Shown piece after piece: positions 1 to 64,000 of a stretch of DNA of 64,000 nt. Numbering within the stretch: the first letter of the stretch is position 1; the number at the start of each line of letters is the position of its first letter. The notes below the pieces were generated by a model, which saw only the letters and a program-made list of their open reading frames with translations, ran no database searches and had not been told where the DNA came from. Source of the DNA: Phycisphaerae bacterium (lineage in GTDB: Bacteria; Planctomycetota; Phycisphaerae; WQYP01); assembly GCA_049977145.1 (NCBI GenBank), contig JBMFGW010000004.1, positions 4,791 through 68,790 on the forward strand. Direction: 5' to 3'. The translations under genes were made by a program, and so were the position numbers.

Positions 1-1270
1 CATTGGAGAAATAGTTTCCATTATTGAAACCGGTGATGTGTTTTTCAGCCGGCAGAATCAAATCCTTTTTGAAGGCATTCTGGATTTGATGCAGGCTGGT
101 TCCGCCGTCGATGGCGTGACCCTGACGCATAAGCTCAAACAAAAAGGTCTGTACGAAGCCGCCGGGGGTTATGATTATCTGGAGCAATTGGTTAATTGCG
201 TGCCCAGCGCCGCCAATGCGCTGGCTTATGCGCACATTGTGCGGGATAAAGCCCTGCTGCGTCGGCTTATCAGCGCCTGTGCGCAAAGCCTGGAATCCTG
301 TTACGACAATTCCGAAGAGGCGGCGGTAATTTTAGACCGCAGTGAACGCGCCATTTTTGAAGTGGCGCAATTAAAGGTTACCGGCCAGCCCGTGGCGCTC
401 AACGAGGTCCTGCACGAAACCTTTGAAATGCTCGATCGCAATACCGGCAGCACGATTACCGGTGTGCCCACGGGATATGTGGAACTGGATAATCTCACCA
501 GCGGCCTGCAGCGCGGGGAAATGATTGTTCTGGCGGCCCGGCCAAGTGTGGGAAAAACCGCTTTGGCGATGAATATCGTGGAACACGTCGGGGTGGATTT
601 GAAAAAACCCGTCGCGGTCTTCTCGCTGGAAATGTCCAAGCAGCAACTCGCCCAGCGCATGCTGTGCGCACGCAGCGGTGTGGATTCGCAAAAGCTGCGC
701 CGTAATATGCTGGCGCGTGATGATCGCAACCGTTTGAGCATAGCGGTGGGAGAACTGGCCGAGGGGAAAATTTTCATTGACGATACCCCGGCACTGTCCA
801 TTCTGGATTTGCGCACCAAGGCCAGAAGATTGTTAAGTCAACAGAGCATTGAGCTGGTAGTCATTGACTACCTGCAATTGATGGAAGCGCCACGCGAGGA
901 AAATCGGCAACAGCAGATCAGTACCATCAGCCGAGGTGTCAAAGCCCTGGCCCGGGAATTAAACTCTCCGGTGGTATGCCTGTCGCAGTTAAACCGGGCC
1001 TCCGAAAGTGAAAACCGTCTGCCGCGCACCAGCGATCTGCGCGAGTCGGGCAGCATTGAACAGGATGCCGATGTAGTCATGCTGCTGCACCGCGAGGCAG
1101 TCATGCACCGTGGTGATCAGGAATGGGCCCAGACCAATCCTGATAAAATCAATGAGGCGCAGTTGATTATCGCCAAACAGCGTAACGGCCCCTGCGATAC
1201 CGTGCGCCTGACGTTTATGGCCGCTAATACCCGCTTTGAAACCTATCACCCCGGTTCGGAATATTCATGA
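1..1270 (+). CDS. dnaB: Replicative DNA helicase DnaB (5' end truncated by window start)
   Basis: The frame is open from nt 2. The DnaB N-domain tail (LAYAHIVRDKALLRRLI) is followed by Walker A (AARPSVGKTALAMNI), a Walker B-like stretch (VVIDYLQLM) and a RecA-like C-domain ending at the stop at 1268-1270. Confidence 0.9.
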   Translation, partial: IGEIVSIIETGDVFFSRQNQILFEGILDLMQAGSAVDGVTLTHKLKQKGLYEAAGGYDYLEQLVNCVPSAANALAYAHIVRDKALLRRLISACAQSLESCYDNSEEAAVILDRSERAIFEVAQLKVTGQPVALNEVLHETFEMLDRNTGSTITGVPTGYVELDNLTSGLQRGEMIVLAARPSVGKTALAMNIVEHVGVDLKKPVAVFSLEMSKQQLAQRMLCARSGVDSQKLRRNMLARDDRNRLSIAVGELAEGKIFIDDTPALSILDLRTKARRLLSQQSIELVVIDYLQLMEAPREENRQQQISTISRGVKALARELNSPVVCLSQLNRASESENRLPRTSDLRESGSIEQDADVVMLLHREAVMHRGDQEWAQTNPDKINEAQLIIAKQRNGPCDTVRLTFMAANTRFETYHPGSEYS

Positions 1271-1494
1271 GCCTGCCACAGGGCCATGGCGAGCGGGCTA
1301 AACTATCGCATGGTAATGCGGCTGCTGTTAAAAAACCGGGCACTATAGCGTAACGGATTGTGGTGCCCGGCGGCTTAGGAAAAAGGCGGTAGGATTCTTA
1401 TTATCAGGTGCGCCTTTTGGCCGAAACGCTGTCACCGGTTACTATGTTGTCCCAGTGTTGTTAAACACTGTTTCTTGGCTAAGGAGGACTTACC

Positions 1495-2373
1495 GTGATT
1501 CATACCGCCGCCACACATTTGACAGTGCTACAGGCTGTATTTTTAGGGATTCTGCAGGGAGTGTCGGAATTGTTTCCGATCAGCAGTTTGGGGCATATTA
1601 TTATCGTCAAGCATCTGCTGCATTGGCATTTCAATACCGGTAATAAGAATTTCCTGAGTTTTGTGGTGGCCCTGCATCTGGCCACGGCGGCAGCCTTGCT
1701 GATTTATTTCTGGGGGCAATGGAAAAAAGTCATCTTTGCATATCTCGGCAGTATCCAGCACGGGAAATTGGTGTACGACCGGGAGAGTAAATTCGCCTGG
1801 TTGCTGGTGGCGGGCACCATTGTTGTGGGACTGGTGGGACTGACATTCGAAAAAAAGTTTCGGCTCTTTTTTGATGATCCACGCTATTACTGGATGGTGT
1901 GTATATTTCTGATTCTTAACGGCGGAGTCATGTTTCTTGGCGATTACATGAAAAAACTGGCGCTGAAAAAAGCGGCTGCGCAGCAGCGCAAGCACGCGGA
2001 GGACTTAACATTTCCACAAGGAGCGGCAGTGGGAGCGGCCCAAACACTGGCGTTATTTCCCGGTATTTCCCGCAGTGGTGTGGCCATTGTGGGCGGTGTG
2101 CTGGCGGGACTGACCTATGAAGAAGCCTGCCGCTTTGCCTTCATGCTGGCCACACCCGTCATTGCCGCCGCCGGATTGCTGAAAGTTCCAGCTTTATTCA
2201 AGCCTGAAGCCCACGCGATTTTGTATCTGACCATTCCTGCCGCCATGGCCGCAGGCATTACCGCCTACCTAAGCACTAAATTCCTGATGAAGTATTTTGA
2301 AACCCGTCGGCTCACGCCCTTCGCCATTTATTGCGTGGTGCTGGGGACGGTGGCATTGCTTCTGGCCCGCTGA
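1495..2373 (+). CDS. uppP: Undecaprenyl-diphosphatase (UppP/BacA)
   Basis: GTG start with AAGGAGGA 7 nt upstream. UppP motifs are present (SELFPISSLGH, PGISRSG) and the protein is polytopic membrane. Confidence 0.85.
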   Translation: MIHTAATHLTVLQAVFLGILQGVSELFPISSLGHIIIVKHLLHWHFNTGNKNFLSFVVALHLATAAALLIYFWGQWKKVIFAYLGSIQHGKLVYDRESKFAWLLVAGTIVVGLVGLTFEKKFRLFFDDPRYYWMVCIFLILNGGVMFLGDYMKKLALKKAAAQQRKHAEDLTFPQGAAVGAAQTLALFPGISRSGVAIVGGVLAGLTYEEACRFAFMLATPVIAAAGLLKVPALFKPEAHAILYLTIPAAMAAGITAYLSTKFLMKYFETRRLTPFAIYCVVLGTVALLLAR

Positions 2374-2438
2374 CTTCCAAAACCTTCCGCTCATATCTAC
2401 AATGATATTAGTAGAAGTCAATCCGGAGATTCACAATT

Positions 2439-2672
2439 ATGAAGCGACAACAACGAATGTCCCGTAAGATTATTTTTCGCAGCGCGGCGGTGTTGATATT
2501 AGGCGCTATGCCGCTGCTGGGTGGTTGCCAGGAGGAATTATTTACCGGACGTGATCAGAATATTCAAAGCAAATCGCAATACTTTCCCGATCCCCACCCC
2601 ATTGAACAATCCCAATCTGAAGATGGCGTCGGTGGTGGAGCCATGCCCTACGGCGGACAAAATGGGTTTTAA
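2439..2672 (+). CDS. Small putative lipoprotein
   Basis: A signal peptide is followed by a lipobox-like LLGGC. The protein is 77 aa with no further homology cues. Confidence 0.3.
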   Translation: MKRQQRMSRKIIFRSAAVLILGAMPLLGGCQEELFTGRDQNIQSKSQYFPDPHPIEQSQSEDGVGGGAMPYGGQNGF

Positions 2673-2824
2673 TATTCACCGCATGCACGGTGGGCGCAAC
2701 ATGGGCGTGGCTTCTTCGCCCCCCCACGATTCGGCCCTCATTTGGCCCACCGGGTTCTTAGCGCCTAGAATGATGTGAATTCGATGGCCGAGAGGTCGCG
2801 TCGAGAAACCGATGTAAAACCGAA

Positions 2825-3553
2825 GTGGGACGGCGTTTCGGATGGTGCTTTATATGGATAAACAACGTTATGTTCGAGAGCGAAGGAAAACGTGAATGCG
2901 ATCGCGCGCAGGAATTTCGCAAGATTGTGGAGCCATTGGTACGTACTGGAGACTTAAACCAGGCGGCGGAATATATAGGGCATTGCTGGTGCGTGGGGGT
3001 AATCTGCGACTTTTTACGCCATTCCGACACGAAAGTGCGGAGCGTCGCCGCCATGGCTTTAGCGCTTATGGGGGACAAAACCGCTATTGCACCGCTGGTC
3101 GTGGCTTTGCATGATGTTGATCCACGGGTGAATGAACTGGCTGATCAGGCTTTATGGGCTATCTGGTTTCGTTGTGGCAATAAATGCGGTTGCGGTTATC
3201 TGAAATGTGGTACGCATCATTTGAAACACGGCAATATGGCAACGGCCATTGAAAAGTTTACTTTGGCGATTGCCGCCGATCCGGACTTCGCCGAAGCCTA
3301 CAATCAACGGGCCATCGCCCATTATCTTTCCGAGCAGTACGCCGAAGCTCTGGTGGATTGCCGTGATGCTTTGGCAAAAATGCCGCCGCACTTCGGGGCA
3401 ATGGCGGGAATGGGACATTGTCACGCCCAACTGGGCAATCTGTGCGCAGCGCAGCAATGTTACCGTCAAGCCTTGGCCATCAATCCTTGCATGGAGGGCA
3501 TTGCCGTAGCGTTGGCACAGATTCAGAAAATTATAAACAAACCGACCCTCTGA
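2825..3553 (+). CDS. HEAT-repeat (PBS-lyase type) plus TPR-repeat protein
   Basis: HEAT-like repeats (VRSVAAMALALMGDKTAIAPLVVALHDVDPRVNELADQALWAI) are followed by TPR-like repeats (AEAYNQRAIAHYLSEQYAEALVDCRDALA). The true start may be the ATG near 2870. Confidence 0.55.
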   Translation: MGRRFGWCFIWINNVMFESEGKRECDRAQEFRKIVEPLVRTGDLNQAAEYIGHCWCVGVICDFLRHSDTKVRSVAAMALALMGDKTAIAPLVVALHDVDPRVNELADQALWAIWFRCGNKCGCGYLKCGTHHLKHGNMATAIEKFTLAIAADPDFAEAYNQRAIAHYLSEQYAEALVDCRDALAKMPPHFGAMAGMGHCHAQLGNLCAAQQCYRQALAINPCMEGIAVALAQIQKIINKPTL

Positions 3554-3591
3554 TGGTTGCGGCGTATGGTGTGCTGATTTCCCCATGGTTC

Positions 3592-6297
3592 TTAGTCCGT
3601 GAGGTTGAATTCCTGCAACAGCAATTCAAATTGTCGGTGATATTCTTTACCGCCAATTTGCTTGCCATATAGCGCCACGAGTTGTTTGAGTGCGGCGCGG
3701 GTTTGACTTGCGTAGGCATTGGATTTCACGTTGCAGCGAATCAGATAGTAATACGCCTGCCAGTAAATTGCGGATCCCGGCTCCAACTGGGGAATCAGCC
3801 GCACATAGATGCTGTGGGCATGATCGAAGTTACCGGCGGCATATAAGGCCCGGGCGGCTCCGATGAAATTGGTCAAATCACCGGGACGCTGCTTTTCCAG
3901 TGCCTTGTACTCCTGCCATGCCACCTGCCCCTCCCCGGCGCGGATGAGTTCGGCGGCCCGAATTTGTTGGTAGGCATAAATGTCGTCCTGGTTTTTCCGC
4001 CCCGGCTGGCTTTGCAGCGACTGAATCAACTGCTGCAGCAGTGCCGCGGCACCGGCGGCCAGCCGCCGGGCTTTGCCTGGATCCGTATGCCGGATTTTGC
4101 GACTTTCCTGATCATACTGGCCGATCAGGCCCTTGATAACATCCGTGGATTTCTGAGTCGATTCGCCAGCGAACTTCCGCACCAGCGGCAGAATTTTATT
4201 ATTTTCTCCCGCCAATTGATACTGCCGAATGCGATAACGCAGAAGAATACCGCGTAATTTCGGGGAAAGCTGTTTTTCCAGCACGGTGAGCTTATCAAGA
4301 ATCTGGCCCGCCCGATATGGATTACGCAACGGATTGATCGCGGTGCCGGCTTCCAGCAGCAGAATGTTAACACGGTAACGCCTGGCTCTAGCCAAGGCGG
4401 CCGGAGCTATTGCCGCGGGCGGATGGTCCAAAAGGTGCAGATATTTGTCGGCGGTCTGCAGCAGTTGTCGGGCGGCCTGGTGCTGCTGCGTTTCTGGAGC
4501 CTTTTTCAGAGTCAAGGCGCTAAGTTGCTCAGCGCCAATACGCACCAACTGATATTGCGCATCGAGATAAAGTGGATCGGCGGCGGGTATTTCATTAAAC
4601 AATTTGATGGCCGGTTTATACTGTCCGGCGTTTTCCAATTGCAGCGCGTAGGGGAAGCGAATTTGCGGATCATGGAAAGTATGCCAATCCAAGCTGATGG
4701 CCGCAGTGGTCAACTTCGTAATGTCGGCGGATACCTGCCGCGACTCGTTAAGCTGCGCTAATTCCGACAGGGCCAGCGCCATAACGTGCCTGGCCCGTGG
4801 GTCCGTGGGGGACAGACGCACGAACGCAATGTTCATTTTGGCCGCCAAGTCCAATTGTCCCAACTGTGCGGCGGTGATAGCAGCGATAAGCGTGGTTTCC
4901 GACCGGATGGATGGGGGTAGCTCTTTGCGCGCCAGCAAACTCTGTGCAATGGCCAACGCTTGCCGTTGGCTGGTCGTGGCGGGATTCTGGGCCTCCAGCC
5001 ACGCCGCAGCGAGCACCTGCAACGGCTGAAGTGTGGCTGGATCAATTTTAGCGGGTAAATGTTGCGCTAAATGTGTGAAAATCAGTCTCTGATATTGTGG
5101 AGCCTGGCGGATGACGTTACTGACCATGGCGATTGCCGCCGCCTGGGCGCTGGCACGTTGGGCGGGATTTTTCAACGCGTTGGCCGACGCTTCCGCAATC
5201 CGAAACGCCAGCAATTGCTCCCCCATTTTGGCGCTGATGGAATTGGCGCCAACCTGCTTGGCGGTCCAGGTCATAAAGGATTTCAGTTTCGCCCGGGCTT
5301 GATCGTATCGGCCGCTGCGGAGTAAAGCGGTCACCTGTTGATAATAGGCATCATATTGCAACCAGACCGGGGCGTGCGATGAAGCCGCGGTAGTCAGGTC
5401 GTGGAGAGCTTTATTATATTGTCCGTTGTGCAGATAGGCTTTCCCGCGCAATAGCAGCGCCCGGTAATAAACGCCGCTATTTTGTACTTTGGCATAAGGA
5501 CTAATGCCGCTGATAGCGGAGCCGAGCAATGTTTGGCGCATCTTGTCGCCCGGAGGAAGGGCCAGTCCGGAAAAATAATCAGCATAAGCCAGATAATACG
5601 CGGTATCCCGCTGACCATTCATGGCGAGAGTGTATAGCTGTTCATCGGCATCCGTAAAGGTGCTGGCGTTGTTGAGATTCTTTATGACCTGAGAGTAATG
5701 TTTCTGTGCTGCTTGTAAAAGTCGGCGGGCCAGATTGGCGGCGGGCGCCAGCTCCCGGCGCAGTGCCGGCGTGCCGGACCAGAATTCAATCTCGTTGACG
5801 GTATTGGTGGTCAGGCTGGCTAATACAAACTGCGCTTGCATGGTGGACCATCCGGGGTCCACATTATTGTCGGCGGACTTGAGATAAATGTTGACATCAC
5901 GGATGAACCGTTCTTTCATTTGTTGTTGTTGGGCGGGGTGGTTTTTGAATTGATCCCACCGGCAGAAAATATCGGCGGCCCCAAACAAAGCTTTATCGGC
6001 GGGGGTGGTGGCCGCTTTTAAGGCGGCGGCGATCCGGGCGACGGCGTGCGTCTTTTCAAGTTGTGCGGCAAGTTGCGCGGGGCTGGCATGAGGTGGTAGA
6101 ACAACCGGTATGGTTGTTGCCGATGCGGCATGAATTATCGGCACGGCCATCCAGGCCACGACGCAGGCCATGATTGGACCCCAAAGCCAGCGATTCTTTC
6201 GTGCCATAATTTGTGGTCGGTAATCCGGCGAAATCGTCGCCGCAAAACTGGTGGAAGTCTTACTGAAATAATTTGGAATTCCCAGCATGGTGAGCAA
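3592..6297 (-). CDS. Large TPR-repeat protein (901 aa) with N-terminal signal/TM segment
   Basis: Long ORF with repeated Ala/Leu-rich helical TPR-like units throughout. It is last in the minus-strand cluster with exbB/exbD. Confidence 0.7.
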   Translation of the reverse strand: MLTMLGIPNYFSKTSTSFAATISPDYRPQIMARKNRWLWGPIMACVVAWMAVPIIHAASATTIPVVLPPHASPAQLAAQLEKTHAVARIAAALKAATTPADKALFGAADIFCRWDQFKNHPAQQQQMKERFIRDVNIYLKSADNNVDPGWSTMQAQFVLASLTTNTVNEIEFWSGTPALRRELAPAANLARRLLQAAQKHYSQVIKNLNNASTFTDADEQLYTLAMNGQRDTAYYLAYADYFSGLALPPGDKMRQTLLGSAISGISPYAKVQNSGVYYRALLLRGKAYLHNGQYNKALHDLTTAASSHAPVWLQYDAYYQQVTALLRSGRYDQARAKLKSFMTWTAKQVGANSISAKMGEQLLAFRIAEASANALKNPAQRASAQAAAIAMVSNVIRQAPQYQRLIFTHLAQHLPAKIDPATLQPLQVLAAAWLEAQNPATTSQRQALAIAQSLLARKELPPSIRSETTLIAAITAAQLGQLDLAAKMNIAFVRLSPTDPRARHVMALALSELAQLNESRQVSADITKLTTAAISLDWHTFHDPQIRFPYALQLENAGQYKPAIKLFNEIPAADPLYLDAQYQLVRIGAEQLSALTLKKAPETQQHQAARQLLQTADKYLHLLDHPPAAIAPAALARARRYRVNILLLEAGTAINPLRNPYRAGQILDKLTVLEKQLSPKLRGILLRYRIRQYQLAGENNKILPLVRKFAGESTQKSTDVIKGLIGQYDQESRKIRHTDPGKARRLAAGAAALLQQLIQSLQSQPGRKNQDDIYAYQQIRAAELIRAGEGQVAWQEYKALEKQRPGDLTNFIGAARALYAAGNFDHAHSIYVRLIPQLEPGSAIYWQAYYYLIRCNVKSNAYASQTRAALKQLVALYGKQIGGKEYHRQFELLLQEFNLTD

Positions 6298-6422
6298 TCC
6301 TTATTGATAATCAAAGCGGCGGCGGGCTACCCGCGGCGCTCCACGACATATCAGGCCTGGCGGACAATGAAACTTTACCCGAACCTCGGCACAGTAAAAC
6401 AAAACTACTCCGCGCTTATCCA

Positions 6423-6890
6423 TTACTGCCGTGGCGGAGGCCGGAACGCCACTTGTTTGAACCGGGCCATAATGCAGTCACTGTACGCCGTAATAACATC
6501 CTTATAGGGTACGCCATTGGAAGGCGAAATAAATACCTGCACCGGCACCCCCTTGGCTAAGGCTTTATGTTTGTTAGCTAAAAAGGTCGCCAGTTCACCG
6601 GAAAGATCGGCGGTTTGCAATCCCGGCATGATGGCTACCGTGCGCGTGCCGCGGACACGCAACTTGATATTAATGCGTGTAGGCGGCATCGCGTGTGTTT
6701 TGACATTTGATAATCCGCCCTTGATCGCCGGAGTGTTATTGGTCAAATACCAATCCGAGCTGACAAATGAGCTGCCAAGCATGAAAAATATCAAAATAAC
6801 CATGACCACATCGACCATGGGTGTCATGTTCGGACCGACATGCGTGGCGGCACGCATTCCGGGACGACGGTGTTTATGCGATTGGGACAT
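6423..6890 (-). CDS. exbD: Biopolymer transport protein ExbD/TolR
   Basis: N-terminal basic stretch, a single TM (PMVDVVMVILIFFML) and a periplasmic domain, at ExbD-typical size. Confidence 0.8.
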   Translation of the reverse strand: MSQSHKHRRPGMRAATHVGPNMTPMVDVVMVILIFFMLGSSFVSSDWYLTNNTPAIKGGLSNVKTHAMPPTRINIKLRVRGTRTVAIMPGLQTADLSGELATFLANKHKALAKGVPVQVFISPSNGVPYKDVITAYSDCIMARFKQVAFRPPPRQ

Positions 6891-6923
6891 CCAAAAAACC
6901 TCACAGACTTCAGACTCACCAAA

Positions 6924-7412
6924 TCAACCGGGGCGGCGGGTCATAAAATGGATGCTGGCAATGCCCGCTTGGGCACAACTGATCAGCACGGGCGCCACAT
7001 ATTTATAAGGTATGGAACGATCCGCCCGCAGAATTAATTTCATTTTGGGGTTTTCACGCTTCTGCTCACGCAAATAAGCGGCCAAATCATCATAGGACAC
7101 TTCCTGGCCCCATATTGAGATTACCGGACGCAGGCCTTGCGCAACGTAGGCACGCGATGGAACCAAGTTCACAATTAACTGATTACTTTTGTTGCGCAAG
7201 TCTTTGCCGTTTTTGGCGACCGGAATTTTGACTCCCTTGACCGACGCCGCCTTGGTAATGTGACCCACCAATAGAAAGAAAATAATCAGACACATGATAA
7301 TATCAATCAACGGGGTGACATTGACATGTGTATCCTCCATGGGCTTGATGCCGCTTAATTTCATTGATGAACTCCTTACGAAGGCCTCCGCCCCAACGGA
7401 GCGTGGCGACAA
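6924..7412 (-). CDS. exbD: Biopolymer transport protein ExbD/TolR (second copy)
   Basis: TM segment (TPLIDIIMCLIIFFLLV) followed by an ExbD-like periplasmic domain. Confidence 0.8.
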   Translation of the reverse strand: MSPRSVGAEAFVRSSSMKLSGIKPMEDTHVNVTPLIDIIMCLIIFFLLVGHITKAASVKGVKIPVAKNGKDLRNKSNQLIVNLVPSRAYVAQGLRPVISIWGQEVSYDDLAAYLREQKRENPKMKLILRADRSIPYKYVAPVLISCAQAGIASIHFMTRRPG

Positions 7413-7543
7413 TTTCTTACCGCCCCGCCAGGGTGGCTGTTTTCTTATAATCTCCGGTTACACCGGAGACGCCAGGGCGGCCACCCTTTAAGGTCGCCGA
7501 AAATCGGCCGCGCCCACCGCACATTTCCGGGCGACCTGGCGAC

Positions 7544-8467
7544 CTACACGCCCGCCGCCGTATCACCGGAACCGGTGCGGCGCGGCACCGGCCGCGCCAG
7601 CGGTTTGGAGCCTTCGGTCGTGGCGGAAGAGGTTGCCGCAGTTTTATCCGACGGCCGCAGACTTTCCAGTAATTCTTCCGAAAGCACCGCCGCCCGGCTG
7701 ATAATTTTGTCCAATCTCATGCGGAAAAAACCAAACGCGATCAGCGATGGAATGGCCACCGCCAGGCCGCCAAACGTGTGCCAGAGAGCGGTGGCAATAC
7801 CAACAGACAAGTCGGAAACTTTGGCCTGTCCACCGGCATGATGCAGCGCGTAAAAAGCTTCAATCATACCCAGTACGGTTCCCAACAGACCGATCAGCGG
7901 CCCAATGTTGCCGATAACGTTGAGCATCTCAATACGCCGGAAAAGATTGGCGCTATCTTCTGTTATCTCACTTTCCATACCGTCCCGCATAGCCCCATAA
8001 CCCAGATGGGCTCGGCGAATACCCGCCTGCATGGCTTTGCTGACAAACGATGGATCGGCGGCGGTAAAATCGATGAGTTCCTTGAGTTGCCGGGATTCAA
8101 TGAGGGAACGGATATGCTCAGTGGTTTCGACGGGCGCAATTTTATTTTCGCGCAAGTGAATAATTGCATCAAAAATTAATGCGATACTGGCCAGTGAGCA
8201 TCCCACCAACACAACAATGACGGTAATGTCCAAGCCCCAGATAATGGGATTGGGGTGATAGGTACCGGCACCACTCCCGCCCCCGGCGCCCTGCGCCATC
8301 GCGGTGTGGCCCAAGGCCAGCAGCGCGCCCAAAGCCAACACACCTGGAAGAACCGCTCGGAAACGGCCACGTACACAACTATTGAACATAAGAAAAACTC
8401 CTTTGAGGTTGTTATCGGCAATTAACGCCTGATTCCATTTTCTTTCCGGCGGCGAATTCGCCGCCAC
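7544..8467 (-). CDS. exbB: MotA/TolQ/ExbB proton-channel protein
   Basis: Signal/TM at the N-terminus and three further TM helices, with a conserved TolQ-like C-terminal region (GPLIGLLGTVLGMIEAF). Confidence 0.8.
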   Translation of the reverse strand: MAANSPPERKWNQALIADNNLKGVFLMFNSCVRGRFRAVLPGVLALGALLALGHTAMAQGAGGGSGAGTYHPNPIIWGLDITVIVVLVGCSLASIALIFDAIIHLRENKIAPVETTEHIRSLIESRQLKELIDFTAADPSFVSKAMQAGIRRAHLGYGAMRDGMESEITEDSANLFRRIEMLNVIGNIGPLIGLLGTVLGMIEAFYALHHAGGQAKVSDLSVGIATALWHTFGGLAVAIPSLIAFGFFRMRLDKIISRAAVLSEELLESLRPSDKTAATSSATTEGSKPLARPVPRRTGSGDTAAGV

Positions 8468-8477
8468 AGGTTATAGA

Positions 8478-9548
8478 CTATTCCTTCACCAGTTTGTATT
8501 GGCCGCCGGTTTCTTTGGCAATTTCCTTAAGCGTAGGCGCGTATCGACTTACCCGCTCTAAAAACGACTTGGAGTGCCCGCTTAAGAATGTATACGTAAA
8601 TACCCGGGCGTTGCAATGGGCATTTAATTGTTTCACGATCTTCGCCAATTCCGGATTAAAACCGCCATTGGTTACAAAATAAATCAGTTGCGGATGCAAT
8701 TGGAAAGCGCGACGAAAGGCCTCCTCATAAATCGCCAATCGCCCCTGCCCACTGCCCCGGGGCGGCACATCCAAAAACTGTTTAATTGTGCTGTTTCGAA
8801 CCGGGACTGTGGCGTGCGCCAGGCCTGCTGCTCCCAATTGCCTTACCCCATCGCCTACCAGGATCACGGCAAACCGCTGATAGGCAACCAGCCTTTGCAC
8901 CGAGCGCCGCATTTCCCGGCGCACTATTCCCCAATTATAAAGCATATCGCCGGAGTGATCGATGATGTACACAATCAGCGTAGCGTTGCCGCCACGACCA
9001 ATAAACCGCGATGGCGGCCCGGCCCCCAGGCCACCGCCTGGTATGCCCAAAGCGGTCTGCGGGTTGCGGGCAACGGCCTGCGGTCCCACGGCGATAAATT
9101 TCAGTTTATCGGTGGTCTTGAGCACGGCGGTGACGGAAGTCTTGTTATGGGCATAGTGCGAGAGAATATGTTTGATATTTTCCCGGGCTTGGCGCAACGG
9201 ATTATTGTTCTGGCCGGAATTCGGGTTACCGCCCGGATGAGTTGAAAAATGCTGATCCCACGCCTGGGGAACGATAATCGGATGCGCTTTGCGGGTAATG
9301 ACTGAATGCAGGGCCGCGGCGGCAAAAAAGATCAGAACAAATAAGCCCAAATGCAACAAAACCGAAGCAATCCAAGGTAAGGCTTTATCCACCCACGGCG
9401 GCAGTTCACCCGTGCTGACCACCGCCGCATCCAACTGGGAACCAAGCTGATCTCCTTGCGGCTGTGGATGTGACATTACCTCACTCATGCAAAACTCCGT
9501 ATACTCTTGCCGCCAAGTACGACATTCATTGTGCAATCTGCGTGCCAA
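8478..9548 (-). CDS. Membrane-anchored von Willebrand factor A (VWA) domain protein
   Basis: TM helix followed by a VWA fold with a MIDAS motif (YIIDHSGDM). It is first gene of the minus-strand cluster. Confidence 0.65.
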   Translation of the reverse strand: MARRLHNECRTWRQEYTEFCMSEVMSHPQPQGDQLGSQLDAAVVSTGELPPWVDKALPWIASVLLHLGLFVLIFFAAAALHSVITRKAHPIIVPQAWDQHFSTHPGGNPNSGQNNNPLRQARENIKHILSHYAHNKTSVTAVLKTTDKLKFIAVGPQAVARNPQTALGIPGGGLGAGPPSRFIGRGGNATLIVYIIDHSGDMLYNWGIVRREMRRSVQRLVAYQRFAVILVGDGVRQLGAAGLAHATVPVRNSTIKQFLDVPPRGSGQGRLAIYEEAFRRAFQLHPQLIYFVTNGGFNPELAKIVKQLNAHCNARVFTYTFLSGHSKSFLERVSRYAPTLKEIAKETGGQYKLVKE

Positions 9549-9798
9549 TTTTCGTAGGAGATACTATGTTCTCGGTAAAATCAATAGTTTTAACGATAAT
9601 TTCGTCGGTAACAGAAACTCGCATGTGTCAAAACTGTCACTGGGACGTGGCTGCTATGACAAGATCGTCAGTACCGGGGGTGATGAATAATTGCATTAAC
9701 CCGGCGGGGCTGTATGCCGCCACTTTTTCACCGCATCTGGTAATATAATAATAAGCGGTGTATGACCGCAAGAGAATCGCCGGATTGGAGATGCGATC

Positions 9799-10929
9799 AT
9801 GTCACAGTTCATGGGCAGTTTTGCCGAGGATTCCGATTCTGTTATCCCGTTGGCGTCGGAAGTTGCCGCACCCGCGCCACCGCCGGTTAACGCACCGCCT
9901 CCGCCAACCGTGGCCGCCGGCAATCGTGTGCTGGCCTCCGATGTACAGACGGTGGAACAATTGGCGCAGGCCTATCAGGCCGTTACCGAACAATTAAGCA
10001 AATATATTGTTGGCCAAACGGAAGTCATTGAGCAGGTGCTCACCGCCATGTTCTGTCAGGGGCATGTGTTGCTGGTGGGCGTGCCGGGCTTGGCGAAGAC
10101 TATGCTCATCAAAACGATCAGCGACGTGTTACAACTGGATTTTAAGCGGGTCCAGTTTACACCCGACCTGATGCCTTCGGACATTACCGGAACCGATGTG
10201 CTCGAAGAGGACAAAAGTACGGGCAAGCGGGCTTTTCGCTTTGTGCGCGGGCCAATTTTCGCCAATATCGTGCTGGCGGATGAAATCAATCGCACGCCGC
10301 CGAAAACCCAGGCCGCGCTGCTGGAGGCGATGCAGGAACATCGGGTGACCGCAGGTGAAAACACCTTTGATTTGCCGGTACCATTTTTTGTTCTGGCCAC
10401 GCAAAATCCCATCGAACAGGAAGGTACCTACCCCCTGCCCGAAGCGCAGCTGGATCGTTTCATGTTCATGACCATCGTGAATTACCCCAGGCCCGATGAG
10501 GAAATTCAGATTATGAAACAGGCCACATCGGTATATCGCCCGGCCTTGTCCCGTCTGCTTGATGCCCCGACCATCCTGCACTTGCAGCAGGTGGTTCGGC
10601 GCGTACCGGCCGCAGATCATGTGTACCAATTTGCGCGGGACCTGGTGCGCGCCAGCCGTCCGCGCGAACCGGAAGCACACCCCTGGCTTAATGATCTGGT
10701 GCAATGGGGCGCCGGGCCGCGTGCCAGTATTTATCTGATCATGGCGGGCAAAGCACGGGCCATTTTGCATGGGCGTATGCATGTGAATACGGATGATATT
10801 ATTCATGTGGCGCATCCGGTGCTGCGGCATCGTATTCTTACCACCTTCAGCGCGGAGGCGCAGGGGATGACCAGTGATAAAATTATTGATCGGCTGCTGT
10901 TGGAACTGCCGGGTACGACGTCGGCCTGA
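9799..10929 (+). CDS. MoxR-family AAA+ ATPase
   Basis: Walker A (GVPGLAKT), Walker B (LADEINR) and a sensor region. An Ala/Pro-rich N-terminal extension of about 50 aa precedes the core. Confidence 0.9.
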   Translation: MSQFMGSFAEDSDSVIPLASEVAAPAPPPVNAPPPPTVAAGNRVLASDVQTVEQLAQAYQAVTEQLSKYIVGQTEVIEQVLTAMFCQGHVLLVGVPGLAKTMLIKTISDVLQLDFKRVQFTPDLMPSDITGTDVLEEDKSTGKRAFRFVRGPIFANIVLADEINRTPPKTQAALLEAMQEHRVTAGENTFDLPVPFFVLATQNPIEQEGTYPLPEAQLDRFMFMTIVNYPRPDEEIQIMKQATSVYRPALSRLLDAPTILHLQQVVRRVPAADHVYQFARDLVRASRPREPEAHPWLNDLVQWGAGPRASIYLIMAGKARAILHGRMHVNTDDIIHVAHPVLRHRILTTFSAEAQGMTSDKIIDRLLLELPGTTSA

Positions 10930-11001
10930 ACCCCGCCTTCCGCCGAGCCGCCCGCACCATGACCGTGGAAATACCAAGGGATATGACATGGAACCCAACC
11001 G

Positions 11002-11952
11002 ATGACCACCGCACCCGCCAATCCCCCGGTCGCACCGGCCAACAGCACGCCATGGACACTATTGGATCCGCAGGTGTTATCCAAGCTCAGTCGGCTCGAT
11101 ATGGTGGCACGGCAAGTGATGGACGGGTACGTGCAAGGTCTGCACAAATCCCGGCATATTGACTACGCCATCGACTTTGCCCAACATCGGCCATACACGC
11201 CCGGTGATGACGTCAAACGCATCGATTGGCGGTTGCTGGCGAAATCCGACCGCTATTACATCAAACAGTATGAAGTCACCACCAATATGCGGGTCTTTAT
11301 TGTGATGGATTGCAGCGGCTCCATGGCCTATCAGGGCACTGCAGCGCTGTCCAAATATCGTTATGGCCAGTTCCTGGCCGCCAGCCTCGCTTATTTGACG
11401 CTGCATCAACAGGACGCGGTGGGCCTGATTACCGCAGATCATGCGATAAGAGATTTCATCCCGGCACGCGCGATGCCCTCGCATCTGATTAACATCATCA
11501 GCACGCTGGAAGCCCGGCAGGCGGGCGGCGAATCCAGCCTGGCGGCCCTGCTGCATCAAATGGCCGAGCAGATCACCCATCGCGGGCTGGTTATTATCAT
11601 CAGTGATTTTTTTGAAAATCCGGTGGCGCTCGTTGGCGCGCTGCACCATTTCCGCCACTGTCGGCATGAGGTGCTGATGTTGCACATCATGGCGGACGAT
11701 GAGCTGAATTTTCCATTTCGTAAATGGACTTTGTTTGAGAACATGGAATTGGCGCAGCAGCGCCTGCGGCTGGACCCGGCGCTCATGCGGCGCCAATATC
11801 TGGAAAACGTCCGCGCGCATCTTACCACGCTGCGCCGCACGGCGGCGGAGTTAAATATCAGTTACAGTCTCTTTGCCACTTCCACTCCATTTGATGCGGC
11901 GCTATCCTTGTATCTAGCCAATCGGATGCGGATGCGGGGGCATCGGTCATGA
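11002..11952 (+). CDS. DUF58 domain protein (MoxR partner)
   Basis: DUF58 signature (QHRPYTPGDDVKRIDWR) immediately downstream of MoxR. Confidence 0.85.
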   Translation: MTTAPANPPVAPANSTPWTLLDPQVLSKLSRLDMVARQVMDGYVQGLHKSRHIDYAIDFAQHRPYTPGDDVKRIDWRLLAKSDRYYIKQYEVTTNMRVFIVMDCSGSMAYQGTAALSKYRYGQFLAASLAYLTLHQQDAVGLITADHAIRDFIPARAMPSHLINIISTLEARQAGGESSLAALLHQMAEQITHRGLVIIISDFFENPVALVGALHHFRHCRHEVLMLHIMADDELNFPFRKWTLFENMELAQQRLRLDPALMRRQYLENVRAHLTTLRRTAAELNISYSLFATSTPFDAALSLYLANRMRMRGHRS

Positions 11953-11958
11953 GGAGAT

Positions 11959-14202
11959 TTGCCGACCGTGTTTGAAATCCCTCTATTGCTGACCGGGTTG
12001 GTGGCAGTCGGCATTCCGATAGCCATTCACCTTTTGCATCGGCGGAAAATCACGCCGATGCAATGGGGCGCGATGATGTTTCTTCAGGAAAGTGACGTGC
12101 TGAGGAAGAAACGGCGCCACCTTGATCATTGGCTGCTGCTGCTGTTGCGCATGGCCATGCTGTTGCTGCTGGTGCTGTTGCTGGCCTGGCCGATTTTGCC
12201 CGCCGGTTCGGTAAAACAATGGACCGGCGGCGCCGCGTCGGATGTGGTCATCATACTGGATCATTCCATTTCCACCGGCATAATGGACGGGCGGCGAACA
12301 GTTTTCGCGCATGAAATCGCCGTGGCCAAACGTATTGCCGGAACCTTAAACCCGGCGGATACACTTTCCATCGTCATCGCCGGTCATCGACCGTACAGCC
12401 TGACCACGTTTCCCATTCCCGTTTCCAATACGGCGGCGGTGCGGAGTAAATTGCTCTCCCGGCTCCAGCAGTTGCCTATGGGCATGGCCGGGGCATCCAT
12501 CCCGGCCGCGCTGGCGGAAGCCCGGCGCGTGGCCCGGCGCGGCGCGTTGATAGATAAAATTATTTTTGTACTTTCCGATCAGCGGACGGTTTCCTGGCAA
12601 CCGCGGCGGGCGGCGTTATGGAAAGCCGCGTGTGGGGGCGCTAAGGCCGGGCCTGCTCTGGCCGTCTTTAGTGTGCCCGTCATACCACATGACGCCAAGT
12701 CCGACATCGCCATCGGCCCCTTACATCTGCAACCCGCCTTTCCGGTCGTGGGCCGACGGGTCAAGGTCCTCTTCAATATCAGTAATTCCGGGCCGTTGCC
12801 GGTATCGCACATTCCGATAGACCTGGTTTATGACGGTGCACCAATGGACCACATCGTCATTCCACGTCTGCAAGCTGGACACAGCACGACGGGAATCATG
12901 CACTTGCGGATCCCGGCGGCGGGTTCCCACTGGATTATGGTGCGCACGGGTATTCAGGACGCTTTAGCCGCCGATAATCAATCCACCGCGGTGGTACAGG
13001 CATGGAAATATATACCTGTATTAATTATCGACAGTCAGCTTGGCGCCGTCGGTGATTTGCGCGCCAGCCGCTTTCTTAAAACCGCGTTGCAGCCTTCCAC
13101 TTCTCTGGACCTCGGTTTGGCCAAACCCACGGTCATGAGTGTCAGCGCGGCGCAGACGGCCGATTTGAATAAATATCAGGTGGTGATTGTCAACGATCCG
13201 CCCACCCTGCCGAGCGGATTAATTGCCCGGCTCCATGCGTTCGCCCGGTCCGGTAAAGGCGTCTGGTTCATTTTTGGCCGCAATGCCAATAAGACTTATG
13301 TAAATAACCTGTTGCCCCAGGGCGGATTTGCCATCGGTACGTTAGGCCCGGTGGTATCCGCGGGTAAGCGTCATCCCATCATTGTGCTCCATCATGCTGA
13401 CAGTTCCATGCTGCGGCCCCTGCGGGAATTAAACCGCAATGCCATCGTCGCTGTAACCTTGCTGAAGTGGCATCAATTTACACCCGCCAAGACCCGGGAA
13501 AAAGTGCTGCTGGCCACGGCGACCGGCGCTCCACTAATGTTATCAGAAGCGGTGGGGAATTCCGGTGGTAAGGTGGTGATCTGGACTACCGGCGCCGCCG
13601 GCCATTGGAATGATTGGCCGCTGCAAGCCGGAAGTTTTCTACCGCTGGTCAATCAGACGGTTTATGAATTGGCCGTAGGAGGCCGACGCCTTACCACCCG
13701 CCCCTATTTGAATCCCGATGCGCCAATAGTGTGGACCGGTGCGGACACGCCGGCCATTGCCTCGGCTTCCATTCTTGATCCGCACGGTCTGATCCATTCC
13801 GTAACCCCGCAACTCATTACCGGCGGGCAATACCTGATTACTTGGAATCATACGGGGTTGCCGGGGCTTTATACGTTGTCATTCAGACCCGCGGGCCGCC
13901 GGGCTAAGGTTTATTTCAATGTGAATATTGACAGGACGCAACTAAATCCACGTTTATTATCCGCAGCGGATCTGCAATGGCTGGTTGGCCATCACTACAT
14001 CCGCAAACAAATTAAGGCGGACCAAATTGCCGCAGCTCTGGGTACGGTAAGCAGCACTCTAAGCCTCTGGCCCATACTCGCCATGCTGTTGTTGCTGCTA
14101 TTGGTCCTTGAGACCCTGCAGTGCCGAAACATGGCGAAGCTGGTGCGTGCTGAAGACTTACCGATTACGGAACTTCCACCGCCGCGTCTGTTGGAACATT
14201 AA
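11959..14202 (+). CDS. BatA-like aerotolerance-type membrane protein with VWA domain
   Basis: N-terminal double-TM domain (MPTVFEIPLLLTGLVAVGIPIAIHLLHRR...MFLQ) and a VWA MIDAS motif (ILDHSISTG), ending in a C-terminal TM. Confidence 0.75.
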   Translation: MPTVFEIPLLLTGLVAVGIPIAIHLLHRRKITPMQWGAMMFLQESDVLRKKRRHLDHWLLLLLRMAMLLLLVLLLAWPILPAGSVKQWTGGAASDVVIILDHSISTGIMDGRRTVFAHEIAVAKRIAGTLNPADTLSIVIAGHRPYSLTTFPIPVSNTAAVRSKLLSRLQQLPMGMAGASIPAALAEARRVARRGALIDKIIFVLSDQRTVSWQPRRAALWKAACGGAKAGPALAVFSVPVIPHDAKSDIAIGPLHLQPAFPVVGRRVKVLFNISNSGPLPVSHIPIDLVYDGAPMDHIVIPRLQAGHSTTGIMHLRIPAAGSHWIMVRTGIQDALAADNQSTAVVQAWKYIPVLIIDSQLGAVGDLRASRFLKTALQPSTSLDLGLAKPTVMSVSAAQTADLNKYQVVIVNDPPTLPSGLIARLHAFARSGKGVWFIFGRNANKTYVNNLLPQGGFAIGTLGPVVSAGKRHPIIVLHHADSSMLRPLRELNRNAIVAVTLLKWHQFTPAKTREKVLLATATGAPLMLSEAVGNSGGKVVIWTTGAAGHWNDWPLQAGSFLPLVNQTVYELAVGGRRLTTRPYLNPDAPIVWTGADTPAIASASILDPHGLIHSVTPQLITGGQYLITWNHTGLPGLYTLSFRPAGRRAKVYFNVNIDRTQLNPRLLSAADLQWLVGHHYIRKQIKADQIAAALGTVSSTLSLWPILAMLLLLLLVLETLQCRNMAKLVRAEDLPITELPPPRLLEH

Positions 14203-14217
14203 AGAAGGAAACCGGCA

Positions 14218-17169
14218 TTGGCCCAAACATCCGCACAATTTCATTCCGGACCGTCGCATCTCCTGCTGCATCCGATCATGCCACTGTGGCTGCTGGTAAT
14301 AATCGGTTTGGCCGCGTTGGGGTTGCTGGTGTATCTCTATGCCCAACAGCGCGATCTGGCGCCGCGCCGTACGCTTATCTGGCTGATGGTTCTGAGGGTG
14401 ACGCTGTGGTTGCTGTTGATGGTGGTGTTGGCGGGTCCTGCGGTGCAATGGACGCGAACACACACCGCGCCCGGTCAACTATGGCTGGTGCTGGATCACA
14501 GTAAATCCATGGGTGTACATGATGCGCAAGCCGGACGCCGCTATGCCCTGCGCTGGGCGTGCGCCCTGGGGCTCTTACCCGGCTATCGCGATGTGTTGGA
14601 TCGGGATCTAGCACGGCTGGCAGCGCTGACGCAGCAACTGCGCGGGCTTCATGATCAGGCCAACCAATTTACCGCGGCTTCCACCGTGCAGGCACACAGA
14701 CAATACCGCCAAAGTCTCGCCGCACTACGCGCCTGGCGAAAACGCCTTGCTAAACTCATTGGCCGCCTGCGACAACACACCACGGCCGCGCCGGTTGTAG
14801 ATCAATTGCAGCGCGCCGCACAATTGCTTCGCCATGCCATAAAGCGTGCTGCTACCGGCACGCCCGCGATCGACCCCGCTTCCGCCGCGTATTTAGCTGT
14901 GGATGTACAGCTGCGGGATGCCCTGCGCGCTTTACAGGAAATCGCCCGCACCGCGGATGACGCTTATCTCACCGCGCAGCAATCTGATGTGGCTGTGACT
15001 GCGGCATTAAAGCATGTGGATCAGCAAACCCGTGCGCAATTGGCGGTGGCGATTTTAACACGGCAGGGCCGTACCGGAGAACCATCCTTCCGTCGGCTCA
15101 TGCGGCACGATGATGTCCATATTGTCAGTTTTGCGGGGACGGCCTACACTACCGCGTTTCCGGCCTATACCGATCCCACACCCGTTCTGCAAAGCGCGCT
15201 GAATCCAACCGGTGACAGCACCAATATCAGCCGGGGACTGCTGACGGCGGCCTCACGTATTGAACGTGGACGGCGGGCCGATATTCTGCTGGTGTCGGAC
15301 GGACGGCAAAACGTCGGTTCAAACCCTGCGGAAATCGCCCGCTTGCTGGCGTTGCACCATGTGCGCACCTTCGCGCTGTGCATAGGGTCCGATCAGGCGC
15401 CGCCGGGTGCGTCCATTGATGCTGTCAACGCACCGCAATGGATCTACAAACATCAATATCTCAAGGCGGCCGCCATTATTCATCTGCGATCTCTGGCCAA
15501 CAAGCCCGTGACGGTAGAGCTGTTACGACAGGGCCATGTTGAAGCCCGGCGCGTACTAATGGCGCATCGTGCTGATGCGTATAAATCCGCGCGCTTCAAA
15601 AATCTTCCGCCGGGGCCGGGGGTTTATGCCTACAGCATAAAAATTCTCCCGACCGCCGCCCTGCGGCACGCCGTGCAAAGAACCTTCCGTGTCACGGTGC
15701 GGCGGGATAAACTGCAAGTGTTGTTCATTGACAGCCAACCTGGCTGGAATTACCAGTATCTGGTCAACTATTTTTCGCGCAGCCATCGCGTACATCTGCA
15801 GGCGGTGCTTCTGCATCCGGCGGGCATTGCGGGCATCGCGCCGCCGCCGCCGGTTATCGCTTCTCCAAAAAATCCCGGTTATTTGGCGCAGTTGCTTCCG
15901 AAGAGTCGCAAAGCCTGGGAATCTTTTGATGTTATTATCCTTGGCGACATTCCCGCAAACACGCTCTCACCCACAGCGCAACAGGGCCTCGCTTATGCCA
16001 TACAAACCAAGGGGGCGGCGTTGGTGATCATGGCGGGCAGAGAATTTATGCCTCAAGACTGGGCCACAGCGCCGCTGGGAAGGCTCTTTCCCATCCAATT
16101 TAATTCAGTCTGGCCGCCGGCGTTGCTGCGGCAGCAGAATGACCGCGGTTTTTTGCCGGCCTTGACGGCGCAGGGCGTGCAGTCCGGCCTTTCACAGCTG
16201 GGCGTGGATCAGCGCACCGACAGCCTCATCTGGCGGTCCATGCCGCGTTGGTACTGGCATAGTGCCTATACCCAAGCCAGGGCTGATGCCAGAGTGCTAT
16301 GGGTGATCGCCGGACACACCGCCCGAAACGTCAACACTGCCGGCGCCATCTCGGCTTTTCAAGCCACCCGCGGCCGCGCGCTTTTAACCACCATGTCCCT
16401 GGGTTCGGGGCGGGTGATGTATCTGGCGAGCAACCAACTCTGGCGGTTGCGGTATGTCCATGGCTACAACGTGGAGGATGTATTTCTCGGACAATTATTG
16501 CGTTGGGCGTCGGGATCACAGCTGCCGGCCGGTGGAAGATTTGTCCGCTTTGGCACCAATCATTCCAGTTATGACCAGGGCCGGAGGGTCATGGTGCAGG
16601 CACGTGTTCTTGATGATCGGTTGCTGCCGGAATCCGCCCTGCATTTTCAGGCGCTGGCAATGCCGATCACGGCCACGCCCGGAGCGTCAGGAAAATCATT
16701 ATCCCCGTTACCGGCGGCCTTCACCGCGTCGATGCTACCGCAATCCGGCGTACCGGGATATTACACCGGTTTGCTTACCGGCCTGCCGCCGGGAAGCTAT
16801 CGTGTGACACTCCAAGGATCCGGCGTCCATGCACGCATGCGTAACGACCCGACGGCAACGGTGCGATCTTTAACCATACGCGTTAAATCCGCGGGTGATC
16901 TGGAGATGCTGGACACCACCAGTGATCCCGCGGCCATACAACAGATTGCTGATACCGGCGGCGGTATTGCGCTAAGCGGCCCATTTGCCGGCATTCTTGC
17001 CAGCTATATGCCGCCGGTAAAGCAGATGATCAAAATCCCGGAAAACACCGGTTTTTTCGCACATCCGCATAGTGCCTCGACCTTCTGGCTGCATGTTTTA
17101 TTTATGGTGCTGTTTATCGCCCTGTTGACCGCCGAATGGCTGATCCGTAGAGCCGCGGGCATGGTGTAG
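14218..17169 (+). CDS. BatB-like large membrane protein with VWA-like segments
   Basis: N-terminal TM pair, VWA-like motifs (LVLDHSKSMG and LLVSDGRQN) and a C-terminal TM. It is the last gene of the MoxR operon. Confidence 0.6.
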   Translation: MAQTSAQFHSGPSHLLLHPIMPLWLLVIIGLAALGLLVYLYAQQRDLAPRRTLIWLMVLRVTLWLLLMVVLAGPAVQWTRTHTAPGQLWLVLDHSKSMGVHDAQAGRRYALRWACALGLLPGYRDVLDRDLARLAALTQQLRGLHDQANQFTAASTVQAHRQYRQSLAALRAWRKRLAKLIGRLRQHTTAAPVVDQLQRAAQLLRHAIKRAATGTPAIDPASAAYLAVDVQLRDALRALQEIARTADDAYLTAQQSDVAVTAALKHVDQQTRAQLAVAILTRQGRTGEPSFRRLMRHDDVHIVSFAGTAYTTAFPAYTDPTPVLQSALNPTGDSTNISRGLLTAASRIERGRRADILLVSDGRQNVGSNPAEIARLLALHHVRTFALCIGSDQAPPGASIDAVNAPQWIYKHQYLKAAAIIHLRSLANKPVTVELLRQGHVEARRVLMAHRADAYKSARFKNLPPGPGVYAYSIKILPTAALRHAVQRTFRVTVRRDKLQVLFIDSQPGWNYQYLVNYFSRSHRVHLQAVLLHPAGIAGIAPPPPVIASPKNPGYLAQLLPKSRKAWESFDVIILGDIPANTLSPTAQQGLAYAIQTKGAALVIMAGREFMPQDWATAPLGRLFPIQFNSVWPPALLRQQNDRGFLPALTAQGVQSGLSQLGVDQRTDSLIWRSMPRWYWHSAYTQARADARVLWVIAGHTARNVNTAGAISAFQATRGRALLTTMSLGSGRVMYLASNQLWRLRYVHGYNVEDVFLGQLLRWASGSQLPAGGRFVRFGTNHSSYDQGRRVMVQARVLDDRLLPESALHFQALAMPITATPGASGKSLSPLPAAFTASMLPQSGVPGYYTGLLTGLPPGSYRVTLQGSGVHARMRNDPTATVRSLTIRVKSAGDLEMLDTTSDPAAIQQIADTGGGIALSGPFAGILASYMPPVKQMIKIPENTGFFAHPHSASTFWLHVLFMVLFIALLTAEWLIRRAAGMV

Positions 17170-17304
17170 TCTGGCCGGCACGCGGCGATCCTGTCGCGCA
17201 TTGTTTCGCGCTTGCCTCATGGTTGGAGTTGTGGGAGAATTTATTCTGTAATGGGTCGGAGTTTAGTGTAATGGTGCCCGGGACTCGGCACAGGAGATAG
17301 CCCT

Positions 17305-17661
17305 TTGAATGAATCGCAAACCTCAGCCGCCTTGAATGAACTTCAGAAGACGATGTTGTACGCTCCCGGAGTACGCGTCGAAGTCACGCAGCAGATTGCC
17401 CAGAGATCCCACGTCTATCCAATCAGCATTATCGGCACCGTCCTGCGCCAGGAACGGCAGGAAAGCGGCAGTTGGTTTGCCCGCAACCAGTGCCATCACC
17501 TATGGCTCGATCGCCTGATTATTCAAAAAGATGATGGAGAAAAAGTGGTGCTGAATCTTGATGAATTTTCAGCGATTAAAGTGCTGCAAGGCCCGCCGCC
17601 TGACGTCGGTTCCGCGCCCCTGGTGTTGCCCAATAAAGACCGTAGCAGCTCGCTTACCTGA
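17305..17661 (+). CDS. Hypothetical protein
   Basis: ORF of plausible composition after the MoxR operon. No recognisable domain. Confidence 0.4.
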   Translation: MNESQTSAALNELQKTMLYAPGVRVEVTQQIAQRSHVYPISIIGTVLRQERQESGSWFARNQCHHLWLDRLIIQKDDGEKVVLNLDEFSAIKVLQGPPPDVGSAPLVLPNKDRSSSLT

Positions 17662-17750
17662 ACACGATCGGCAATCCGGCATTTCTGTATTGCTGTGAAA
17701 TAACGCTGTTAGATCAGCGGTTCGACGCGGCGGTTGAACACCAATATAAT

Positions 17751-18317
17751 GTGATCATGGTAGGTTCATCATTGATGGATGATTCAAGCGCGCGCCGTCG
17801 ACGGTTGTTGGGAGCCATGGTCCTGCTGTTGGTGATGGCCATCGGCAGCGCTTATGCGGTTACGCTGATAATCGGAATGAATGGAAATACGCTCTATGGT
17901 AATCACGGGCGATCATTTCATACCGCCTTACGCACCGCCAGGGGATTGCAGTACATCACTACGGGAATTATTGATCTGGAGGGCCATACTCGGCATTATC
18001 AGCAGGTTTATCTGGTTTTAGCCAGGGATAGTAAGGCCCCGGCCAAGATACTGGCGGCGCATGTTTATGGTCACCTGCGGGCGGGAGGATGGCCCCACGA
18101 AATCAATGCCTATGTGCAAAGCACCTGGCGCCATGGCAACATGTATGTTTATAAGGCTATGCACGGCCCAGACGGTAAATTTGTCTGGGTAGCGGCCATG
18201 CGGCATGGTCGGGTGGTAAACCTGATCAGTTATACGGGGCGTCATCTGGACCTGCCGCTGGATGAACATGAATTTGGTACGCTCACGCAGTGGGTTCATC
18301 AGAACCAGGCGCCTTGA
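17751..18317 (+). CDS. Hypothetical signal-anchored protein
   Basis: N-terminal Arg-rich region followed by a TM/signal (LLGAMVLLLVMAIGSAYA). Confidence 0.5.
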   Translation: MIMVGSSLMDDSSARRRRLLGAMVLLLVMAIGSAYAVTLIIGMNGNTLYGNHGRSFHTALRTARGLQYITTGIIDLEGHTRHYQQVYLVLARDSKAPAKILAAHVYGHLRAGGWPHEINAYVQSTWRHGNMYVYKAMHGPDGKFVWVAAMRHGRVVNLISYTGRHLDLPLDEHEFGTLTQWVHQNQAP

Positions 18318-18350
18318 TACAATTTTCTACAGTCGAGCACGGAGTTTACG

Positions 18351-19961
18351 ATGCGCCCCATGGCGATTCAATCAAAACCGCAAGGCCTTGGACCAGGAAA
18401 ATATATTACAGTATTCGGTGTGCTGGTTTTCCTGGGCATGATAGCCATGACGCAATCCGCGCCCAAGGTCCAGGCCCGAATCATTGGTCCTCATCGGCTC
18501 GCACCGTTATGGATTGATGATCTGGATGGCTTCCAAATTCGTCCGCCGCCGAATTGTGAAGTATTGCAGCGTAAGTTTCAACCTCCGCCGCATAGCCCCG
18601 GGGTGTTTCCGGTGCGGCCCGGGGATCTGGTAACTTTTGTCAACAATGTCTTACGCTGGGGAATTATCATCCATCTCAGCGAACTGCAAAAAGATGTGTC
18701 ACTGCAAACACTATTGGATGAAACCGTGTCCGAGGCGCGGCACAATTACCAGAACGTACAGCTTCTGGAACGGCGGATTGTGACCAATTCCGGCCGGCCC
18801 GCGGGCATACTGGTGTTGCATTTTACGACCATTTCCAATCGGAAACCCGTGCCGCTCATGCGGCAACAACTGATCGTTCGTGCGGCTCCTAAACTCTACT
18901 ATCTGCTGACGTTTTTCAGTCCGGGCGATCAGGCCAATGGAGCACGGGAATGTTTTTCCGCCATGATTAAAACCTTTCAGTTATTGAATATCGCAAAAAT
19001 TCAACAACAGCGTGCCGCCGCGATCATCGCGGGGCGGAAGTGGATTAAAAACATCACCGCGGAACGGTTGCTGAAAAAAGACATTCATCCGCAACTGTAT
19101 CAGGTAAAGGTCAATGAGCATGGCCTTGGTTATGTGTTGCTGTCGTGTTATGCCGGTACGCAGGACGGTTACAAGGGCGTGTTCTGCACCACCAACGCCC
19201 GGTCCTTCCTGCCCAACGGCGAGGTGGTTTTTTCCAAGGTTATCTGTTTTCAGGCTTTCGCCCGGCAAGGTACAACCCCGGGACCGGCCACGGACTATAC
19301 CACTTGGGACAAAGCGGTGCAGACGCTGGTACCCATCAATAATCCGCAACTGGTTAAAATGCGGCAGGAACGCATTGTCATTGATCCCAAAACCAACAAA
19401 CCAAAACTCGAACACATTCATATTCCCTATCCCAATATGGAGATTCACTGGGTGCGCGAAACCGGCGATGAACAATCCGCTTATGTTCCAGCACTGGACA
19501 AACATGGTCGCCCCACCGACTTGTTCGTGCGGCATCGCTGGATGACCGTTTACATGCAGCGCCGACTTGTTTTGCCCGGCCAACCCAATAAGCCCACGCA
19601 CTTTAATGTGCCATCCTACATGCCGGCTTATTTACCCCTCACACTCAAGTATTTCTGGCCCCGGTTGGTGAACTTGTCCAAACCCGCGGCTATGGCCTTT
19701 GTAACCTATAACTCCAATACCCGGCGGTTAGGGCTGCGCATCTTGCGGGTGCGGGGACGACACCTCATGGTAGTGGACGGAAAATCCATGGCGGTGTATC
19801 ATCTTACCGCACAACTCAATCCTGGAATTGCCAATCTTTGGGTGGATGCCCATGGAAAACTGGTAAAATATCAAGGGGTGGATGGTGGTGTCTGGACGCC
19901 GACAACGTATGCCGCCATGGATCGCAAATGGAAGGCCCGGCTCGCGGCGCTTAAGCAGTAA
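18351..19961 (+). CDS. Hypothetical secreted protein (536 aa)
   Basis: Signal peptide (ITVFGVLVFLGMIAMTQSAPKVQA) on a long ORF. Antisense ORFs such as 18981-19601 were rejected as shadows. Confidence 0.6.
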   Translation: MRPMAIQSKPQGLGPGKYITVFGVLVFLGMIAMTQSAPKVQARIIGPHRLAPLWIDDLDGFQIRPPPNCEVLQRKFQPPPHSPGVFPVRPGDLVTFVNNVLRWGIIIHLSELQKDVSLQTLLDETVSEARHNYQNVQLLERRIVTNSGRPAGILVLHFTTISNRKPVPLMRQQLIVRAAPKLYYLLTFFSPGDQANGARECFSAMIKTFQLLNIAKIQQQRAAAIIAGRKWIKNITAERLLKKDIHPQLYQVKVNEHGLGYVLLSCYAGTQDGYKGVFCTTNARSFLPNGEVVFSKVICFQAFARQGTTPGPATDYTTWDKAVQTLVPINNPQLVKMRQERIVIDPKTNKPKLEHIHIPYPNMEIHWVRETGDEQSAYVPALDKHGRPTDLFVRHRWMTVYMQRRLVLPGQPNKPTHFNVPSYMPAYLPLTLKYFWPRLVNLSKPAAMAFVTYNSNTRRLGLRILRVRGRHLMVVDGKSMAVYHLTAQLNPGIANLWVDAHGKLVKYQGVDGGVWTPTTYAAMDRKWKARLAALKQ

Positions 19962-20119
19962 ATGCTGCGGTGCGGCGTTATACTATTTTGGGTTGTGGTG
20001 ATACATTGCTGATTGTGTGTGGTGGCGTAAATAGACCATTTTGTTGACAAAAACGTATTATCAATTGTGCCATCAATACCCACGACCAGTATATATCCGG
20101 AAAGGCAGAGGATGAAGCG

Positions 20120-20884
20120 ATGCATAACTTTCTCAAACGTGTGATTATTCTCGTGGTGCTGGTCACCATCATCGCCACCTCTATCAATTTAGCCCGTTAT
20201 TATACGTTGCGCAATGCCCGCGTCCGCCAACTGCAGCGGGAGCGTCAACATCTAATGCGGGTTATCAACCGCCTGACCGGCCGGCGGCGGATGGCCGAGC
20301 TGGTGGTGGACGGCCAGGTCATTAATGGCAAAAAACAGGTACTGCAATCTTCCTTGCTGTGGGAGGAATTCGTCAATGGTCCCGACGGACGGAGCAGGGC
20401 GCTGGCGATCCGGAAAATTGTTATCCCCGGCGACACACCTTATGTGGATGGTTATGTGCTGAAATTCCAGGATAAGTTTGTGGAAGACGGCGATATTCTT
20501 CGCGGAAAGTCGCTGGCGTTTTTTCGCCGTATCTTTTCGCACAGTCAGGCGCCTAACCATGGCACAAGCTTATTGGACCCGCGCGGTGTACCACCATGCC
20601 TGGATGGGAAAAATGGTCGCCCCGACAGCTTTACGCTCCGGCTCTGGCAGCATATTCATCAACTCATGGAACATCCGCAGGCCGCCAAAAAACTGGGGCT
20701 GGATATTGTGCAGGGGCAGGCGGTTTACCGGCCCGTCAAGCCGGGGCGATTGTATGTGATTTATCTGCAAAATGATGGCGGCCTGCAATTTACCCAAAAA
20801 TCCGGGGGATCATCTTTGATTGACCGCATGCTGAAAGAAGCGAATCAAGACCATTCCCGCACCGCCAGTAAGCCTACGCCCTGA
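20120..20884 (+). CDS. Hypothetical membrane-anchored protein
   Basis: N-terminal TM (VIILVVLVTIIATSINL). No identifiable domain. Confidence 0.5.
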   Translation: MHNFLKRVIILVVLVTIIATSINLARYYTLRNARVRQLQRERQHLMRVINRLTGRRRMAELVVDGQVINGKKQVLQSSLLWEEFVNGPDGRSRALAIRKIVIPGDTPYVDGYVLKFQDKFVEDGDILRGKSLAFFRRIFSHSQAPNHGTSLLDPRGVPPCLDGKNGRPDSFTLRLWQHIHQLMEHPQAAKKLGLDIVQGQAVYRPVKPGRLYVIYLQNDGGLQFTQKSGGSSLIDRMLKEANQDHSRTASKPTP

Positions 20885-21102
20885 TCCTGTCACTCTTGCA
20901 CAAGTTTCCCTCCCCCAACGACGTGCACCTTGCGGGGACTTTCAGTTTTCTCTTCCGGCGTAAATTCGCTTTACAGGTGAAGATAGATAGGGGGCAGTCG
21001 CGAAAGACTGGCCGAAGTCAAGTCGCATCGAAAAAGGCGGCCCAGGATGGGCCATAAATTCAAAGGCTGTCGTTGGTAACAGCCTGCGGCCATCCGGAGT
21101 CT

Positions 21103-21139
21103 TCCTGCTGCCATTATCGCGCCGATAATGGCAGCAGGA
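21103..21139. terminator. Perfect 16-17-bp stem / 3-nt loop hairpin between convergent genes
   Basis: CCTGCTGCCATTATCG-cgc-CGATAATGGCAGCAGG lies between the 3' ends of 20120-20884 (+) and 21166-22380 (-). No strong U-tract on either side. Confidence 0.45.
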
Positions 21140-21165
21140 TGTTGTAGTGGCATCGGATCCGCCCT

Positions 21166-22380
21166 TTATACCGTGGAATTGCGCTCGGGAATTACAATAC
21201 TTTGCGTCAAGCCTGGATCTTGCAGCAGTTGTCCGTGAATGGAATCCAACTGACCACAGAATAATTCCGGGCGCGCCAACTGCGCAAAAGCAGCTTTGGC
21301 CCCCGCACCGAGTTTTTCCCGCAAGGCCGGATTTTCCACCAGGGCGTTAAGCCGGGCCGCCAGTTCACGCGGATCGTCCGGCGGGGCCAGCAGGGCGCTA
21401 GTTCCATTTTCCAATAATTCACAGACTTGATCGGTCTTGGCGCTGACAATCGGTTTTCCCAACGCCATCGCCGCCAGCAGACTGCTGACGCCTGCGGCCC
21501 GCTTGGGCGCAAAGAGAAAAATATCCGCTGCCGCCGCCAATTGCCCCCATGTGTACCGGCTGGGCGCCACGACAATGAGTTGCGGGTCTTTTAAGGTGCG
21601 TGCAAAGGATTGGTAGCCAGCATAAGGATTCACCGCCTCTTTACGCGGCACATCATCGTTACGAATCAGCGCCCAAAGATCAGGATTGGATTCCGCGACA
21701 ATGCCAACGGCCCAGATGGCCAGATCATGTCGAATCGACTCTTCCGACCATCCCCCTAAAAACACGGCGGGACCTTCCCGTGCCTGCATTCCCAATGAGC
21801 GCCGCAGGTTTTCCGGTAGCGCTTTGACCACGGGAGCCAACCAGCCCGCCGGACTGACGCACGCCACGTTGTTGTGCGGGAGGCCAGCCGCCAGCAGCGC
21901 GGCGTGTGTGCTTTGCCACGGCGTAATGAAAAGCCAGCGGGCGCGACGAAGGTTACCGCGCAGTTGCCGCAATTGCGCGGCATCCGGCGAAGTCTGCAAA
22001 AAAGCGAGACGACCGCCCGAAAAACTGCGCAGGCGACTGGCCGCTGCCATGCTCCAATAACCCCAGGCATGGATATGGGTTGGATTATTCACCTTCACCC
22101 ATTGGGTCAGCGCCCGGCCCATAGTGGGGTCCCATCGCGCCAGCGTGCGGTTCCACGTGATAATATTTTTTTCAATGCCCGCTTCGATCGCCGCGCCCAG
22201 CCATCCATTATGGCCGAAAATTAAAACCTGGTGCTGTCCTGGCACGCCATGGACCGTCAGGGCGATAGTATCCAGCACATCCATGCCGCTGGTGGGATCG
22301 ACTAAATGCACAATACGATTCAAACGTCCATACTCCACACTGCGAAAAAACAACCGGATCACACCGGCAACCGCCCCCAT
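21166..22380 (-). CDS. Glycosyltransferase, GT4/GT1-type
   Basis: C-terminal GT-B donor-binding region (VVAPSRYTWGQ..., GKPIVSAKTDQVCELLENGTSALLAPPDDPRELA). Confidence 0.8.
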   Translation of the reverse strand: MGAVAGVIRLFFRSVEYGRLNRIVHLVDPTSGMDVLDTIALTVHGVPGQHQVLIFGHNGWLGAAIEAGIEKNIITWNRTLARWDPTMGRALTQWVKVNNPTHIHAWGYWSMAAASRLRSFSGGRLAFLQTSPDAAQLRQLRGNLRRARWLFITPWQSTHAALLAAGLPHNNVACVSPAGWLAPVVKALPENLRRSLGMQAREGPAVFLGGWSEESIRHDLAIWAVGIVAESNPDLWALIRNDDVPRKEAVNPYAGYQSFARTLKDPQLIVVAPSRYTWGQLAAAADIFLFAPKRAAGVSSLLAAMALGKPIVSAKTDQVCELLENGTSALLAPPDDPRELAARLNALVENPALREKLGAGAKAAFAQLARPELFCGQLDSIHGQLLQDPGLTQSIVIPERNSTV

Positions 22381-22394
22381 CGACCTTCAGACTT

Positions 22395-23507
22395 TCACCA
22401 CAGTATATCCGCCGCATTGAATACCGGGCCGTCCGTGCAGGCTAATTTGTAGACCCAGTCTGCCGCGCCTGCGGGACGGTACTTGATCACACAGCTTTGG
22501 CAGGTCCCCATGCCACACGCCATCGGCTGTTCCAGAGAGACGTAGCACGGTAAATGTACGCGTGCAGCCACCCCGGCGGTTGCCCGCATCATGGGCGTTG
22601 GTCCACAGCAAAATATAACGCCTCCGGTCCCAAGTCCTTGCCGCGCATACGCCTCCAGAGCCTCGGTTACCAAGCCTTTGTGCCCCAGGGAACCATCATC
22701 GGTCGCCACGATGCAGGGAAGGTCATAACGCGCAAATTCATGCACATTCAGCGTCGGATCCACGGTGACGGGGCCGGTGATTTCCAGCGGCATAAGGTCC
22801 GCACGCTGGGCACCAATGAACGCCAGAGCTTTGACGCCCAGCCGTTGGAGTTTTTCCGCCAGATAGATCATCGGCGGAATTCCCACCCCGCCCCCAACCA
22901 GCAAGGCCAAGCCCATATCCGCGGGCATGGGAAATTCCTTTCCCAATGGACCAAGTATTGAAATGGAATCGCCAATTTGCAGCGCCTGCATCCGTCCGGT
23001 GGCCTTGCCGATAACGCGATAGATCAGATCAATATCCGTATACCCGGCGGTAGGATCATCCCGCCGGCCCGCCAGGGAAAAGGGGCGGCGCAGAAAGGGT
23101 TGGGAACCCAGTAAATAGGGTTCATGAAAGCGCGGCGGCGGCAAGCCCGACTCCCAACTAAGTTCCCTAAGTTCCATTGTTTCAGCGAATGGTGCAAGGG
23201 GCGAAAGCTCGCTAACTGTGGCGGGAGAACATAAAACCTGCACAAATTGCCCCGGTTCGCTGGGCGGAAAATTTTTCACCCGCAGTGTTAGCCGATAATG
23301 TGCCCGGCACAGTAATTGATTCATCACCACTGTCGCTGCAAATTCGCCCCGCTTACGGAGTATCGGGGGCGGGACCGTGGGCAGCTGGTCTAAGCGACTC
23401 ATCATGGTAAAAAGCATACAACGTGTGCATGATACCCGCCAGCCATACAACGCGTTGCGAGTTGCGACCTCCACATAGCGGCCTGCCGCAAATTCCACCG
23501 CCGCCAT
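22395..23507 (-). CDS. PyrK-like FAD/NAD(P)-binding oxidoreductase with C-terminal 2Fe-2S cysteine cluster
   Basis: RPFSLAG FAD-binding motif, NAD-binding GGGVGIPP, and a C-terminal cysteine cluster (CYVSLEQPMACGMGTCQSC), as in dihydroorotate dehydrogenase electron-transfer subunits. Confidence 0.7.
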   Translation of the reverse strand: MAAVEFAAGRYVEVATRNALYGWRVSCTRCMLFTMMSRLDQLPTVPPPILRKRGEFAATVVMNQLLCRAHYRLTLRVKNFPPSEPGQFVQVLCSPATVSELSPLAPFAETMELRELSWESGLPPPRFHEPYLLGSQPFLRRPFSLAGRRDDPTAGYTDIDLIYRVIGKATGRMQALQIGDSISILGPLGKEFPMPADMGLALLVGGGVGIPPMIYLAEKLQRLGVKALAFIGAQRADLMPLEITGPVTVDPTLNVHEFARYDLPCIVATDDGSLGHKGLVTEALEAYARQGLGTGGVIFCCGPTPMMRATAGVAARVHLPCYVSLEQPMACGMGTCQSCVIKYRPAGAADWVYKLACTDGPVFNAADILW

Positions 23508-23579
23508 AATCCAATTTCTGTTGTGCGCTCCTCCAGCACCACAACGCCTTACATTGGTTGGTGTCCGCTTTGCTTGCGG

Positions 23580-26426
23580 TTATGGCGCCGCCTGCCGATA
23601 TTCCGCATAAACAGTATATGGTTCGATGGAGGCCGCGATAATTCGGGCGGGCTTATCAACAGCCCGCAGGCATAACGCGATGACATTTTTACCATCGGGT
23701 CTGGTGTCCAGCCAGCATTCCGGAAGATAATATTCCCGTTGTCCGCCATGTTCCCAAAAACGTCCATATTCATGGCCATTGACATAAATAAAGCCGGAGC
23801 CGGTGGCTTGAATTTTCAAACACCACGGCAACCAGATGTTCGCGTCCACCCGTGGCAAGGTAAATTCCAGGCGATGCCACGACAGTAATACCGCCGCGTC
23901 GTCACGCTCCGGCTCTCCGGGAAGTGTTTGTCGCGTCCATGTGGAATCATTAAAGTTTGGTTGCTGCCAACCCAGTTCCACACCGGTTGGCCGGGCCGCG
24001 AATTCCAGGGGTCCCGATAAACTGGACAAAGACTCCGCGTCCTGTGCGGAAATCAACTTAACTCCGCCCAAACCGCCGACGCCACCAATATTCTGCACAA
24101 ATACTGTGATGTTGTTTTTTCCGGCATGTAACAACGCTGCGGCGTCAAAAGACCATGATTGGGCCCAATTGTCGGTGGTGCCCAGTAGTTTTCCATTGAC
24201 GAAGATCCATCCGTTATCATCAATCCGACTGAAGTGCAACACCGTTTTATGCGCGGCCAGATCACGCGCGGTGATGGCGAGTGTAGTTCTAAACACCGCG
24301 TTGGAATTGGGGGTTGAAATTTGCGCAGCGCTTAGCGCCCCGGTACAGGTAACTTGACGCCAGCCAGTGGTGGATACATCCGCCCCGGCCCAAGTCGCGG
24401 CTTTTGGATTTTGCGACCATGCGACCGCTTTCATACGCCACGGATTGACCAGTTCCCCGCGCACCGTGGCCGGAACCATTGCCACAGCAAAAATTCCATA
24501 TACCGCCTCCATCCCCATGCCGCCATTGGGATGGCCACGATTTTCATATACCAGTGTGGCCGTATGCTCACCCGCAACAGGCGATTTTCCGGGCATGAAT
24601 AAAGCCTCGGATCCCAGCGCTGTTTTGGGGTACAGGACGTGACCATCCAACAGCGCTGTGGCACTATCGGAAGCATTCATCTGCGCCGCCAACACCACAC
24701 TTGAGACTTGCGGTGGCAGTGCGCGCAGATTCAGCTTCGCCCGATAGTAGCTCAAAGAACTCATGTAGACCCCCAACTCCGCCAGCGTTTGACCCGACCT
24801 GATGGATCGCCATTGCCGCGGTTCCGGATCGGCGGCGAATTTCACGGTGTGTATCTGTACCGCCGCGGGAAGATTCTTCGGGCGTTTTAGCTCTTTTTGA
24901 TCTTCCGGCAGCCATTGGCCAGCCGCGGCTGACGTAACGCCAGGGGGAATATAGAGAATTTTTGAACCGAACGGTTCCAGTTCATAGTTAAAATGGATCT
25001 GTCCAAAACCCGCAATGGCGGCGTGCGCAATGCCTTGGCGTGCGTGCCCATGCTGATCCGTCCGGATAAACAGATAGATACCGCCAGCGGCGGATTTTCG
25101 CGCCGCCAGATGAACATCGGCAAAACCAGTGCGCCCGGTCACCGCCACGGCCCGAGACTGCGTCAATTGCGGACCATGTTCTTTGAGCATGGCCGCCAGT
25201 GCTTTGACACGCAGATATTTGGCTCCCACGCCGCCATTTTCACGAATGGGCGCGCTGTAATCATACGATGTGGCGATACCCGCCGCGGGCCGCCCGCCGA
25301 AATTGGTACCACCAAAAAGCATGTAATAATTAATGGCCGTAACACCATTCTGAATACAAAATAATGTAAGATTGTTAATCTGTGGCGGAATAAGATCGGA
25401 GCGATAATGATCCACCCGCGTGCGCAACGGTGGCACATCGCCTACACCGCTAAACCATCCCCCTTGCAGTTCCGCCGTCATCAGCGGCGCATGCGTTTGG
25501 TGTTTTCGCATCCATTCAATGGCGCCCAGAACCCCATCGACACCCCAGCCCGGATAGAAATCCATGGTATCAAACACCTGCCGCAGCAGTGGATTTTCGG
25601 CACCCACCACACATTGGCCCCAATTAATAAACAGCGGTACTTCTATGCCATTTTTCAGAGCGCCGTTGACCAGTGACTCAATATAAGTCCGCTTCACCGA
25701 CAGCGGGAAATTCGGGAAATCATATTCATTTTCCACTTGGAAGATCATGACCCCCGGTTCGCCCGGGGCTTTTCGCGTGATTTGATGTTTGGCGATTACC
25801 GGACAAACGGCGTTGTACCAATGCCGGCTCCAAGCCATGAAAATTGGATTATCACTGCGCAGCCATTCGCCTTTGTATCCAACCGGTTTTTTGGTCAACA
25901 GCCATTGCGGAAATCCGCCGGTATCCCATTCAGCGCAAATGTACGGGCCGGGGCGAATGCTGACGTATAAGCCAAATTCCCGCGTTGCCATAGTCAACCA
26001 ATCGTCGAGATCGGTAAGATCAATTTTGGAATAATCCTCCAAGCCTGATGGCATTTCCATTTCATGCACATTCCACGCCACATAGGTCTGAACCGTATTG
26101 AATCCCGCCTCTTTTATTTTGGCGAAGCGATCCCGCCACGACGGTTTGGCGCAGCGATAATAGTGAAAGCTACCGCTGTACATGAAAAATGGTTTATCTT
26201 CCAAAATCAGGCTATGTCCGTCATAGCGAATGCGGTGTGGATGAAAAAAATGCCGCGCTGGAAGCGCTGCAGCCGCAGCCGATGCTGACTGTCGGTCCTC
26301 GCCCAGAGCCGTCGCCAGAGATAATACCCCGGCCAACTTTACAACATCCCGCCTATTCAATTGAGAAGATTTGTTTTTCATACCGCATTTCCTTGCAACC
26401 AGGCGTGTCAATGTGTCCGCTTTCAT
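23580..26426 (-). CDS. Glycoside hydrolase family 35 beta-galactosidase with Tat-type signal
   Basis: Twin-arginine-like leader (NRRDVVKLAGVL) and a GH35 catalytic region (FNTVQTYVAWNVHE...QVENEYDFPNF), followed by C-terminal beta-sandwich domains. Confidence 0.85.
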   Translation of the reverse strand: MKADTLTRLVARKCGMKNKSSQLNRRDVVKLAGVLSLATALGEDRQSASAAAAALPARHFFHPHRIRYDGHSLILEDKPFFMYSGSFHYYRCAKPSWRDRFAKIKEAGFNTVQTYVAWNVHEMEMPSGLEDYSKIDLTDLDDWLTMATREFGLYVSIRPGPYICAEWDTGGFPQWLLTKKPVGYKGEWLRSDNPIFMAWSRHWYNAVCPVIAKHQITRKAPGEPGVMIFQVENEYDFPNFPLSVKRTYIESLVNGALKNGIEVPLFINWGQCVVGAENPLLRQVFDTMDFYPGWGVDGVLGAIEWMRKHQTHAPLMTAELQGGWFSGVGDVPPLRTRVDHYRSDLIPPQINNLTLFCIQNGVTAINYYMLFGGTNFGGRPAAGIATSYDYSAPIRENGGVGAKYLRVKALAAMLKEHGPQLTQSRAVAVTGRTGFADVHLAARKSAAGGIYLFIRTDQHGHARQGIAHAAIAGFGQIHFNYELEPFGSKILYIPPGVTSAAAGQWLPEDQKELKRPKNLPAAVQIHTVKFAADPEPRQWRSIRSGQTLAELGVYMSSLSYYRAKLNLRALPPQVSSVVLAAQMNASDSATALLDGHVLYPKTALGSEALFMPGKSPVAGEHTATLVYENRGHPNGGMGMEAVYGIFAVAMVPATVRGELVNPWRMKAVAWSQNPKAATWAGADVSTTGWRQVTCTGALSAAQISTPNSNAVFRTTLAITARDLAAHKTVLHFSRIDDNGWIFVNGKLLGTTDNWAQSWSFDAAALLHAGKNNITVFVQNIGGVGGLGGVKLISAQDAESLSSLSGPLEFAARPTGVELGWQQPNFNDSTWTRQTLPGEPERDDAAVLLSWHRLEFTLPRVDANIWLPWCLKIQATGSGFIYVNGHEYGRFWEHGGQREYYLPECWLDTRPDGKNVIALCLRAVDKPARIIAASIEPYTVYAEYRQAAP

Positions 26427-26834
26427 CTATGTTCAAAATAGCCGCACGACGTTCTATTTTTATTGTCGCCATCCGCTGCGGCAAACCATCGCCCCGCCCA
26501 AGGTCGGGCTACCGACGGCACCGGACTGAACATGCTTATGGCTGCTTCCTTCCGGACCTGACCAGGTTCACAGTCAACCCGTGCATCGGGCCCGACCATG
26601 GCCGGGGCGCACAGACGATAATTTATGTATGATAGCAGCTTGCGGTGTAACTGGCCACCGCTTATCGCTTGCGTTGGGGAAAGCGTCATGGTCTTTTAGT
26701 TTTCCCCTTAGTCGGTCTTTTTCGTCTTCATGATATTCTGGGGCAGAACGATTTATTGGGAAATTTGATCAAGCCGCCCCTCGAAACTCCACGCAGCCGT
26801 GAAAACTAAAAGCCCCTGGTGGCGTTGCCAACCT

Positions 26835-26867
26835 TGAATCTGGCCGCCGGATAGCTATAATATCATT
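26835..26867 (+). promoter_or_regulatory. Sigma70-like promoter giving near-leaderless rhodanese mRNA
   Basis: TTGAAT (26835-26840), 15-nt spacer, TATAAT (26856-26861), with the ATG at 26868 only 6 nt downstream. Confidence 0.3.
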
Positions 26868-27230
26868 ATGAATTTGAATATGCTTTTATGGGTTGGCGCA
26901 ATTCTCTTGGTGTTTCTGGTGCTCAAACGCATCGGACTAATCTCGTTGCAAAAAGCGCGCTCGCATTTGAAAAATGGGGCGATACTGGTGGACGTGCGAA
27001 GTACATCCGAATTTAAGTCGCGGCGGCTGCCTGGTGCGGTGAATGTTCCGCTCAATGATCTCCATACCAGTGCCCGGCGTCACCTCCCGGATAAAAACAA
27101 GGTTCTGCTGTTACACTGCCATAGCGGCTCACGCAGTGCCATGGCCTGCCGCGCCCTGAAACAAATGGGTTACACCAATGTATTTAACTTGGGATCGCTC
27201 GGGCGGGCGCAACGCGTTGTAAATCAATAA
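26868..27230 (+). CDS. Rhodanese-like sulfurtransferase domain protein with N-terminal TM
   Basis: N-terminal TM helix and a rhodanese active-site loop (LLLHCHSGSRSAMA). Confidence 0.8.
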   Translation: MNLNMLLWVGAILLVFLVLKRIGLISLQKARSHLKNGAILVDVRSTSEFKSRRLPGAVNVPLNDLHTSARRHLPDKNKVLLLHCHSGSRSAMACRALKQMGYTNVFNLGSLGRAQRVVNQ

Positions 27231-27334
27231 TTGAAATAATTGTCACTCCTTTGAGGCGCTACTCTCACGCCATGTTTGACAGTTGCAGGGTTTTGGCCGT
27301 AGGCTTCATACACTATTGAAAGGTAGGAACCGCA

Positions 27335-28411
27335 ATGGCTGATACGGACAGACTTCCCCCCACCGTAGAAACACTGGCTGCCCATATTGGTGGAACCGTG
27401 GTGGGCGATAAAAATCGGCCCATTACACGCTGTAACGGGCTGTTATCCGCCGGCCCGGAGGAAATCAGTTTTCTATCCAACCATAAATACGCCGTCCACT
27501 TAAACACCACACGGGCCGGCTGCGTGGTGGTGGGCCGGGACTCTCTATCCATCAATCGCGCGGATAACTGGTCGCCCGCCCTGATTCAAACCGATGATCC
27601 CTATTATAGTTTCCGCCAAATACTGGTGCTGCTGCACGGTTTCCGCGAACATCCGGCCATGGGGGTCTCCCCGTTGGCGGTGGTGGCTAAATCCGCACGC
27701 CTGGGCACGGGCGTGAATATCCAACCCTTTGCGGTGGTGAGCGAAAATGTGCAGATCGGTGATAACACCAATATATATCCGCATGTTACCATTATGGCCA
27801 ACGCCCGCATCGGGCGGGATTGCATTCTTTATCCCGCGGCGGTGGTATATGACGACTGCGTGTTGGGGGACCGCGTGATTCTGCAATCCGGTGCGGTGGT
27901 GGGTTGTGATGGCTACGGATTCGCCACGCACCAAGGAATCCATCATAAAATTCCGCAAATCGGGAATGTGGTGCTCGAAGAGGATGTCGAGGTGGGCAGC
28001 AACACCGTCATTGAACGTGCGGCCATGGAGAGCACGCTGATCCGCAAAGGTACAAAACTGGGGAACTCTGTGGTCATTGGGCATAACTGCCGCATCGGTG
28101 AACATAATCTGCTGGTCAGTCAGGTTGGTATTGCCGGGTCGGCCAGCACCGGACATCATGTGGTAATGGCGGGGCAGGTGGGAGTGGCGGGGCATTTGCA
28201 TATTGGCGACATGGTGCGGGTGGCGGCACAATCGGGCATTGCGCACGATGTTGAGCCGAACCGGGATATTGGCGGTACACCCTCCATGGACCTCAAGCAA
28301 GCACGGCGAGTTTATCTGAATTTGATACAACTTCCCGACATGATCAAACGGCTGCGTGAAGTTGAATCCACACTGGAAGAATTAAAAAATAAATATCCCA
28401 CCGGATTGTGA
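27335..28411 (+). CDS. lpxD: UDP-3-O-acylglucosamine N-acyltransferase LpxD
   Basis: LpxD N-terminal domain followed by a left-handed beta-helix of hexapeptide repeats ending with a helix. Confidence 0.9.
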   Translation: MADTDRLPPTVETLAAHIGGTVVGDKNRPITRCNGLLSAGPEEISFLSNHKYAVHLNTTRAGCVVVGRDSLSINRADNWSPALIQTDDPYYSFRQILVLLHGFREHPAMGVSPLAVVAKSARLGTGVNIQPFAVVSENVQIGDNTNIYPHVTIMANARIGRDCILYPAAVVYDDCVLGDRVILQSGAVVGCDGYGFATHQGIHHKIPQIGNVVLEEDVEVGSNTVIERAAMESTLIRKGTKLGNSVVIGHNCRIGEHNLLVSQVGIAGSASTGHHVVMAGQVGVAGHLHIGDMVRVAAQSGIAHDVEPNRDIGGTPSMDLKQARRVYLNLIQLPDMIKRLREVESTLEELKNKYPTGL

Positions 28412-28427
28412 CTGGCCGGGCTTCCGT

Positions 28428-28461
28428 AAAAAAAGGGGGCGGATAGTAACTATCCGCCCCC
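28428..28461 (-). terminator. Rho-independent terminator for the porin gene (also closes lpxD)
   Basis: Perfect 12-bp stem GGGGGCGGATAG-taa-CTATCCGCCCCC (28435-28461). On the minus strand it is followed by a 7-nt U-tract (plus-strand A7 at 28428-28434). Confidence 0.6.
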
Positions 28462-28505
28462 GTGATCTCCGCGCTTGATTGCGCAGCCAATCGGCCCAAC
28501 GCAAA

Positions 28506-30038
28506 TTAGAACTTAACCTGCAGTTGTAGTTCCGTGACATAGTTGGCGTTGTTCACGTAAGTTTCCGCAAATTGACTGGTGAAGGCCGCCCGCGGTGTAT
28601 AGATTTCATCAAGCTGTAACTTCACATTGTTGCCGATGATGTAATAGTTTACACCTGCTTCGTAAGCGGTCATGATCGTATTTTCCCCAAGCTGATACAT
28701 CTGGCCATAGCTGGCCGCCAATTCCCATTTATGGGGAACGATGAAATAACCGGCCTGGAGGTAGTAAGCCAATTGTTGCACGCTGCTCTTGCCATAAATT
28801 TCCTGCAGCGATCCGGGATTGCTGGGTGTGCCGGGAGCCGCGCCAGGGGCGTCGTTTTCATCCTGATAGAACAGCACGGGGCTGAAGGCCAAACCGCGAT
28901 AGTGCATCTGCCAGTCGGCGGTGGCGCGATAGATATTCCCGGTGGGGACAAAGTTTCCCAGATAATTCCCTGTCTGAGGGTTGACCAGCCCCGCAATAAT
29001 GTCCGTGCTTTGTGGATTGGGGAAGGCTCCGGCGTTATGCGTCTGGCTGTCAAAATCAAACGCTACGCCAAGCATCCATTGCAGATGCTTGGACCAACGT
29101 AAGTCCGGTTCCATGGCGAAATCGGAAATCCGCGTACCTATTTGCCAGCGTGTGGCAAATCCCAGGCGGTTGTCCAGAGCGCCGCCCGTGGGGCCTCCGT
29201 CACCATTCGTGTTGGCACCGTTGTTGACCATGAACTCATAGTTGAGTTTGTTGGGGATGATGTCGCCATATACGCTGGCACCCATAGCCCGAGTGGGGTC
29301 AAATGGCCATTCCACAGAGTTAAAATCGACCATTTCCAAGCCGGAGGAAATATATTCAACATGCGTAAAAGGCACTAGATATGATCCGCCTTTTACCTGT
29401 AACCAATGCGTAAACTTATAGGCCACCCACAGGTCCTTCTCCGCGAAGAAATCGTTGTTCGAGCTTCCATTGCCACCGGCGAAATCACTTTGGATGAAGT
29501 ATGTCAGCCGCGGGCTGAACACATTTCCGGAGAAAATCAATCGCGCGTACCGGAAGCCAAACCCGTTGGCATCGCCATGCGGCGAAGCGGCGGTTCCAAC
29601 CGCCTGCACCGGTTGATACGCTCCGAATACGTAACGGTACTGAAAATATCCGTTAAACTGGAACTTGAAATTCTTGTCGGCGGTCTGGATGTAAAAGCCG
29701 TTATCGTAACCGGCCTGAAGTTGGTGTCCCGCGGACTGCGATTGCGTTTCGGAGTTTTTTAATACTGCCTGAACAATCGCCTTGACCTGTGCCGCGTCCT
29801 GCACATTTTCCTCGGTCTGCCGCTGTTTGGCCTTCAAAGCCGCCACTTCAGCCTGCAAGGACTGCAGCTCCACCTGCACCTGTGCGGGCGTCATGGTGCT
29901 GGTGGTGTCCTGGGGCGTCCCGGACGCAGCGGAGACCGTGCCGATCGCCGCACCCGCCAGACTTGCGCCCGCCAACAGCGCGGCCGCCAAGGCCCGCCGC
30001 CCCAACCGTTGGGATGTTTTTCCGATCCATGCTTCCAT
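28506..30038 (-). CDS. Putative outer-membrane porin (beta-barrel)
   Basis: Signal peptide, an N-terminal coiled-coil segment, alternating beta-strand pattern rich in Y/G/N, and a C-terminal ...LQLQVKF ending in Phe. Confidence 0.55.
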   Translation of the reverse strand: MEAWIGKTSQRLGRRALAAALLAGASLAGAAIGTVSAASGTPQDTTSTMTPAQVQVELQSLQAEVAALKAKQRQTEENVQDAAQVKAIVQAVLKNSETQSQSAGHQLQAGYDNGFYIQTADKNFKFQFNGYFQYRYVFGAYQPVQAVGTAASPHGDANGFGFRYARLIFSGNVFSPRLTYFIQSDFAGGNGSSNNDFFAEKDLWVAYKFTHWLQVKGGSYLVPFTHVEYISSGLEMVDFNSVEWPFDPTRAMGASVYGDIIPNKLNYEFMVNNGANTNGDGGPTGGALDNRLGFATRWQIGTRISDFAMEPDLRWSKHLQWMLGVAFDFDSQTHNAGAFPNPQSTDIIAGLVNPQTGNYLGNFVPTGNIYRATADWQMHYRGLAFSPVLFYQDENDAPGAAPGTPSNPGSLQEIYGKSSVQQLAYYLQAGYFIVPHKWELAASYGQMYQLGENTIMTAYEAGVNYYIIGNNVKLQLDEIYTPRAAFTSQFAETYVNNANYVTELQLQVKF

Positions 30039-30439
30039 AACCAGTTCTCCTTAAAAAGAGTCACAAAAAAAACGTCGCGGCGGCGATGGACGAAGCCGCC
30101 ACGACCCAACCACAAGGTGTGGGTGATTATGGCCAACGGTGTTAGGGATCCATGAGGAAAACATGGGGAATGTGTTAAAATCACGCCATCATGCGTGGCT
30201 TAACCAAACGCCAGCGCTATATTTGCGCCCCGCTAACATATAGTATAATATAAACATCTACAATACTAGATATATTAGTTTCTAACGTGGATCTTCGAAA
30301 CGCCAGGCGTTGCGGTGCGATGGCGGATCGCTATTAATTCTACAACGCTATCTAACCGGCCCGCGCGAATTTGGGAATGGCGATTCCAATGGCGCGCCCG
30401 GGGATTTTCCGGGGCTGCGGAGAAGCGCAGCGCCGGGGG

Positions 30440-31480
30440 CTAATAGCTGTGCGCATCCAACCTGGTTTTGTGGCGGAAAATCCAGTACACGTAGGTAGTG
30501 TAGCCGAGCACCAGCGGCATTCCAATGATGGCGATAATCAGCATAATGCCCAGCGTGTACTGGGAGGAGGAGGCCGAATAAATGGTCAGACTGTGCGCCG
30601 GATTGTTGGTGGCGTACACCAAATAGGGAAACAGCCCGATGGCAAGTGTGGCTAACAGCAGCGTGATGGCGGCAGCGCTGGAAATAAATGCTAAAAAATC
30701 ATTTTTCAGGGATATTTCGCGCGGCACATTGGCGATGGCGAGCATCATCAACAACGGCACGATAAACAGCGCGGGATGCAGGCGGAAAGCATCCGTTAAG
30801 CGTGGAAAATAAATCAGCGTCACCATGGTGGTGGCCACCGCGCAGATAATAAAGAAAACAATGGAGTTATTCACCCATTGGCGCACCCGGTCATGCAGAG
30901 CACCTTCGGTTTTCATCACCAGGTAAATCGAGCCATGCATCATGAACAATGCTACCGTCGTGACCGCGACCAGCAGCGCATAAGGATTCAACAGCGTGAG
31001 AATAGTGCCGGTGAAAGTTCCGGACGCGTTCAGCGGCACGCCCCGCGCGATGTTGCCGACAAATGCGCCCAGCAGAACCGCGGCCAGCAGGCTGCCGATA
31101 AAAAAGCATCCATCCCAGAGTTTGCGCCACCAGAGCATCGGCTCTTTGCTGCGGAATTCAATGGATACAGCGCGAAAAATCAGCGCCATCAAAAGCAGCA
31201 TAAAAACAAGGTAAAATCCGGAAAATACGGTGGCATACATATCCTTAAAAGCCGCGAACATGGCCCCGCCGGCGGTTACCAGCCAGACCTCGTTGCCATC
31301 CCAGACCGGGCCGATGCTGTTAAGCAAAATGCGCCGATCCTGGTCATCTTTGGCGAATAAATGCAGCATTCCCACGCCGAAATCAAAACCATCCAAAATG
31401 GCGTAACCGGCCAAAAGAACCCCCAGCAGGATAAACCATGTAATTTGCAGAGCCATAAACAGTCCTATCAGTAATGACAA
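30440..31480 (-). CDS. cydB: Cytochrome bd ubiquinol oxidase subunit II
   Basis: Polytopic membrane protein immediately downstream of cydA, with a CydB-like N-terminus (MSLLIGLFMALQITWFILLGVLLAGYAILDGFDFGVGML). Confidence 0.9.
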   Translation of the reverse strand: MSLLIGLFMALQITWFILLGVLLAGYAILDGFDFGVGMLHLFAKDDQDRRILLNSIGPVWDGNEVWLVTAGGAMFAAFKDMYATVFSGFYLVFMLLLMALIFRAVSIEFRSKEPMLWWRKLWDGCFFIGSLLAAVLLGAFVGNIARGVPLNASGTFTGTILTLLNPYALLVAVTTVALFMMHGSIYLVMKTEGALHDRVRQWVNNSIVFFIICAVATTMVTLIYFPRLTDAFRLHPALFIVPLLMMLAIANVPREISLKNDFLAFISSAAAITLLLATLAIGLFPYLVYATNNPAHSLTIYSASSSQYTLGIMLIIAIIGMPLVLGYTTYVYWIFRHKTRLDAHSY

Positions 31481-31504
31481 CCCGACCGTATGTAGACATT
31501 ATTC

Positions 31505-32887
31505 TCAGGCATCCAGGCGCGCGTGCTGGGGCAAAACCTGCCCGCCCGGCACATGCAGCGGCGCATCATCCGGCCCATGCTGAATTTTGCGATTAAGCAT
31601 GAAGATAAACAACGCAAAAAGCAGCGCATACAATAACCCGAACATGATGATGCTGGTCAGCACATCGCCGGCCGGCAGACCGGGCGATACCGCCTGACTG
31701 GTGCGCAAAATGCCGTACACGATCCAAGGCTGGCGGCCAACCTCAGTGGAAAACCAGCCCAACTCATTGGCGGCTAAAGGCGCGAGGACGGAAAATACAA
31801 AAATCCATAATAACCAGCGCTTATTCCACAAGCTTCCCCGCCACCAGAAAAATGCGCCCACCAAGCTAATAGCGATGAGAAACATTCCCAAGCCGACCAT
31901 AGCATGATAAGACTGAAACACCGGATTTACCGGCGGCCAGTTTTTAGCTGGAAAAGCATCCAATCCTTCCACTGGATGTTGCGTGTTGCCGTAAAGCAGC
32001 CAGCTTAGCATCCCGGGAAGTTCCAAACCATATACTTTTTGTCGAGCCTGATCCACCCATCCCATAATTCCCAGCCCTTCCGGGGCCTCGGCGGGAAAGG
32101 CTCCCTCAAAGGCGGCAAGTTTTGCAGGTTGATATTTGGCGATCATCCGGGCGTTAAAATCGCCGGTTAACAACTGCAATAAAGAACAAACCAGCGCGAC
32201 GCTCAAGCCGATTTTCATACAGGAACGCGCGATTTCCGTATGTCGGTTCTTGAGAAGATACCACGCCGCAACGCTAAGCACCAGAAACGCCCCGGATAAG
32301 AAAGCCCCAATAAGCACATGTTCCAAGCGATCCATCGTGGAATGATTCAACACTACTTGCCAGAAGTTGGTCATTTTTGCGTAAAGGACCTGGCCCTGGC
32401 CATTTTTTACCAAGACAAAGCCCGCCGGTGTCTGCATCCACGAATTGGCGACATTAATCCACAGGGCGCTGAATATCGACCCCAGTGAAACCATGACCGT
32501 GGAGAAAAAGTGCGTTTTCGGTCCGACCCGATCCCATCCAAATAGCAGCACGGAAAGAAAACCCGATTCGAGAAAAAAAGCGAAAATGCCTTCGGCGGCC
32601 AGCGGCGCGCCAAATATATCACCGACAAACCGCGAATAGGTTGCCCAGTTGGTTCCAAATTCAAATTCCATCACGATGCCGGTCGCCACGCCCAAACCAA
32701 AGGTTAGCGCAAAAATACCCGTCCAAAACCGCGTCATCTGTTCCCACTTCTGGTCGCGGGTTTTGATATACATTCCCTCCATGATTACCAGCATGACTCC
32801 CAGACCGATGCTTAACAGCGGAAAGAGATAATGAAATGACACCGTCAGGCCAAATTGAATACGTGAGAGCAACAATGTATTCATCAT
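31505..32887 (-). CDS. cydA: Cytochrome bd ubiquinol oxidase subunit I
   Basis: CydA signature N-terminus ([24 protein letters not shown]) with a Q-loop region. Confidence 0.9.
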
Positions 32888-33070
32888 ATAACCCCATCAA
32901 AAACAAATCATCCATCTATTCGAAGCATCCTGCACGCCGGGTACGAAAAAAACGGATGGAGGTACCAAACCGAGACTTGGCGAGGCGCCTTCATCCTGGT
33001 GGCGGCGTTTATGCCGTCGGTTTTGCCCATGCGTCGGGGAGAATTGCCCCCGCCCGCAACTGGTGTTATA

Positions 33071-33097
33071 CCGACACTTGACTAAATAGTGTATCGG
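33071..33097. promoter_or_regulatory. Imperfect palindrome in the cydA-rrf2 divergent region (candidate Rrf2 operator)
   Basis: CCGACACTtgactaaatAGTGTaTCGG is about 40 nt upstream of the Rrf2 gene start. Confidence 0.25.
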
Positions 33098-33137
33098 AAG
33101 TAAAATTGGATTTCAAGAGTTAAATATCAAGCTGTGT

Positions 33138-33608
33138 ATGGTGACAATGCTTTCTCAAACTAGTGAATATGCTCTGCGAGTCGTGGTCTATTTGGCGCAA
33201 TGCCGGGGGAAGCCGGTTACCAACCGCATTATCTCGGTCGGTACGCTGGTACCGCGGGGGTACTTGGCCAAAGTGCTCCAGACGCTTTCCCGCGCCGGTC
33301 TGGTGAAATCCCAGCGCGGCTTGCATGGTGGAACGATATTAGCCCGCACGCCGGAGGCTTTGACACTTTTTGATGTGGTGCAGGCGGTCGATCCTATTCG
33401 CAGAATTGACACTTGCCCACTGGCTCTGGCGGCCCATGGCCGACACCTCTGTCCGTTGCACTCCCGACTGGATCAAGCCATTGCCGGCATTGAGAAAATA
33501 CTGCGTGACTCCACCATTGCTGATTTGATGGAATTCAATACCAACCAGTATCCAATGGGCCTCTGCCAAGTGCCAAAGACCGTCAGCCAACGCAAAATAC
33601 GGCGCTAA
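33138..33608 (+). CDS. Rrf2-family transcriptional regulator (IscR/NsrR-like)
   Basis: N-terminal wHTH (LSQTSEYALRVVVYLAQ..., SQRGLHGG) and Cys residues in the C-terminal half. It is divergent from cydAB. Confidence 0.85.
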   Translation: MVTMLSQTSEYALRVVVYLAQCRGKPVTNRIISVGTLVPRGYLAKVLQTLSRAGLVKSQRGLHGGTILARTPEALTLFDVVQAVDPIRRIDTCPLALAAHGRHLCPLHSRLDQAIAGIEKILRDSTIADLMEFNTNQYPMGLCQVPKTVSQRKIRR

Positions 33609-33949
33609 AGCGTAGCAAAATAATATTATATGCCCTGGCACCGCTCTGGACACCCGCATCACAATTATGATGGTTATGGGTTTCCACCCCTAGCTGCCAA
33701 AGATCGCCGGGCGACGCGATCTTACCTGCCGCCGCGGGTGCTACCGGTCGTGGCCTCGTGTGTGGCAAATTCGTGTGCGTGAACGGTTACGGCGCAACTT
33801 GCATCAACGGCGGAGTTTGTGCGTTAAGCATTATAGGGGCGTAAGCTCCGCCGACGCGGTAAAGTTTGTTCGCGGTATGGATTGAATGAAATGGATATTG
33901 TCGCAAAACCATCCGCGGACCGCCCCGGAATCAAGTACGGAGATTTATT

Positions 33950-34921
33950 ATGCGAGATACAACAGGTCGCGGCTTGTCGGCTTTTACGCTCATCGAATTA
34001 CTGGTGGTCATTTCCATCATCGCCTTGTTAATTTCCATCTTGCTGCCCGCACTGGCGCAGGCGCGAGGTGATGCCAACGCGGTGGTTTGCGAAAGCAATA
34101 TCCGGCAGTTACTCACCGGACTGCGCGAATACGTGCAGAGCGATGACGGTTATTTTCCACTCAACGGGATTTTATTCCCCCACGTTGCAAACTCCGCGAC
34201 CAATCCAACCGCATTGGAAACCAGTATCTGGGCCAATCCGCAGGATTATAATTTGTATTATGGCGCACTGTATCCGTTCATGGCTGGAATTCCGCAGGCA
34301 CCGATGGTCCCTGATCTTCTGGGGACGGGTGTGGCTCCCGCCAACAGCATCGCGGCGACTCTGAATCTTAATCCGCTTCATAATAAATTCGCCCGCGTAT
34401 TTATGTGTCCGGTGGATAATGGTATGCGCACCAGCTCCAATGCCGTTCGAATGGCTCCGGATGGCCGTACCGTTGAGCCTATTGGTCCCGGCTCCGGAGG
34501 CTTCTGGAGTTATTCGATTAATTCGCTCCTGAATTCACAATCCAAGGTCTTGCCTACCATATTCGGCAATGCTGCGGGAGCCGGAACGGGAATCTATAGT
34601 ACACCTTGGAGTTATCCCATTCACGACGCTACGATCACCAATGCCAGATTTCTGGTTTTTATTGAAGAATCAGCCCAATTATCCGATTTCAATGATGAGG
34701 TCATGGACCCGGTTGGATACAATCCCGGTGATTGGCTGAGTTCCCGCCATGATGGCGGCGGCCACTTGGGTTTCTGGGATGGGCATGTCGAATGGATGTC
34801 GCAAGTTGAATATCATAATCCTCCCAGCGCCACGGCTGGTGGCGTTACAGGTTCCGCAGCACTTGAAATCGCCATGCAGGATCCGCTGTTTCGGATGTTC
34901 ATACCGAATATCAATAATTAA
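33950..34921 (+). CDS. DUF1559 prepilin-type N-terminal cleavage/methylation domain protein with H-X9-DG motif
   Basis: N-terminus GLSAFTLIELLVVISIIALLISILLPAL and C-terminal SRHDGGGHLGFWDGHVEW (H-X9-DG). This family is typical of Planctomycetota and Verrucomicrobiota. Confidence 0.85.
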   Translation: MRDTTGRGLSAFTLIELLVVISIIALLISILLPALAQARGDANAVVCESNIRQLLTGLREYVQSDDGYFPLNGILFPHVANSATNPTALETSIWANPQDYNLYYGALYPFMAGIPQAPMVPDLLGTGVAPANSIAATLNLNPLHNKFARVFMCPVDNGMRTSSNAVRMAPDGRTVEPIGPGSGGFWSYSINSLLNSQSKVLPTIFGNAAGAGTGIYSTPWSYPIHDATITNARFLVFIEESAQLSDFNDEVMDPVGYNPGDWLSSRHDGGGHLGFWDGHVEWMSQVEYHNPPSATAGGVTGSAALEIAMQDPLFRMFIPNINN

Positions 34922-35649
34922 CGGCGGCGCAGCAACGCCGAGGCTCCGCCCCGGACCTGCTGCCCGATATGCACTAGGCATTCCCACGCTTCCGGGTTGG
35001 GAACAATTAATTCAGTTCGGCTGCCAAACACAATGATACCGAAGCGTTCTCCTCGCTGTAATGGCGTTCCCGCTGTGGCGGCGCAGATGATCCGTCGGGC
35101 GATGGCTCCAACAATTTGGCGGACAATGGCCACAGGCGGATGCTCCGCGGCGGGCGACACTTTGAGCACCAGCGTATTGGCCTGATTCCGCAGGCCGGCC
35201 TGCGGGTTGCGGGCATCCAGAAATTCACCGGGCGTAAAATGCGTTGACGCCACCACGCCCGCGCAGGGGCTTCGATTAATATGCACATCCAATACGCTAA
35301 GAAATATCCCGATGCGCAAGGCCGGACCGCTAAGACCCTCATACTCCTGTAGCCGGGTAATTTCCACAATTTTTCCGTCCGCCGGCGAAACCATCAGTCC
35401 CGGCGACGCGGGAATTGTCCGCAGTGGATCCCGAAAAAACAACATGCACGCCAGGGTGATGATGGCGGCGAGGCCCGCCAGTATCGGCGTGACCAAAAAA
35501 AGAATCCCCGTCAGCACCACGCCGGTGGTCAGCATGGGCAGCCAATACCGCCAGGCCAAAAGGGAAAGTGGAAACCAAACCCGCTGTTTACGCATAGCCG
35601 TTGTCCAAACTCTGAATTCCCGCACGTCGGCCGCGGGAAAATCCCGCAT
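34918..35649 (-). CDS. psd: Phosphatidylserine decarboxylase-family proenzyme (short form)
   Basis: N-terminal TM helices, FLSVLDVHINRSP (Psd FLSP-DYHR-like motif) and a C-terminal GS cleavage motif (FGSRTELIVP). Confidence 0.65.
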   Translation of the reverse strand: MRDFPAADVREFRVWTTAMRKQRVWFPLSLLAWRYWLPMLTTGVVLTGILFLVTPILAGLAAIITLACMLFFRDPLRTIPASPGLMVSPADGKIVEITRLQEYEGLSGPALRIGIFLSVLDVHINRSPCAGVVASTHFTPGEFLDARNPQAGLRNQANTLVLKVSPAAEHPPVAIVRQIVGAIARRIICAATAGTPLQRGERFGIIVFGSRTELIVPNPEAWECLVHIGQQVRGGASALLRRR

Positions 35650-35657
35650 ACAATCTT

Positions 35658-37583
35658 TCAGCGTTCATGCGGTTCCTCAAGATAGGTATAACCCTGCAGA
35701 CCGGAATCATAGAACCGCAGCAGCAGGGCGGATTCTTCAATGGAAATGGTTTTATCGCGTACCGCGCGTTCCACATCACGGTGCATACGGCCCATGAGCT
35801 CATCGGTATTATATTGCACGTATTGCAGCACCTCGCGTACGGAATCGCCGCGCACGATCTCATCGACATGGATTTCCCCCGCCTCATCAAGCTCGACATG
35901 CACCGCATTGGTATCGCCCAGCAGATTGTGCAGATCTCCGAGGATTTCCTGGTACGCTCCCACAAGAAAAGCCCCGATAAAATAATCGGAGCCGTTATAT
36001 TCGTGCAGTTCCAGCGTCTTTTTCACATCCCGCAGGTCAATGAAACAATCTATTTTCCCGTCGCTGTCACAGGTGATATCGGCCAGCACCCCACGGCGCG
36101 TTGGCTCTTCGGCCAGACGATGAATGGGCATAATCGGAAAAAGCTGGTTGATGGCCCAGGAATCGGGCATAGACTGAAACAGCGAGAAGTTGCAAAAATA
36201 GGTGTCGGAAAGCTGGGATTCCAGGGTCTCAAAATCATCCCCGACATACTCAATTTCCTTGAGGACCTTCAGGATTTTCCCGCACACGCTCCAATACAGT
36301 TTTTCCGTAAGACTGCGCAATTCCAGACTCAGGTAGCCGAGATTAAATAAATTCAACGCCTCATCACGCTGTTGCGACGCATCGTGATATACTTCCAGAA
36401 AGTTTTTTTTGTTCACATCCCGCCAGGAATCAAAAAGATCTTTGACCGGCTGGGGAATATCCTCGCCCGTCGGCAGTTCGTGCGGCACATCAAAATAATC
36501 AAAACCGCTTACGCCCAGTACATTAAATATCAGCAGGCTGTGGTAGGCCACCATCGCCCGACCGCTTTCACTGAGGATCGTCGGATGTTTAATACCGCAC
36601 TCATCACACACGGATTGGATGCGGAATATCACGTCGCCGGCGTATTCGCGCAGCGTATAGTTCGTGGACGATTCAAAGTTGGTCTGGCTGCCGTCATAAT
36701 CCACGCCCAGCCCGCCGCCGACATCCAGATATTCCATGCCCGCGCCGGCCCGCGCCAGTTCACAATAAACGCGGGCGGCTTCATTCAAGGCGTTCTTGAC
36801 GGTACGGATATTGGTAATCTGACTGCCGAGATGAAAGTGCAGCAGTTTGAGGCAGTCCTGCATATTGCGCGCTTTGAGATAATCCAGGGCGCGTAATATT
36901 TCCGCCACAAAAAGACCAAATTTGCTGCGGGCGCCACCGGAGGATTCCCAACGACCACTCCCGCGGGTGGCCAGTTTCACACGCATGCCCATTTGCGGAC
37001 GCACGCCGTGTTTTTCCCCGTATTTAAGCAGGAGTTCCAATTCGGTGAATTTTTCAATCACCGGAATGATTTTTTTGCCCAGTTTTTGTGCCAGCACCAC
37101 GGTTTCAATGAATTCGTCATCTTTAAAACCATTGCAGATAATCGGCGTATCTTTGCCGTTGGTCAGGGCCAGCACCACCAGTAATTCGGGTTTACTGCCG
37201 GCTTCCAGCCCCCAACCGTATGGCGTACCAACTTCCAGAATTTCCTCCACCACATGCCGCTGCTGATTGACTTTAATGGGATAAACGCACAGATATTTAC
37301 CCTGGTAATTATTTTCCTGAATGGCGTTCTGAAAGGCGTCGTGCATTTCCGCCAGGCGGTGCCGGAGTATGCCGTTGAAACGGATCAGCGTGGGCAGTTG
37401 GATATCCCGCATAATCAATTGATCCACCAGTTTTTTCAGATCAATGGAACGCTGCGGATTTTTTTCCGGATGCACCGCCACATTACCTTCCGGGTTGATG
37501 GAAAAATATCCTTTACCCCAGTTGTTGATACCATAGGTATCAATGGAATCTTGAATGGACCAGCCGGTAGAGAGATTCATCAC
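35658..37583 (-). CDS. speA: Biosynthetic arginine decarboxylase SpeA
   Basis: 641 aa. PLP-dependent fold III with a SpeA-specific N-terminus (YGINNWGKGYFSINPEGNV) and a PIKVNQ motif. Confidence 0.9.
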   Translation of the reverse strand: MMNLSTGWSIQDSIDTYGINNWGKGYFSINPEGNVAVHPEKNPQRSIDLKKLVDQLIMRDIQLPTLIRFNGILRHRLAEMHDAFQNAIQENNYQGKYLCVYPIKVNQQRHVVEEILEVGTPYGWGLEAGSKPELLVVLALTNGKDTPIICNGFKDDEFIETVVLAQKLGKKIIPVIEKFTELELLLKYGEKHGVRPQMGMRVKLATRGSGRWESSGGARSKFGLFVAEILRALDYLKARNMQDCLKLLHFHLGSQITNIRTVKNALNEAARVYCELARAGAGMEYLDVGGGLGVDYDGSQTNFESSTNYTLREYAGDVIFRIQSVCDECGIKHPTILSESGRAMVAYHSLLIFNVLGVSGFDYFDVPHELPTGEDIPQPVKDLFDSWRDVNKKNFLEVYHDASQQRDEALNLFNLGYLSLELRSLTEKLYWSVCGKILKVLKEIEYVGDDFETLESQLSDTYFCNFSLFQSMPDSWAINQLFPIMPIHRLAEEPTRRGVLADITCDSDGKIDCFIDLRDVKKTLELHEYNGSDYFIGAFLVGAYQEILGDLHNLLGDTNAVHVELDEAGEIHVDEIVRGDSVREVLQYVQYNTDELMGRMHRDVERAVRDKTISIEESALLLRFYDSGLQGYTYLEEPHER

Positions 37584-37714
37584 CTTTGTGACTCCCGTTT
37601 TGCGAAGGGCTTTTCGTGCGCCTCGCGGATTACCAACCCCTGGTGAGCATAAAAAGCCGACTCGGATCCGGAGTTTTGCAGCGCCTTTTTCCTATCCGGC
37701 CCGCCGCCTGAACA

Positions 37715-38062
37715 CTACCAATTCTCATCACAACCAAAACTGCGGCGCGCTTCTTCCAACCAGGCCCGAACCACGGGGCGATTAACATAGAAGTATACGC
37801 TGTTGCATTGCCGCCGCCACTTCACCAGCCCGGCCAGCCGCAGCACCTTTAAGTGATGCGACACCGTCGGCTGCGTAAGGCCAAGTTCTTCCGCCAACTC
37901 AATAACATTGTACATCTCCTGACAGATTGCCGCGCAAGGCAGCATCTGCATGATGCGTACACGCGTTGGCTCACCGAGCGCATTGAAAATTGCGGCAACA
38001 TGTTCATCATTCCGGAGCAACCGGGAGGATTTTGGCAATGCACGCGCCGACGCCCTGGCCAT
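37715..38062 (-). CDS. ArsR/SmtB-family transcriptional regulator
   Basis: HTH (LGEPTRVRIMQML...ELAEELGLTQPTVSHHLKVLRLAGLV). Confidence 0.8.
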   Translation of the reverse strand: MARASARALPKSSRLLRNDEHVAAIFNALGEPTRVRIMQMLPCAAICQEMYNVIELAEELGLTQPTVSHHLKVLRLAGLVKWRRQCNSVYFYVNRPVVRAWLEEARRSFGCDENW

Positions 38063-38077
38063 ATACGGGTTCCTGAA

Positions 38078-39691
38078 TCATGCCCCCGGCAACGATAATG
38101 CCGACAGGACAAACGTTTTAACAACTTCAATTCCCGAATCCTTATGCAGCGCCGCCAGACATTCCGCCGACGGCGGCGTATCGAGCTTCAACAGCATCAG
38201 CGCCTTGTCCCTTTTGCGGCTGATGGTCATGTCCGCGATGTTAATGTTATGCTGGCCGAAGGTGTAGCCCACAAAACCAATCACCCCCGGGCGATCTTTA
38301 TTCACAATGAGCGTCATGGCGCCTTCCGGCACCATGTCCATCCAATAACCTTTGATGGCCAGGACCCGCGGCAAATTATCAGCGAACACCGTGCCGATAA
38401 TGGAATGTCGTTTATCGCCTTCGGTGATTTCCAGTTCAATGCTATGCTGCAGTGTGCGCTGCATCGCCTGTCCCATGGTTTCCTGCCGGATGCTTATACC
38501 GCGCTGCTCCGCCAGATGCAGCACATTGACCACATTGGGAACCTGTTCAATGTGCCCTCTTAATAGTTCAATAACCGCCAGGCGTTGCAAAGTTGCAGCA
38601 ATGCGTTTAGGCATTTCACCATTGGTTCGCAGGGTAATGGAACTGAATCCCTGATCCACAATGGCGCCAAGAATAATGCCCATGCGCTGGGCCAGATCGG
38701 CATACGCCTTCTCCGGCGCCGAGAGATTCATTTCAATACCGCCCGCATTGACCGCGCCTTCAATGCCCTCCCCGCGCAGATACAGCAGAATTTCATTGAC
38801 CGCATCAACCGACACCGCCGTCTGCGCTTCATTGGTGCTCGCTCCGAGATGGGGCGTCAGCAGCATCTTGTCTCCCAGGGAAAACAAGGGTGAATCTTTG
38901 GCGGGCGGTTCAAGCTCATACACATCCAGTGCCGCCCCGGCAACATAGCCCGCGGCAATGGCCGCCGCCAGGTCTTTTTCGCTGATCACGCCGCCGCGCG
39001 CACAATTGATGAACCGTACGCCTTTTTTGCACAAAGCTATCTTGCTAGCATCAATAAGACCTTTGGTTTTATCCCCCGGCACATGCACGGTGATGTAATC
39101 GCACTGCGGCAGCAGCGATTCTAGATCATGCGTCATGGAAACCTGCCCATCCAGAGCGTTATCGGCAAAAAAGAATGGATCAAACGCCACCACTTTCATC
39201 TCCAGCCCCAGCGCCCGCTTGGCCACCGCGCGGCCAATGCGGCCAAAACCGATGATCCCCAGCGTCTTCCCCGCCAACTGCGTGCCCATGAATTTGTTGC
39301 GTTCCCACAGCCCCGCGCGAACATGCGCGTCGGCGGCGGCGAGTTTCCGCGATAACGCCAGCATCAGCCCGATCGCATGCTCCGCAGTGGTAATGGTATT
39401 GGCATCCGGCGTATTCATCACCAGCACGCCCGCCTTGGTGGCGGCGGTTACATCCACATTGTCAACACCCACCCCCGCACGGGCAATAGCCTTGAGACGA
39501 CCGGGTTTTTCCAGTTCCGCCGCCTTGATCTTCACACCGCTGCGAATAATAACTCCGTCATGGTTGCCGATCTCAGCAGCCAATTCACCGGGGTTCCACT
39601 TGGGCTTGTTTGTTACCTGCACATCCGGCTGCGCTCTTAGCAGGTCCAGCCCATCATCCGCAATTTTGTCCGCAACCAGAATCTTGATCAT
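38078..39691 (-). CDS. serA: D-3-phosphoglycerate dehydrogenase SerA with C-terminal ACT domain
   Basis: NAD-binding GxGxxG (GIIGFGRIGRAV), catalytic His/Arg region, and a C-terminal ASB/ACT region. 537 aa. Confidence 0.9.
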   Translation of the reverse strand: MIKILVADKIADDGLDLLRAQPDVQVTNKPKWNPGELAAEIGNHDGVIIRSGVKIKAAELEKPGRLKAIARAGVGVDNVDVTAATKAGVLVMNTPDANTITTAEHAIGLMLALSRKLAAADAHVRAGLWERNKFMGTQLAGKTLGIIGFGRIGRAVAKRALGLEMKVVAFDPFFFADNALDGQVSMTHDLESLLPQCDYITVHVPGDKTKGLIDASKIALCKKGVRFINCARGGVISEKDLAAAIAAGYVAGAALDVYELEPPAKDSPLFSLGDKMLLTPHLGASTNEAQTAVSVDAVNEILLYLRGEGIEGAVNAGGIEMNLSAPEKAYADLAQRMGIILGAIVDQGFSSITLRTNGEMPKRIAATLQRLAVIELLRGHIEQVPNVVNVLHLAEQRGISIRQETMGQAMQRTLQHSIELEITEGDKRHSIIGTVFADNLPRVLAIKGYWMDMVPEGAMTLIVNKDRPGVIGFVGYTFGQHNINIADMTISRKRDKALMLLKLDTPPSAECLAALHKDSGIEVVKTFVLSALSLPGA

Positions 39692-40136
39692 CTTAAAAAT
39701 CCATTTTCAATACCATAATAACCCATTTCGCCTTTCGGAGATCGTCATAACCCCACCCCGAAAACAAAGAGTATAGAACAAAGTTTCCCCATGGCCAAGC
39801 GCTGCGCGGAGGCTGTATCCGTTTGCGCGCAACCGTAGTCGATGGCGCACCGCACCAAGATGATACCCCGCAGAGCTGAAAGCCGGAATCCGGCATTGGC
39901 CATCGGATATTTTCGGGAAGCAAAGTATTACCCAATCCTTCTAACTTCTAACTCCTAAACCTGTAACCTAAGTAACCCCATCGCCGTCCCCGCCATTACT
40001 TGGACCAGCGCATGGAGCACCGCGATACTAATGCGGCGCCGTATAGACATTCATGGCGGGTGCGGCATCGGTTATCATTATTTGCGATATTCGGGATAAT
40101 GGGGACTGACGACGGGAACTATTTTGGAGACTACGT

Positions 40137-41489
40137 ATGCTGGAGGATCAGACCGCTTTATCCGAAAAATCTCCGGCCGCACCAGCGCCGCCGGTACTGG
40201 TGCGCTGGTTATATAATCTACGCATTGGATGGGAAATTCTCCGTGCGCGGCGGGTGGAGGATCGCACCGGGCAACAGGCGGCGGCGATGACGTACAACAC
40301 TCTTTTCAGTCTGTTACCGGTAATGGTATTGCTGCTGGTCTTGATGTCTCTGGTGCTGACCAAGCAACAGATTCATCATGAGGAAATGGCGCTCGTACAT
40401 CGGCTGGGTTTAAGCCAGCTTTCCACCCGGGGTGTTACCGGCGCCACGACCAAGCCACAATTTATTGTCCAGACCATCATCCATCAGATTGATAAAATGC
40501 GCACGGTGCTGCGCTCTCCAGGCACAGGTATCGTTGGTTTTATCACCTTGCTCTGGGCGGCCATCAGCCTGATGCACGTCATCGAAACCGCGTTTAATCG
40601 TATCTACCGCGTAACGGAAAATCGCCCATGGACACGCAAGGTTACGCTGTATTGGTGCGTGCTTTCGCTGGGGCCGCTGGCGGTGGCCGCGTCGCTTTTT
40701 GCCTCCGCCAAACTCATCGCGATGGCCGACGCGCTGCATCTAAGTGCGGCGGTATTCACTCCGTTTGGCATTCTGGTGAGTTATGCCGGGGATTGGGCCT
40801 TAATTTTTGTGATTTATAAATTAATACCCAACACGATTGTCCGGTGGAAAGCCGCGGCCGTAGGCGCTTTGGCCGCCACGTTTTTGTGGGAGGCGGGAAA
40901 ATATGGTTTCGGCTTTTACGTTCATGATTTGGCGGGATATGGTAAATGGTATGGCAATCTGGGACTGATCCCACTATTTATGCTGTGGATATTTTTGACG
41001 TGGAACTTTCTGCTGCTCGGCCTGGAAATTGCTTTTATCCAACAGTTTTTTCCGATACTCAAACGCCGTTTTATCATGCACCGGGGCGGACGTTCCACGT
41101 TGACCGATAGCCGCTGGATTTTGCCGCTGGCCATTTTGATGGTGCATCGTTTTGAGGAAGGCAAGAAACTCACGGCGGAAATGGCGGCCAATGAATTGGG
41201 TTTGGCGCTGGAACCAGTGGTGGAAATGCTCTCTTCGCTGGCGAAAGCGGGGCTGATACTGCCGGTTGGCGGACAACCGCAGCAATATGTGCTGGCCAAG
41301 GCGCCGGAAAACATTGGCGTGGCGGAAATCCTGCATGCCGTTGCAGACGGCTGCCACACAATTACTGATTCCATGGCGACGACCGAGGAAGAGCATGTCC
41401 TGCGGCGTCCGCGTTTACGGGAGTTTTATGATCTTGAATCGCAATGGGGAAAACATCATACACTGGCGGAACTGGCGGCGCGTACCTAA
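40137..41489 (+). CDS. YihY/BrkB-family membrane protein fused to a C-terminal Rrf2-like winged-helix domain
   Basis: YihY polytopic core of about 300 aa, then a 150-aa tail (LTAEMAANELGLALEPVVEMLSSLAKAGLILPVGGQPQQYVLAKAPENIGVAEILHAV) that resembles an Rrf2/BadM wHTH. Confidence 0.7.
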   Translation: MLEDQTALSEKSPAAPAPPVLVRWLYNLRIGWEILRARRVEDRTGQQAAAMTYNTLFSLLPVMVLLLVLMSLVLTKQQIHHEEMALVHRLGLSQLSTRGVTGATTKPQFIVQTIIHQIDKMRTVLRSPGTGIVGFITLLWAAISLMHVIETAFNRIYRVTENRPWTRKVTLYWCVLSLGPLAVAASLFASAKLIAMADALHLSAAVFTPFGILVSYAGDWALIFVIYKLIPNTIVRWKAAAVGALAATFLWEAGKYGFGFYVHDLAGYGKWYGNLGLIPLFMLWIFLTWNFLLLGLEIAFIQQFFPILKRRFIMHRGGRSTLTDSRWILPLAILMVHRFEEGKKLTAEMAANELGLALEPVVEMLSSLAKAGLILPVGGQPQQYVLAKAPENIGVAEILHAVADGCHTITDSMATTEEEHVLRRPRLREFYDLESQWGKHHTLAELAART

Positions 41490-41589
41490 ATTGATTGGCG
41501 CCGGATGGGTTGATATAAAGATAGATTCCCAAACCTGTTTAATGCCACTTGGGGCCGGCGCCTACAGCTCCTTTAACCAATTCCGGATT

Positions 41590-42060
41590 CTAAAACAATC
41601 CCGCCGCAACGCCGCCGCACCCATAAAGCCGCGACCGCGGGTCGCGCCCCGTTTACCCCGTACACACCGCGTACCTTCGCATCGTGAAACATTGCCGGTA
41701 GTCCGTTACGGATTCGATCGGACAAATGCGTTAAACAAGAGCCGTTTTCGGATTAGCGCGGCCACCCGTTCGCGCGTTTTGGTCGTGGCGTCGCCGCACC
41801 CGTCAAATGTGAACAGCCCGGAGACATCGGCGTTGTGGAACCTTCCAATGTGCGCAATGGACCGCCGGTGGCCGTTGACGCCGAGCGTGGCAATTTTTCC
41901 GGGCCACGCAGCGGTGCGGGAGCTAATTACGTCCCCGTTTCACTTCGCACCCGCCCGCCGCCATCACCTTTTAGCCGCGGGCATTGTGCCGCGCGTCCCC
42001 GTTTATTCCATCCCTCCGCAGCCCTTGCGACGAGCGCATAATTTTCCCAGAAATCAACGG
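41590..42060. repeat. Degenerate copy 1 of a ~550-bp intercassette repeat
   Basis: It shares CATAAAGCCGCGACCgcgGGTCGCGCCCCGTTTA and CCTTTTAGCCGCG blocks with copies 2 and 3, and lies just 3' of vapBC. Confidence 0.5.
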
Positions 42061-42101
42061 AGAACCACGGCGATGACAATTGTGAAAGTTGGGATCCACG
42101 C

Positions 42102-42515
42102 TTATCTTCCAGCGGGACTAATGATGTCCAACCGTGGAAAATAGGTTCGGTAACGTCCCATGTCGCGCGTCATCAGTTTGAGTCCTTCAACCGCCGCATG
42201 CGCACCAATAAAAAAATCAGGTAATACCACTATCTTCTCACCGCCACGTCGTCGATATGACAAAAAGCATTTTGCCGCCAGAAAGGCCGCCTCATAAGGT
42301 ATGCCACGGCGTTCGAACCACTCCGGCGGAAGTGCTTCGTTGACATCCTCAATACGGGAAAATCGCACCGATACCTCGACGAAAATTACCGCATTGATGA
42401 CCAGCGTATGGCGTTCCGCCGCCTCGGCCAATGCCTCGCTGGACCATTGAAACCATTGGGAATCCTCGGTGAGAATATCGAGCAACACATTAGAATCCAC
42501 CATGATGCCGGGCAT
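42102..42515 (-). CDS. vapC: PIN-domain ribonuclease toxin VapC
   Basis: PIN acidic residues (MVDSNVLLDIL..., EVS). Confidence 0.85.
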   Translation of the reverse strand: MPGIMVDSNVLLDILTEDSQWFQWSSEALAEAAERHTLVINAVIFVEVSVRFSRIEDVNEALPPEWFERRGIPYEAAFLAAKCFLSYRRRGGEKIVVLPDFFIGAHAAVEGLKLMTRDMGRYRTYFPRLDIISPAGR

Positions 42516-42518
42516 GTG

Positions 42519-42740
42519 TCACATCCGTGTAAGTTTCATAATCTCATCGGTCGATAAGCCGGTGCCGGCGCGGCCACGCATCCGTGCAATCAAAGCGTTT
42601 CCTCGTCGGCCCTTGGAGATCTTGCGTAAAACAATCTCCCGGCCGCGAATGATAAATTCCACGTCCGTGTGTGGAAGAATTCCAGCGCGTTCGCGAATCG
42701 CCCGAGGAACTGTTACTTGGCCTTTCACTGTCACCTTCAT
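42519..42740 (-). CDS. vapB: AbrB/MazE/SpoVT-type antitoxin VapB
   Basis: MKVTVKGQVTVPRAIRERAGI swapped-hairpin motif. 73 aa, separated from vapC by 3 nt. Confidence 0.75.
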   Translation of the reverse strand: MKVTVKGQVTVPRAIRERAGILPHTDVEFIIRGREIVLRKISKGRRGNALIARMRGRAGTGLSTDEIMKLTRM

Positions 42741-43218
42741 GGTTGAAACTCCTATGCACCGGCCGCGCCACGCTTTCGATCATTAACAGCGGACGGCGTA
42801 TGGTAATACTCTTACAGGTATTATTACTACTCTGCAATGCAAACGCAAATAGAAAGCGGTGTGGGTGGCGGTCTATAATTTTATGGCTCTTCGGGCAAAC
42901 CAGTGGGTAAATTATGCTCGAAAAAATGATGTGAGCGGCAATTGGCCGTGTTTTTCTGTCGCTTCACAGAGTTTCAAAACTGTTGATTCTCATGGGATGG
43001 AAAAACGTAGCTACAAACGACGGTTATCGGATGCCTATCGATTCGCTGGTTTTCGCATGGCCCCCAAAGTCACCGGCATGTTTGGTGATCCCAAGGCGCG
43101 GTTGCTGCGTCTATCGCGGCGCTCAAAACACGCTTTGCGGCTGCTGTGGAAAGGCCCACAGCGGCTGGTATGACCATAAAACTCGACGGGTGCGTGATCT
43201 TTCGTGCGGAGACATGTG

Positions 43219-43770
43219 GAAGCCGAAATCTCCCGACACATCGGGACAGGCCCTTTGCCGCAGGAGCCGGCTAATCGGGGCTTCACCTCATTCCCGATCA
43301 ACCGCACCCCGGCGACAGCCGCCGCACCGGGGCCGCCCCAATGACCATTGAGCATTGAGCGCAGCGCCGCTGCGCCTCATAAAGCCGCGACCGTTGGTCG
43401 CGCCCCGTTTAGCGTCGTCGGCTGCCGACGGGCGCTCCCCATTCCCAAATCCCCCAGCCCCGCCGCGGCGGAACATCTGGGGGCGCTGGTGTCCCCACCC
43501 GCCGTAGTCCCAGTTCCAATGAGGCCGCAACGCCCATCCGCCAAACTCATCACCGGCAAACCTTATTCTGCCAACCTCGCTGGGCATGTATCTTAATATC
43601 TACGCGCACGGGCCAAACCGTTACCGCCGCACCGAACCGCAATATATCCTTTTAGCCGCGTGGCCTTGGCCCGCGCGTTCGCAGCGGAAATCCCACGCCC
43701 ATGCCAAAAAATATAGCCGCACCAAGGGCAATGCGTTATGCCTTGCATATATTCAATAAACGATGGATGT
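43219..43770. repeat. Copy 2 of ~550-bp structured intercassette repeat (ends in AAACGATGGATGTC)
   Basis: About 90% identical to 46600-47151. Internal hairpins are TCCCGAcacaTCGGGA, GCGACCgttGGTCGC, CGTCGGCtGCCGACG and CCCCCAG...CTGGGGG. Confidence 0.8.
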
Positions 43771-43852
43771 CCCCTTTTTCGCATCTTTCGCCTGTTGCAA
43801 TTATTACGGGAATTCGAGGAAGCCTCGAACAAAATCGGCATTTGCCAAGGAA

Positions 43853-44281
43853 TCACTCCGTTGAAGGCTTATCTTGGAGGTATTGCCACCCTCGCGCCTT
43901 TGCGTGCTGCTTCAACTTTTCCGCTTTCTTTGAAGCTTGGCTTTTGCCATCTTGCCCAAAATCGATAAGGGCGTGCGCCGGGTGTGTGGTTGGGTCTGGG
44001 TTTGGCGTTAGGCTGAGAGCGGTGCACTCTTTTACACTGACCGACATAACCCCGATAGAGAGGTAGCCTAACTCTCTGCTGTAATGCCTCCACGACTCCT
44101 CGGCGGTGATTTTATCGCCATCGTAAACCGAGAGCTTGTTTCTATCTTTCGGCGTTGGGCGGAAAACTTGCGATGTGATTTCCCCGTCTTGGCACCAGCT
44201 GGGATGCACCTGCCGGTGTAACAATGTTTCGTCAGTCATTCCGCCGCTCCACCCAGGGTCATTATTTGCGCCACCAACCAC
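43853..44281 (-). CDS. Hypothetical protein (142 aa) with basic Lys-rich C-tail; downstream gene of the unknown two-gene operon
   Basis: The ORF has an internal ATG (M15) forming an ATGA start/stop overlap with the upstream gene. No recognisable domain. Confidence 0.6.
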   Translation of the reverse strand: MVGGANNDPGWSGGMTDETLLHRQVHPSWCQDGEITSQVFRPTPKDRNKLSVYDGDKITAEESWRHYSRELGYLSIGVMSVSVKECTALSLTPNPDPTTHPAHALIDFGQDGKSQASKKAEKLKQHAKARGWQYLQDKPSTE

Positions 44282-45390
44282 TTCCAGGATTCAGGAAGAT
44301 TAAGGTTCAAGGCCTTGTTACTTTCTTCCACGTCCGTTGTAAGATCGACCTGAAACCAATCGGCATTGTGGGTTTTAATGTCGATTTCCAAGGATGCCGC
44401 GATTTGGCCTAGCTTCCATTCCGCCTGAATGCCACCCTCTACCGTGGGATATAAACGTGGTAAAATCGCCTCCTCAGAATAATATTTATTAAACGCACCT
44501 CTTAACCAAATGAGCCCATCGGAAGCGGGCGCTTTGCCTTCGCCTTCGAGCCATCCATCTTTCAGGTTGGCTATCTCTTCCAATCTCATTTCCACGTCAA
44601 GTGGATCGAGTTCATTAATATGTTCGATTGACTCAAAGCTCTCCAACCTCTTGCTGCGGTTAAACTTTCCAACGCCCTGCAGGAGCACGCGATACCCCTG
44701 CCTATATTTTGCGAACGCTTTCAAGACGGGATCGAGGTGCTGGGGGGCCAATGGGGCGAAGATTTTGTGACCATCCGCCTCCTGTAGTTGGAAGGTCATC
44801 TTGGCTTGGTCAGCCTCGCAGATCGCAGCACGAAGCGTTACATCTTCGGTATAGTCCTTTACAGTGTCGGAGGCTAAAAGTAAGGCTCGTCTGACGGTTA
44901 ATGTTAAACGAGTAACTGCTCCACCATCAGGGGACGTGAACTCGATGGCTTCATCTCCTCGGAGGCTGCGACCGATCCTGTCGAACCAGCCCAGTTTTTC
45001 TTTTGGGACATGGTTAAAGATTTCCTTGGGATTTGCTGCTGCTTTTATTGCGGCGAGAACTGAATCTCTTCCCTTCTCAAGCCAAGTTACAATGTCTGAC
45101 GGGAACAACATGTCGGTGGAAACCGAAAGCGCAATTACAGGGATTGCGCTTCCCGCCTCAACTGCGGTAAGCTTCAGCGAAATACCCTCGGTGAAATGAC
45201 GCGGTGATCGCTCGCGGTTTGGGTTGGCTTTCAAAAATTCATGTTTGGCCATTTCCAAGATCATGGCTTCTAGCGCGGCTAAGTCACCTAGGACTTCCAA
45301 TGGGATAGAATGTTCTTCAAACCTTGGCCCAACGAAACGGGGACGTAAAAATTCAGTTTCGTCCATCAACCTTACCTCGTAAGCCTGCAC
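44236..45390 (-). CDS. Hypothetical protein (384 aa); upstream gene of the unknown two-gene operon
   Basis: Long ORF of coding-like composition with no recognisable motif. It is translationally coupled to the 142-aa gene. Confidence 0.65.
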   Translation of the reverse strand: MQAYEVRLMDETEFLRPRFVGPRFEEHSIPLEVLGDLAALEAMILEMAKHEFLKANPNRERSPRHFTEGISLKLTAVEAGSAIPVIALSVSTDMLFPSDIVTWLEKGRDSVLAAIKAAANPKEIFNHVPKEKLGWFDRIGRSLRGDEAIEFTSPDGGAVTRLTLTVRRALLLASDTVKDYTEDVTLRAAICEADQAKMTFQLQEADGHKIFAPLAPQHLDPVLKAFAKYRQGYRVLLQGVGKFNRSKRLESFESIEHINELDPLDVEMRLEEIANLKDGWLEGEGKAPASDGLIWLRGAFNKYYSEEAILPRLYPTVEGGIQAEWKLGQIAASLEIDIKTHNADWFQVDLTTDVEESNKALNLNLPESWKWLVAQIMTLGGAAE

Positions 45391-45758
45391 AAATCATCAC
45401 AATCGTGGATACCGCACCTCGAAATTTAGGTTGTTCCCACTGGATACATATGCGATCCCCAGTTCGCTGTGATCGAAGCACAATAATGCTGATATTTTAC
45501 CCGCAGAACACTAAATGGCAACGTCCAGGCACTTCGCGCAGCCATGATTAGTCCCTCTTGCCGGATACCATCAACTTTCGCATCGCCGCATGGAATAGGT
45601 AAAATTCAGCGGGCGCACCACATGCACCGCCGTGGCGGAACTCGGTATCGCGACAACGCCCCCCAAACAACTGCACCAGAATGACAGAATTTTGATAACC
45701 GTCAAGACCTGCGCGGAATCCGGTGCGTCAGTGAAACAATCTGTGTCTTATTAACTGA

Positions 45759-45995
45759 ATGGAGTTCACCATGGAAATATCCGTTAAGGGGGAGTGGCGA
45801 CTCAAATCGCACACGGATGGCGAAGAGTATTCCGGGAAGACTGGAGCGGGCGTCAGCCTCAGCAAGGTTACCATTGATTCTGAATATACGTTCGTCTGCG
45901 AAGAAACAACCGAATTCGCGCTCGCCAGCGGGAAAGAGACCCAAAAGCTTACGCTCATGAGCCTAAGGGAAAATCGCCGATCGGTCATGGAATGA
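45759..45995 (+). CDS. Small acidic hypothetical protein (about 74-78 aa), divergent from the two-gene operon
   Basis: GGAG 7 nt upstream of an internal ATG (MEISVKGE...). Very low confidence. Confidence 0.25.
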   Translation: MEFTMEISVKGEWRLKSHTDGEEYSGKTGAGVSLSKVTIDSEYTFVCEETTEFALASGKETQKLTLMSLRENRRSVME

Positions 45996-46099
45996 GAAAA
46001 TGGATTGCCAGTTGGATGTTTGCTGTTAATCCGGTCGGTCAATTGTGGAAACGGTGGATGTCACATTTTCTATATCCCAAGAAATGCGTGTACTTAGAT

Positions 46100-46113
46100 A
46101 AACGATGGATGTC
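46100..46113. other. Cassette-junction motif AAACGATGGATGTC (site 2)
   Basis: Same core as 43757-43770, 47138-47151 and 49111-49123, all in the same orientation. Confidence 0.5.
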
Positions 46114-46233
46114 ACCAATGCAACTCCCTTAACAATACAGCGCGACTTTGGCCGGGATCGCGATTGGCCGAAAAGACCCCACTGCCCCTCGCTTTTGCGA
46201 TGCTGCAGTATATTCGTAATCAGATTTGTGGCG

Positions 46234-46485
46234 TTATTGTCGAGAGAAAAGCAATTCGTCCGCCGGAACCTCGAATGTAGCGGGACTTTCATCCGCGTTA
46301 CCAACAGGCCGCACGCGCACAAGCCGTCGGCCCAAAGAGCCTATGGCACCTCTATCTTCAACAACGACGACCGAAAGATCGCTGCGACCAAAGCGGATTT
46401 TAGCCCGGCGACCAACGGACGGCACCAAGCGGATTGACCGCCTCGGTTTATGAATTGGTAATTTCGCCATAAAGCATCCCTTCAT
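46234..46485 (-). CDS. Possible small ORF (83 aa) in the cassette remnant between junction site 2 and repeat copy 3
   Basis: ORF only. Competing overlapping ORFs sit in other frames. Confidence 0.15.
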   Translation of the reverse strand: MKGCFMAKLPIHKPRRSIRLVPSVGRRAKIRFGRSDLSVVVVEDRGAIGSLGRRLVRVRPVGNADESPATFEVPADELLFSRQ

Positions 46486-46599
46486 ATCAGAGCGTTAGAC
46501 ATTATAGCATTCGCTACCACCATCGACGGCAGATTGTCGCGCATGGCAAGCCAAGGACAACTCGCTTGCCCCAGCCATAGCCGCTCCCTGTTTAGGCAG

Positions 46600-47151
46600 G
46601 AAGCCGAAATCCCCCGACACATCGGGACAGGCCCTTTGCCGCAGGAGCCGGCTGGCCGGGGCTTCACCTCATTCCCGATCAACTGCTCGGCGGCGACAGC
46701 CGCCGCACCGGACCGTCCCATTGATCATTGTTCATTGAGCGCCGCGCCACCGTCCCTCATAAAGCCGCGACCGATGGTCGCGCCCCGTTTAGCGTCGTCG
46801 GCTGCCGACGGGCTCTCCCCTTCCCAAAATCCCCCAGCCCCGCCGCTGCGGACGATCTGGGGGCGCGGGTGTCCCCACCCGCCGTAGTCCCAGCTCCAAT
46901 GAGGCCGCAACCCCGATCCGCCGAACTGGCCACCGGCGAACCCTATTCTGCCAATATCGCTTGGCATGTATCTTAATATCTACGCGCACGGACTAAACTA
47001 TTACCGCCACACCGAACCACAATATATCCTTTTAGCCGCGTGGCCTTGGCCCGCGCGTTCGCAGCGGAAATCCTACGCCCATGCCAAAAAATATAGTCGC
47101 ACCAAGGGCAACGCGTTATGCCTTGCTCGCAGCTAATGGACGATGGATGTT
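46600..47151. repeat. Copy 3 of ~550-bp structured intercassette repeat (ends in GGACGATGGATGTT)
   Basis: About 90% identical to copy 2. Stem sequences are conserved while loops vary (GCGACC-gat-GGTCGC). It ends 20 nt from the AIPR stop. Confidence 0.8.
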
Positions 47152-47171
47152 AGACGTTCGCGTCGCCTCTT

Positions 47172-48956
47172 TTAGTCTGCCGCCCACCGATCATCGAATT
47201 CGTCCGCGTCCATCCTTAGCGAGTCCCGCAGCTTCTGGCTCAGCTCACGGCCGCCGGGCATTGATGGAAGCATGTTAAAATATTGTCCGACTGCCTGCCG
47301 GATTCCTGCCAAACACGCCTTTGTTTTGATCCAGTTTTGTGGGCTGAATACGCGGTTGGCCAGCTGGGGCTCATTTGCGGCCGCCTCAAGTGCGCTGTTT
47401 AGGCACGTTCCGGCTGCGTCTACCACCTGACCAATAAGATTGGCCGCCTTTGCCCTCTCATACGCAACCACAGGGTTAGGAACGCCGTCGCCTCTAGAGT
47501 TTGCCTGGCAGAAGTACAGTGAGACAGCGTACAAGTGGTTATACGGGGCATAGGATCGCATTGCCAACAGCGACTCATTCAACCCAAGGGGATTGTCTTT
47601 CTTCCACCGCTTTTCAATCTCCTGCATCCAATGCGACAGAGCATAAGCGTTCTCGGGTGCATACTCCCGATTACGTTTGAAAAGTTGCTCGAAGTGCTTG
47701 TCGAAGAGCTTGTTTTCGCTATACGAGATGTTTGGTCGCTGTGAATGCCAAGCCATCATCCACTTCGCCAACTCCATCAGATCGACAACCTCCGTCCCAT
47801 CGCGATCTGCAGGTGGCTTCTCGCCCCTTTTGGTAATGAAGTATCCCATTGGATATTTCTGCTCGTACGACTTCTTCGTGGCGAGAACACGCCGGTCGTT
47901 GCTGCGCAAATCCCTTGGCTTGACACCGCTCTGGGAGTTGGTGGAGATGCTGATCCTGTCGCCGCGGTTCCGCTCCGGAATCTCATAAAAGCGGAACATC
48001 GCATAAGCACTGTCGAGTTCCTTGACTCGCTCGCTGCATGAAAGGATGGTGTTCAGCGACTGACAACCGTTGACGATGCTGAGGCCCTTTATCGTCAGCA
48101 TGCCGTCGTTAATATCGAACTTACTGCAGATTGCGGTGACACCGTTGTGGAGGAAGAAGAAGTCATCTGCCCGATCACTATAAATTGTGTCCTTGATGCC
48201 CTTATTCACACGATTGTTCAAGCCCAACGACTGGCGGACATTCTTTTGAAAGAGCGTCCCATCCTTGATGCCCGGAATGGCGATACAGTCTTTCAACGGG
48301 ATCGCGGCGACGATACATTTCGTTCCGCCGATTTCCATTGCCATATACTTGTCAGATTCCAGCGTGACCTTATGGCTGATGAGCGGGTTCTCGCGATCCA
48401 GCGAAATATCGTAACGACGCTTCAGTTCCTCCGGGTCAACAACATGTATCTCCGCCGGAAAATCCTCTGCTTCAGCGATATTTTCCTGAAACTGCGCAAG
48501 ATCCTCCTTGGCGCCAGTGGTCAAGAACCCGGTGGCGATGAGCTCGAAGGAAACGTTATATTCATCTTCAATCGCAGTGGCAACTTCGGCGAGCCGGCGC
48601 TTAAGCCTTTGATTCCCAGTAGCCTGCAATTTGACAATATCTTTGAGCTTAATCCATGATGACAGCACCTCTCGCAAAGGTGCCGCGTCTATAGTCGGTT
48701 GGCCCACAAATTTGCCCTGGATAACGTAAACCGTTGCGTTGCCATCGTCCACAACGATTGCATCAATCTGCTGGTCGTCGGGGCCATCTGTGACATCCTC
48801 TCGGGTTTCAATCATGTCGCGGCCATGAATGTTATGCACATACCAAGCGACGAAACGCTGCCCGTCATTGACGTATTTTTGTTGAAAATACTCACCTTGA
48901 ATTTCTTTTTTAATCTGGTCGTAAATCGATGGCACGGGATCGGGGGACAAAGTCAT
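47172..48956 (-). CDS. AIPR-family abortive infection phage resistance protein
   Basis: 594 aa with the AIPR-like core (FFFLHNGVTAICSKFDINDG) and a long C-terminal helical region. The segment is visibly AT-richer than its neighbours. Confidence 0.75.
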   Translation of the reverse strand: MTLSPDPVPSIYDQIKKEIQGEYFQQKYVNDGQRFVAWYVHNIHGRDMIETREDVTDGPDDQQIDAIVVDDGNATVYVIQGKFVGQPTIDAAPLREVLSSWIKLKDIVKLQATGNQRLKRRLAEVATAIEDEYNVSFELIATGFLTTGAKEDLAQFQENIAEAEDFPAEIHVVDPEELKRRYDISLDRENPLISHKVTLESDKYMAMEIGGTKCIVAAIPLKDCIAIPGIKDGTLFQKNVRQSLGLNNRVNKGIKDTIYSDRADDFFFLHNGVTAICSKFDINDGMLTIKGLSIVNGCQSLNTILSCSERVKELDSAYAMFRFYEIPERNRGDRISISTNSQSGVKPRDLRSNDRRVLATKKSYEQKYPMGYFITKRGEKPPADRDGTEVVDLMELAKWMMAWHSQRPNISYSENKLFDKHFEQLFKRNREYAPENAYALSHWMQEIEKRWKKDNPLGLNESLLAMRSYAPYNHLYAVSLYFCQANSRGDGVPNPVVAYERAKAANLIGQVVDAAGTCLNSALEAAANEPQLANRVFSPQNWIKTKACLAGIRQAVGQYFNMLPSMPGGRELSQKLRDSLRMDADEFDDRWAAD

Positions 48957-49110
48957 CTGTAGGCCTTTCGTTGAGAACGACGACAGGGCAATATTCTACA
49001 ACATCCCGCCAGCGCCCGATAGGGGATCGATTCCCGGCGAAGAAAGCGGGGCGAAGATCTTACGGCGCGATGCCGCAGCGGGGGCACGAACTGAGTGCGG
49101 TTTGCGTCTA

Positions 49111-49123
49111 TTCAATGGATGTC
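49111..49123. other. Cassette-junction motif TTCAATGGATGTC (site 4)
   Basis: It shares TATTCAAT...GGATGTC with site 1 and lies about 45 nt 3' of the protease stop. Confidence 0.45.
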
Positions 49124-49166
49124 ATTATTTCGTGCCGCTACGGGCTGCATGGCGCCGCCCCATGGG

Positions 49167-49967
49167 CTACCATGGCATCGCATGATGGTCCAGCGCGCCG
49201 TCGGCACGCAAGAACGCTGCGTGAGCGACGAAGATAGTCGCATGGATTCCTTCGCCACTCTCGTACATGAAGCCCACCAGTTGCGGGATATTCCGGGCCT
49301 CGTCCACGACGTACACGGCGCTGCCACTCATACCGCCCAGCGAGGTCAGCTCATCGAGATCAGGATTGCACTTAACGGCAACCCGCACCATATCCCCATC
49401 CGCGAGAACGATATGCCGGGCCGAAACAGAGGTCACGAAATCGCAGACCGGAGTCGCCCGCGCGTCCAGTCCACCGGCGCTGGACGCGCGGTGCGCTCCC
49501 GGGAATCCTAACAAGACCGCAACCTGACCCTCCATGGCGCGGATCGGGGGCCAAACCTCGGCCCTGAAATAGGATTTCCCACTACCCGTGATGCGTTCCG
49601 GATCCGGCAGCCTAAGCACCGCTAAATCCAGTCGCGTTCCACCGTTTTCAACAAGATGGGCGTCCGATACGATCACTGGCGGGACGCCGTTCCCGGCCCC
49701 GACGGCCAGAACGGCGTGCGGATTGGCTTCCCTTAATTCATTGAAGCGGTCGATCACATGGCCGCATGTGACCAGAAGTTTCGCGGTGCCGGTGTCGATG
49801 AAGGAGGCGGTGCCATTGCAGATCACGTCGCTCGGCGGTGCTCCGCTGCTCGGCAAGAGCAGCAGCATGCCGACGTGCGGCAACAGCCGAGGGGTGATTT
49901 TTTCCAGTCGATCCTTAAGTTCCTTTTCATCCATCTGAAATGCTCCAGCACCACCGAACCTCGACAA
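49167..49967 (-). CDS. Cytoplasmic trypsin-like (S1/chymotrypsin-fold) serine protease
   Basis: His-Asp-Ser in canonical order (LLVTCGHVI, LDLAVLRL, LGGMSGSAVY). No signal peptide. The start is probably the second ATG (MDEKELK, 49934) with GGAG upstream. It lies about 55-90 nt 3' of hsdS on the same strand. Confidence 0.7.
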   Translation of the reverse strand: MSRFGGAGAFQMDEKELKDRLEKITPRLLPHVGMLLLLPSSGAPPSDVICNGTASFIDTGTAKLLVTCGHVIDRFNELREANPHAVLAVGAGNGVPPVIVSDAHLVENGGTRLDLAVLRLPDPERITGSGKSYFRAEVWPPIRAMEGQVAVLLGFPGAHRASSAGGLDARATPVCDFVTSVSARHIVLADGDMVRVAVKCNPDLDELTSLGGMSGSAVYVVDEARNIPQLVGFMYESGEGIHATIFVAHAAFLRADGALDHHAMPW

Positions 49968-50021
49968 AACCAGTCGTATCTTTCAACCCCTCCGCCCGCC
50001 CTAAATTTGAGATCCCGTTCA

Positions 50022-51224
50022 TCACAACTCCCCATTAAACGCCCGGTGCAACATGGACTGAAACAGGGCATCAAGCCGGGCGCGGCTGGTGGTTTGAGCG
50101 GATTCGATCTGGCGGATTTCGGTCACCCGTTGGGCAAATTTCTTTTGTAATGGCAGTGGCGGGAAGGGAATCGCCAACTCGCTCAAGAATTTTAGGTTTA
50201 TATTTTTTTGGGCCATTTGTGGTGCAGCTTCCTCGAGATGATTTTCCATGGTAACGAGACAAGCACGAACGTAATCGGCAGCAACGCCATCGCTCGGGAT
50301 AAACCCGACCATACTGTCTGGAAAGCAGGCCGGAAATGTCAGGATGGCTGTTTTGCCAATGTTCGCGGCAATGGTGACAACGAGCGTTCCAGCAGGCCAC
50401 ATTCGGCTTTGGGCGAAACCCTTTTCCGAATAGGTCTGGGTATAGGTGGTGATCTCGCCGTTGGCACTGGCAACATCGCCCGTCTGGATAAATGGATATT
50501 TGCCCCCATAGAGGCTGGGATCTCCTCGCGGGCGATTTCTGGAGCGTCCGCGATCAAGCTTACCTATTTCAGGGAGCATTTTGACTTTCCAACCTTCGGG
50601 ATTTGTGACAGGATCACCAAACATCTCCTGAAAAAGCGCGGGGATGAGGTCGGCGGTGCGGCGGTCGGCTTGGGCGCGGAGTTTTCGCAACCCGTCGGCC
50701 TCGTCCAGCAGCTTCACGATCCGCTCCTGCTCCGCCAGCGGCGGGAGGGTAATGGTGGTCGCTCTCAGGTGAGATGGGCCGAAGTTTTGTTGAGCGGATC
50801 CGGTTACGAGCCGGGTGATCTGCCCACGAAATTCGACCGAATCGAGCCAGTGCCGCAGCCAGCCCAGGCTTGAGACCCCCTCTTTCGGTTTGAACCGGAT
50901 CGTGCTGGTGTTGAGGCAGAGAGGTAGGTGTTGCGTCTCGACAAACGCGCCGCGAGTCCGCAATAAACCATCCTTGTCAAACGAGATTCCCGAACTGGCT
51001 ATTACCATGTCGCCCGCATCTATGAGAAAGTGAGAATACTTTTCCTGAACTTCCTCATGGGCAAGGTAGCGTTCCGTGCTCGACAAGTCGAGATTCCCCT
51101 CACTCGTAATATTTGCAACGTTGAGGAGCTTGACGCCTGATCCGCGGAACTGCCATTTACGAACACCCGGTCCCTCTTGAAACCAATAGGCATCCCCTAG
51201 CGGTTTTGTTGGCCAGCGCTTCAT
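50022..51224 (-). CDS. hsdS: Type I restriction-modification specificity subunit HsdS
   Basis: Two target-recognition domains separated by a conserved central repeat (PPLAEQERIVKLLDEA) and a terminal repeat (PLPLQKKFAQRVTEI). ATGA overlap with hsdM. Confidence 0.9.
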   Translation of the reverse strand: MKRWPTKPLGDAYWFQEGPGVRKWQFRGSGVKLLNVANITSEGNLDLSSTERYLAHEEVQEKYSHFLIDAGDMVIASSGISFDKDGLLRTRGAFVETQHLPLCLNTSTIRFKPKEGVSSLGWLRHWLDSVEFRGQITRLVTGSAQQNFGPSHLRATTITLPPLAEQERIVKLLDEADGLRKLRAQADRRTADLIPALFQEMFGDPVTNPEGWKVKMLPEIGKLDRGRSRNRPRGDPSLYGGKYPFIQTGDVASANGEITTYTQTYSEKGFAQSRMWPAGTLVVTIAANIGKTAILTFPACFPDSMVGFIPSDGVAADYVRACLVTMENHLEEAAPQMAQKNINLKFLSELAIPFPPLPLQKKFAQRVTEIRQIESAQTTSRARLDALFQSMLHRAFNGEL

Positions 51225-52738
51225 TCGCTCCCCCCACCTTTCGCCAACAACGCTTCGCCGCGTCGAACAATTTCACCCTCCAACTTAATCACCTCGCGGA
51301 GAATGTCCGAAGGCGCATCATGATTCACGGCTTCGCTGGTCACAGCCCTGTATCGGCCTGCGGCCAGGCTCCAATCGTTTTCCTTGATTTTCTCAATCGC
51401 CACGCGATAGCTTTTGGCACTTTCTTCGCGTGTTGGCCATTTGGCCAAAATATCGGGAATATCGTTGGCTTCAATGGGGCTGCGTTTGTCGTCCAGACTT
51501 AGGCCATCGGCCCCCAAATCGTAAAACCAGACGGATTTTGTCGGCGTACCCTTCTGAAATATCAACGCTGCCGTAGCCACGCCCGCATAAGGCTTGAAAA
51601 CCCCGCTGGGCAAATTGATGATGGCTTGCAGATCGCACTCGGTTAATAGCGCTTCGCGTAGTTTTACCGCAGCGTTTGTTGAGCCAAATAACACGCCATT
51701 GGGCACAATAACACCTGCCCGCCCGCCCGGTGCCAGATGATCCACAAACCATTTTAGAAATAGCAGTTCGGTGGCCCGGGTGTTTAACTTATAATTCAGA
51801 TCCGCGAGAATGCTTTCATCCTGCACCTTGCCGGAGAATGGCGGATTGGCCAAAATAACTTCAAAGCGTTCCCCCGGATACACCCCGCCAAATCCCGTTG
51901 TCAACGGGTTGAAATGCTCAACGCGCGCCCGTTCCAACTGGTGCAGATATAAATTAAGAATCGCGATTTTGACCATATTGGCGTCGTTATCAAAGCCGGT
52001 AAAGGCCTGTGATCCCAGAAACTTCCATTGGGCCGATTTGAGCAGCGATCCATAAATGTGCCCCCGCTTCAGGTCGGCCGGTTTGGTGTTTTGCCGCAGA
52101 ATGTGATTAAGCGCGGAGATAAGAAAGCCCGCCGTGCCGCACGCGGGGTCACAAATCCGCTGGCCCGGTTGCGGGTTCACCAATTCAACCATCAGGTCAA
52201 TAATGTGGCGCGGGGTGCGGAATTGGCCATTAGTGCCGGACATGGAAAGCTTGGATAGCAGATATTCGTACATATCGCCTTTAAGATCGTGGCCATCATG
52301 CGCGGCAAGGTCCATTTCCTCAATGCCCTGAATGATGGCGCGCAGCGTGGGGCGGTCATAAATTTTCAGTGTGGCGCGGCCAAACAGGAGCTTGCCGGTG
52401 TCGCTTAGGTTCGGCAGCTCATGCAAACTTTCAATGGCGTCACGGGCGGCATTGAACAGTTCATCCCCAGCCAGAGTCACAAAGTTACCCCAGGCAAAGC
52501 GTGCCCATTTACCGGAGAAAATGCGGGTATATTTTTTATCAAGCCCCGCAAGGGCCTCATCCTTTTCAGTCAGCAGGCGTAAAAACAGCAGATAAGAAAT
52601 CTGCTCAATGGAATCCATCGGGTTATTTACCCCGCCGGAATACAGGATGTCCATAAGCTGGTCCACCCGCTGGCGCAAGCCGGAGGAAAAGAAATTGGAA
52701 CCATTGGTTTTTATTGGTGGATCCGTCGCCATATTCAT
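51221..52738 (-). CDS. hsdM: Type I restriction-modification DNA methyltransferase HsdM
   Basis: HsdM N-terminal domain, an AdoMet-binding region and the N6-adenine MTase motif IV (NPPF: ILANPPFSGK). Confidence 0.9.
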   Translation of the reverse strand: MNMATDPPIKTNGSNFFSSGLRQRVDQLMDILYSGGVNNPMDSIEQISYLLFLRLLTEKDEALAGLDKKYTRIFSGKWARFAWGNFVTLAGDELFNAARDAIESLHELPNLSDTGKLLFGRATLKIYDRPTLRAIIQGIEEMDLAAHDGHDLKGDMYEYLLSKLSMSGTNGQFRTPRHIIDLMVELVNPQPGQRICDPACGTAGFLISALNHILRQNTKPADLKRGHIYGSLLKSAQWKFLGSQAFTGFDNDANMVKIAILNLYLHQLERARVEHFNPLTTGFGGVYPGERFEVILANPPFSGKVQDESILADLNYKLNTRATELLFLKWFVDHLAPGGRAGVIVPNGVLFGSTNAAVKLREALLTECDLQAIINLPSGVFKPYAGVATAALIFQKGTPTKSVWFYDLGADGLSLDDKRSPIEANDIPDILAKWPTREESAKSYRVAIEKIKENDWSLAAGRYRAVTSEAVNHDAPSDILREVIKLEGEIVRRGEALLAKGGGSE

Positions 52739-52747
52739 TGCACCTTT

Positions 52748-55171
52748 TTATGCACTGGCCAGCAGGGATTGCCGGACCAGGCCGGACTGGCGCAGGGCTT
52801 CAAATACTTCGCCACGCGCCTCAAACCGAGATAATGCCGTGACGCCGCCCAGCGGATTAAACTGTATCTCGCTGAACATCGTCATATCCCCCGCCATGAA
52901 TTTTTTAAGCGAGTTACCATCCTCGGCAATCAGTTCGGCGGTGGCGTTAAGCCACTTCTGCTCATTGTAACGCAGATTAAACCGCGCGGCGATGGAGTCC
53001 ACCGTATCGCAAATAATCGCGTCACGCGTCGGCAACGGCTTACGCCCGACGGCATTGTAAACAAAGGCCGGAGTGCTTGCCGGCACACCATAAGAGATGA
53101 TGAGCTTGTCCGGGGAGTAATACATTTCCGGGCGGTGATAAAACCGTTCGTTAACCAGCGTTTCAACCGTGTCATCATCTTCCGCATCAACAGCGGTCTG
53201 CATTTCCGGAGTCCGGGCGACAAACTCTCTGATGTCTCGCTCATAACCGCCACGAAACGTCATCAGGTCCACCTTCTGCCCGTCGGGCCCGACAACGGTT
53301 ATTTCCCGGCTCACCAGCTTGTCCACACCCTCCCAGGTCGGAATGTCCCGCGGTGGCGGCGCGCTCAAATCAGGCGGCGTACCATCCGCGGTGGCAACTT
53401 CGCCATCACCATCACCTTCACGCAGAATCACCCCTTGCGGCAAATGGGGCGGGTAGGTGGTGGGTTCCGATTGCTGTTTGGGGCGTGGCAGCTTGAGCGG
53501 AACAGTATAGTCGTATTTTTCCTCAAAATATTCGGCTACTGCGCAGAAATCCAGTATCAGGAAATATTTCTTTTCGTGTTCCGTGTTGCCGATCTTAAAG
53601 GTAAACAGTCGCGTGCCGCGTCCCTTAATCTGGATGTATTCGGTTGGGGAAAAAATGGGCCGCATCAGGCCAATATTCAGCAAGTCCTGGCAGTTGTAGC
53701 CGGTGGAAAGCATATCGACGGAAACGGCGATGCGTTCACTACGTTTCCCGTCGCGAAATTCCTTGGCTATTTCCGCGGCACCTTCAATCCGGCTGGTGAT
53801 GGTGACGGCAATACCAGGCTCAAGTAAGTTGAAAATTTTCGTCAGCTCGGTCGCATGAGTTTGGTTCACCGCAAACACCAGAGATTTCCCGATGTTGTTC
53901 GCCGGGTCCCGCTTCGCTTCAGCCAAAAACTCCTCGCAGATAACGCGGTTGCGGGCGGGAGTGAAGATTTTCCGTTCAAGGTCCTTAATCTTGAAATTCT
54001 CTTCCTGCTCGTTAATGACCACCGCCCAGCCGGAGTCGGCCAGCGCCTGCGTGGTGATGTCCGAGCGCAGGTCAATAATTTTGGGCAGGCAAAGGAACGG
54101 ACCCTCCGGGTCTTTCACCGCGTCAACAATGTCATAACGGAAAGTCGGAAAGCCGGGCTTGCAGCCAAAATAATTGTAGGTGTCCCGGAACAAGCGCGCT
54201 TCAAGCGCCTTGGGATTTTCCTGCTCAAGCTGTTCCATATCCACATTTTTCAAATAGGCCTTGGGCGTGGCGGTCAGACCGACGCGGGTAGCCTGGAAAA
54301 ATTGCACCACCTCCCGCGCGTCGCCGTAAATTGAGCGGTGAGCTTCATCATTAACCACCAGATCAAAGTGAAATGGCGTGAATTCCTCCCGGTAGCGGCG
54401 GTCCACCATCAGCGATTGCAGCGTGGCGACCACCACCGATGAGCCAAGCAATTCGCCGGATTTCCGGCGCGCGGTTTTATAGAGAACCGGCTTGTACTCG
54501 GCAAGCATGACATTGAATTCTTCCAGCGTCTGCTTGGCCAGTTCAATGCGGTCCACAATAAACAAAACCCGCTCGGCGTTGCGCGTGGCAAGAAAGCGCC
54601 GGATCAACGCGGCGCACAGCAGCGTCTTGCCCGTGCCGGTCGCCATTTCCAGCAGGAATCCGCGGCGGGCCTGATCATCAAACTGCCGCGATACGGTGTC
54701 CAATGCCGCAATCTGGTAGCGCCGCAGTTCGCGGTCGGGACGAAATCTTTTCAGATAATCGGGCGTGATGATCTCGCTCATCAACGCGCGCGGCGGTTGC
54801 AGATTTTTCAGGCGCAACCGTTCGAGGTCTTCAAGAGATGGCAGCCGCTCAATACGGTAGGCATCCCGATCCTTGCGGGTGTAATTCCAGAACCAGTGCT
54901 CCCGGCCATTGGAGAGAATCACGAACGGGGCTTTGCGGTTTTCGGCGTAGCCACGGGCCTGCTCCTTGGCGTTGTATGGATCAACATCTTCGCGTTTGGC
55001 TTCCAAAACACAAAGCGGGCCGCGCTGGCCGAAAAGGACATAATCCGCCCGCCCGGTAGCATCGCTTAGCTCAAAGCGGACCTGATGGGCATCCAGCAAG
55101 TTCCAACCGCTGTATTCCAGCGCCTTGTCAATGAGAACCCGCGAAAATGCCTCATTTTCCTGATTTTGCAT
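52748..55171 (-). CDS. hsdR: Type I restriction enzyme R subunit HsdR
   Basis: N-terminal nuclease domain (ADYVLFGQ...VLEAKRE), SF2 helicase motifs (GTGKT, DEAH as VVNDEAHRS) and a C-terminal domain. 807 aa. Confidence 0.9.
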   Translation of the reverse strand: MQNQENEAFSRVLIDKALEYSGWNLLDAHQVRFELSDATGRADYVLFGQRGPLCVLEAKREDVDPYNAKEQARGYAENRKAPFVILSNGREHWFWNYTRKDRDAYRIERLPSLEDLERLRLKNLQPPRALMSEIITPDYLKRFRPDRELRRYQIAALDTVSRQFDDQARRGFLLEMATGTGKTLLCAALIRRFLATRNAERVLFIVDRIELAKQTLEEFNVMLAEYKPVLYKTARRKSGELLGSSVVVATLQSLMVDRRYREEFTPFHFDLVVNDEAHRSIYGDAREVVQFFQATRVGLTATPKAYLKNVDMEQLEQENPKALEARLFRDTYNYFGCKPGFPTFRYDIVDAVKDPEGPFLCLPKIIDLRSDITTQALADSGWAVVINEQEENFKIKDLERKIFTPARNRVICEEFLAEAKRDPANNIGKSLVFAVNQTHATELTKIFNLLEPGIAVTITSRIEGAAEIAKEFRDGKRSERIAVSVDMLSTGYNCQDLLNIGLMRPIFSPTEYIQIKGRGTRLFTFKIGNTEHEKKYFLILDFCAVAEYFEEKYDYTVPLKLPRPKQQSEPTTYPPHLPQGVILREGDGDGEVATADGTPPDLSAPPPRDIPTWEGVDKLVSREITVVGPDGQKVDLMTFRGGYERDIREFVARTPEMQTAVDAEDDDTVETLVNERFYHRPEMYYSPDKLIISYGVPASTPAFVYNAVGRKPLPTRDAIICDTVDSIAARFNLRYNEQKWLNATAELIAEDGNSLKKFMAGDMTMFSEIQFNPLGGVTALSRFEARGEVFEALRQSGLVRQSLLASA

Positions 55172-55499
55172 GTTTACGATTATACGGGCGGCCTCGGCCA
55201 GTGGGCAAGGCGGAGAAAACTGGCGGGGATGGATAGAACGCCAGCGCCGTCTTGCTAAGGCAACAACCAGTGGTATCGCACGCTTGGCGTCGCAAAATTA
55301 GTAACCGTTCACGGGCGAGGCTTTATCGCGTTGCCTTTTTTGTGGTGCAGACTTTCCTGTCTGCCGCAGTGACGAATGCAGGTACACTCCGATTGGCCTT
55401 CAATGGGACAAATTAGGCGGTGGAATGCGTTGTACCGCAGGCATCTTGCCTGCATCGGAAACGCGACAAAAGCAGGCGGGACGCCTGCGGTACCTACGC

Positions 55500-55930
55500 C
55501 GTCCTTGCCTTCGTGACCCAGTATCATCAATGGCCGCGGAGTATACACTGTCGGCGGCTTAGCCGTATACGCATGTGTAACGCGGTTATCAGGCAATACC
55601 TCATAAATGCCACAAGGATATGCGCCGCCACCTGAGACTGAACCTGATGATGAATCGGCCTTATATCCAAATCACTCTTCAGGCACTTGAAGGCGGCTTC
55701 TATCTCCGCGAGTTGCGTATGACGCCGCCAGAGAACTTCCGCTAAGACGTTTGGGCCAACCGATCCTTGGATGCCACGGCGGTATCCACTTCCAGCAACT
55801 CATCCATGGCACTTCGATGGAACCATTGGCGGTGCCAACGGAATTCACTGCCCGGACCAATGAGCCGATTGACCACCAGTGCGGCCAGTACCTTCTCCCG
55901 GGGAACCCCGGATGACACGTTTAAGGCTCG
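55500..55930 (-). mobile_element. Remnant of an IS1634/IS4-family DDE transposase (C-terminal part, frameshifted, 5' part missing)
   Basis: Minus-strand translations give LAALVVNRLIGPGSEFRWHRQWFHRSAMDELLEV and, after a frameshift, LWRRHTQLAEIEAAFKCLKSDLDIRPIHHQVQSQVAAHILVAF (a YREK-like signature). The remainder of the gene is absent. An 11-bp inverted repeat (GTACCGCAGGC/GCCTGCGGTAC) lies at about 55432-55494. Confidence 0.5.
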
Positions 55931-55968
55931 TGCTTGACAACAAGTGATCTATAAGTTACGGTGGTACC

Positions 55969-56298
55969 GTGTTTGCGATTCGTCACTATATCTCGGCGTC
56001 CGGTAAGAACGTATTCGAGGCGTGGCTGACGTCGCTCAAGGATAAGTCTATCGAGGCCCGTATTGCGGCGCGTTTGGACCGCGTTGCGGTTGGTAATTTC
56101 GGCGCTTGCAGGCCGGTGGGAAACGGTGTCAGTGAACTGCGAATTGATTTTGGACCGGGGTAACGTATTTATTATGCAATGGTGGGAAAAACATGCGTAC
56201 TGCTTTTGTGCGGTGGAGATAAGCGCCGACAGGCGGCCGATATCGCCACTGCGGCAGAATACCTTCAAGATTACCGAAAAAGGAGCGTTGAACCATGA
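55969..56298 (+). pseudogene. Addiction-module killer protein (RelE/ParE superfamily, HigB-like) interrupted by in-frame TAA
   Basis: GTG start. ...ELRIDFGPG is followed by TAA (56161-56163), then the same frame continues as RIYYAMVGKTCVLLLCGGDKRRQAADIATAAEYLQDYRKRSVEP to the TGA at 56296-56298. The canonical family has Tyr at the stop position. Confidence 0.7.
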
Positions 56299-56342
56299 AC
56301 TTCAAGACATGTCCAGCACATAGCGTATCACATGATGAGGTG

Positions 56343-56699
56343 ATGAAACGGAAACTCAAGTCCGATCCCATGTTCGCCGTGGAATATCTTCGAGCCGCAC
56401 TGGAGGATGCAGATGAACCGAAAGTATTGCTGCTTGCATTGCGGCGGATCACCGAAGCGCGGGGTGGGTTTGCAAAAGTCGCAAAGATTGCCGGAATTGA
56501 ACGTGAAAGCCTGCATCGCGCTTTGTCCGCCCGCGGCAACCCCCGCCTTTCCACGCTGCAGGCGGTTACCAAAGCCATCGGTCTGAAACTGACGGTCGAG
56601 CAGCGCTCCAGCGGCACGGGACGCAAATTTCCGCATTCCAATTCGCGGGGTTCCGCATCTCGCAAACCAGTCTCACGAACCTTCGCTCTTTTGGTGTAA
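56343..56699 (+). CDS. Addiction-module antidote protein (HTH, HigA-like)
   Basis: MKRKLKSDPMFAVEYLRAALEDADEPKVLLLALRRITEARGGFAKVAKIAGIERESLHRALSARGNPRLSTLQAVTKAIGLKLTV. GAGG lies just upstream of this ATG. The ORF table extends the start to 56295. Confidence 0.75.
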   Translation: MKRKLKSDPMFAVEYLRAALEDADEPKVLLLALRRITEARGGFAKVAKIAGIERESLHRALSARGNPRLSTLQAVTKAIGLKLTVEQRSSGTGRKFPHSNSRGSASRKPVSRTFALLV

Positions 56700-56874
56700 T
56701 CCCGGGCCTGTGGCGGTTACCAGGGACGTAAGCGCGAAGCAAGGAGGAAGGCGAAAAAAACGCAAATTGACAATATTATTATGGAAATTGACATTGTGAG
56801 AACTTGCCGTGTCATTGATAATTACACTGTCAGCGGCTTAGCCGTGTAGGAGTATCTTTTGGAGAAATCTTGAT

Positions 56875-59800
56875 ATGACACAGCAAAAGAAAATCGCGTG
56901 GCGGTGTTTTACAGCCATATTATTTGTCTGCCTACTACCTTTGTTCACGGCTTCCCGGGCGACGGCGGCGAAAATTCGCGTGGCCTGTGTCGGTGACAGT
57001 ATTACCTACGGGTACGGCGTTCCGCAGCGGCGTGTCCATGGGTGGCCGGGGGTGTTACAACGCTTGTTGGGAAACGGCTACCAGGTGGCGAACTTCGGTT
57101 ACAGCGGCGCTACCATGCTCAAGAATGGTAATCTTCCCTATTGGAAAACACCGGACTTTGAAGCTGCCACTAAATTTAATCCCAATATAGTCATCATCAT
57201 GTTGGGCACCAATGATACGAAGCCGGAGAATTGGGCCCAATTCGGTTCCCAGTTCACTGCGAATGCGGAAGCGATGATTCGGCATTTTTCGCACCTCAAA
57301 GCCCGTGCCAAAGTTTATATCTGCACACCGCCTCCGATTATTCATTCTAATTATGGCATTAGCGAAGCGATGCTTGCGCGCGGGCCGATTCCGAATATTC
57401 ATAAGGCTGGCCTGGCCACGTCTATTCCGGTCATACGAATTCATGCCGACCTGAGCCGATTCTTTGAAAACCACGGGGCGACGGGGTATTACCAGGCGGA
57501 TGGCGTACATCCGAACGCGGCGGGTCAGCATCGCATCGCCCAAATTATATTCCAGTTTTTGCAGGCACCAGAAACGGCTGCTGCTGATGTGGAAGCCGAC
57601 GACGGGCCACCAAGTCCGCAGGGGTTCTTTCTCAAGAATGGTGATCGCGTGGTATTCTACGGTGATAGCATCACTGAACAGCGGTTTTACACCACTGATG
57701 TTGAGATGTATGTTCGCACCCGCTTTCCCGATCTCCACGTTCGGTTTGTCAACTCCGGCGTGGGTAGTGATACGGTCCGTGGAAATTGGGCCGGTGGGGT
57801 AAACCTGCGGCTTAAACGCGATGTGTTTGCATTCAAGCCCGATGTGGTCGCGATCATGCTGGGCATGAATGATGGCGGTGGCGGAGGCTCTATTGATCCC
57901 GTACTTTTTCAGAACTACAAGAATGGTTATGAACATATTATCCAATCGCTGAAGAGTCATCTGCCCGGCGTGCGAATCGTGCTAATTGCGCCCTCTCCTT
58001 TTGATGATGTAACAATGCCACCGCAACCTCCGAATGGTTACAACGCGACGTTGATCCGCTTTGGCCAATTTCTGAAAAACCTGGCCGCCAAGGATCATTT
58101 GGCGTATGCGAATTTCAATAGGCCGCTGGTGAACGTGTTGGAAAAGGCGGAGAAGATAAATCCGCAATTGGCACAGCAGATTATTCCCCAGCGGGTACAT
58201 CCAGCGGCCAATGGCCAGTTGGTAATGGCGGAAGCACTGTTAAAGGCTTGGAACGCGCCGGCGACAATTTCTGATGTGGATATTAACGCTGGCAATAAGT
58301 CGGTTTCGCAATCCACCAATACCACGGTCTCGGCCCTGTCTGAAGCCAAAGGTAGCATCTCATGGACGCAGAAGGATCAAGCCCTGCCGCTGCCGATCAT
58401 GGATTTACATGAAAACTGGCCACAATTTCCACCGATTTTGGCACCTGTGGGCGCGAATGTGTCGCAGTTTTCCCGTTCGCTCTGGATGCCTCCCACGCCG
58501 AATTGGAATTACACCAATCGCGTTACAGCGCTGGTCGTAAAATTATGCGGGTTTTACCACAACCTGGACTCCGAAACATTGCGGGTTACTGGGCTTGTTG
58601 CTCCGCGCTACACCTTGCAAATTAATGGTCAATGGATTGGCGACTTCTCCAAGCAAAATCTGGCGGTTGGGGTCAATCTCGCCCGCTATGACACGCCCAT
58701 GATGGCCCAAGCTTATTCTGTGTTGGACCAAGTATGGCGTGAGGCCCAAGTGCGGTTTTATATTTGGCGGCTTATCCAGTTGCCGCTGGAAAAAAGTCAG
58801 TATAAATTTAGTGCGCACGGTTGTTGGTCATTCGTGGGGCTTCCTCTAAAAAATTCCAAGCCGCAGGTGAAGGCGGCGCGTTCGCTGATCGGATTGCTTT
58901 ATCATAATCTGTTCAAGACTGTGGCAGCACGCTGCGCAGTAATGGCGGAACCAGTGCCGTGTGAATATACGTTAAGTCCCACTGCGGTGGCGAAACCCGC
59001 CCCGGCGGGTGTGCTTTACCAGGATACATTTAAGGGTGGGCCGCTCATCGCGCTCAATGGCTGTCGGCCGACGGTTAGGCCGGGCCACAATATTCGATGG
59101 GCCGCTGCGGGTTGGAATGCGGATGGCTCAACGACCGCTGCGGGCAATGCCTATCTTCCATTTACGCCGGTTGGTGGCAATATCTATACGTTGTCGGCGG
59201 GCTTGAACCCGAAAAAGGGTGCCGGTTCAGGCTGGCTGGCGATCGGATTTGTAGAACACTGGAACCCCGGTGCCGGTCATCCCAATACTGGCGTAACCGC
59301 CTTCTTTGCCAATGGAGCCATTGGTGCCGGCCCATGGGCTGCGGTCTATCCGGATCGCGGGGCTGGTGGATCGGGTCCAGGTGGCGGAGGTGGCGGTGCA
59401 ACCGTGGTCGGGCCGGGAGCCAATGGAATAACCCGTTGGACGACCACGGATGGTGTGCAACATATTACGATCGTATTGAATACGATGGATCAAGTATGGA
59501 CATATCGGGTTCTGGATAACGGTGTGGAGGTAACGCCGACAACGCCATTTCCAACCAATCCAACGATTACTGGGGTGGCGTTGGGTAATGCTGAAGTAAC
59601 CAAGGGGGCTGTCAGTGATTTTGAATTGTCGGCTGTTAAAACGAGGCCTTTGGCGTCGGTATTACACCGGCATACGTCAAGCCCCACTGCGGTGGCGAAA
59701 CCCGTTCCGGCGGGCGTGTTGTACCAGGATACTTTCAAAGGTGGCCCGCTCGTGGCGCTCAATGGTCGGGAGCCGACGGCGAAGAAGGGACATCACATCG

Positions 59801-60360
59801 GTTGGGCCGCAGGCGCGGGTTGGAAGGCGGATGGCTCGACCACCGCTGCGGGCAATGCCTATCTTCCATTTACGCCGGTTGGTGGCAACATCTATACGTT
59901 GTCGGCGGGTCTGAACCCTAAAAAGGGTGCCGGTTCGGGCTGGCTGGCGATCGGATTTGTGGAACACTGGAATCCCGGCACCGGTCATCCCAATACTGGC
60001 GTAACCGCCTTCTTTGCCAATGGGGCCATTGGTGCCGGCCCATGGGCTGCGGTATATCCGGATCGCGGGGCCGGTGGATCGGGTCCAGGTGGCGGAGGTG
60101 GCGGTGCAACTGTGGTCGGGCCGGGAGCCAATGGAATAACCCGTTGGACGACCACGGATGGTGTGCAAAAGATCGCCATTGTGCTCAACACTGTGGGCCA
60201 AGTGTGGACGTATGAGGTTTTGGATAATGGCGTGGTGGTAACACCAACGACACCGTTTTCAGCGAATCCAACGATTACCGGGATAGCGTTGGGTAATGCT
60301 GAAGTAACCAAGGGGGCTGTCAGCAATTTCCAACTGGCAGTCGGTAAAACAGGCCACTGA
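56875..60360 (+). CDS. Secreted multidomain SGNH/GDSL hydrolase (two esterase domains) with duplicated C-terminal beta-sandwich-like domains
   Basis: Signal peptide. GDSL blocks VACVGDSITYGYG and VVFYGDSITEQ, each followed by GxND and DGVHP-type blocks. The C-terminal 470 aa are two near-identical repeats of 235 aa. Confidence 0.8.
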   Translation: MTQQKKIAWRCFTAILFVCLLPLFTASRATAAKIRVACVGDSITYGYGVPQRRVHGWPGVLQRLLGNGYQVANFGYSGATMLKNGNLPYWKTPDFEAATKFNPNIVIIMLGTNDTKPENWAQFGSQFTANAEAMIRHFSHLKARAKVYICTPPPIIHSNYGISEAMLARGPIPNIHKAGLATSIPVIRIHADLSRFFENHGATGYYQADGVHPNAAGQHRIAQIIFQFLQAPETAAADVEADDGPPSPQGFFLKNGDRVVFYGDSITEQRFYTTDVEMYVRTRFPDLHVRFVNSGVGSDTVRGNWAGGVNLRLKRDVFAFKPDVVAIMLGMNDGGGGGSIDPVLFQNYKNGYEHIIQSLKSHLPGVRIVLIAPSPFDDVTMPPQPPNGYNATLIRFGQFLKNLAAKDHLAYANFNRPLVNVLEKAEKINPQLAQQIIPQRVHPAANGQLVMAEALLKAWNAPATISDVDINAGNKSVSQSTNTTVSALSEAKGSISWTQKDQALPLPIMDLHENWPQFPPILAPVGANVSQFSRSLWMPPTPNWNYTNRVTALVVKLCGFYHNLDSETLRVTGLVAPRYTLQINGQWIGDFSKQNLAVGVNLARYDTPMMAQAYSVLDQVWREAQVRFYIWRLIQLPLEKSQYKFSAHGCWSFVGLPLKNSKPQVKAARSLIGLLYHNLFKTVAARCAVMAEPVPCEYTLSPTAVAKPAPAGVLYQDTFKGGPLIALNGCRPTVRPGHNIRWAAAGWNADGSTTAAGNAYLPFTPVGGNIYTLSAGLNPKKGAGSGWLAIGFVEHWNPGAGHPNTGVTAFFANGAIGAGPWAAVYPDRGAGGSGPGGGGGGATVVGPGANGITRWTTTDGVQHITIVLNTMDQVWTYRVLDNGVEVTPTTPFPTNPTITGVALGNAEVTKGAVSDFELSAVKTRPLASVLHRHTSSPTAVAKPVPAGVLYQDTFKGGPLVALNGREPTAKKGHHIGWAAGAGWKADGSTTAAGNAYLPFTPVGGNIYTLSAGLNPKKGAGSGWLAIGFVEHWNPGTGHPNTGVTAFFANGAIGAGPWAAVYPDRGAGGSGPGGGGGGATVVGPGANGITRWTTTDGVQKIAIVLNTVGQVWTYEVLDNGVVVTPTTPFSANPTITGIALGNAEVTKGAVSNFQLAVGKTGH
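58975..60357 (+). repeat. Intragenic tandem duplication, 2 x ~705 bp (~92% aa identity)
   Basis: Unit 1 is 58975-59679 and unit 2 is 59680-60357. Both encode SPTAVAKP(A/V)PAGVLYQDTFKGGPL...GAGGSGPGGGGGGATVVGPGANGITRWTTTDGVQ... Confidence 0.9.
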
Positions 60361-60372
60361 GGTACGCGTTCA

Positions 60373-63324
60373 ATGATGCTGTTTAACTGTAATAATTACC
60401 GGCGTTCTTGGCTTGGCAGAGCACCAGCAATGTGGGCGGCCGTCCTTATGATGTTGGCATTCCCTATGGCTCGGGCGGAGGCTGCGGCGAACCCACCGAC
60501 CATCCTCCTTGCTCAAATTCCACGGACGGATCGCGTTAAACCGGTACTACCGCCGCGCACTGGTAGCGTCAACGCACCCAGTCGCCTGCGTTGCCAATGG
60601 ATGCGCGATCCACTGGGCGTGCAGGAACCGCATCCGCGCCTGACGTGGGCTCCACCGCAAAGGGACACATTCCGGCACGAGGCGGCATATCAGATACAAG
60701 TAGCACAATCTATGGCTGATCTTGGCGATGGGCATAATCTGATCTGGGATTCGGGAAAAGTGACGGAGAATCCGGACCTTCTCCCGCAATACAATGGCCC
60801 GGTATTTCATCCGTACACGCATTATTTTTGGCGCGTGCGGGTATGGAGTCGATCCGGCTGGCAATCGCAATGGAGCCGCACGGCCAGTTGGATGACCGGT
60901 CCGCTGAAGTCCAGCGAGTGGCGGGGAAGCTGGATCAGTTATCAGCATAAGATCAGCAATCCATTCTACACCGCACCGCATAATGCTTATTACGGTTTGC
61001 CGTTGCCGAAGAAGATTTTCCATAAAAGTTGGATTCAGAAGGAACCGTGCCCGATTTTTCGCAAGGTGTTTCATGTGCCCGGAAACTTGCAGCATGCCTG
61101 CATGTATATATCGGGTTTGGGTTATTGGGAGGTGCGCGTCAATGGCCATGCGGTTGGTCCGGGCGTGCTTTATTCCACGATGTATGATTACTCCAAAGCT
61201 GTACCCTATCAAAGTTTTGATGTGAGTTCCCTGTTACGCAAGGGAAAACGCAATGTTATCTCGATTGCATTGGGGAATGGTTGGTACAACATTATGGAAC
61301 GCGATACGTGGGGATTCCAAAACGCCTTCTGGCGGGCTTGGCCGCGTGCGCGGATGAACTTGCTGCTGCAAACACCGGGCGGAAAAAAACAATGGATTGT
61401 CACCAACAATACTTGGCAGGCCGCGGATGGACCGCGCTTGGCCGACGGCGTATATAACGGCGAAGTATATGACGCAGCGCTAAAAATTCGTGGTTGGAAT
61501 GATCCCGATCAGGCAATGCCGAGCCTTGCCCATGCCCAAATGGTGAAAGCTCCACCGGGCCGGCTCACATCGCAACTTATGCCACCGTGCGAAGTGGTGC
61601 AACGCCTGGCCCCGGTGTCCATTACGGAGCCACAGTCACATGTATTTGTGGTGAAATTCCCAGAGAATATGTCAGGCTGGGTGACACTTACCGCCAAGGG
61701 TAAACCCGGCGTGCCGGTGGTGTTAGGCTATGGCGAACGTCTGTTCGCCAATGGATTGGTAAACCGAAAGCCGATCTCCGTGTATAGCCTGACCGGATCG
61801 TTTCAGACCGACACTGTTATTCCCGCTAGCAATAAGCCGTTCACCTACCATCCGAATTTTGCATACAACGGTTTTCAGTATGTGCAGATCAACGGGCTGA
61901 AATCAAAGAGAGATATCGTCAAGATTCAGGCGGATTTTATTCATACGGCTTTCCACCGTAGCGGGGTGTTCTGGTGTTCCAATGAACTCCTGGATGCTAT
62001 TGTGGACGCCACCAACCGCAGCTACTGTTCAAATTTCATGGGATATCCAACGGATTGCCCGAGTCGTGAAAAACTGGGCTGGACCGGTGACACATGGCTG
62101 GCATCGACACAGGGCATGATGACGTACGACAATCAGGCTGGATACGCAAAATGGCTCCATGATTTCAGTGAGACACAGTACCCAAGCGGCCAACTATCCT
62201 TGATTGTGCCAAACCCTAACGACTGGTTGAATGCGATATCGCCTGATTTTGAGAGTTCTTACGAATTTGTGACTTGGAACGAGTATCTGTATACGGGTGA
62301 CGGAAAAGTATTGCGCCAACATTATAATGGGATAAAAAGATACTTTCTCTATACCCTCGCCCTATATAAAAGCACACATGGAAAAGGGTGGGTATTGGGC
62401 GACTGGGCTACTTGTAGCCACACGCCTCCACCGACTTTTTTTGTTTCTTCCTGCATTCTGTACCATGATGCGATTTTGTTGCAGCGGATGGCCGGTATTT
62501 TAGGAAGAACCGCCGATGCAAAAGTTTTTGCCTCCGACGCTGCGGAGATACGAACGGCTTTCAATGCGCAGTATTATCATGGCCGCGGCATTTATGATAA
62601 TGGCGGTCAAGCTGCCGAAGCTTTGCCACTTTACTATGGATTGGTGCCAGTTGATGTGTGTGCGGCGGTTGTCCGCCAACTGGTGGCAGATGTTCACGCC
62701 CATCGCGACCATCTGGACGTTGGTATTTTTGGGGATAAATGTCTCTTTCGTGTTTTAAGCCGCTATGGCCACACCGCGCTGGCCTACCGCATCGCTACCC
62801 AAACCACTTATCCCAGCTACGGGCAATGGATACTCGACGGGGCTACTACGCTTTGGGAGGGCTGGGGAACCAAGGCGGTGTTGCCGACAAAACAGCAAGG
62901 ACCGGCGTCTCTGAATCACATCATGTTCGGCGATATCTTGGGTTGGATGTACAACGATCTGGCTGGGATAAAGCCGGATTGGCGATCTCCGGGTTTTCGC
63001 ACGGTGTTGATTGACCCGCATCCGATCCGCGGATTATCGTGGGCGGGTGCGGCACATGACAGCCGGTTTGGAAAGATCGTCAGCAGTTGGCGTTGGCATA
63101 ACCAACAATTGCATCTCATTGTGGTCATTCCACCAGCTACTACCGCCGTCATCAGACTGCCGCATGGTGGTCAATCGAGTATCCAATGCAACGGCTCCAA
63201 GTTGAATGCACAAAGCGTTGGGGTGCTAAGCGTAACACGAGCTGCGAAGAAAAGCGACGCGATAACGGTAGAAGTTGCACCTGGCCGGTACGAGTTCAGC
63301 TATGTGCCCCGGGGGACATCGTAG
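60373..63324 (+). CDS. Glycoside hydrolase family 78 alpha-L-rhamnosidase
   Basis: Signal peptide and GH78 catalytic (alpha/alpha)6 region with the GYPTDCPSREKLGWTGDTWL motif. 983 aa. Confidence 0.85.
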   Translation: MMLFNCNNYRRSWLGRAPAMWAAVLMMLAFPMARAEAAANPPTILLAQIPRTDRVKPVLPPRTGSVNAPSRLRCQWMRDPLGVQEPHPRLTWAPPQRDTFRHEAAYQIQVAQSMADLGDGHNLIWDSGKVTENPDLLPQYNGPVFHPYTHYFWRVRVWSRSGWQSQWSRTASWMTGPLKSSEWRGSWISYQHKISNPFYTAPHNAYYGLPLPKKIFHKSWIQKEPCPIFRKVFHVPGNLQHACMYISGLGYWEVRVNGHAVGPGVLYSTMYDYSKAVPYQSFDVSSLLRKGKRNVISIALGNGWYNIMERDTWGFQNAFWRAWPRARMNLLLQTPGGKKQWIVTNNTWQAADGPRLADGVYNGEVYDAALKIRGWNDPDQAMPSLAHAQMVKAPPGRLTSQLMPPCEVVQRLAPVSITEPQSHVFVVKFPENMSGWVTLTAKGKPGVPVVLGYGERLFANGLVNRKPISVYSLTGSFQTDTVIPASNKPFTYHPNFAYNGFQYVQINGLKSKRDIVKIQADFIHTAFHRSGVFWCSNELLDAIVDATNRSYCSNFMGYPTDCPSREKLGWTGDTWLASTQGMMTYDNQAGYAKWLHDFSETQYPSGQLSLIVPNPNDWLNAISPDFESSYEFVTWNEYLYTGDGKVLRQHYNGIKRYFLYTLALYKSTHGKGWVLGDWATCSHTPPPTFFVSSCILYHDAILLQRMAGILGRTADAKVFASDAAEIRTAFNAQYYHGRGIYDNGGQAAEALPLYYGLVPVDVCAAVVRQLVADVHAHRDHLDVGIFGDKCLFRVLSRYGHTALAYRIATQTTYPSYGQWILDGATTLWEGWGTKAVLPTKQQGPASLNHIMFGDILGWMYNDLAGIKPDWRSPGFRTVLIDPHPIRGLSWAGAAHDSRFGKIVSSWRWHNQQLHLIVVIPPATTAVIRLPHGGQSSIQCNGSKLNAQSVGVLSVTRAAKKSDAITVEVAPGRYEFSYVPRGTS

Positions 63325-63355
63325 AACGGCAACTTGGATTTGGCGGGACACTTCA

Positions 63356-64000
63356 TGAATAAATTAAAAAATTTGTTTCGTACCCCGGACGGCGCAAACC
63401 ACTGGCTGACGTTTGTCCTGGTCACCAGCTTGTTTCTGCTTTGGGGCGCTTTTGGCGGCATGATTGATGTGCTCAATAAGCACTTTCAGGATTCCTTGGG
63501 CGTAAGCAAGGCTCAGTCCGCGCTGGTGCAAGGCTCCTGGTATGGGGCCTATTGCCTGATGGCGTTACCTTCGGGCTGGGTCGCTCGCCGTCTTGGTTAT
63601 CGCGGAGGAATCCTTACCGGGCTGACACTGGCGCTAGCTGGCTCCCTGCTGTTTATCCCGGCGGAGCAAATTAAGGGTTCGCAAGCGGTGATGTTTGCGG
63701 CGTTTCTCCTGGCGCTTTTTGTGGTAGGGGCCGGAATGAGTTTTCTGGAGACCGTGTGCAACCCTTACACCACGGTCCTGGGGCCCGTTGACAGTGCTGT
63801 TTCACGCATTAACCTGGCGCAGAGCTGTAACGCTGTGGGGTGGATGGTTGGTCCGATTATCATTAGTGCTTTTATCATGTCCAAAAGCGGCGTGGCCAAT
63901 ACCAGCAACGCTTCACTGTATCTTCCCTATCTCTTCCTGGCCGGAGTCGTGGCCATCCTGGTGGTGGCCTTTATCGTGGCACCGGTGCCGGACATTCATG
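63356..64000 (+). CDS. MFS transporter, FucP (L-fucose/glucose-galactose:H+ symporter) family, 3'-truncated by window end
   Basis: It is not in the ORF table because no stop lies within the window. ATG at 63356, with FucP-like TM1-TM6 (LFLLWGAFGGMIDVLNKHFQDSLG...). Confidence 0.7.

Follow-up and report, generated by a model that had tools for sequence, protein, structure and literature searches.

REP and REPIN elements are mobilised by RAYT transposases, enzymes of the IS200-like Y1 (HUH) type (Bertels & Rainey 2011, PMC3116915; Di Nocera et al. 2013, PMC3733652), and the described REP superfamilies carry a GTAG or CGTC tetranucleotide tag beside the stem (PMC3733652). The locus reported here shares features with these elements, and also with IS-derived MITEs, with BIMEs and with the cassettes of integrons. 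It lies in a Phycisphaerae MAG, in a 64-kb stretch of DNA that was analysed as a whole (the window), and belongs to a defence island that begins directly after brkB. Two copies of a 553-bp unit, U2 (43218-43770) and U3 (46599-47150), neither assigned to a strand, occupy spacers of this island. We consider it probable, at roughly 0.7, that the unit is a non-coding mosaic left by small mobile elements that inserted into one another and decayed in defence-island spacers, an origin demonstrated for just about one quarter to one third of its length. The units amount to ordinary repeat debris and show no sign of being a selected RNA or an integron-like site.

Three minus-strand cassettes define the surroundings of the units. 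They are a vapBC pair encoding a PIN-domain toxin and a MazE/AbrB-type antitoxin (42102-42740), the PDC-M32 candidate defence operon (43853-45390) and an AIPR (AbiU-like) abortive-infection gene (47172-48956) immediately upstream of U3 on that strand. PDC-M32 was recognised by PADLOC through both of its genes, A (44236-45390; E = 1.8e-138) and B (an ORF at 43853-44281; E = 9.3e-53), and is bracketed by U2 and U3. The initial annotation, which described repeats separating defence cassettes, each 3' of a minus-strand gene, was thus correct for the two units: U3 ends 22 nt past the AIPR stop codon and U2 ends 83 nt past that of PDC-M32B. Other IS and toxin-antitoxin debris is also present in the island.

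U2 and U3 are direct repeats spaced 3381 bp from start to start. They are 89.3% identical over 553 nt with a single 1-nt indel, in agreement with the roughly 90% first noted, and their coordinates were confirmed to within 1 nt. Identical runs of 26-54 nt occur between them, and a 107-nt block (43640-43746) contains just 3 differences, compared with about 11% divergence elsewhere; this low divergence could reflect constraint or gene conversion. The units have a G+C content of 62%, higher than in the window (54%) or the adjacent cassettes (about 51%). At its gene-proximal edge U2 carries a 13-mer, AACGRTGGATGTC (43759-43771, plus strand), with further exact copies at 46050-46062 and 46101-46113 and a variant at the U3 edge (47139-47151). 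The earlier view that the units are non-coding was upheld. Changes in the ORFs that they contain are mainly non-synonymous (17 versus 6 in one, 21 versus 5 in a second, which also acquires a stop codon in copy 3), the 63 substitutions are distributed 27/21/15 by codon position with no clear excess at any, and a six-frame query of the unit found no protein relatives. These substitutions (37 transitions and 26 transversions) involve all base types, and the neighbouring genes gave no match to a reverse transcriptase; a diversity-generating retroelement TR/VR pair was rejected on these two grounds. The full 553-bp unit was present in no other contig among those searched.

The first component with a traceable origin is hairpin 1, a REP-type palindrome of the form GCCGCGACC-NNN-GGTCGCG. 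In U2 it reads AAGCCGCGACC-GTT-GGTCGCGCC (43382-43404, plus strand), and it recurs at 41626-41648 and 46762-46784, so that the motif has 3 matches in the 64-kb window versus 0.01 expected. All three copies form a 7-bp stem with a 3-nt loop (−8.3 kcal/mol as DNA). Hairpin 1 shares with REP and REPIN elements its short length, its richness in G+C and an imperfectly palindromic sequence in which the loop varies and the stem does not, and its relatives are extragenic, clustered and found in both orientations. A Thermoguttaceae MAG (L001) contains six copies, in both orientations, flanking an IS200-like Y1 transposase ORF (Pfam Y1_Tnp, PF01797; 31.5 bits against a 23-bit cut-off), an arrangement with the layout of a 'REPtron', and a second contig (L002) carries a cluster of three hairpin 1-type copies. 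Variants across genomes have both distal stem arms changed together, as in REP families. An extended REP1 module, comprising hairpin 1 and about 35-60 additional nucleotides (43345-43411 in U2, minus strand; 46725-46791 in U3), matches positions 2557-2616 of the related contig L123 (62 nt, 85% identity). There it lies 56 nt downstream of a PD-(D/E)XK gene and upstream of a PDC-M32 cassette.

Several features set hairpin 1 apart from described REP elements. The three REP-type motifs of the 64-kb window all lie inside the one island (41.6-46.8 kb), rather than being dispersed in high copy number, and no relative of the Y1 (RAYT-like) transposase of L001 was found anywhere in the window. The stem lacks an adjacent GTAG or CGTC tag, its flanks being CATAAA/GCC and CC/CCGTTTA; GTAG directly follows hairpin 1 in one of the six L001 copies. 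In addition, the hosts are Planctomycetota (Phycisphaerae and Thermoguttaceae) and not Proteobacteria, and the palindromes sit within a larger duplicated mosaic.

The second component is derived from a MITE. Hairpin 2 is the core of a 145-146-bp non-coding MITE represented by at least 8 complete copies on separate contigs of related metagenome bins, and by partial copies on additional contigs. In these relatives the element resembles IS-derived MITEs: it is multi-copy, each end bears a 23-bp terminal inverted repeat (0-5 mismatches), and the 8-bp target duplications are perfect in 4 of 8 copies and near-exact in 2 of 8. The MITE-derived segment of U2 (43650-43724, minus strand; twin in U3 at 47030-47104) consists of one terminal inverted repeat, TGGTGCGGCTATATTTTTTGGCA, and the central palindrome, ACGCGCGGGCCAAGGCCACGCGGCTAAAA. 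It matches the 146-bp MITE of sister Phycisphaerae over 74 nt (85% identity, E = 3e-16) and may reach as far as about 43576. The relic in the window departs from IS-derived MITEs in retaining one recognisable end (4-5 mismatches against the terminal repeat) and the core, the other end having decayed, and no target duplication was found around it; the REP-like palindrome at the centre of the MITE is a further difference. A palindrome of the hairpin 2 type was extended to at least 7 bp in 24 of 103 metagenomic matches, compared with 2.5 after shuffling. Outside the REP and MITE segments no relative of the unit was detected, and positions 43218-43344 and 43412-43649, about two thirds of the unit, yielded no origin.

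An 8-bp target duplication is a hallmark of the ISL3 family, from which the MITE is possibly derived. As its ends (GGGTGTGGCC...) differ from canonical ISL3 ends (GGCTCTTC...), ISL3 is only a candidate autonomous partner. An ISL3-family remnant (42886-43218, plus strand) adjoins U2 and ends exactly at its left edge. It comprises a left inverted repeat, GGCTCTTCGGGCAAACCAGTGGGTAAATTA, and the N-terminal ~75 aa of a frameshifted transposase, with tblastn matches to an annotated ISL3 transposase at 58% identity (E = 3e-5) and 60% identity (E = 2.6e-8); the latter stops at 43213. HMM matches to the remnant were weak and sub-threshold because just ~75 aa remain. Its left inverted repeat is alignable with the repeats of the annotated ISL3 element, and the remnant therefore combines the two features by which ISL3 members are recognised, transposase homology and terminal repeats of the GGCTCTTC type.

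Similar debris is found in the 612-bp spacer between brkB and vapC (41490-42101, no strand assigned), which contains two REP-type palindromes and one MITE-end-like motif. Part of this spacer (41590-42060) had been taken for a diverged partial copy of the unit. We found that two short palindromic blocks (41605-41655 and 41967-41996) match the unit at a different spacing, and that the rest is unalignable. What had been proposed as a three-member family of ~550-bp repeats is reduced to two copies, together with an unrelated spacer that has two palindromes of about 30-50 nt each in common with them. One is a hairpin 2-type palindrome, ACGCGCGGCACAATGCCCGCGGCTAAAA (41969-41996, minus strand), the distal stem of which is unlike that of its U2/U3 counterpart. 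The MITE-end-like motif, TGGCAATTTTTCCGGGC (41888-41904, plus strand), exactly matches the left terminal repeat carried by a related MITE-like element of another contig (L008).

We then ask whether the units could have a role in the exchange of cassettes. They might serve as anchors for homologous recombination, that is, as conserved GC-rich spacers through which defence cassettes are swapped, gained or lost in an integrase-free integron-like system of related Phycisphaerae, although we regard this as unlikely. Consistent with such a role, the direct repeats on either side of PDC-M32 share identical runs of 26-54 nt, the composition of the unit is distinct from that of the cassettes, and the island is variable relative to the closest relative, L014, in which synteny stops at 41493. 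In L123, moreover, PDC-M32 has other surroundings, and a spacer with the REP1 module precedes it there too. However, L123 is 95% identical to the window over 44180-45537 only, and the breakpoint, at 45537, misses the nearest unit edge by 1,061 bp. The expectation that cassette boundaries in relatives would fall at repeat edges thus failed in this one related strain, and the position of the breakpoint suggests that mobility of the PDC-M32 cassette is independent of unit edges. Only two copies are known, both in this island, and the full unit occurs in no other contig searched. Dispensable spacers are where REP and MITE elements would in general be expected to build up, and their co-location with cassettes therefore needs no function.

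By contrast with anchors acting as DNA, the units might encode a minus-strand structured non-coding RNA, such as a 3'UTR-derived sRNA or a terminator/stabiliser module co-transcribed with the upstream defence gene; this we consider improbable. Their position directly 3' of minus-strand genes fits such a module, as does a terminator-like hairpin followed by a T-run after each gene, which a consensus scan alone placed at 43718-43735 (minus strand) downstream of PDC-M32B and at 47098-47115 downstream of the AIPR gene. On the mosaic reading, too, this first hairpin with its T-run may serve as a transcription terminator behind each gene; the T-run comes from the MITE terminal repeat. The near-invariance of the 107-nt block is likewise in favour, but this conserved block is the relic of the MITE, an element that spreads as DNA, as its target duplications elsewhere show. 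A further point against an RNA is that one type of unit lies behind two unrelated defence systems. Folding of the minus strand is slightly more stable than that of shuffled sequence (z = −1.8), yet neither whole-unit z-score (−1.8 and −0.6) is significant.

Tests of RNA structure gave no support to the selected secondary structure that had been proposed. Rfam 15 at the gathering threshold returned an SRP RNA at 26.5 kb as its sole match, with none in the units. At E values up to 5 the region gave one chance match to CRISPR-DR16 (18 bits), and the MITE of contig L075 had no match to Rfam. With only two sequences, and hence low power, the substitution rate was 0.12 at predicted paired positions versus 0.10-0.11 at unpaired ones. 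Under the same low power of two sequences, changes hit 45 predicted pairs, of which 12 were still paired and 33 broken, with 0-1 compensatory. The named hairpins are present and fold as DNA. In what had been read as a covariation-like signature, the 7-bp stem is the same in every copy and only the 3-nt loop differs; hairpin 1 therefore carries no covariation information. Two further stems described as kept, TCCCGAcacaTCGGGA and CCCCCAG...CTGGGGG, are indeed shared by U2 and U3, which are 89% identical, but nowhere beyond them, and one has an uncompensated T>C at 43231. Changes in copy 3 abolish an adjacent palindrome (43359-43375). Rather than pointing to a selected RNA fold, the hairpins are palindromic DNA that the unit owes to REP and MITE elements, and they plausibly act at the DNA level. 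As composite intergenic mosaics of palindromes and other motifs, located 3' of genes and with possible terminator or mRNA-stabilising side effects, the units resemble BIMEs; unlike BIMEs, which are high-copy and have regularly alternating REP types, the unit is two-copy, 553 bp long and mostly of sequence without known origin.

An action at the DNA level also recalls the suggestion that the repeats are attC-like recombination sites. More widely, they could be site-specific sites whose hairpins are recognised by a recombinase, a RAYT or an IS110-type enzyme. RAYTs bind and cleave REP-type hairpins (PMC3116915), those of L001 flank a Y1 (RAYT-like) transposase gene, and several palindromes of the unit can fold as single-stranded DNA. 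Like integron cassettes, the island repeats on one strand an ORF followed by a hairpin-forming non-coding element, among accessory and defence genes. We nevertheless judge such sites very improbable. At 553 bp the unit is 4-10 times longer than attC sites (57-141 bp), and its edges, read from the sequence, lack the R''/L''/L'/R' organisation and the GTTRRRY/RYYYAAC boxes. The ORFs annotated at 27.3-63.3 kb, in the island and its flanks, include no intI and gave no match to Phage_integrase, to any other tyrosine or serine recombinase or to a Y1 transposase. The resemblance between U2 and U3 is one of plain sequence homology, not of structure, and the L123 breakpoint lies away from the unit.

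Least probable of all is that the whole 553-bp unit is a non-autonomous transposable element inserted twice in the island, for although it contains a transposon terminal repeat and adjoins the ISL3 remnant at U2, its edges have neither terminal inverted repeats nor target duplications, homology continues 22-46 nt beyond the MITE end into the flanks, and none but these two copies was found in our searches. Because of these edges and this continued homology, the two copies of the mosaic are unlikely to have arisen by transposition of the unit. Their boundaries point instead to segmental duplication or homologous recombination; one possible route would be single-crossover integration of DNA bearing one unit and the PDC-M32 cassette, the left limit of homology having perhaps been set by an IS-associated deletion. 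Whatever their history, U2 and U3 are direct repeats that bracket PDC-M32 and in which runs of as many as 54 nt are identical. Homologous recombination between them could cause loss or gain of this candidate defence operon, and RecA acting on them could delete or amplify the 2.8-kb segment in which it lies.

Both a repeat search and BLASTN bore out the initial annotation's description of two direct repeats about 90% identical. U2 (43218-43770) and U3 (46599-47150) share 89.3% identity over 553 nt, with a single 1-base indel. They differ at 64 of the 558 compared columns, with 63 substitutions (37 transitions and 26 transversions) in addition to the indel. Uninterrupted runs of identity span 26-54 nt, and a 107-nt block (43640-43746) carries just 3 differences. 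Their reported placement 3' of minus-strand genes also held, as U2 lies 83 nt past the PDC-M32B stop codon and U3 22 nt past that of AIPR. The G+C content of the units is 62%, compared with 54% for the window and about 51% for the flanking cassettes. A supposed diverged partial copy at 41590-42060, in the spacer between brkB and vapC, matches the unit at 41605-41655 and 41967-41996 only. The spacing of these two blocks is unlike that in the unit, and the remainder of the interval cannot be aligned. There are thus two 553-bp units and a third spacer with two short palindromes that the units also contain.

The first of these palindromes, hairpin 1, is of the REP type. The pattern AAGCCGCGACC-NNN-GGTCGCGCC occurs 3 times in the window against an expectation of 0.01, each time within a spacer of the island described below. 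Scanning 185,579 species-representative genomes with the hairpin 1 stem and its 3' flank retrieved two planctomycete loci. In L001, from a Thermoguttaceae MAG, six palindrome copies in both orientations are packed inside 800 bp. The arrangement at 700-1480 is REPtron-like, with three copies of GCCGCGACC-GGT-GGTCGCG on either side of an ORF (859-1395, 178 aa) that matches Pfam Y1_Tnp (IS200-like HUH transposase) above the gathering score. REP-associated tyrosine transposases have been described with this layout (PMC3116915, PMC3337134). However, hairpin 1 differs from described REPs in missing their GTAG/CGTC tag (PMC3733652). An intergenic cluster of three hairpins was found in comparison locus L002, and no RAYT gene was found in the 64-kb window. 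A distant Y1 gene in locus L118 was rejected as a partner of the hairpins because they do not flank it.

The second palindrome, hairpin 2, belongs to a MITE, whose core it forms. Its pattern, ACGCGCGG-N7-12-CGCGGCTAAAA, is present in all three window spacers and matched 108 metagenomic stretches. Extended homologues were obtained only for 43650-43723 and the corresponding 47030-47103 (74 nt, 85% identity, E about 3e-16). They lie on contigs of samples that also hold a BrkB relative of 81% identity, one of them being that BrkB contig itself. In these sister Phycisphaerae metagenomes the element is a clean 146 bp on 8 contigs (L027, L031, L044, L062, L072, L075, L100 and L116; for example, L075 1075-1220), bounded by 23-bp terminal inverted repeats (GGGTGTGGCCATAATTTTTGGCA) and centred on a REP-like palindrome. 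Perfect 8-bp target-site duplications flank 4 copies, and nearly perfect ones flank 2 more. The window units retain the central palindrome and one terminal repeat with 4-5 mismatches, the other half having decayed. The spacer between brkB and vapC contains TGGCAATTTTTCCGGGC; a related MITE-like element in locus L008 has exactly this sequence at its end. Some metagenomic matches carry the same core palindrome with different flanks or in clusters of alternating orientation, and the palindrome reaches at least 7 bp in 24 of 103 matches versus 2.5 after shuffling. The core of hairpin 2 is therefore a widespread REP-like palindrome in which both arms differ in step from genome to genome, at the DNA level.

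A third mobile element abuts U2. A truncated ISL3-family IS on the plus strand (42886-43218) consists of a left inverted repeat of the GGCTCTTC type and a frameshifted N-terminal transposase fragment of about 75 aa. An annotated ISL3 transposase (CP114560) matches the fragment at 58-60% identity (E = 3e-5 and 2.6e-8), and the remnant's terminal repeat can be aligned with those of the CP114560 element. No other parts of the transposase occur in the window. The ISL3 match stops at 43213-43218, the exact left limit of U2/U3 homology. Comparison with the full ISL3 element led us to replace a left end placed at 42864-42887, which resembles the MITE terminal repeat to a degree equalled in 3 of 1000 shuffles, by the canonical repeat at 42886. 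What then links the MITE to ISL3 is the 8-bp duplication and adjacency; an autonomous ISL3 partner was not found among 124 comparison loci.

The units would belong to known kinds, REP and MITE debris. We read each of them best as a mosaic of small mobile elements that would have been built up by insertion and decay in a defence island's dispensable spacers, and of which two copies later arose. Terminal repeats and target duplications are lacking at the unit's own edges, U2/U3 homology extends beyond the MITE end into the flanks, and its left limit coincides with the IS truncation. This combination argues for segmental duplication or homologous recombination as the route by which the finished unit would have been copied, and against its transposition. 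The rest of the unit (43218-43344 and 43412-43649) gave no match in about 0.8 Mb of relatives' DNA or in viral contigs. Exact-pattern scans of IMG/VR likewise gave no match that would point to a viral origin. At its gene-proximal end the unit has a terminator-like hairpin followed by a T-run, a sequence arrangement that may terminate the upstream genes. A 13-mer, AACGRTGGATGTC, is found exactly at 43759-43771, 46050-46062 and 46101-46113 and as a variant at 47139-47151, always on the plus strand; two occurrences are at gene-proximal unit edges and two in the spacer upstream of PDC-M32. The region 46075-46116 resembles a third, partial copy of the unit's right end.

The spacers belong to a defence island that extends from 41493 to about 56.8 kb. 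Collinearity of the window with L014, its closest relative locus (86% BrkB identity), covers arsR-serA-brkB and breaks off at 41493, 4 bases beyond the stop codon of the BrkB-like protein gene (40137-41489). The protein itself shares 100% identity with one encoded in an NCBI Phycisphaerae MAG. The island contains vapBC and, on the minus strand at 43853-45390, a two-gene operon that the initial annotation left as unknown. Pfam and NCBIfam searches of this operon gave no match, and PADLOC matched both genes to candidate system PDC-M32, A at E = 1.8e-138 and B at E = 9.3e-53. Its metagenomic homologues, at about 50-55% identity, are widely distributed across phyla and comprise 380 proteins at E <= 1e-40. 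Between U3 and PDC-M32, a 1.2-kb spacer holds two small orphan ORFs (46234-46485, minus strand, 83 aa; 45759-45995, plus strand, 78 aa), neither of which matched Pfam, NCBIfam or PADLOC. Minus-strand genes at 47172-55171 encode an AIPR/AbiU-like protein, a trypsin-like peptidase with a weak LmuA-like PADLOC match, and a complete type I RM system (hsdS, hsdM and hsdR). Possible IS4-type transposase fragments, recognized by eye and giving no Pfam match, occur as short ORFs at 55.3-55.9 kb. They are followed by a possible higB/higA-type pair (55969-56163 and 56295-56699), of which the antidote gene alone matches PF21716.

We asked whether cassettes are exchanged through the repeats. Loci L123 and L124 encode a PDC-M32A protein 97% identical to that of the window, with DNA that is 95% identical across 44180-45537 only. 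Upstream in L123 lies a gene with a PD-(D/E)XK domain and, after 56 nt, a 62-100-nt module homologous to the hairpin 1 region of the unit. These homology limits and the module indicate that the PDC-M32 cassette is set in different surroundings there, with a REP-bearing spacer preceding it once more. On a scheme of exchange, GC-rich spacers of this Phycisphaerae lineage, seeded by REP/MITE palindromes, would be shared landing pads at which defence cassettes such as PDC-M32, AbiU/AIPR and vapBC pass from genome to genome by homologous or hairpin-directed (RAYT-type) recombination, in an integron-like array without an integron integrase. We consider this improbable. Exchange exactly at repeat boundaries, which the initial annotation named as a check, found no support in the L123 breakpoint (45537), which is 1,061 bp from the closest unit edge. 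The attC-like recombination sites also suggested were not supported, given this displaced breakpoint and the lack of any integrase or Y1 transposase among the ORFs annotated at 27.3-63.3 kb.

A selected RNA secondary structure fared no better in Rfam searches, folding z-scores or substitution patterns. The covariation-like signature attributed to hairpin 1 dissolved on inspection: its stem is invariant and the loop alone varies (GTT, GAT, GCG and GGT), so it holds no covariation information. The region 41.4-47.4 kb gave no credible Rfam match, and the MITE of locus L075 gave none either; the sole window family to reach its gathering score was the bacterial small SRP RNA (RF00169, 79 bits; 26499-26597, minus strand). 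Whole units did not fold significantly better than shuffled sequences (z = -1.8 for the minus and -0.6 for the plus strand). With minimum-free-energy structures computed for each copy and each strand, substitution rates were 0.11-0.12 at paired versus 0.10-0.11 at unpaired positions. Between U2 and U3, 8-13 of 33-45 affected pairs are still paired, with 0-1 compensatory changes, and the RNAalifold fold has a compensatory change in 1 of 153 pairs. The U2 palindrome at 43359-43375 is abolished in U3 by five changes.

The view that the units are non-coding was upheld. Their substitutions have no significant codon periodicity (27/21/15 by codon position), and two shared ORFs have 17 nonsynonymous versus 6 synonymous codons and 21 versus 5, the latter ORF having a stop codon in U3. 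No Pfam match was found for ten ORFs within or around the units. A query of concatenated six-frame stop-free U2 segments against 5.8 billion proteins returned no relatives among at most 8000 listed candidates, a list that low-complexity words may have swamped. A DGR TR/VR pair was ruled out, as U2/U3 substitutions have no adenine bias.

Cumulatively, these loci document a REP-type palindrome tied to a Y1 transposase in Planctomycetota and, in Phycisphaerae, a MITE family of clean 146-bp elements that duplicate 8 bp of their target. They also caution that a conserved stem with a variable loop in intergenic repeats can derive from palindromes spread at the DNA level by REPs or MITEs, without RNA selection. 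As direct repeats, the units could cause the segment between them to be lost or amplified; the PDC-M32 candidate defence system, bracketed by 553-bp repeats, could hence be unstable or exchangeable. With low probability, such spacers act as recombination anchors for defence cassettes; if they do, this would be relevant to the assembly of defence islands in a phylum that has received little study.

What the first reader, a model, noticed from the sequence alone, without database searches (positions are those of the whole stretch)
43757..49123. Recurrent 13-14-nt motif (A)AACGATGGATGTC at four cassette 3' junctions
The same core occurs four times in the same orientation. Site 1 is 43757-43770 (AAACGATGGATGTC), site 2 is 46100-46113 (AAACGATGGATGTC), site 3 is 47138-47151 (GGACGATGGATGTT) and site 4 is 49111-49123 (TTCAATGGATGTC). 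Each sits 15-125 nt beyond the stop of a minus-strand gene unit. Sites 1 and 4 also share the upstream TATTCAAT. Two of the sites are the terminal bases of the long repeat copies. A short conserved core at every module boundary resembles the core site of a site-specific recombination system, or a shared 3'-end RNA processing signal.
Basis: seen in the sequence. Interest (0 to 1): 0.6.

Follow-up and report, generated by a model that had tools for sequence, protein, structure and literature searches.

The report
Repeat end marking defence-gene junctions
A short sequence that recurs five times, always in the same direction, just after the gene units of an anti-phage defence island in an uncultured Phycisphaerae bacterium is real and not chance. 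It is the outer end of a non-coding repeat that sits at the joints between separately acquired gene blocks; it is not an integron-type site, and no sign was found that it is an RNA signal.

Summary
CGATGGATGTC with at most one mismatch occurs five times against 1.3 expected. All five are on the + strand, intergenic, and within 43761-49123.

The locus is a mosaic defence island in a Phycisphaerae MAG: type I RM, a trypsin-like gene, AbiU/AIPR, PDC-M32AB and VapBC, with IS debris. The motif is not a free-standing core. It is the outer tip of a roughly 47-nt "head" that opens a 563-nt non-coding mosaic repeat, which I call E (two copies, 89% identical, carrying REP-like hairpins common in Planctomycetota). 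Three further sites are short solo heads.

All copies end at the same base, GATGTC|, and unrelated DNA follows. In a related strain, identity falls from 96% to 79% exactly at the motif edge. The core is also the best-kept piece downstream of an AbiU that is 83% identical.

attC, Xer-site, inverted-repeat and terminator features were tested and not met, and the window encodes no recombinase.

Best reading (0.45): the terminus of a lineage-specific BIME-like extragenic repeat that marks, and probably mediates, module junctions. An att-type core acted on in trans remains possible. A genome-wide count could not be run.

The parts
43758..43771 (+). Motif site 1 (AAACGATGGATGTC). It is the outer terminus of long repeat copy E_A and lies 81 nt past the PDC-M32B stop codon.
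46050..46062 (+). Motif site 2' (AACGGTGGATGTC, 1 mismatch).
46098..46113 (+). Motif site 2 (ATAAACGATGGATGTC, the same 16-mer as site 1). A solo head; weak similarity to the E head continues for about 30 nt inward.
   Evidence: (32-nt hit, E=0.11)
47138..47151 (+). Motif site 3 (GGACGATGGATGTT). It is the outer terminus of long repeat copy E_B and lies 20 nt past the AbiU stop codon.
49102..49123 (+). Motif site 4 (TTGCGTCTATTCAATGGATGTC). A solo head equal to the site 1 sequence minus 7 nt. It lies 43 nt past the trypsin-like gene stop codon and 155 nt upstream of the AbiU start codon.
   Evidence: direct reading of the sequence
43209..43771 (-). Long repeat E_A, 563 nt, non-coding and GC-rich (0.60-0.62). 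It is a mosaic: head (43726-43771), a hairpin followed by GCTAAAAGG, a REP-like hairpin, a tail block, and a sharp inner edge at GGAAGCCGAAATC that abuts an ISL3-like gene fragment.
   Evidence: no protein homologue of its longest ORF; no Rfam match
46590..47151 (-). Long repeat E_B, 562 nt, 89% identical to E_A and with the same two edges. The 13 nt between its core and the motif are unrelated to those of E_A.
43378..43406 (-). REP-like hairpin GGGGCGCGACCNNCGGTCGCGGCTTTATG inside E_A. Further copies lie at 46758-46786 (in E_B) and 41622-41650 (downstream of vapC).
   Evidence: The same unit was found in at least 120 stretches of Planctomycetota MAG DNA, often as inverted pairs about 60 nt apart.
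43853..45537 (-). PDC-M32 module. M32B is at 43853-44239/44281 and M32A at 44236-45390; the promoter region reaches 45537. The block shared at 95-96% identity with the relatives L121 and L147 spans 45537 to about 43773.
47172..48998 (-). AbiU/AIPR single-gene module with a conserved -10-like TAGAAT at 48993-48998. Homologues occur in three other genomic contexts.
46234..46485 (-). 83-aa ORF between E_B and site 2, with no family hit. Whether it is a gene is uncertain.
49167..55171 (-). Trypsin-like peptidase gene (49167-49967) followed by a type I RM system: hsdS (50022-51224), hsdM (51221-52738) and hsdR (52748-55171).
42859..43208 (+). ISL3-like transposase N-terminal fragment that stops at the inner edge of E_A.
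   Evidence: tblastn hit to an annotated ISL3 transposase, E=4e-3. No Pfam or NCBIfam hit, so the identification is weak.
42102..42740 (-). vapB (MazE/AbrB-type, 42519-42740) and vapC (PIN, 42102-42515). This is the leftmost island module. The island's left edge is at about 41493.

Best explanation
The motif is the conserved outer terminus of a lineage-specific, non-coding, mosaic extragenic repeat, which I call E.

Anatomy (shown). The recurring unit is a head of roughly 47 nt. On the gene strand it reads GACATCCATCGTTTAT...CATAACGCATTGCCC. In two places the head opens a 563-nt mosaic that also carries REP-like hairpins common in Planctomycetota. In three places only the head, or its tip, is left. 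The arrangement resembles the BIME/REP clusters of enterobacteria. The units sit in the gaps just downstream of transcription units, all in the gene orientation, and each has a sharply defined outer edge.

Consequence (shown). The island was assembled from independently acquired blocks: type I RM with a trypsin-like gene, AbiU, an ORF-poor block, PDC-M32, and VapBC. The repeats therefore coincide with block joints.

Mechanism (inferred). The heads were placed by an end-specific DNA enzyme encoded elsewhere, such as a RAYT/HUH-type or other transposase or recombinase. They are then homogenised or exchanged between copies. The E copies, which lie in direct orientation, serve as portable homology that lets defence blocks be swapped, duplicated or deleted.

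Not claimed. The motif itself is not proposed to act at the RNA level, and it is not an integron attC site.
For: - Non-random cluster: 5 hits against 1.27 expected, same strand, all intergenic.
- The motif is contiguous with the long repeat (553-nt alignment at 89%). Site 4 matches the 15 nt just inside site 1's motif at 13 of 15 positions (TTGCNTNTATTCAAT, read), with a 7-nt deletion. Site 2 gives a 32-nt hit to the E head.
- In the relative L147 the same head (47 nt, 79% identical) follows PDC-M32B, but it is joined to a different body and then to the E tail block. E is therefore modular.
- E contains short hairpin units that recur independently. GCGCGACCNNCGGTCGCGGCTTTAT occurs in at least 120 planctomycete stretches, often as inverted pairs. 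A second 30-nt hairpin occurs in a metagenome contig. An 82-nt REP-plus-tail segment lies upstream of PDC-M32 in L121.
- E shows no sign of coding: its longest ORF has no homologue, and an indel between the two copies shifts the frame.
- The outer edge is the same at all five sites and unrelated DNA follows it.
- Divergence from L147 rises five-fold at that edge: 22 mismatches in 568 nt against 10 in 47 nt, p=5e-5. This is expected if the repeats have a history separate from the cassette.
- GC content is mosaic: E and the trypsin-like gene are about 0.62, while PDC-M32 and AbiU are about 0.50.
- REP families are already documented in Planctomycetes (PMC3733652).
Against: - Copy number across the genome is unknown. 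In the 49 kb of the window outside the island there is no copy of the motif, the head, or even the phylum-wide REP hairpin. That is unusual for a dispersed extragenic repeat family.
- Apart from the head seen in L147, the non-REP parts of E were not found in 129 fetched loci, nor in the plasmid, phage or viral collections.
- The head itself is not palindromic and does not fold, unlike classical REPs.
- No RAYT or other transposase gene was seen in the window.
- Excluding the core, local alignment of the flanks of sites 2, 2' and 4 against E was not significant. That test cut off part of site 4.
- Conservation of ATCCATCG at nearly the same offset after AbiU in a second species would also fit a function tied to the gene rather than to a repeat.
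Confidence: 0.45

Rival explanations
1. The motif is an att-type core of a site-specific integration system acting in trans. Each defence block entered as a circle through a short core (about ACGATGGATGTC), leaving the core duplicated in direct orientation on both sides. The array is a tandem accretion, integron-like in logic, and the recombinase is encoded elsewhere or has been lost.
For: - There are five direct-orientation copies with one identical sharp edge at block joints.
- Only the outer end of E is scattered; its inner end never is.
- Three of the copies are reduced to little more than the core.
- The history changes exactly at the core edge when compared with L147.
- The core is kept after AbiU in another species while the rest of the flank has diverged.
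- All cassettes point the same way, with the site at their 3' side.
Against: - No integrase or recombinase gene was found in the Pfam scans of the window's larger ORFs.
- There is no tRNA or tmRNA target.
- The core has no dyad symmetry and no attC-like fold. GTTRRRY is present at 1 of 5 sites.
- The upstream edge of the PDC-M32 block shared with L121 is at 45537, 510 nt from the nearest motif.
- AbiU in two other contexts lacks the motif on both sides.
- The similarity between sites 1 and 4, and between site 1 and L147, extends well beyond a core into the head.
Confidence: 0.22
2. The motif is a cis-acting signal read on the gene strand: an operator or promoter element for the unit downstream (AbiU, the E transcript, PDC-M32), or a 3'-end formation or processing signal for the unit upstream.
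For: - The orientation is strictly the same as the genes.
- Site 4 lies 155 nt upstream of AbiU.
- There is modest extra conservation upstream of the core: GAA at positions -8 to -6 in 4 of 5 sites.
- The motif core is retained after AbiU in a second species.
- The minus strand of E folds somewhat better than shuffled sequence (z=-2.4, against -0.05 for the + strand).
Against: - No sigma-70-like -10 or -35 hexamers are conserved around the sites, as read in the site alignment; the promoter scan reports no promoter-like site at any motif.
- The conserved promoter of AbiU (TAGAAT, 48993-48998) and the shared promoter region of PDC-M32 lie far from the motif.
- The distance to stop codons ranges from 20 to 120 nt, and PDC-M32B has its own terminator-like hairpin before the motif.
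- No hairpin is shared by the sites.
- The hairpin after sites 1 and 3 is not kept in L147.
- AbiU homologues function in contexts without the motif.
Confidence: 0.15
3. The motif has no function. One segmental duplication produced the two long copies, and the three short sites are chance or slippage products.
For: - Two of the five sites are explained by the 563-nt duplication.
- Chance 16-mer pairs do occur in this window.
- The flanks of the short sites are not significantly similar to E once the core is removed.
Against: - 0 of 100 shuffles give 5 hits.
- All the extra sites fall in the same 5.4 kb, on the same strand, in intergenic DNA, and with the same outer edge.
- The head also occurs in a second strain.
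- The 13 nt between the motif and the E core differ completely between the two long copies while the motif is kept.
Confidence: 0.1

Closest known systems
BIME/REP clusters (bacterial interspersed mosaic elements) and REPINs, thought to be mobilised in trans by RAYT transposases
   Same: - Short non-coding units combined in variable mosaics.
- Located in extragenic gaps at the 3' ends of transcription units.
- Discrete edges.
- Bona fide REP-like hairpins are embedded in E, and these occur in inverted pairs in related genomes.
- The enzyme would be encoded elsewhere.
   Different: - The motif and head are not palindromic.
- Copies are seen only inside one island of the window.
- No GTAG or CGTC tag was examined, and no RAYT gene was found.
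- The genome-wide copy number is unknown.
Integron cassette arrays and CALINs (clusters of attC sites lacking an integrase)
   Same: - Co-oriented cassettes, each followed by a recurring site.
- No recombinase next to the array.
- Defence genes as cargo.
   Different: - No attC architecture (R''-L''/L'-R' imperfect palindrome).
- No folded single strand.
- GTTRRRY is present at 1 of 5 sites.
- The recurring unit is the tip of a 47- to 563-nt repeat.
Tandem genomic islets flanked by att direct repeats (integrase-mediated accretion at the 3' end of a tRNA or tmRNA gene)
   Same: - Direct repeats of one end of a longer sequence, scattered in one orientation between inserted blocks.
- One full-length copy plus short end-fragments.
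   Different: - No tRNA or tmRNA.
- No integrase gene.
- Two full-length copies are present, and the inner edge of E is itself a discrete joint.
Flanking-homology 'hotspot' exchange of defence cassettes, as in minimal mobile elements and core defence hotspots (from my own knowledge; not checked in the literature here)
   Same: - Different defence blocks sit between conserved repeated sequences.
- In both the window and the relative, PDC-M32 is bracketed by E-like segments.
   Different: Here the shared sequences are non-coding repeats inside the island, not conserved core genes.

Membership tests
Integron attC / CALIN | Imperfect palindrome (R''-L''...L'-R') that folds as a single-stranded hairpin of 57-141 nt | tested here: not met
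   ssDNA folds of 91-141 nt around all sites, on both strands, give z-scores from -0.8 to +2.0. No shared inverted repeat was found.
Integron attC / CALIN | Conserved 7-bp core GTTRRRY at every cassette boundary | tested here: not met
   Only site 3 reads GTTAGAC. Sites 1, 2, 2' and 4 read GTCCCCT, GTCACCA, GTCACAT and GTCATTA.
Integron attC / CALIN | Co-oriented cassettes, each followed by the site | tested here: met
   All units are on the minus strand, and the motif lies 20-120 nt after each stop codon.
Integron attC / CALIN | IntI-type integrase with attI adjacent (not required for a CALIN) | tested here: not met
   No recombinase domain in the Pfam scans, which covered most of the window's ORFs of at least 150 aa; those between 30.4 and 33.6 kb were not scanned.
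att-flanked integrative islets (tyrosine or serine integrase) | Identical short direct repeats at both ends of each inserted unit | tested here: inconclusive
   The AbiU and PDC-M32 blocks lie between motif copies. However, the upstream edge of the PDC-M32 block shared with L121 is at 45537, not at a motif. In L131 the upstream counterpart is weak.
att-flanked integrative islets (tyrosine or serine integrase) | Integrase gene in the element; target within a tRNA, tmRNA or conserved gene end | tested here: not met
   No tRNA or tmRNA, no Rfam family in the region, no integrase.
att-flanked integrative islets (tyrosine or serine integrase) | Strain polymorphisms with breakpoints in the core | tested here: inconclusive
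   Divergence from L147 shifts from 3.9% to 21% at the motif edge, but the head is present in both strains. No empty site was recovered.
REP/BIME-type extragenic repeats | Short units in extragenic DNA, mostly 3' of genes, combined as mosaics | tested here: met
   E consists of head, hairpin units, a REP unit and a tail. L147 has the same head and tail with a different body.
REP/BIME-type extragenic repeats | Palindromic (hairpin) repeat unit | tested here: inconclusive
   Met for the embedded REP hairpin. Not met for the motif and head themselves.
REP/BIME-type extragenic repeats | Tens to hundreds of copies dispersed in the genome; cognate RAYT gene | not testable with these tools
   Only 64 kb of the genome is available, and there is no copy outside the island in it.
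MITE / IS terminus | Terminal inverted repeats and target-site duplication | tested here: not met
   The two ends of E (GGAAGCCGAAATC... and ...ACGATGGATGTC) are not inverted copies of each other, and the flanks of the two copies share no duplication.
IS200/IS605-derived PATE | Subterminal hairpins at both ends and a conserved 4-5-nt target next to the left end | tested here: inconclusive
   Hairpins lie about 25 and 13 nt from the ends (TCCCGAYGTGTCGGG; CAAGGCA...TGCCCTTG), but E is full of hairpins. No shared tetranucleotide abuts the E core in the two copies.
Xer/dif-like module sites (pdif) | 28-bp site with two 11-bp arms around a 6-bp spacer, alternating in orientation | tested here: not met
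   No dyad structure is present, and all five copies are direct.
Intrinsic terminator | GC-rich hairpin followed by a U-tract at a fixed place relative to the motif | tested here: not met
   Terminator-like sites occur only after sites 1 and 3 (43735-43718, 47115-47098). They are not conserved in L147, and none occurs at sites 2, 2' or 4.

The most novel reading that the evidence does not exclude
The motif is the crossover core of an undescribed, integron-like but attC-independent cassette system of Phycisphaerae. Single defence modules (AbiU, PDC-M32, and others) would be captured one after another next to a fixed terminal sequence by a recombinase or HUH enzyme encoded elsewhere, and E would serve as the platform ('attI-like') sequence.
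Probability: 0.12. Interest if true: 0.75.

Novelty: new member of a known kind. Interest (0 to 1): 0.35.

Why it matters
How defence islands are assembled outside the model Proteobacteria is largely unknown. Here, in an uncultured Phycisphaerae genome, the joints between defence modules carry the precisely bounded end of a non-coding mosaic repeat, and sequence history changes at that end.

If these repeats are the substrates on which modules are swapped, they give a concrete marker for tracing cassette exchange in planctomycete metagenomes. This holds whether exchange works through portable homology or through an end-specific enzyme. If the repeat turns out to be an ordinary genome-wide extragenic family, the finding is routine.

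Tried and rejected
- **Rfam.** Gathering-threshold and E-value scans found nothing in the region except a chance CRISPR-DR hit at E=3.2.
- **tRNA/tmRNA as target.** None found.
- **E as a protein gene.** The 99-aa ORF has no homologue and the frame is broken by an indel in copy B. A 56/57-aa + strand ORF that ends at the motif is kept in both copies, but with about equal synonymous and non-synonymous changes, and it has no family hit.
- **E in plasmids or phages.** No match.
- **Genome scan.** I spent it on the hairpin GCGCGACCNNCGGTCGCGGCTTTAT, hoping to recover E. It turned out to be a phylum-wide REP-like unit, and only about 30-60 nt were shared.
- **Metagenome scan.** I spent it on the 25-mer GGGCCAAGGCCACGCGGCTAAAAGG. 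It gave one hit sharing 30 nt only.
- **Viral scan for the head pattern.** 0 hits.
- **Sigma-70, ECF and sigma-54 readings of the motif.** No conserved partner hexamer at any spacing (by eye).
- **Group II intron, Tn7-like end, DGR, DNA-uptake sequence, DnaA box.** Considered from memory and dropped. No domain V or Rfam hit, no transposase or RT, no second end, and no enrichment outside the island.
- **Synteny with the nearest relatives of the flanking brkB-like gene.** The closest (L129, 84-87% nt identity) loses homology at 41493 and shares nothing further, so no empty site was obtained.
- **Variable context 335 nt after AbiU in L130-139.** Apart from L130 and L138, which truly diverge at +335, this turned out to be a poly-G length difference and not a junction.

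Full report
**Observation.** The four sites exist. Site 1 is 43758-43771, one base off the stated coordinates. A fifth copy in the same orientation, AACGGTGGATGTC at 46050-46062, was missed.

CGATGGATGTC with at most one mismatch gives 5 hits against 1.27 expected, and 0 of 100 shuffles reach 5. All five are on the + strand, within 43761-49123, and intergenic. Three points temper this:
- Two hits belong to the two copies of a long repeat.
- An exact 16-mer pair is not rare in this window.
- The loose 13-mer with up to 3 mismatches is not enriched.

The signal lies in the clustering, the common strand and the common position.

**Setting.** The window comes from an NCBI MAG labelled Phycisphaerae (exact protein matches). 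Between a brkB-like gene (40137-41489) and a GDSL-lipase gene (56875-60360) lies a defence island. Reading along the minus strand, it contains:
- type I RM genes hsdR, hsdM and hsdS, then a trypsin-like peptidase gene (55171-49167);
- AbiU/AIPR (48956-47172);
- an 83-aa ORF with no family hit;
- PDC-M32A and PDC-M32B (45390-43853);
- vapBC (42740-42102).

There is also IS debris: an ISL3-like fragment at 42859-43208 (weak support) and IS-like remnants with a higA-like gene at 55580-56699. The nearest relative of the flank (L129) loses homology at 41493, which sets the left edge of the island. GC content is mosaic. The Pfam scans covered most ORFs of at least 150 aa (not those at 30.4-33.6 kb) and found no recombinase or transposase gene. 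There is no tRNA or tmRNA and no Rfam family in the region.

**Anatomy of the motif.** The two long copies, E_A (43209-43771) and E_B (46590-47151), align over 553 nt at 89% identity, and the alignment includes the motif. Both have the same inner edge (GGAAGCCGAAATC) and the same outer edge (GGATGTC or GGATGTT), with unrelated DNA beyond both. The 13 nt between the motif and the rest of E are unrelated in the two copies.

E shows no sign of coding. Its longest ORF has no homologue, and an indel between the copies shifts the frame. It is a mosaic containing short hairpin units that recur on their own:
- GCGCGACCNNCGGTCGCGGCTTTAT is found in at least 120 stretches of Planctomycetota MAG DNA, frequently as inverted pairs about 60 nt apart, which is REPIN-like. 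A third copy sits downstream of vapC.
- A second 30-nt hairpin unit is found in one metagenome contig.

Only these units, not the rest of E, are found elsewhere. REP families in Planctomycetes are documented (PMC3733652).

Sites 2, 2' and 4 are short:
- Site 2 shares 16 nt exactly with site 1, plus a weak 32-nt similarity to the E head.
- Site 4 equals site 1 with a 7-nt deletion. It also matches the 15 nt just inside site 1's motif at 13 of 15 positions (direct reading).
- With the core removed, a local alignment test was not significant, though it cut off part of site 4.

**Related strains.** Three comparisons bear on the motif.

(a) A contig carrying PDC-M32A at 95% nt identity (L121) shares DNA with the window only from 45537 downward, not from the motif at 46050-46113. 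Upstream it carries an 82-nt E-like REP-plus-tail segment.

(b) A 688-nt contig with the 3' end of M32B (L147) runs through the joint. The 568 nt up to the motif are 96.1% identical. The next 47 nt (GACGTTCATCGTTTATT...CATAACGCATTGCCC) are 78.7% identical (Fisher p=5e-5). Then come 43 unrelated nt, and then the E tail block. Three things follow:
- The joint between PDC-M32B and the motif is shared by two strains.
- The repeat is modular.
- Sequence history changes exactly at the outer edge of the motif.

(c) AbiU homologues (78-83% nt identity) occur in three other contexts, with homology limited to the gene.
- In the closest group (L130-139), a -10-like TAGAAT upstream is conserved.
- In that group ATCCATCG lies 25 nt after the stop codon (23 nt in the window) and is the best-conserved piece of the 3' flank.
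- The other two contexts have no motif.

**What it is not.**
- attC: the sites do not fold (z from -0.8 to +2.0 on both strands), and GTTRRRY is present at 1 of 5 sites.
- Xer-type site: there is no dyad, and all copies are direct.
- MITE or IS end: there are no terminal inverted repeats or target duplications.
- Terminator: only sites 1 and 3 are followed by a weak terminator-like hairpin. It is not kept in L147, and PDC-M32B has its own hairpin before the motif.
- Promoter: no conserved partner hexamer was found, and the conserved promoters of AbiU and PDC-M32 lie elsewhere.

**Interpretation.** The common, base-precise outer edge at five sites, the fact that only this end of E is scattered, and the change of history at that edge all argue for a DNA-level junction element rather than an RNA signal.

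Between the two DNA-level readings, I favour a BIME-like mosaic extragenic repeat whose head is the recurring unit (0.45). The reasons are that similarity extends beyond a core into a head of about 47 nt, that E is built from REP-type modules, and that cassette edges do not always coincide with a motif. An att-type core used by a trans-acting recombinase (0.22) is not excluded and would be the more novel outcome. A cis-regulatory or RNA role (0.15) and no function (0.10) are less likely.

The main weakness is that the genome-wide copy number could not be measured. In the 49 kb outside the island, neither the motif nor the REP hairpin occurs.

**Verdict.** This is a real and modestly interesting junction marker. 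It is a new member of the extragenic mosaic-repeat kind. Integron membership was tested and not met.

Noticed in passing
window 41622-41650, 43378-43406, 46758-46786; loci L001-L120: The hairpin unit GCGCGACCNNCGGTCGCGGCTTTAT is a REP-like element found across Planctomycetota MAGs (Pirellulales, Thermoguttaceae, Planctomycetaceae, Phycisphaerales). It often occurs as inverted pairs about 60 nt apart (REPIN-like). In this window it occurs only inside the defence island.
   Followed up: partly
window 47172-48998; L130-L146: AbiU/AIPR behaves as a single-gene module. Homologues at 78-83% nt identity sit in four unrelated neighbourhoods, with homology ending within a few bases of the stop codon and, upstream, between 10 nt inside the gene and 22 nt before the start codon. 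A -10-like TAGAAT (48993-48998) is conserved in the closest group.
   Followed up: yes
L121 2557-2638 and L147 658-688, compared with window E_B and E_A: In both the window and a related strain, PDC-M32AB is bracketed by E-like segments in direct orientation. The shared block is GGCGCTGCGCTCA(A/G)TGAACAATG. This arrangement would allow excision or duplication by homologous recombination.
   Followed up: partly
window 58978-60310 (inside ORF 56875-60360): There is an internal tandem duplication of about 705-708 nt in the GDSL-lipase-family gene. Long runs of identical 16-mers are offset by 705-708 nt, and the protein repeats a C-terminal module of about 235 aa.
   Followed up: no
window 55540-55565 and 56820-56845: A direct repeat of about 22 nt (CGGCTAAGCCGCYGACAGTGTA on the minus strand) brackets a 1.3-kb segment. 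The segment holds IS-like transposase remnants (55580-55940), a higB-like fragment (55969-56163) and a higA-like gene (56295-56699, Pfam dnstrm_HI1420).
   Followed up: no
window 42859-43208: A transposase N-terminal fragment ends exactly at the inner edge of E_A. It matches a plasmid region annotated as an ISL3 family transposase (69% over 26 aa, E=4e-3). This implies that E, or a larger segment ending with it, replaced the rest of the IS.
   Followed up: partly
window 49167-49967: A trypsin-like peptidase gene (Trypsin_2 at 26.8 bits, just below the cut-off; weak LmuA-like hit) with GC 0.62 sits directly downstream of hsdS, in the same orientation as the type I RM operon. It may be an accessory defence gene.
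   Followed up: no
window 43586-43759 and 46966-47136 (+ strand): A 56/57-aa ORF (MYLNIYAHG...) is kept open in both E copies, and its stop codon lies within 2 nt of the motif. It has no family hit, and substitutions are about half synonymous, so it is probably not a gene.
   Followed up: partly
L130-L139, about 335-343 nt after the AbiU stop codon: A poly-G tract varies in length (G6, G7, G8) among otherwise identical metagenome contigs. This is either a slippage-prone homopolymer or an assembly artefact.
   Followed up: no
window 40137-41489: The BrkB/YihY-family membrane protein is fused to a C-terminal Rrf2-type HTH domain. The fusion is conserved in relatives at 80-86% identity.
   Followed up: no
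window 34788-34800: TCGAATGGATGTC shares 10 nt (AATGGATGTC) with site 4 on the same strand, but it lies inside a DUF1559/N-methyl-motif gene (33950-34921). It is most likely chance.
   Followed up: partly

Follow-up and report, generated by a model that had tools for sequence, protein, structure and literature searches.

The gene pair examined here lies in the window, a 64,000-nt stretch of DNA from a Phycisphaerae bacterium, and on profile comparison it is a full-length member of PDC-M32, a catalogued phage defence candidate. The sequence-only reading had put the pair forward as undescribed, and that claim falls, both proteins being full-length PDC-M32A and PDC-M32B members in PADLOC-DB v2. 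We lean towards the view that the two genes, hereafter A and B, form a toxin-antitoxin-like abortive-infection module in which the toxin uses NAD+. What is new in this work is the match of B to the ADP-ribosyltransferase (ART) fold, the multi-domain architecture of A with its OB fold, and the counts of A-B linkage and of nesting in R-M operons; the family itself is already catalogued.

Family membership and gene structure

In PADLOC-DB v2, A matched the PDC-M32A model PDLC04574 with an E value of 1.8e-138 (residues 9-379 of the 384-aa ORF to profile positions 1-371 of 376), and B matched the PDC-M32B model PDLC04579 with an E value of 9.3e-53 (residues 15-135 of the 142-aa ORF to positions 1-121 of 123). 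Both models are matched end to end, and A and B lie side by side on one strand in the A>>B order of the candidate. PDC-M32 was defined via 'guilt-by-embedding' in R-M systems (Payne, Hughes, Fineran & Jackson 2024, bioRxiv 10.1101/2024.01.29.577857). It corresponds to CAS_00128, FAM_01821>>FAM_00608, an order given in supplementary table 8, and is listed with the number 98 and 'Assign as candidate' (Payne et al. 2024, bioRxiv 10.1101/2024.01.29.577857). We found no published function, fold or experimental test of PDC-M32 in the searchable literature. Members of the family occur in many bacterial phyla and also on plasmids and in proviruses, and the B profile finds 1,264 clusters at 50% identity.

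The minus-strand ORFs of 384 aa (44236-45390) and 142 aa (43853-44281) reported earlier are both present, each with a GTG start when called mechanically. Alignments of the family, the matches to the PADLOC profiles and the annotation as deposited all indicate that internal ATGs are the real starts, which reduces the products to 376 and 128 aa (Table 1); the protein P0001 is 100% identical to B across 128 aa. The ATGA overlap had been placed near 44237-44240; the overlap is real and the position was about one base off, the ATG of B occupying 44239-44237 and the TGA of A 44238-44236. An (A/G/T)TGA overlap is kept at 64 of the 73 evaluable homologous A-B loci and is therefore not due to chance. 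In most homologous junctions GG(A/T/G)G stands a few bases ahead of the NTGA, within the codons that specify the conserved Gly-Gly at the C-terminus of A, and we infer that the GGAG element serves B as a Shine-Dalgarno-like site. The conservation of the junction shows, as far as sequence comparison can, that A and B share one transcript and are coupled in translation, as had been proposed.

Table 1. Features of the A-B locus and its surroundings (window coordinates; residue numbers for protein B).
Feature	Position	Strand	Details
Gene A (PDC-M32A)	44236-45366	-	376 aa, begins MDETEF
Gene B (PDC-M32B)	43853-44239	-	128 aa, begins MTDETLL
ATGA junction, A stop overlapping B start	44236-44239	-	direct sequence reading
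GGAG Shine-Dalgarno-like element for B	44247-44250	-	inside the 3' end of A, 7 nt before ATG
Conserved residues of B	R9, S37, E71, H89, plus F26, G63		
Conserved 5' leader of A	45367-45537	-	shared with ENA contig L083 and Logan contig L084
Promoter-like TTGCCA-16-TAAAAT upstream of A	45494-45521	-	consensus scan, 10/12 matches
Weak terminator-like hairpin and T-run directly after B stop	43835-43848	-	consensus scan, 5-bp stem, TTTTGTT tail
Junction motif ACATCCATCGTT	43759-43770	-	83 nt 3' of B, at start of downstream repeat copy
Flanking repeat, downstream copy	43218-43770		89% identical to 46599-47150 across 553 bp (blastn)
Flanking repeat, upstream copy	46599-47150		~1.2 kb of other sequence between repeat and A start
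VapBC, PIN/MazE-type	42102-42740		
AIPR/AbiU	47172-48956		
Type I R-M hsdS/M/R	50022-55171		

Predicted folds of the two proteins

Protein B of the window has no match in Pfam or NCBIfam (E<=1), no match is consistent across 48 family members, and searches against PDB chains with single sequences and with 48-sequence and 122-sequence profiles gave chance-level matches alone. The AF2 model of B (pLDDT 93) matches almost exclusively ART-fold toxins, namely Tse2, Tpt1, HopF2, DarT, TreX/TreTu and RES, with Tse2 as the closest structural neighbour, and the predicted structure has the split beta-sheet of the ART fold. The model suggests that B is an ADP-ribosyltransferase-superfamily protein at the level of the fold, of the toxin type. 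The earlier statement that neither protein can be assigned to a family thus stands for sequence motifs (Pfam, NCBIfam) and has to be given up at the fold level, where the models point to the ART superfamily for B and to a central OB fold in A.

The canonical ART catalytic triad is carried by strands 1, 2 and 5 (R-S-E or H-Y-E). In the model of B, strand 1 contains R9 and strand 2 contains S37, each at least 97% conserved, while strand 5 begins with H89 (95% conserved) and not with Glu, and E/D71 (95%) comes after strand 3; the catalytic constellation is putative. On the model, the active site of B is likely to be built from R9, S37, and E71 and/or H89. Cys72 was considered as the Cys of a Cys-His catalytic dyad and rejected, since ~14% of representatives, and also the plasmid homologues, have V, A or F in its place. 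The basic tail described earlier is present: the C-terminal 33 residues have a pI of 9.8 and are modelled as a helix (residues 99-116). The protein as a whole is near-neutral, with a median pI of 6.4, and not strongly basic. Among the 150 matches listed in the B profile search nearly all are stand-alone proteins of ~125 aa and a few are longer, and no informative fusion was identified in them.

B might instead break down NAD+, as an NADase or NAD+ phosphorylase of the RES/MbcT or Tne2 kind, and kill via NAD+ depletion rather than act as a transferase. We regard this alternative as possible and rather unlikely: the higher-scoring structural neighbours of B (Tpt1, HopF2/AvrPphF and DarT) are transferases or transferase-like, and Pfam gives B no match to RES or to any other NADase profile. 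The RES-domain ART-fold toxins are represented by RES-Xre, ParT-ParS and MbcT-MbcA. B resembles them at the fold level only, its residue order is R...S...E/H whereas that of RES is R-E-S, and A, unlike the partner in RES-Xre, has no Xre-type HTH.

Protein A is predicted to consist of three domains: residues ~1-165 make up the N-terminal one, ~171-252 an OB fold in the middle and ~258-376 an alpha/beta domain at the C-terminus; the entire protein is acidic and so is its OB domain. No structural analogue was found for the two non-OB domains, and A could therefore carry an unseen activity. A search of Pfam and NCBIfam gave no match, a per-member scan of the alignment likewise no consistent one, and sequence and profile searches against PDB chains only chance-level matches; a profile search with the N-terminal 100 residues returned same-family fragments and no new architectures. 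Outside the family, A is linked only to PDC-M63B, which it matches weakly in PADLOC (E 3e-4). We propose that A is the antitoxin or sensor of the pair. A DarG-like enzymatic antitoxin was considered and rejected, as A has no macro or ARH fold.

Genomic context, proposed mechanism and alternatives

The two genes travel together. At 76 of 80 genome loci from many phyla, A is followed immediately by B in the same direction; the A-then-B order was found on 12/12 IMG/VR viral contigs; and it is held on both plasmid loci examined out of four matches, where A is 25-27% identical. None of the GenBank phages carries A. The pairing of adjacent, co-transcribed genes is strictly conserved, a trait of type II toxin-antitoxin systems, and clustering of three neighbours per side at the 80 loci gave no third conserved gene, only hsdM, hsdS, hsdR and sporadic defence genes. 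Gene order thus shows that A and B are inherited as a unit over many phyla, on plasmids and in proviruses.

In the window the pair sits in a defence island together with VapBC, AIPR/AbiU and a Type I R-M system, as had been described, and all three were confirmed at their positions (Table 1). The distance to hsdS is ~5 kb, on the same strand, with a peptidase-like ORF, AbiU/AIPR and a repeat copy in between; the window pair is not nested between hsd genes in the PrrC-like manner, and this copy shows no family-level difference from PDC-M32. Elsewhere Type I R-M genes occur at 24 of 80 loci, and at least 12 of the 80 have hsdM>A>B>hsdS(>hsdR) in one orientation; among unrelated loci, by contrast, HsdM was present in 2/120 and HsdS in 0/120. 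HsdM is the immediate upstream neighbour at 9 of 75 loci and HsdS the immediate downstream one at 11 of 75. These counts show, at the level of gene neighbourhoods, that A-B is often inserted within Type I R-M operons, and they reproduce independently the association by which the candidate was defined. AbiEii-type ATPases, GmrSD, RhuM and reverse transcriptase are further neighbours of the homologues. The two checks suggested by the sequence-only reading, linkage of the homologues and their enrichment near defence genes (chiefly Type I R-M), both came out in favour of its view that this is a plausible toxin-antitoxin or anti-phage module.

In the abortive-infection module that we favour, A would bind and occlude B in the uninfected cell. 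Phage infection would cause A to be lost or inactivated, for example by degradation, titration or the shut-off of host synthesis, and the freed B, the presumed toxin, would use NAD+ to ADP-ribosylate an essential macromolecule or would destroy NAD+, and so arrest the infected cell.

The coupled two-gene architecture would equally suit an ordinary addiction module, acting by post-segregational killing to stabilise genomic islands, plasmids and R-M operons with no role in phage defence. A-B moves between contexts, a copy on a Limnohabitans plasmid is set among RelE/ParE and VapBC modules, and VapBC adjoins the pair in the window. We nevertheless judge this explanation unlikely, given how strongly A-B is enriched within and next to Type I R-M and in the vicinity of Abi-type genes, and how rare it is on plasmids, where 4 of 72,556 records gave a match, all of them divergent; addiction and defence are moreover compatible roles, and one does not exclude the other.

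The nesting within hsd operons brings to mind a restriction guard of the PrrC kind, one that stays inactive as long as it touches the Type I R-M enzyme or senses it to be intact, and that fires once the enzyme is knocked out by a phage anti-restriction protein. The immediate HsdM and HsdS neighbours, the precedent of PrrC itself and the same-strand Type I R-M system near the window pair fit this explanation, which we hold to be slightly more doubtful than addiction: ~70% of loci are not embedded in an R-M operon, nor are the copies on plasmids and viral contigs or the pair in the window, and A-B must therefore be able to work alone. That the pair is no toxin system at all, and B a Tpt1/KptA-like RNA 2'-phosphotransferase or nucleic-acid end-modifying enzyme with an OB-fold partner in RNA repair or modification, is very improbable: B has only half the size of Tpt1, whose second lobe it lacks (~87 residues aligned to chains of ~180-206), the OB domain and all of A are acidic, the pair is mobile and patchily distributed, occurring in defence islands rather than beside RNA-repair genes, and no housekeeping family was matched (Pfam, NCBIfam), a match that had earlier been named as one that would speak against the proposal.

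The preferred abortive-infection module can be compared with several known systems. In DarT-DarG, a toxin that ADP-ribosylates ssDNA is paired with a macrodomain antitoxin. A-B has no sequence relationship to it, B is ~80 residues shorter than DarT, and the partner gene comes first and the toxin second; no macrodomain or other ADP-ribose-removing fold was detected in A, which makes enzymatic reversal unlikely. Tse2-Tsi2 is a T6SS effector of Pseudomonas aeruginosa with its immunity protein, and to our knowledge no substrate of Tse2 has been identified. B differs in having no secretion context or T6SS linkage in the loci examined, and A, with 376 aa and three domains, is unrelated to the small Tsi2. 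PrrC, in EcoprrI, is an anticodon nuclease whose gene lies within a Type I R-M operon. It is the embedded archetype, found almost exclusively inside Type I R-M (Payne et al. 2024, bioRxiv 10.1101/2024.01.29.577857). PDC-M32 shares with it the nesting between hsd genes and differs in having two genes, and an ART fold in B where PrrC is an ABC-ATPase-type anticodon nuclease; most PDC-M32 copies, moreover, are unembedded and so probably autonomous. CmdTAC is an anti-phage system with an ART effector that ADP-ribosylates mRNA (PMC11618068). It has three components including a SecB-like chaperone, whereas A-B has no conserved third gene, and no sequence relationship between the two was detected.

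The predicted ART fold of B and OB fold of A turn the anonymous PDC-M32 into a concrete hypothesis of an NAD+-dependent toxin, one that names R9, S37, E71 and H89 of B. If it is true, the immunity systems based on ADP-ribosylation would be joined by a very small ART clade and an antitoxin architecture, both of them new, and effectors nested in Type I R-M operons would gain a second model after PrrC. A more far-reaching version, which we offer as speculative and not probable, is that B founds an unrecognised minimal ART clade (~125 aa, R-S-E/H, over 1,200 clusters at 50% identity) that modifies nucleic acid or a translation factor upon infection, that A is a new OB-fold sensor-antitoxin with two novel domains, and that A, where nested among hsd genes, monitors the integrity of the Type I complex as a PrrC-like back-up against anti-restriction proteins.

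Flanks of the cassette

The homology with contigs L083 and L084 begins at window position 45537, upstream of which L083 carries a different gene (PDDEXK_1), and on this comparison the 5' boundary of a mobile A-B cassette is at about 45537. A copy of A with 97% identity was found in a different genomic context. The promoter-like element of A falls within the 171-nt upstream stretch common to a 95%-identical copy on another contig; promoter-like sites across the region are no more numerous in a consensus scan than expected by chance, and the support for an A promoter is weak. The counts of terminator-like sites in the consensus scan are likewise not above chance. A structured-RNA reading of the flanks was rejected, Rfam giving just a sub-threshold match to DUF3800-VII located elsewhere. 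We also rejected the idea that the 553-bp repeat is widespread, since no more than its hairpin core of ~40-50 nt recurs in metagenomes. Within the window, the pair is indeed bracketed by two copies of this repeat, and the junction motif does lie 3' of B, both as first described; ACATCCATCGTT has four minus-strand copies in the window (<=1 mismatch), against 0.36 expected by chance.

The gene pair and its place in the defence catalogue

The longest minus-strand open reading frames at this locus encode 384 and 142 aa, as the sequence-only reading had described them, and both open with GTG. The PADLOC profile matches, however, open at residue 9 in the long frame and at residue 15 in the short frame, the homologues (about 375 and 126 aa) start at the same Met residues, and the small product in its 128-aa version shows 100% identity to the deposited protein P0001, which comes from a Phycisphaerae bacterium MAG and carries the annotation "hypothetical protein". 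The true starts are therefore the internal ATG codons, and the genes so delimited are referred to here as A and B. The start/stop overlap described earlier is present, the ATG of B (44239-44237) running over the TGA of A (44238-44236), with GGAG 7 nt before the start of B and GAGG 8 nt before that of A; so is the basic tail of B, the last 33 residues of which have a pI of 9.8.

The same reading took the pair for the strongest candidate for an undescribed system in the window and could assign neither protein to a known family. The latter statement holds for Pfam and NCBIfam, where searches with A and B gave no match, but not for PADLOC-DB v2, where A matches PDC-M32A (E 1.8e-138, 371 of 376 profile positions) and B matches PDC-M32B (E 9.3e-53, 121 of 123), nor in view of the predicted ADP-ribosyltransferase (ART) fold of B. 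The prefix PDC means "phage defence candidate". Payne, Hughes, Fineran and Jackson (bioRxiv 10.1101/2024.01.29.577857) gathered genes nested in BREX, DISARM and Type I R-M systems and put 145 curated candidates into PADLOC; their supplementary table 8 lists CAS_00128, FAM_01821>>FAM_00608 (number 98), with the remark "Assign as candidate PDC-M32", and their experimental testing was limited to Hma-embedded candidates. Given the database entry and this listing, the pair has already been described as a candidate: it agrees with PDC-M32 in every testable respect, and the locus is a further member of that family. The single further paper that names PDC-M32 reports a PADLOC match from a Sinorhizobium prophage, a cold-seep study tested eight candidates with M32 not among them, and we found no work on the function or mechanism of PDC-M32 in the searchable literature.

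Linkage, spread and defence context

Homologous loci were collected by a degenerate-pattern scan with the A alignment over one genome per GTDB species, and the best 80 of 161 were kept. These 80 span Planctomycetota, Latescibacterota, Chlorobiaceae, Gamma-, Alpha- and Deltaproteobacteria, Acidobacteriota, Verrucomicrobiota, Spirochaetia, Chloroflexota and others. The expected linkage of the two genes was found in 76 of them, B lying directly 3' of A on the same strand, and in 12 of 12 IMG/VR viral contigs with B, which also carry A just upstream; no third conserved gene was found beside the pair. The A stop and B start overlap as (A/G/T)TGA in 64 of 73 evaluable loci. The GG(A/T/G)G usually found just 5' of the overlap falls within the codons of the conserved Gly-Gly at the C-terminus of A, and thus may double as the Shine-Dalgarno sequence of B. 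Plasmids of Limnohabitans and Rhodococcus encode A proteins only 25-27% identical, and an overlapping small gene still follows, aligned to B by hhalign with 98.2% and 99.8% probability, so that the pairing survives great divergence. A and B form a strictly paired, translationally coupled operon. A profile search with B returned 1,264 clusters at 50% identity (E<=1e-3), and among the 150 matches listed the relatives are almost all stand-alone proteins of about 125 aa.

Type I R-M genes lie within 10 kb at 24 of these best 80 of 161 loci, and the nested one-strand order hsdM>A>B>hsdS(>hsdR) is seen in at least 12; HsdM is the immediate upstream neighbour in 9/75 loci and HsdS the immediate downstream one in 11/75. 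A rough control with the same HMMs on 120 unrelated metagenome loci gave two HsdM and no HsdS, which bears out the enrichment near defence genes that had been anticipated. Other neighbours include AbiEii-type AAA_21 ATPases, GmrSD, RhuM, reverse transcriptase and a restriction endonuclease, and on the Limnohabitans plasmid RelE/ParE and VapBC modules surround the pair. The pair is mobile, is linked to defence genes and is frequently found inside R-M systems.

One of the 75 immediate downstream neighbours (loci L001-L080, neighbour alignment A4) is an ADP-ribosylglycohydrolase (PF03747, E 6.5e-57); this co-occurrence, seen once, fits an ADP-ribosylation function of B. In two of the four loci without B, both from Latescibacterota (L013, 11131-11379; L022, 11119-11577), A is followed by a small related ORF, with a DUF433 domain (E 1.6e-13) in L022, the one scanned; an A-type protein may here have a different partner. 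In three purple-sulfur-bacterium (Chromatiaceae-type) loci a convergent 999-aa ORF lies just downstream of the pair (L062, 3103-6102; L069, 11091-14090; L071, 11254-14253); that of L062, the one of the three scanned, is tubulin-like (Tubulin_2, E 1.4e-70), and B is missing or truncated in L069 and L071.

Predicted folds and a possible mode of action

The predicted model of B shows an ART fold; its place in the superfamily comes from this fold and not from a sequence profile. The closest structural neighbours (scores in brackets) are Tse2 (7.4, 100 residues aligned), the RNA 2'-phosphotransferase Tpt1/KptA (7.2, 6.0), AvrPphF ORF2 (6.2), DarT (5.2, 5.1), the Rhs toxins TreX and TreTu (5.1, 4.9), RES toxins (5.0) and OspC3 (4.9), followed at lower rank by NarE, pertussis, LT, Scabin, SidE, CARDS, diphtheria toxin, Tne2 and ParT. 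Among 132 representatives clustered at 50% identity the conserved residues are R9 (97%), F26 (99%), S37 (98%), G63 (96%), E71 after strand 3 (87% E plus 8% D), C72 (86%, otherwise V/A/F) and H89 (95%). Set against the ART catalytic triad, the model has R9 in strand 1, S37 in strand 2 and H89 at the start of strand 5, apparently at the canonical site. R9 and S37 would fit the R-S-E class, and the third catalytic position is ambiguous between H89 and E71.

The model of A (pLDDT 89.7) has three parts: an N-terminal domain (~1-165) of a beta-hairpin, a long helix, a second hairpin and a helical bundle; a classic five-stranded OB barrel with an inter-strand helix (~171-252); and a C-terminal domain (~258-376) of helices and a five-stranded antiparallel sheet, which holds the most conserved motifs, DGWLEGxGxAP and LYPTxEGGIQAEW. 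As modelled, A combines an OB fold with two novel domains and has no detectable enzyme fold; neither a macro or ARH fold nor an HTH or nuclease fold was seen. The protein is acidic, with a median pI of 4.9 in the family and values of 5.9 for the OB domain and 4.4 for the C-terminal domain, which argues mildly for a protein-binding rather than a classical nucleic-acid-binding OB domain. Weak PADLOC matches of its N-terminal ~90 residues to PDC-M63B (E 3.4e-4 and 3.3e-3) hint that PDC-M63, a further untested candidate of the embedded kind (CAS_00189, FAM_00167>>FAM_00523), has this domain as well.

ART-based toxin-antitoxin defence is an established theme, and most structural neighbours of B are toxins kept in check by the binding of a cognate protein (Tsi2, DarG, TriX, TriTu, Xre, ParS, Tni2). 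This precedent, together with the lack of an ADP-ribose-removing fold in the model of A, makes occlusion through binding seem more likely than enzymatic reversal. We slightly favour the overall picture in which B would be a toxin that uses NAD+ and A the partner that neutralises it, coupled translation would keep A on hand whenever B is made, and infection would abolish the protection by A and let B arrest the cell. That B is an NADase and not a transferase we consider unlikely, if credible, and a pure addiction module improbable. A PrrC-like guard of the R-M complex is rather improbable; it may hold where the pair is embedded, but some 70% of copies, the one in the window among them, lie outside R-M operons. 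A non-toxic Tpt1-like RNA enzyme is very improbable.

By its predicted fold PDC-M32 would be of the known kind "ART toxin plus protein partner", and it belongs neither to DarTG nor to RES-Xre. The candidate was already in a public defence database; new to the field would be the ART fold assignment and the unusual architecture of the partner, which provide this widespread candidate system with a hypothesis that can be sharply tested.

Island layout and cassette mobility

Features of the defence island in the window
Feature	Position	Strand	Remark
hsdR-hsdM-hsdS	55171-50022	-	complete Type I R-M
Weak trypsin-like ORF	49967-49167	-	266 aa, between hsdS and AbiU/AIPR
DUF3800-VII sRNA match	49822-49903	+	sub-threshold
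AbiU/AIPR	48956-47172	-	AIPR protein, PADLOC name AbiU
553-bp repeat	43218-43770, 46599-47150		89% identity
Junction motif ACATCCATCGTT	43759-43770, 46050-46061, 46101-46112, 47139-47150	-	at most 1 mismatch
Palindromic core	43378-43411, 46758-46791, 41622-41655
Small ORF	46234-46485	-	83 aa
Small ORF	45759-45995	+	78 aa
Longest ORF over A	44236-45390	-	384 aa, GTG start
A	44236-45366	-	376 aa, internal ATG
Longest ORF over B	43853-44281	-	142 aa, GTG start
B	43853-44239	-	128 aa, internal ATG
VapBC	42740-42102	-	PIN/MazE-type

The defence neighbours named in the sequence-only reading (VapBC, AIPR and a Type I R-M) are all present, as are the flanking repeat in two copies and the junction motif 3' of the pair, 83 nt past B. 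The minus-strand order is hsdR-hsdM-hsdS, trypsin-like ORF, AbiU/AIPR, a repeat copy, a ~1.2-kb stretch that contains two small ORFs of no assigned family, A-B, the motif with the second repeat copy, and VapBC; housekeeping genes begin at about 41.5 kb. The G+C content of the A-B segment is lower than that of its flanks (0.49-0.51 vs 0.56-0.60). The trypsin-like ORF gave a borderline Trypsin_2 match (E 9.7e-6, 26.8 bits vs a cutoff of 27.6) and none in a PADLOC scan; the AIPR/AbiU gene may be its partner. The sRNA match (24.5 bits vs an Rfam gathering score of 36.2, E 0.35) is probably due to chance.

Of the four minus-strand copies of ACATCCATCGTT, against 0.36 expected, one lies shortly 3' of B, two follow the 83-aa ORF and one follows AIPR, so that every copy closely trails a gene or ORF block, and two of them stand at the start of the 553-bp repeat, which suggests a cassette-end or recombination site. 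Inside the repeat is a ~34-nt palindromic core, CATAAAGCCGCGACC-NNN-GGTCGCGCCCCGTTTA; its third copy is isolated downstream of VapC, and a fourth lies beside the A gene of the metagenome contig L083 (ENA). At least 120 metagenome stretches contain the relaxed core ATAAAGCCGCRACCNNNGGTCGCGCCCC but share only ~40-50 nt, so that the core resembles a REP-like hairpin element belonging to this lineage, and the 553-bp unit is local.

L083 carries a 97%-identical A and an adjoining PDDEXK_1 nuclease gene (1335-2501 and 2868-4223). Its DNA homology to the window begins only at 45537, 171 nt upstream of the A start, and the upstream neighbour of A differs, being this PD-(D/E)XK gene; the A-B cassette therefore moves as a unit along with its leader, and the comparison shows a recent relocation between contexts. 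The 78- and 83-aa ORFs, between the upstream repeat copy and the cassette boundary at 45537, match no Pfam or PADLOC family; since two copies of ACATCCATCGTT follow the 83-aa ORF, it may be a separate mini-cassette.
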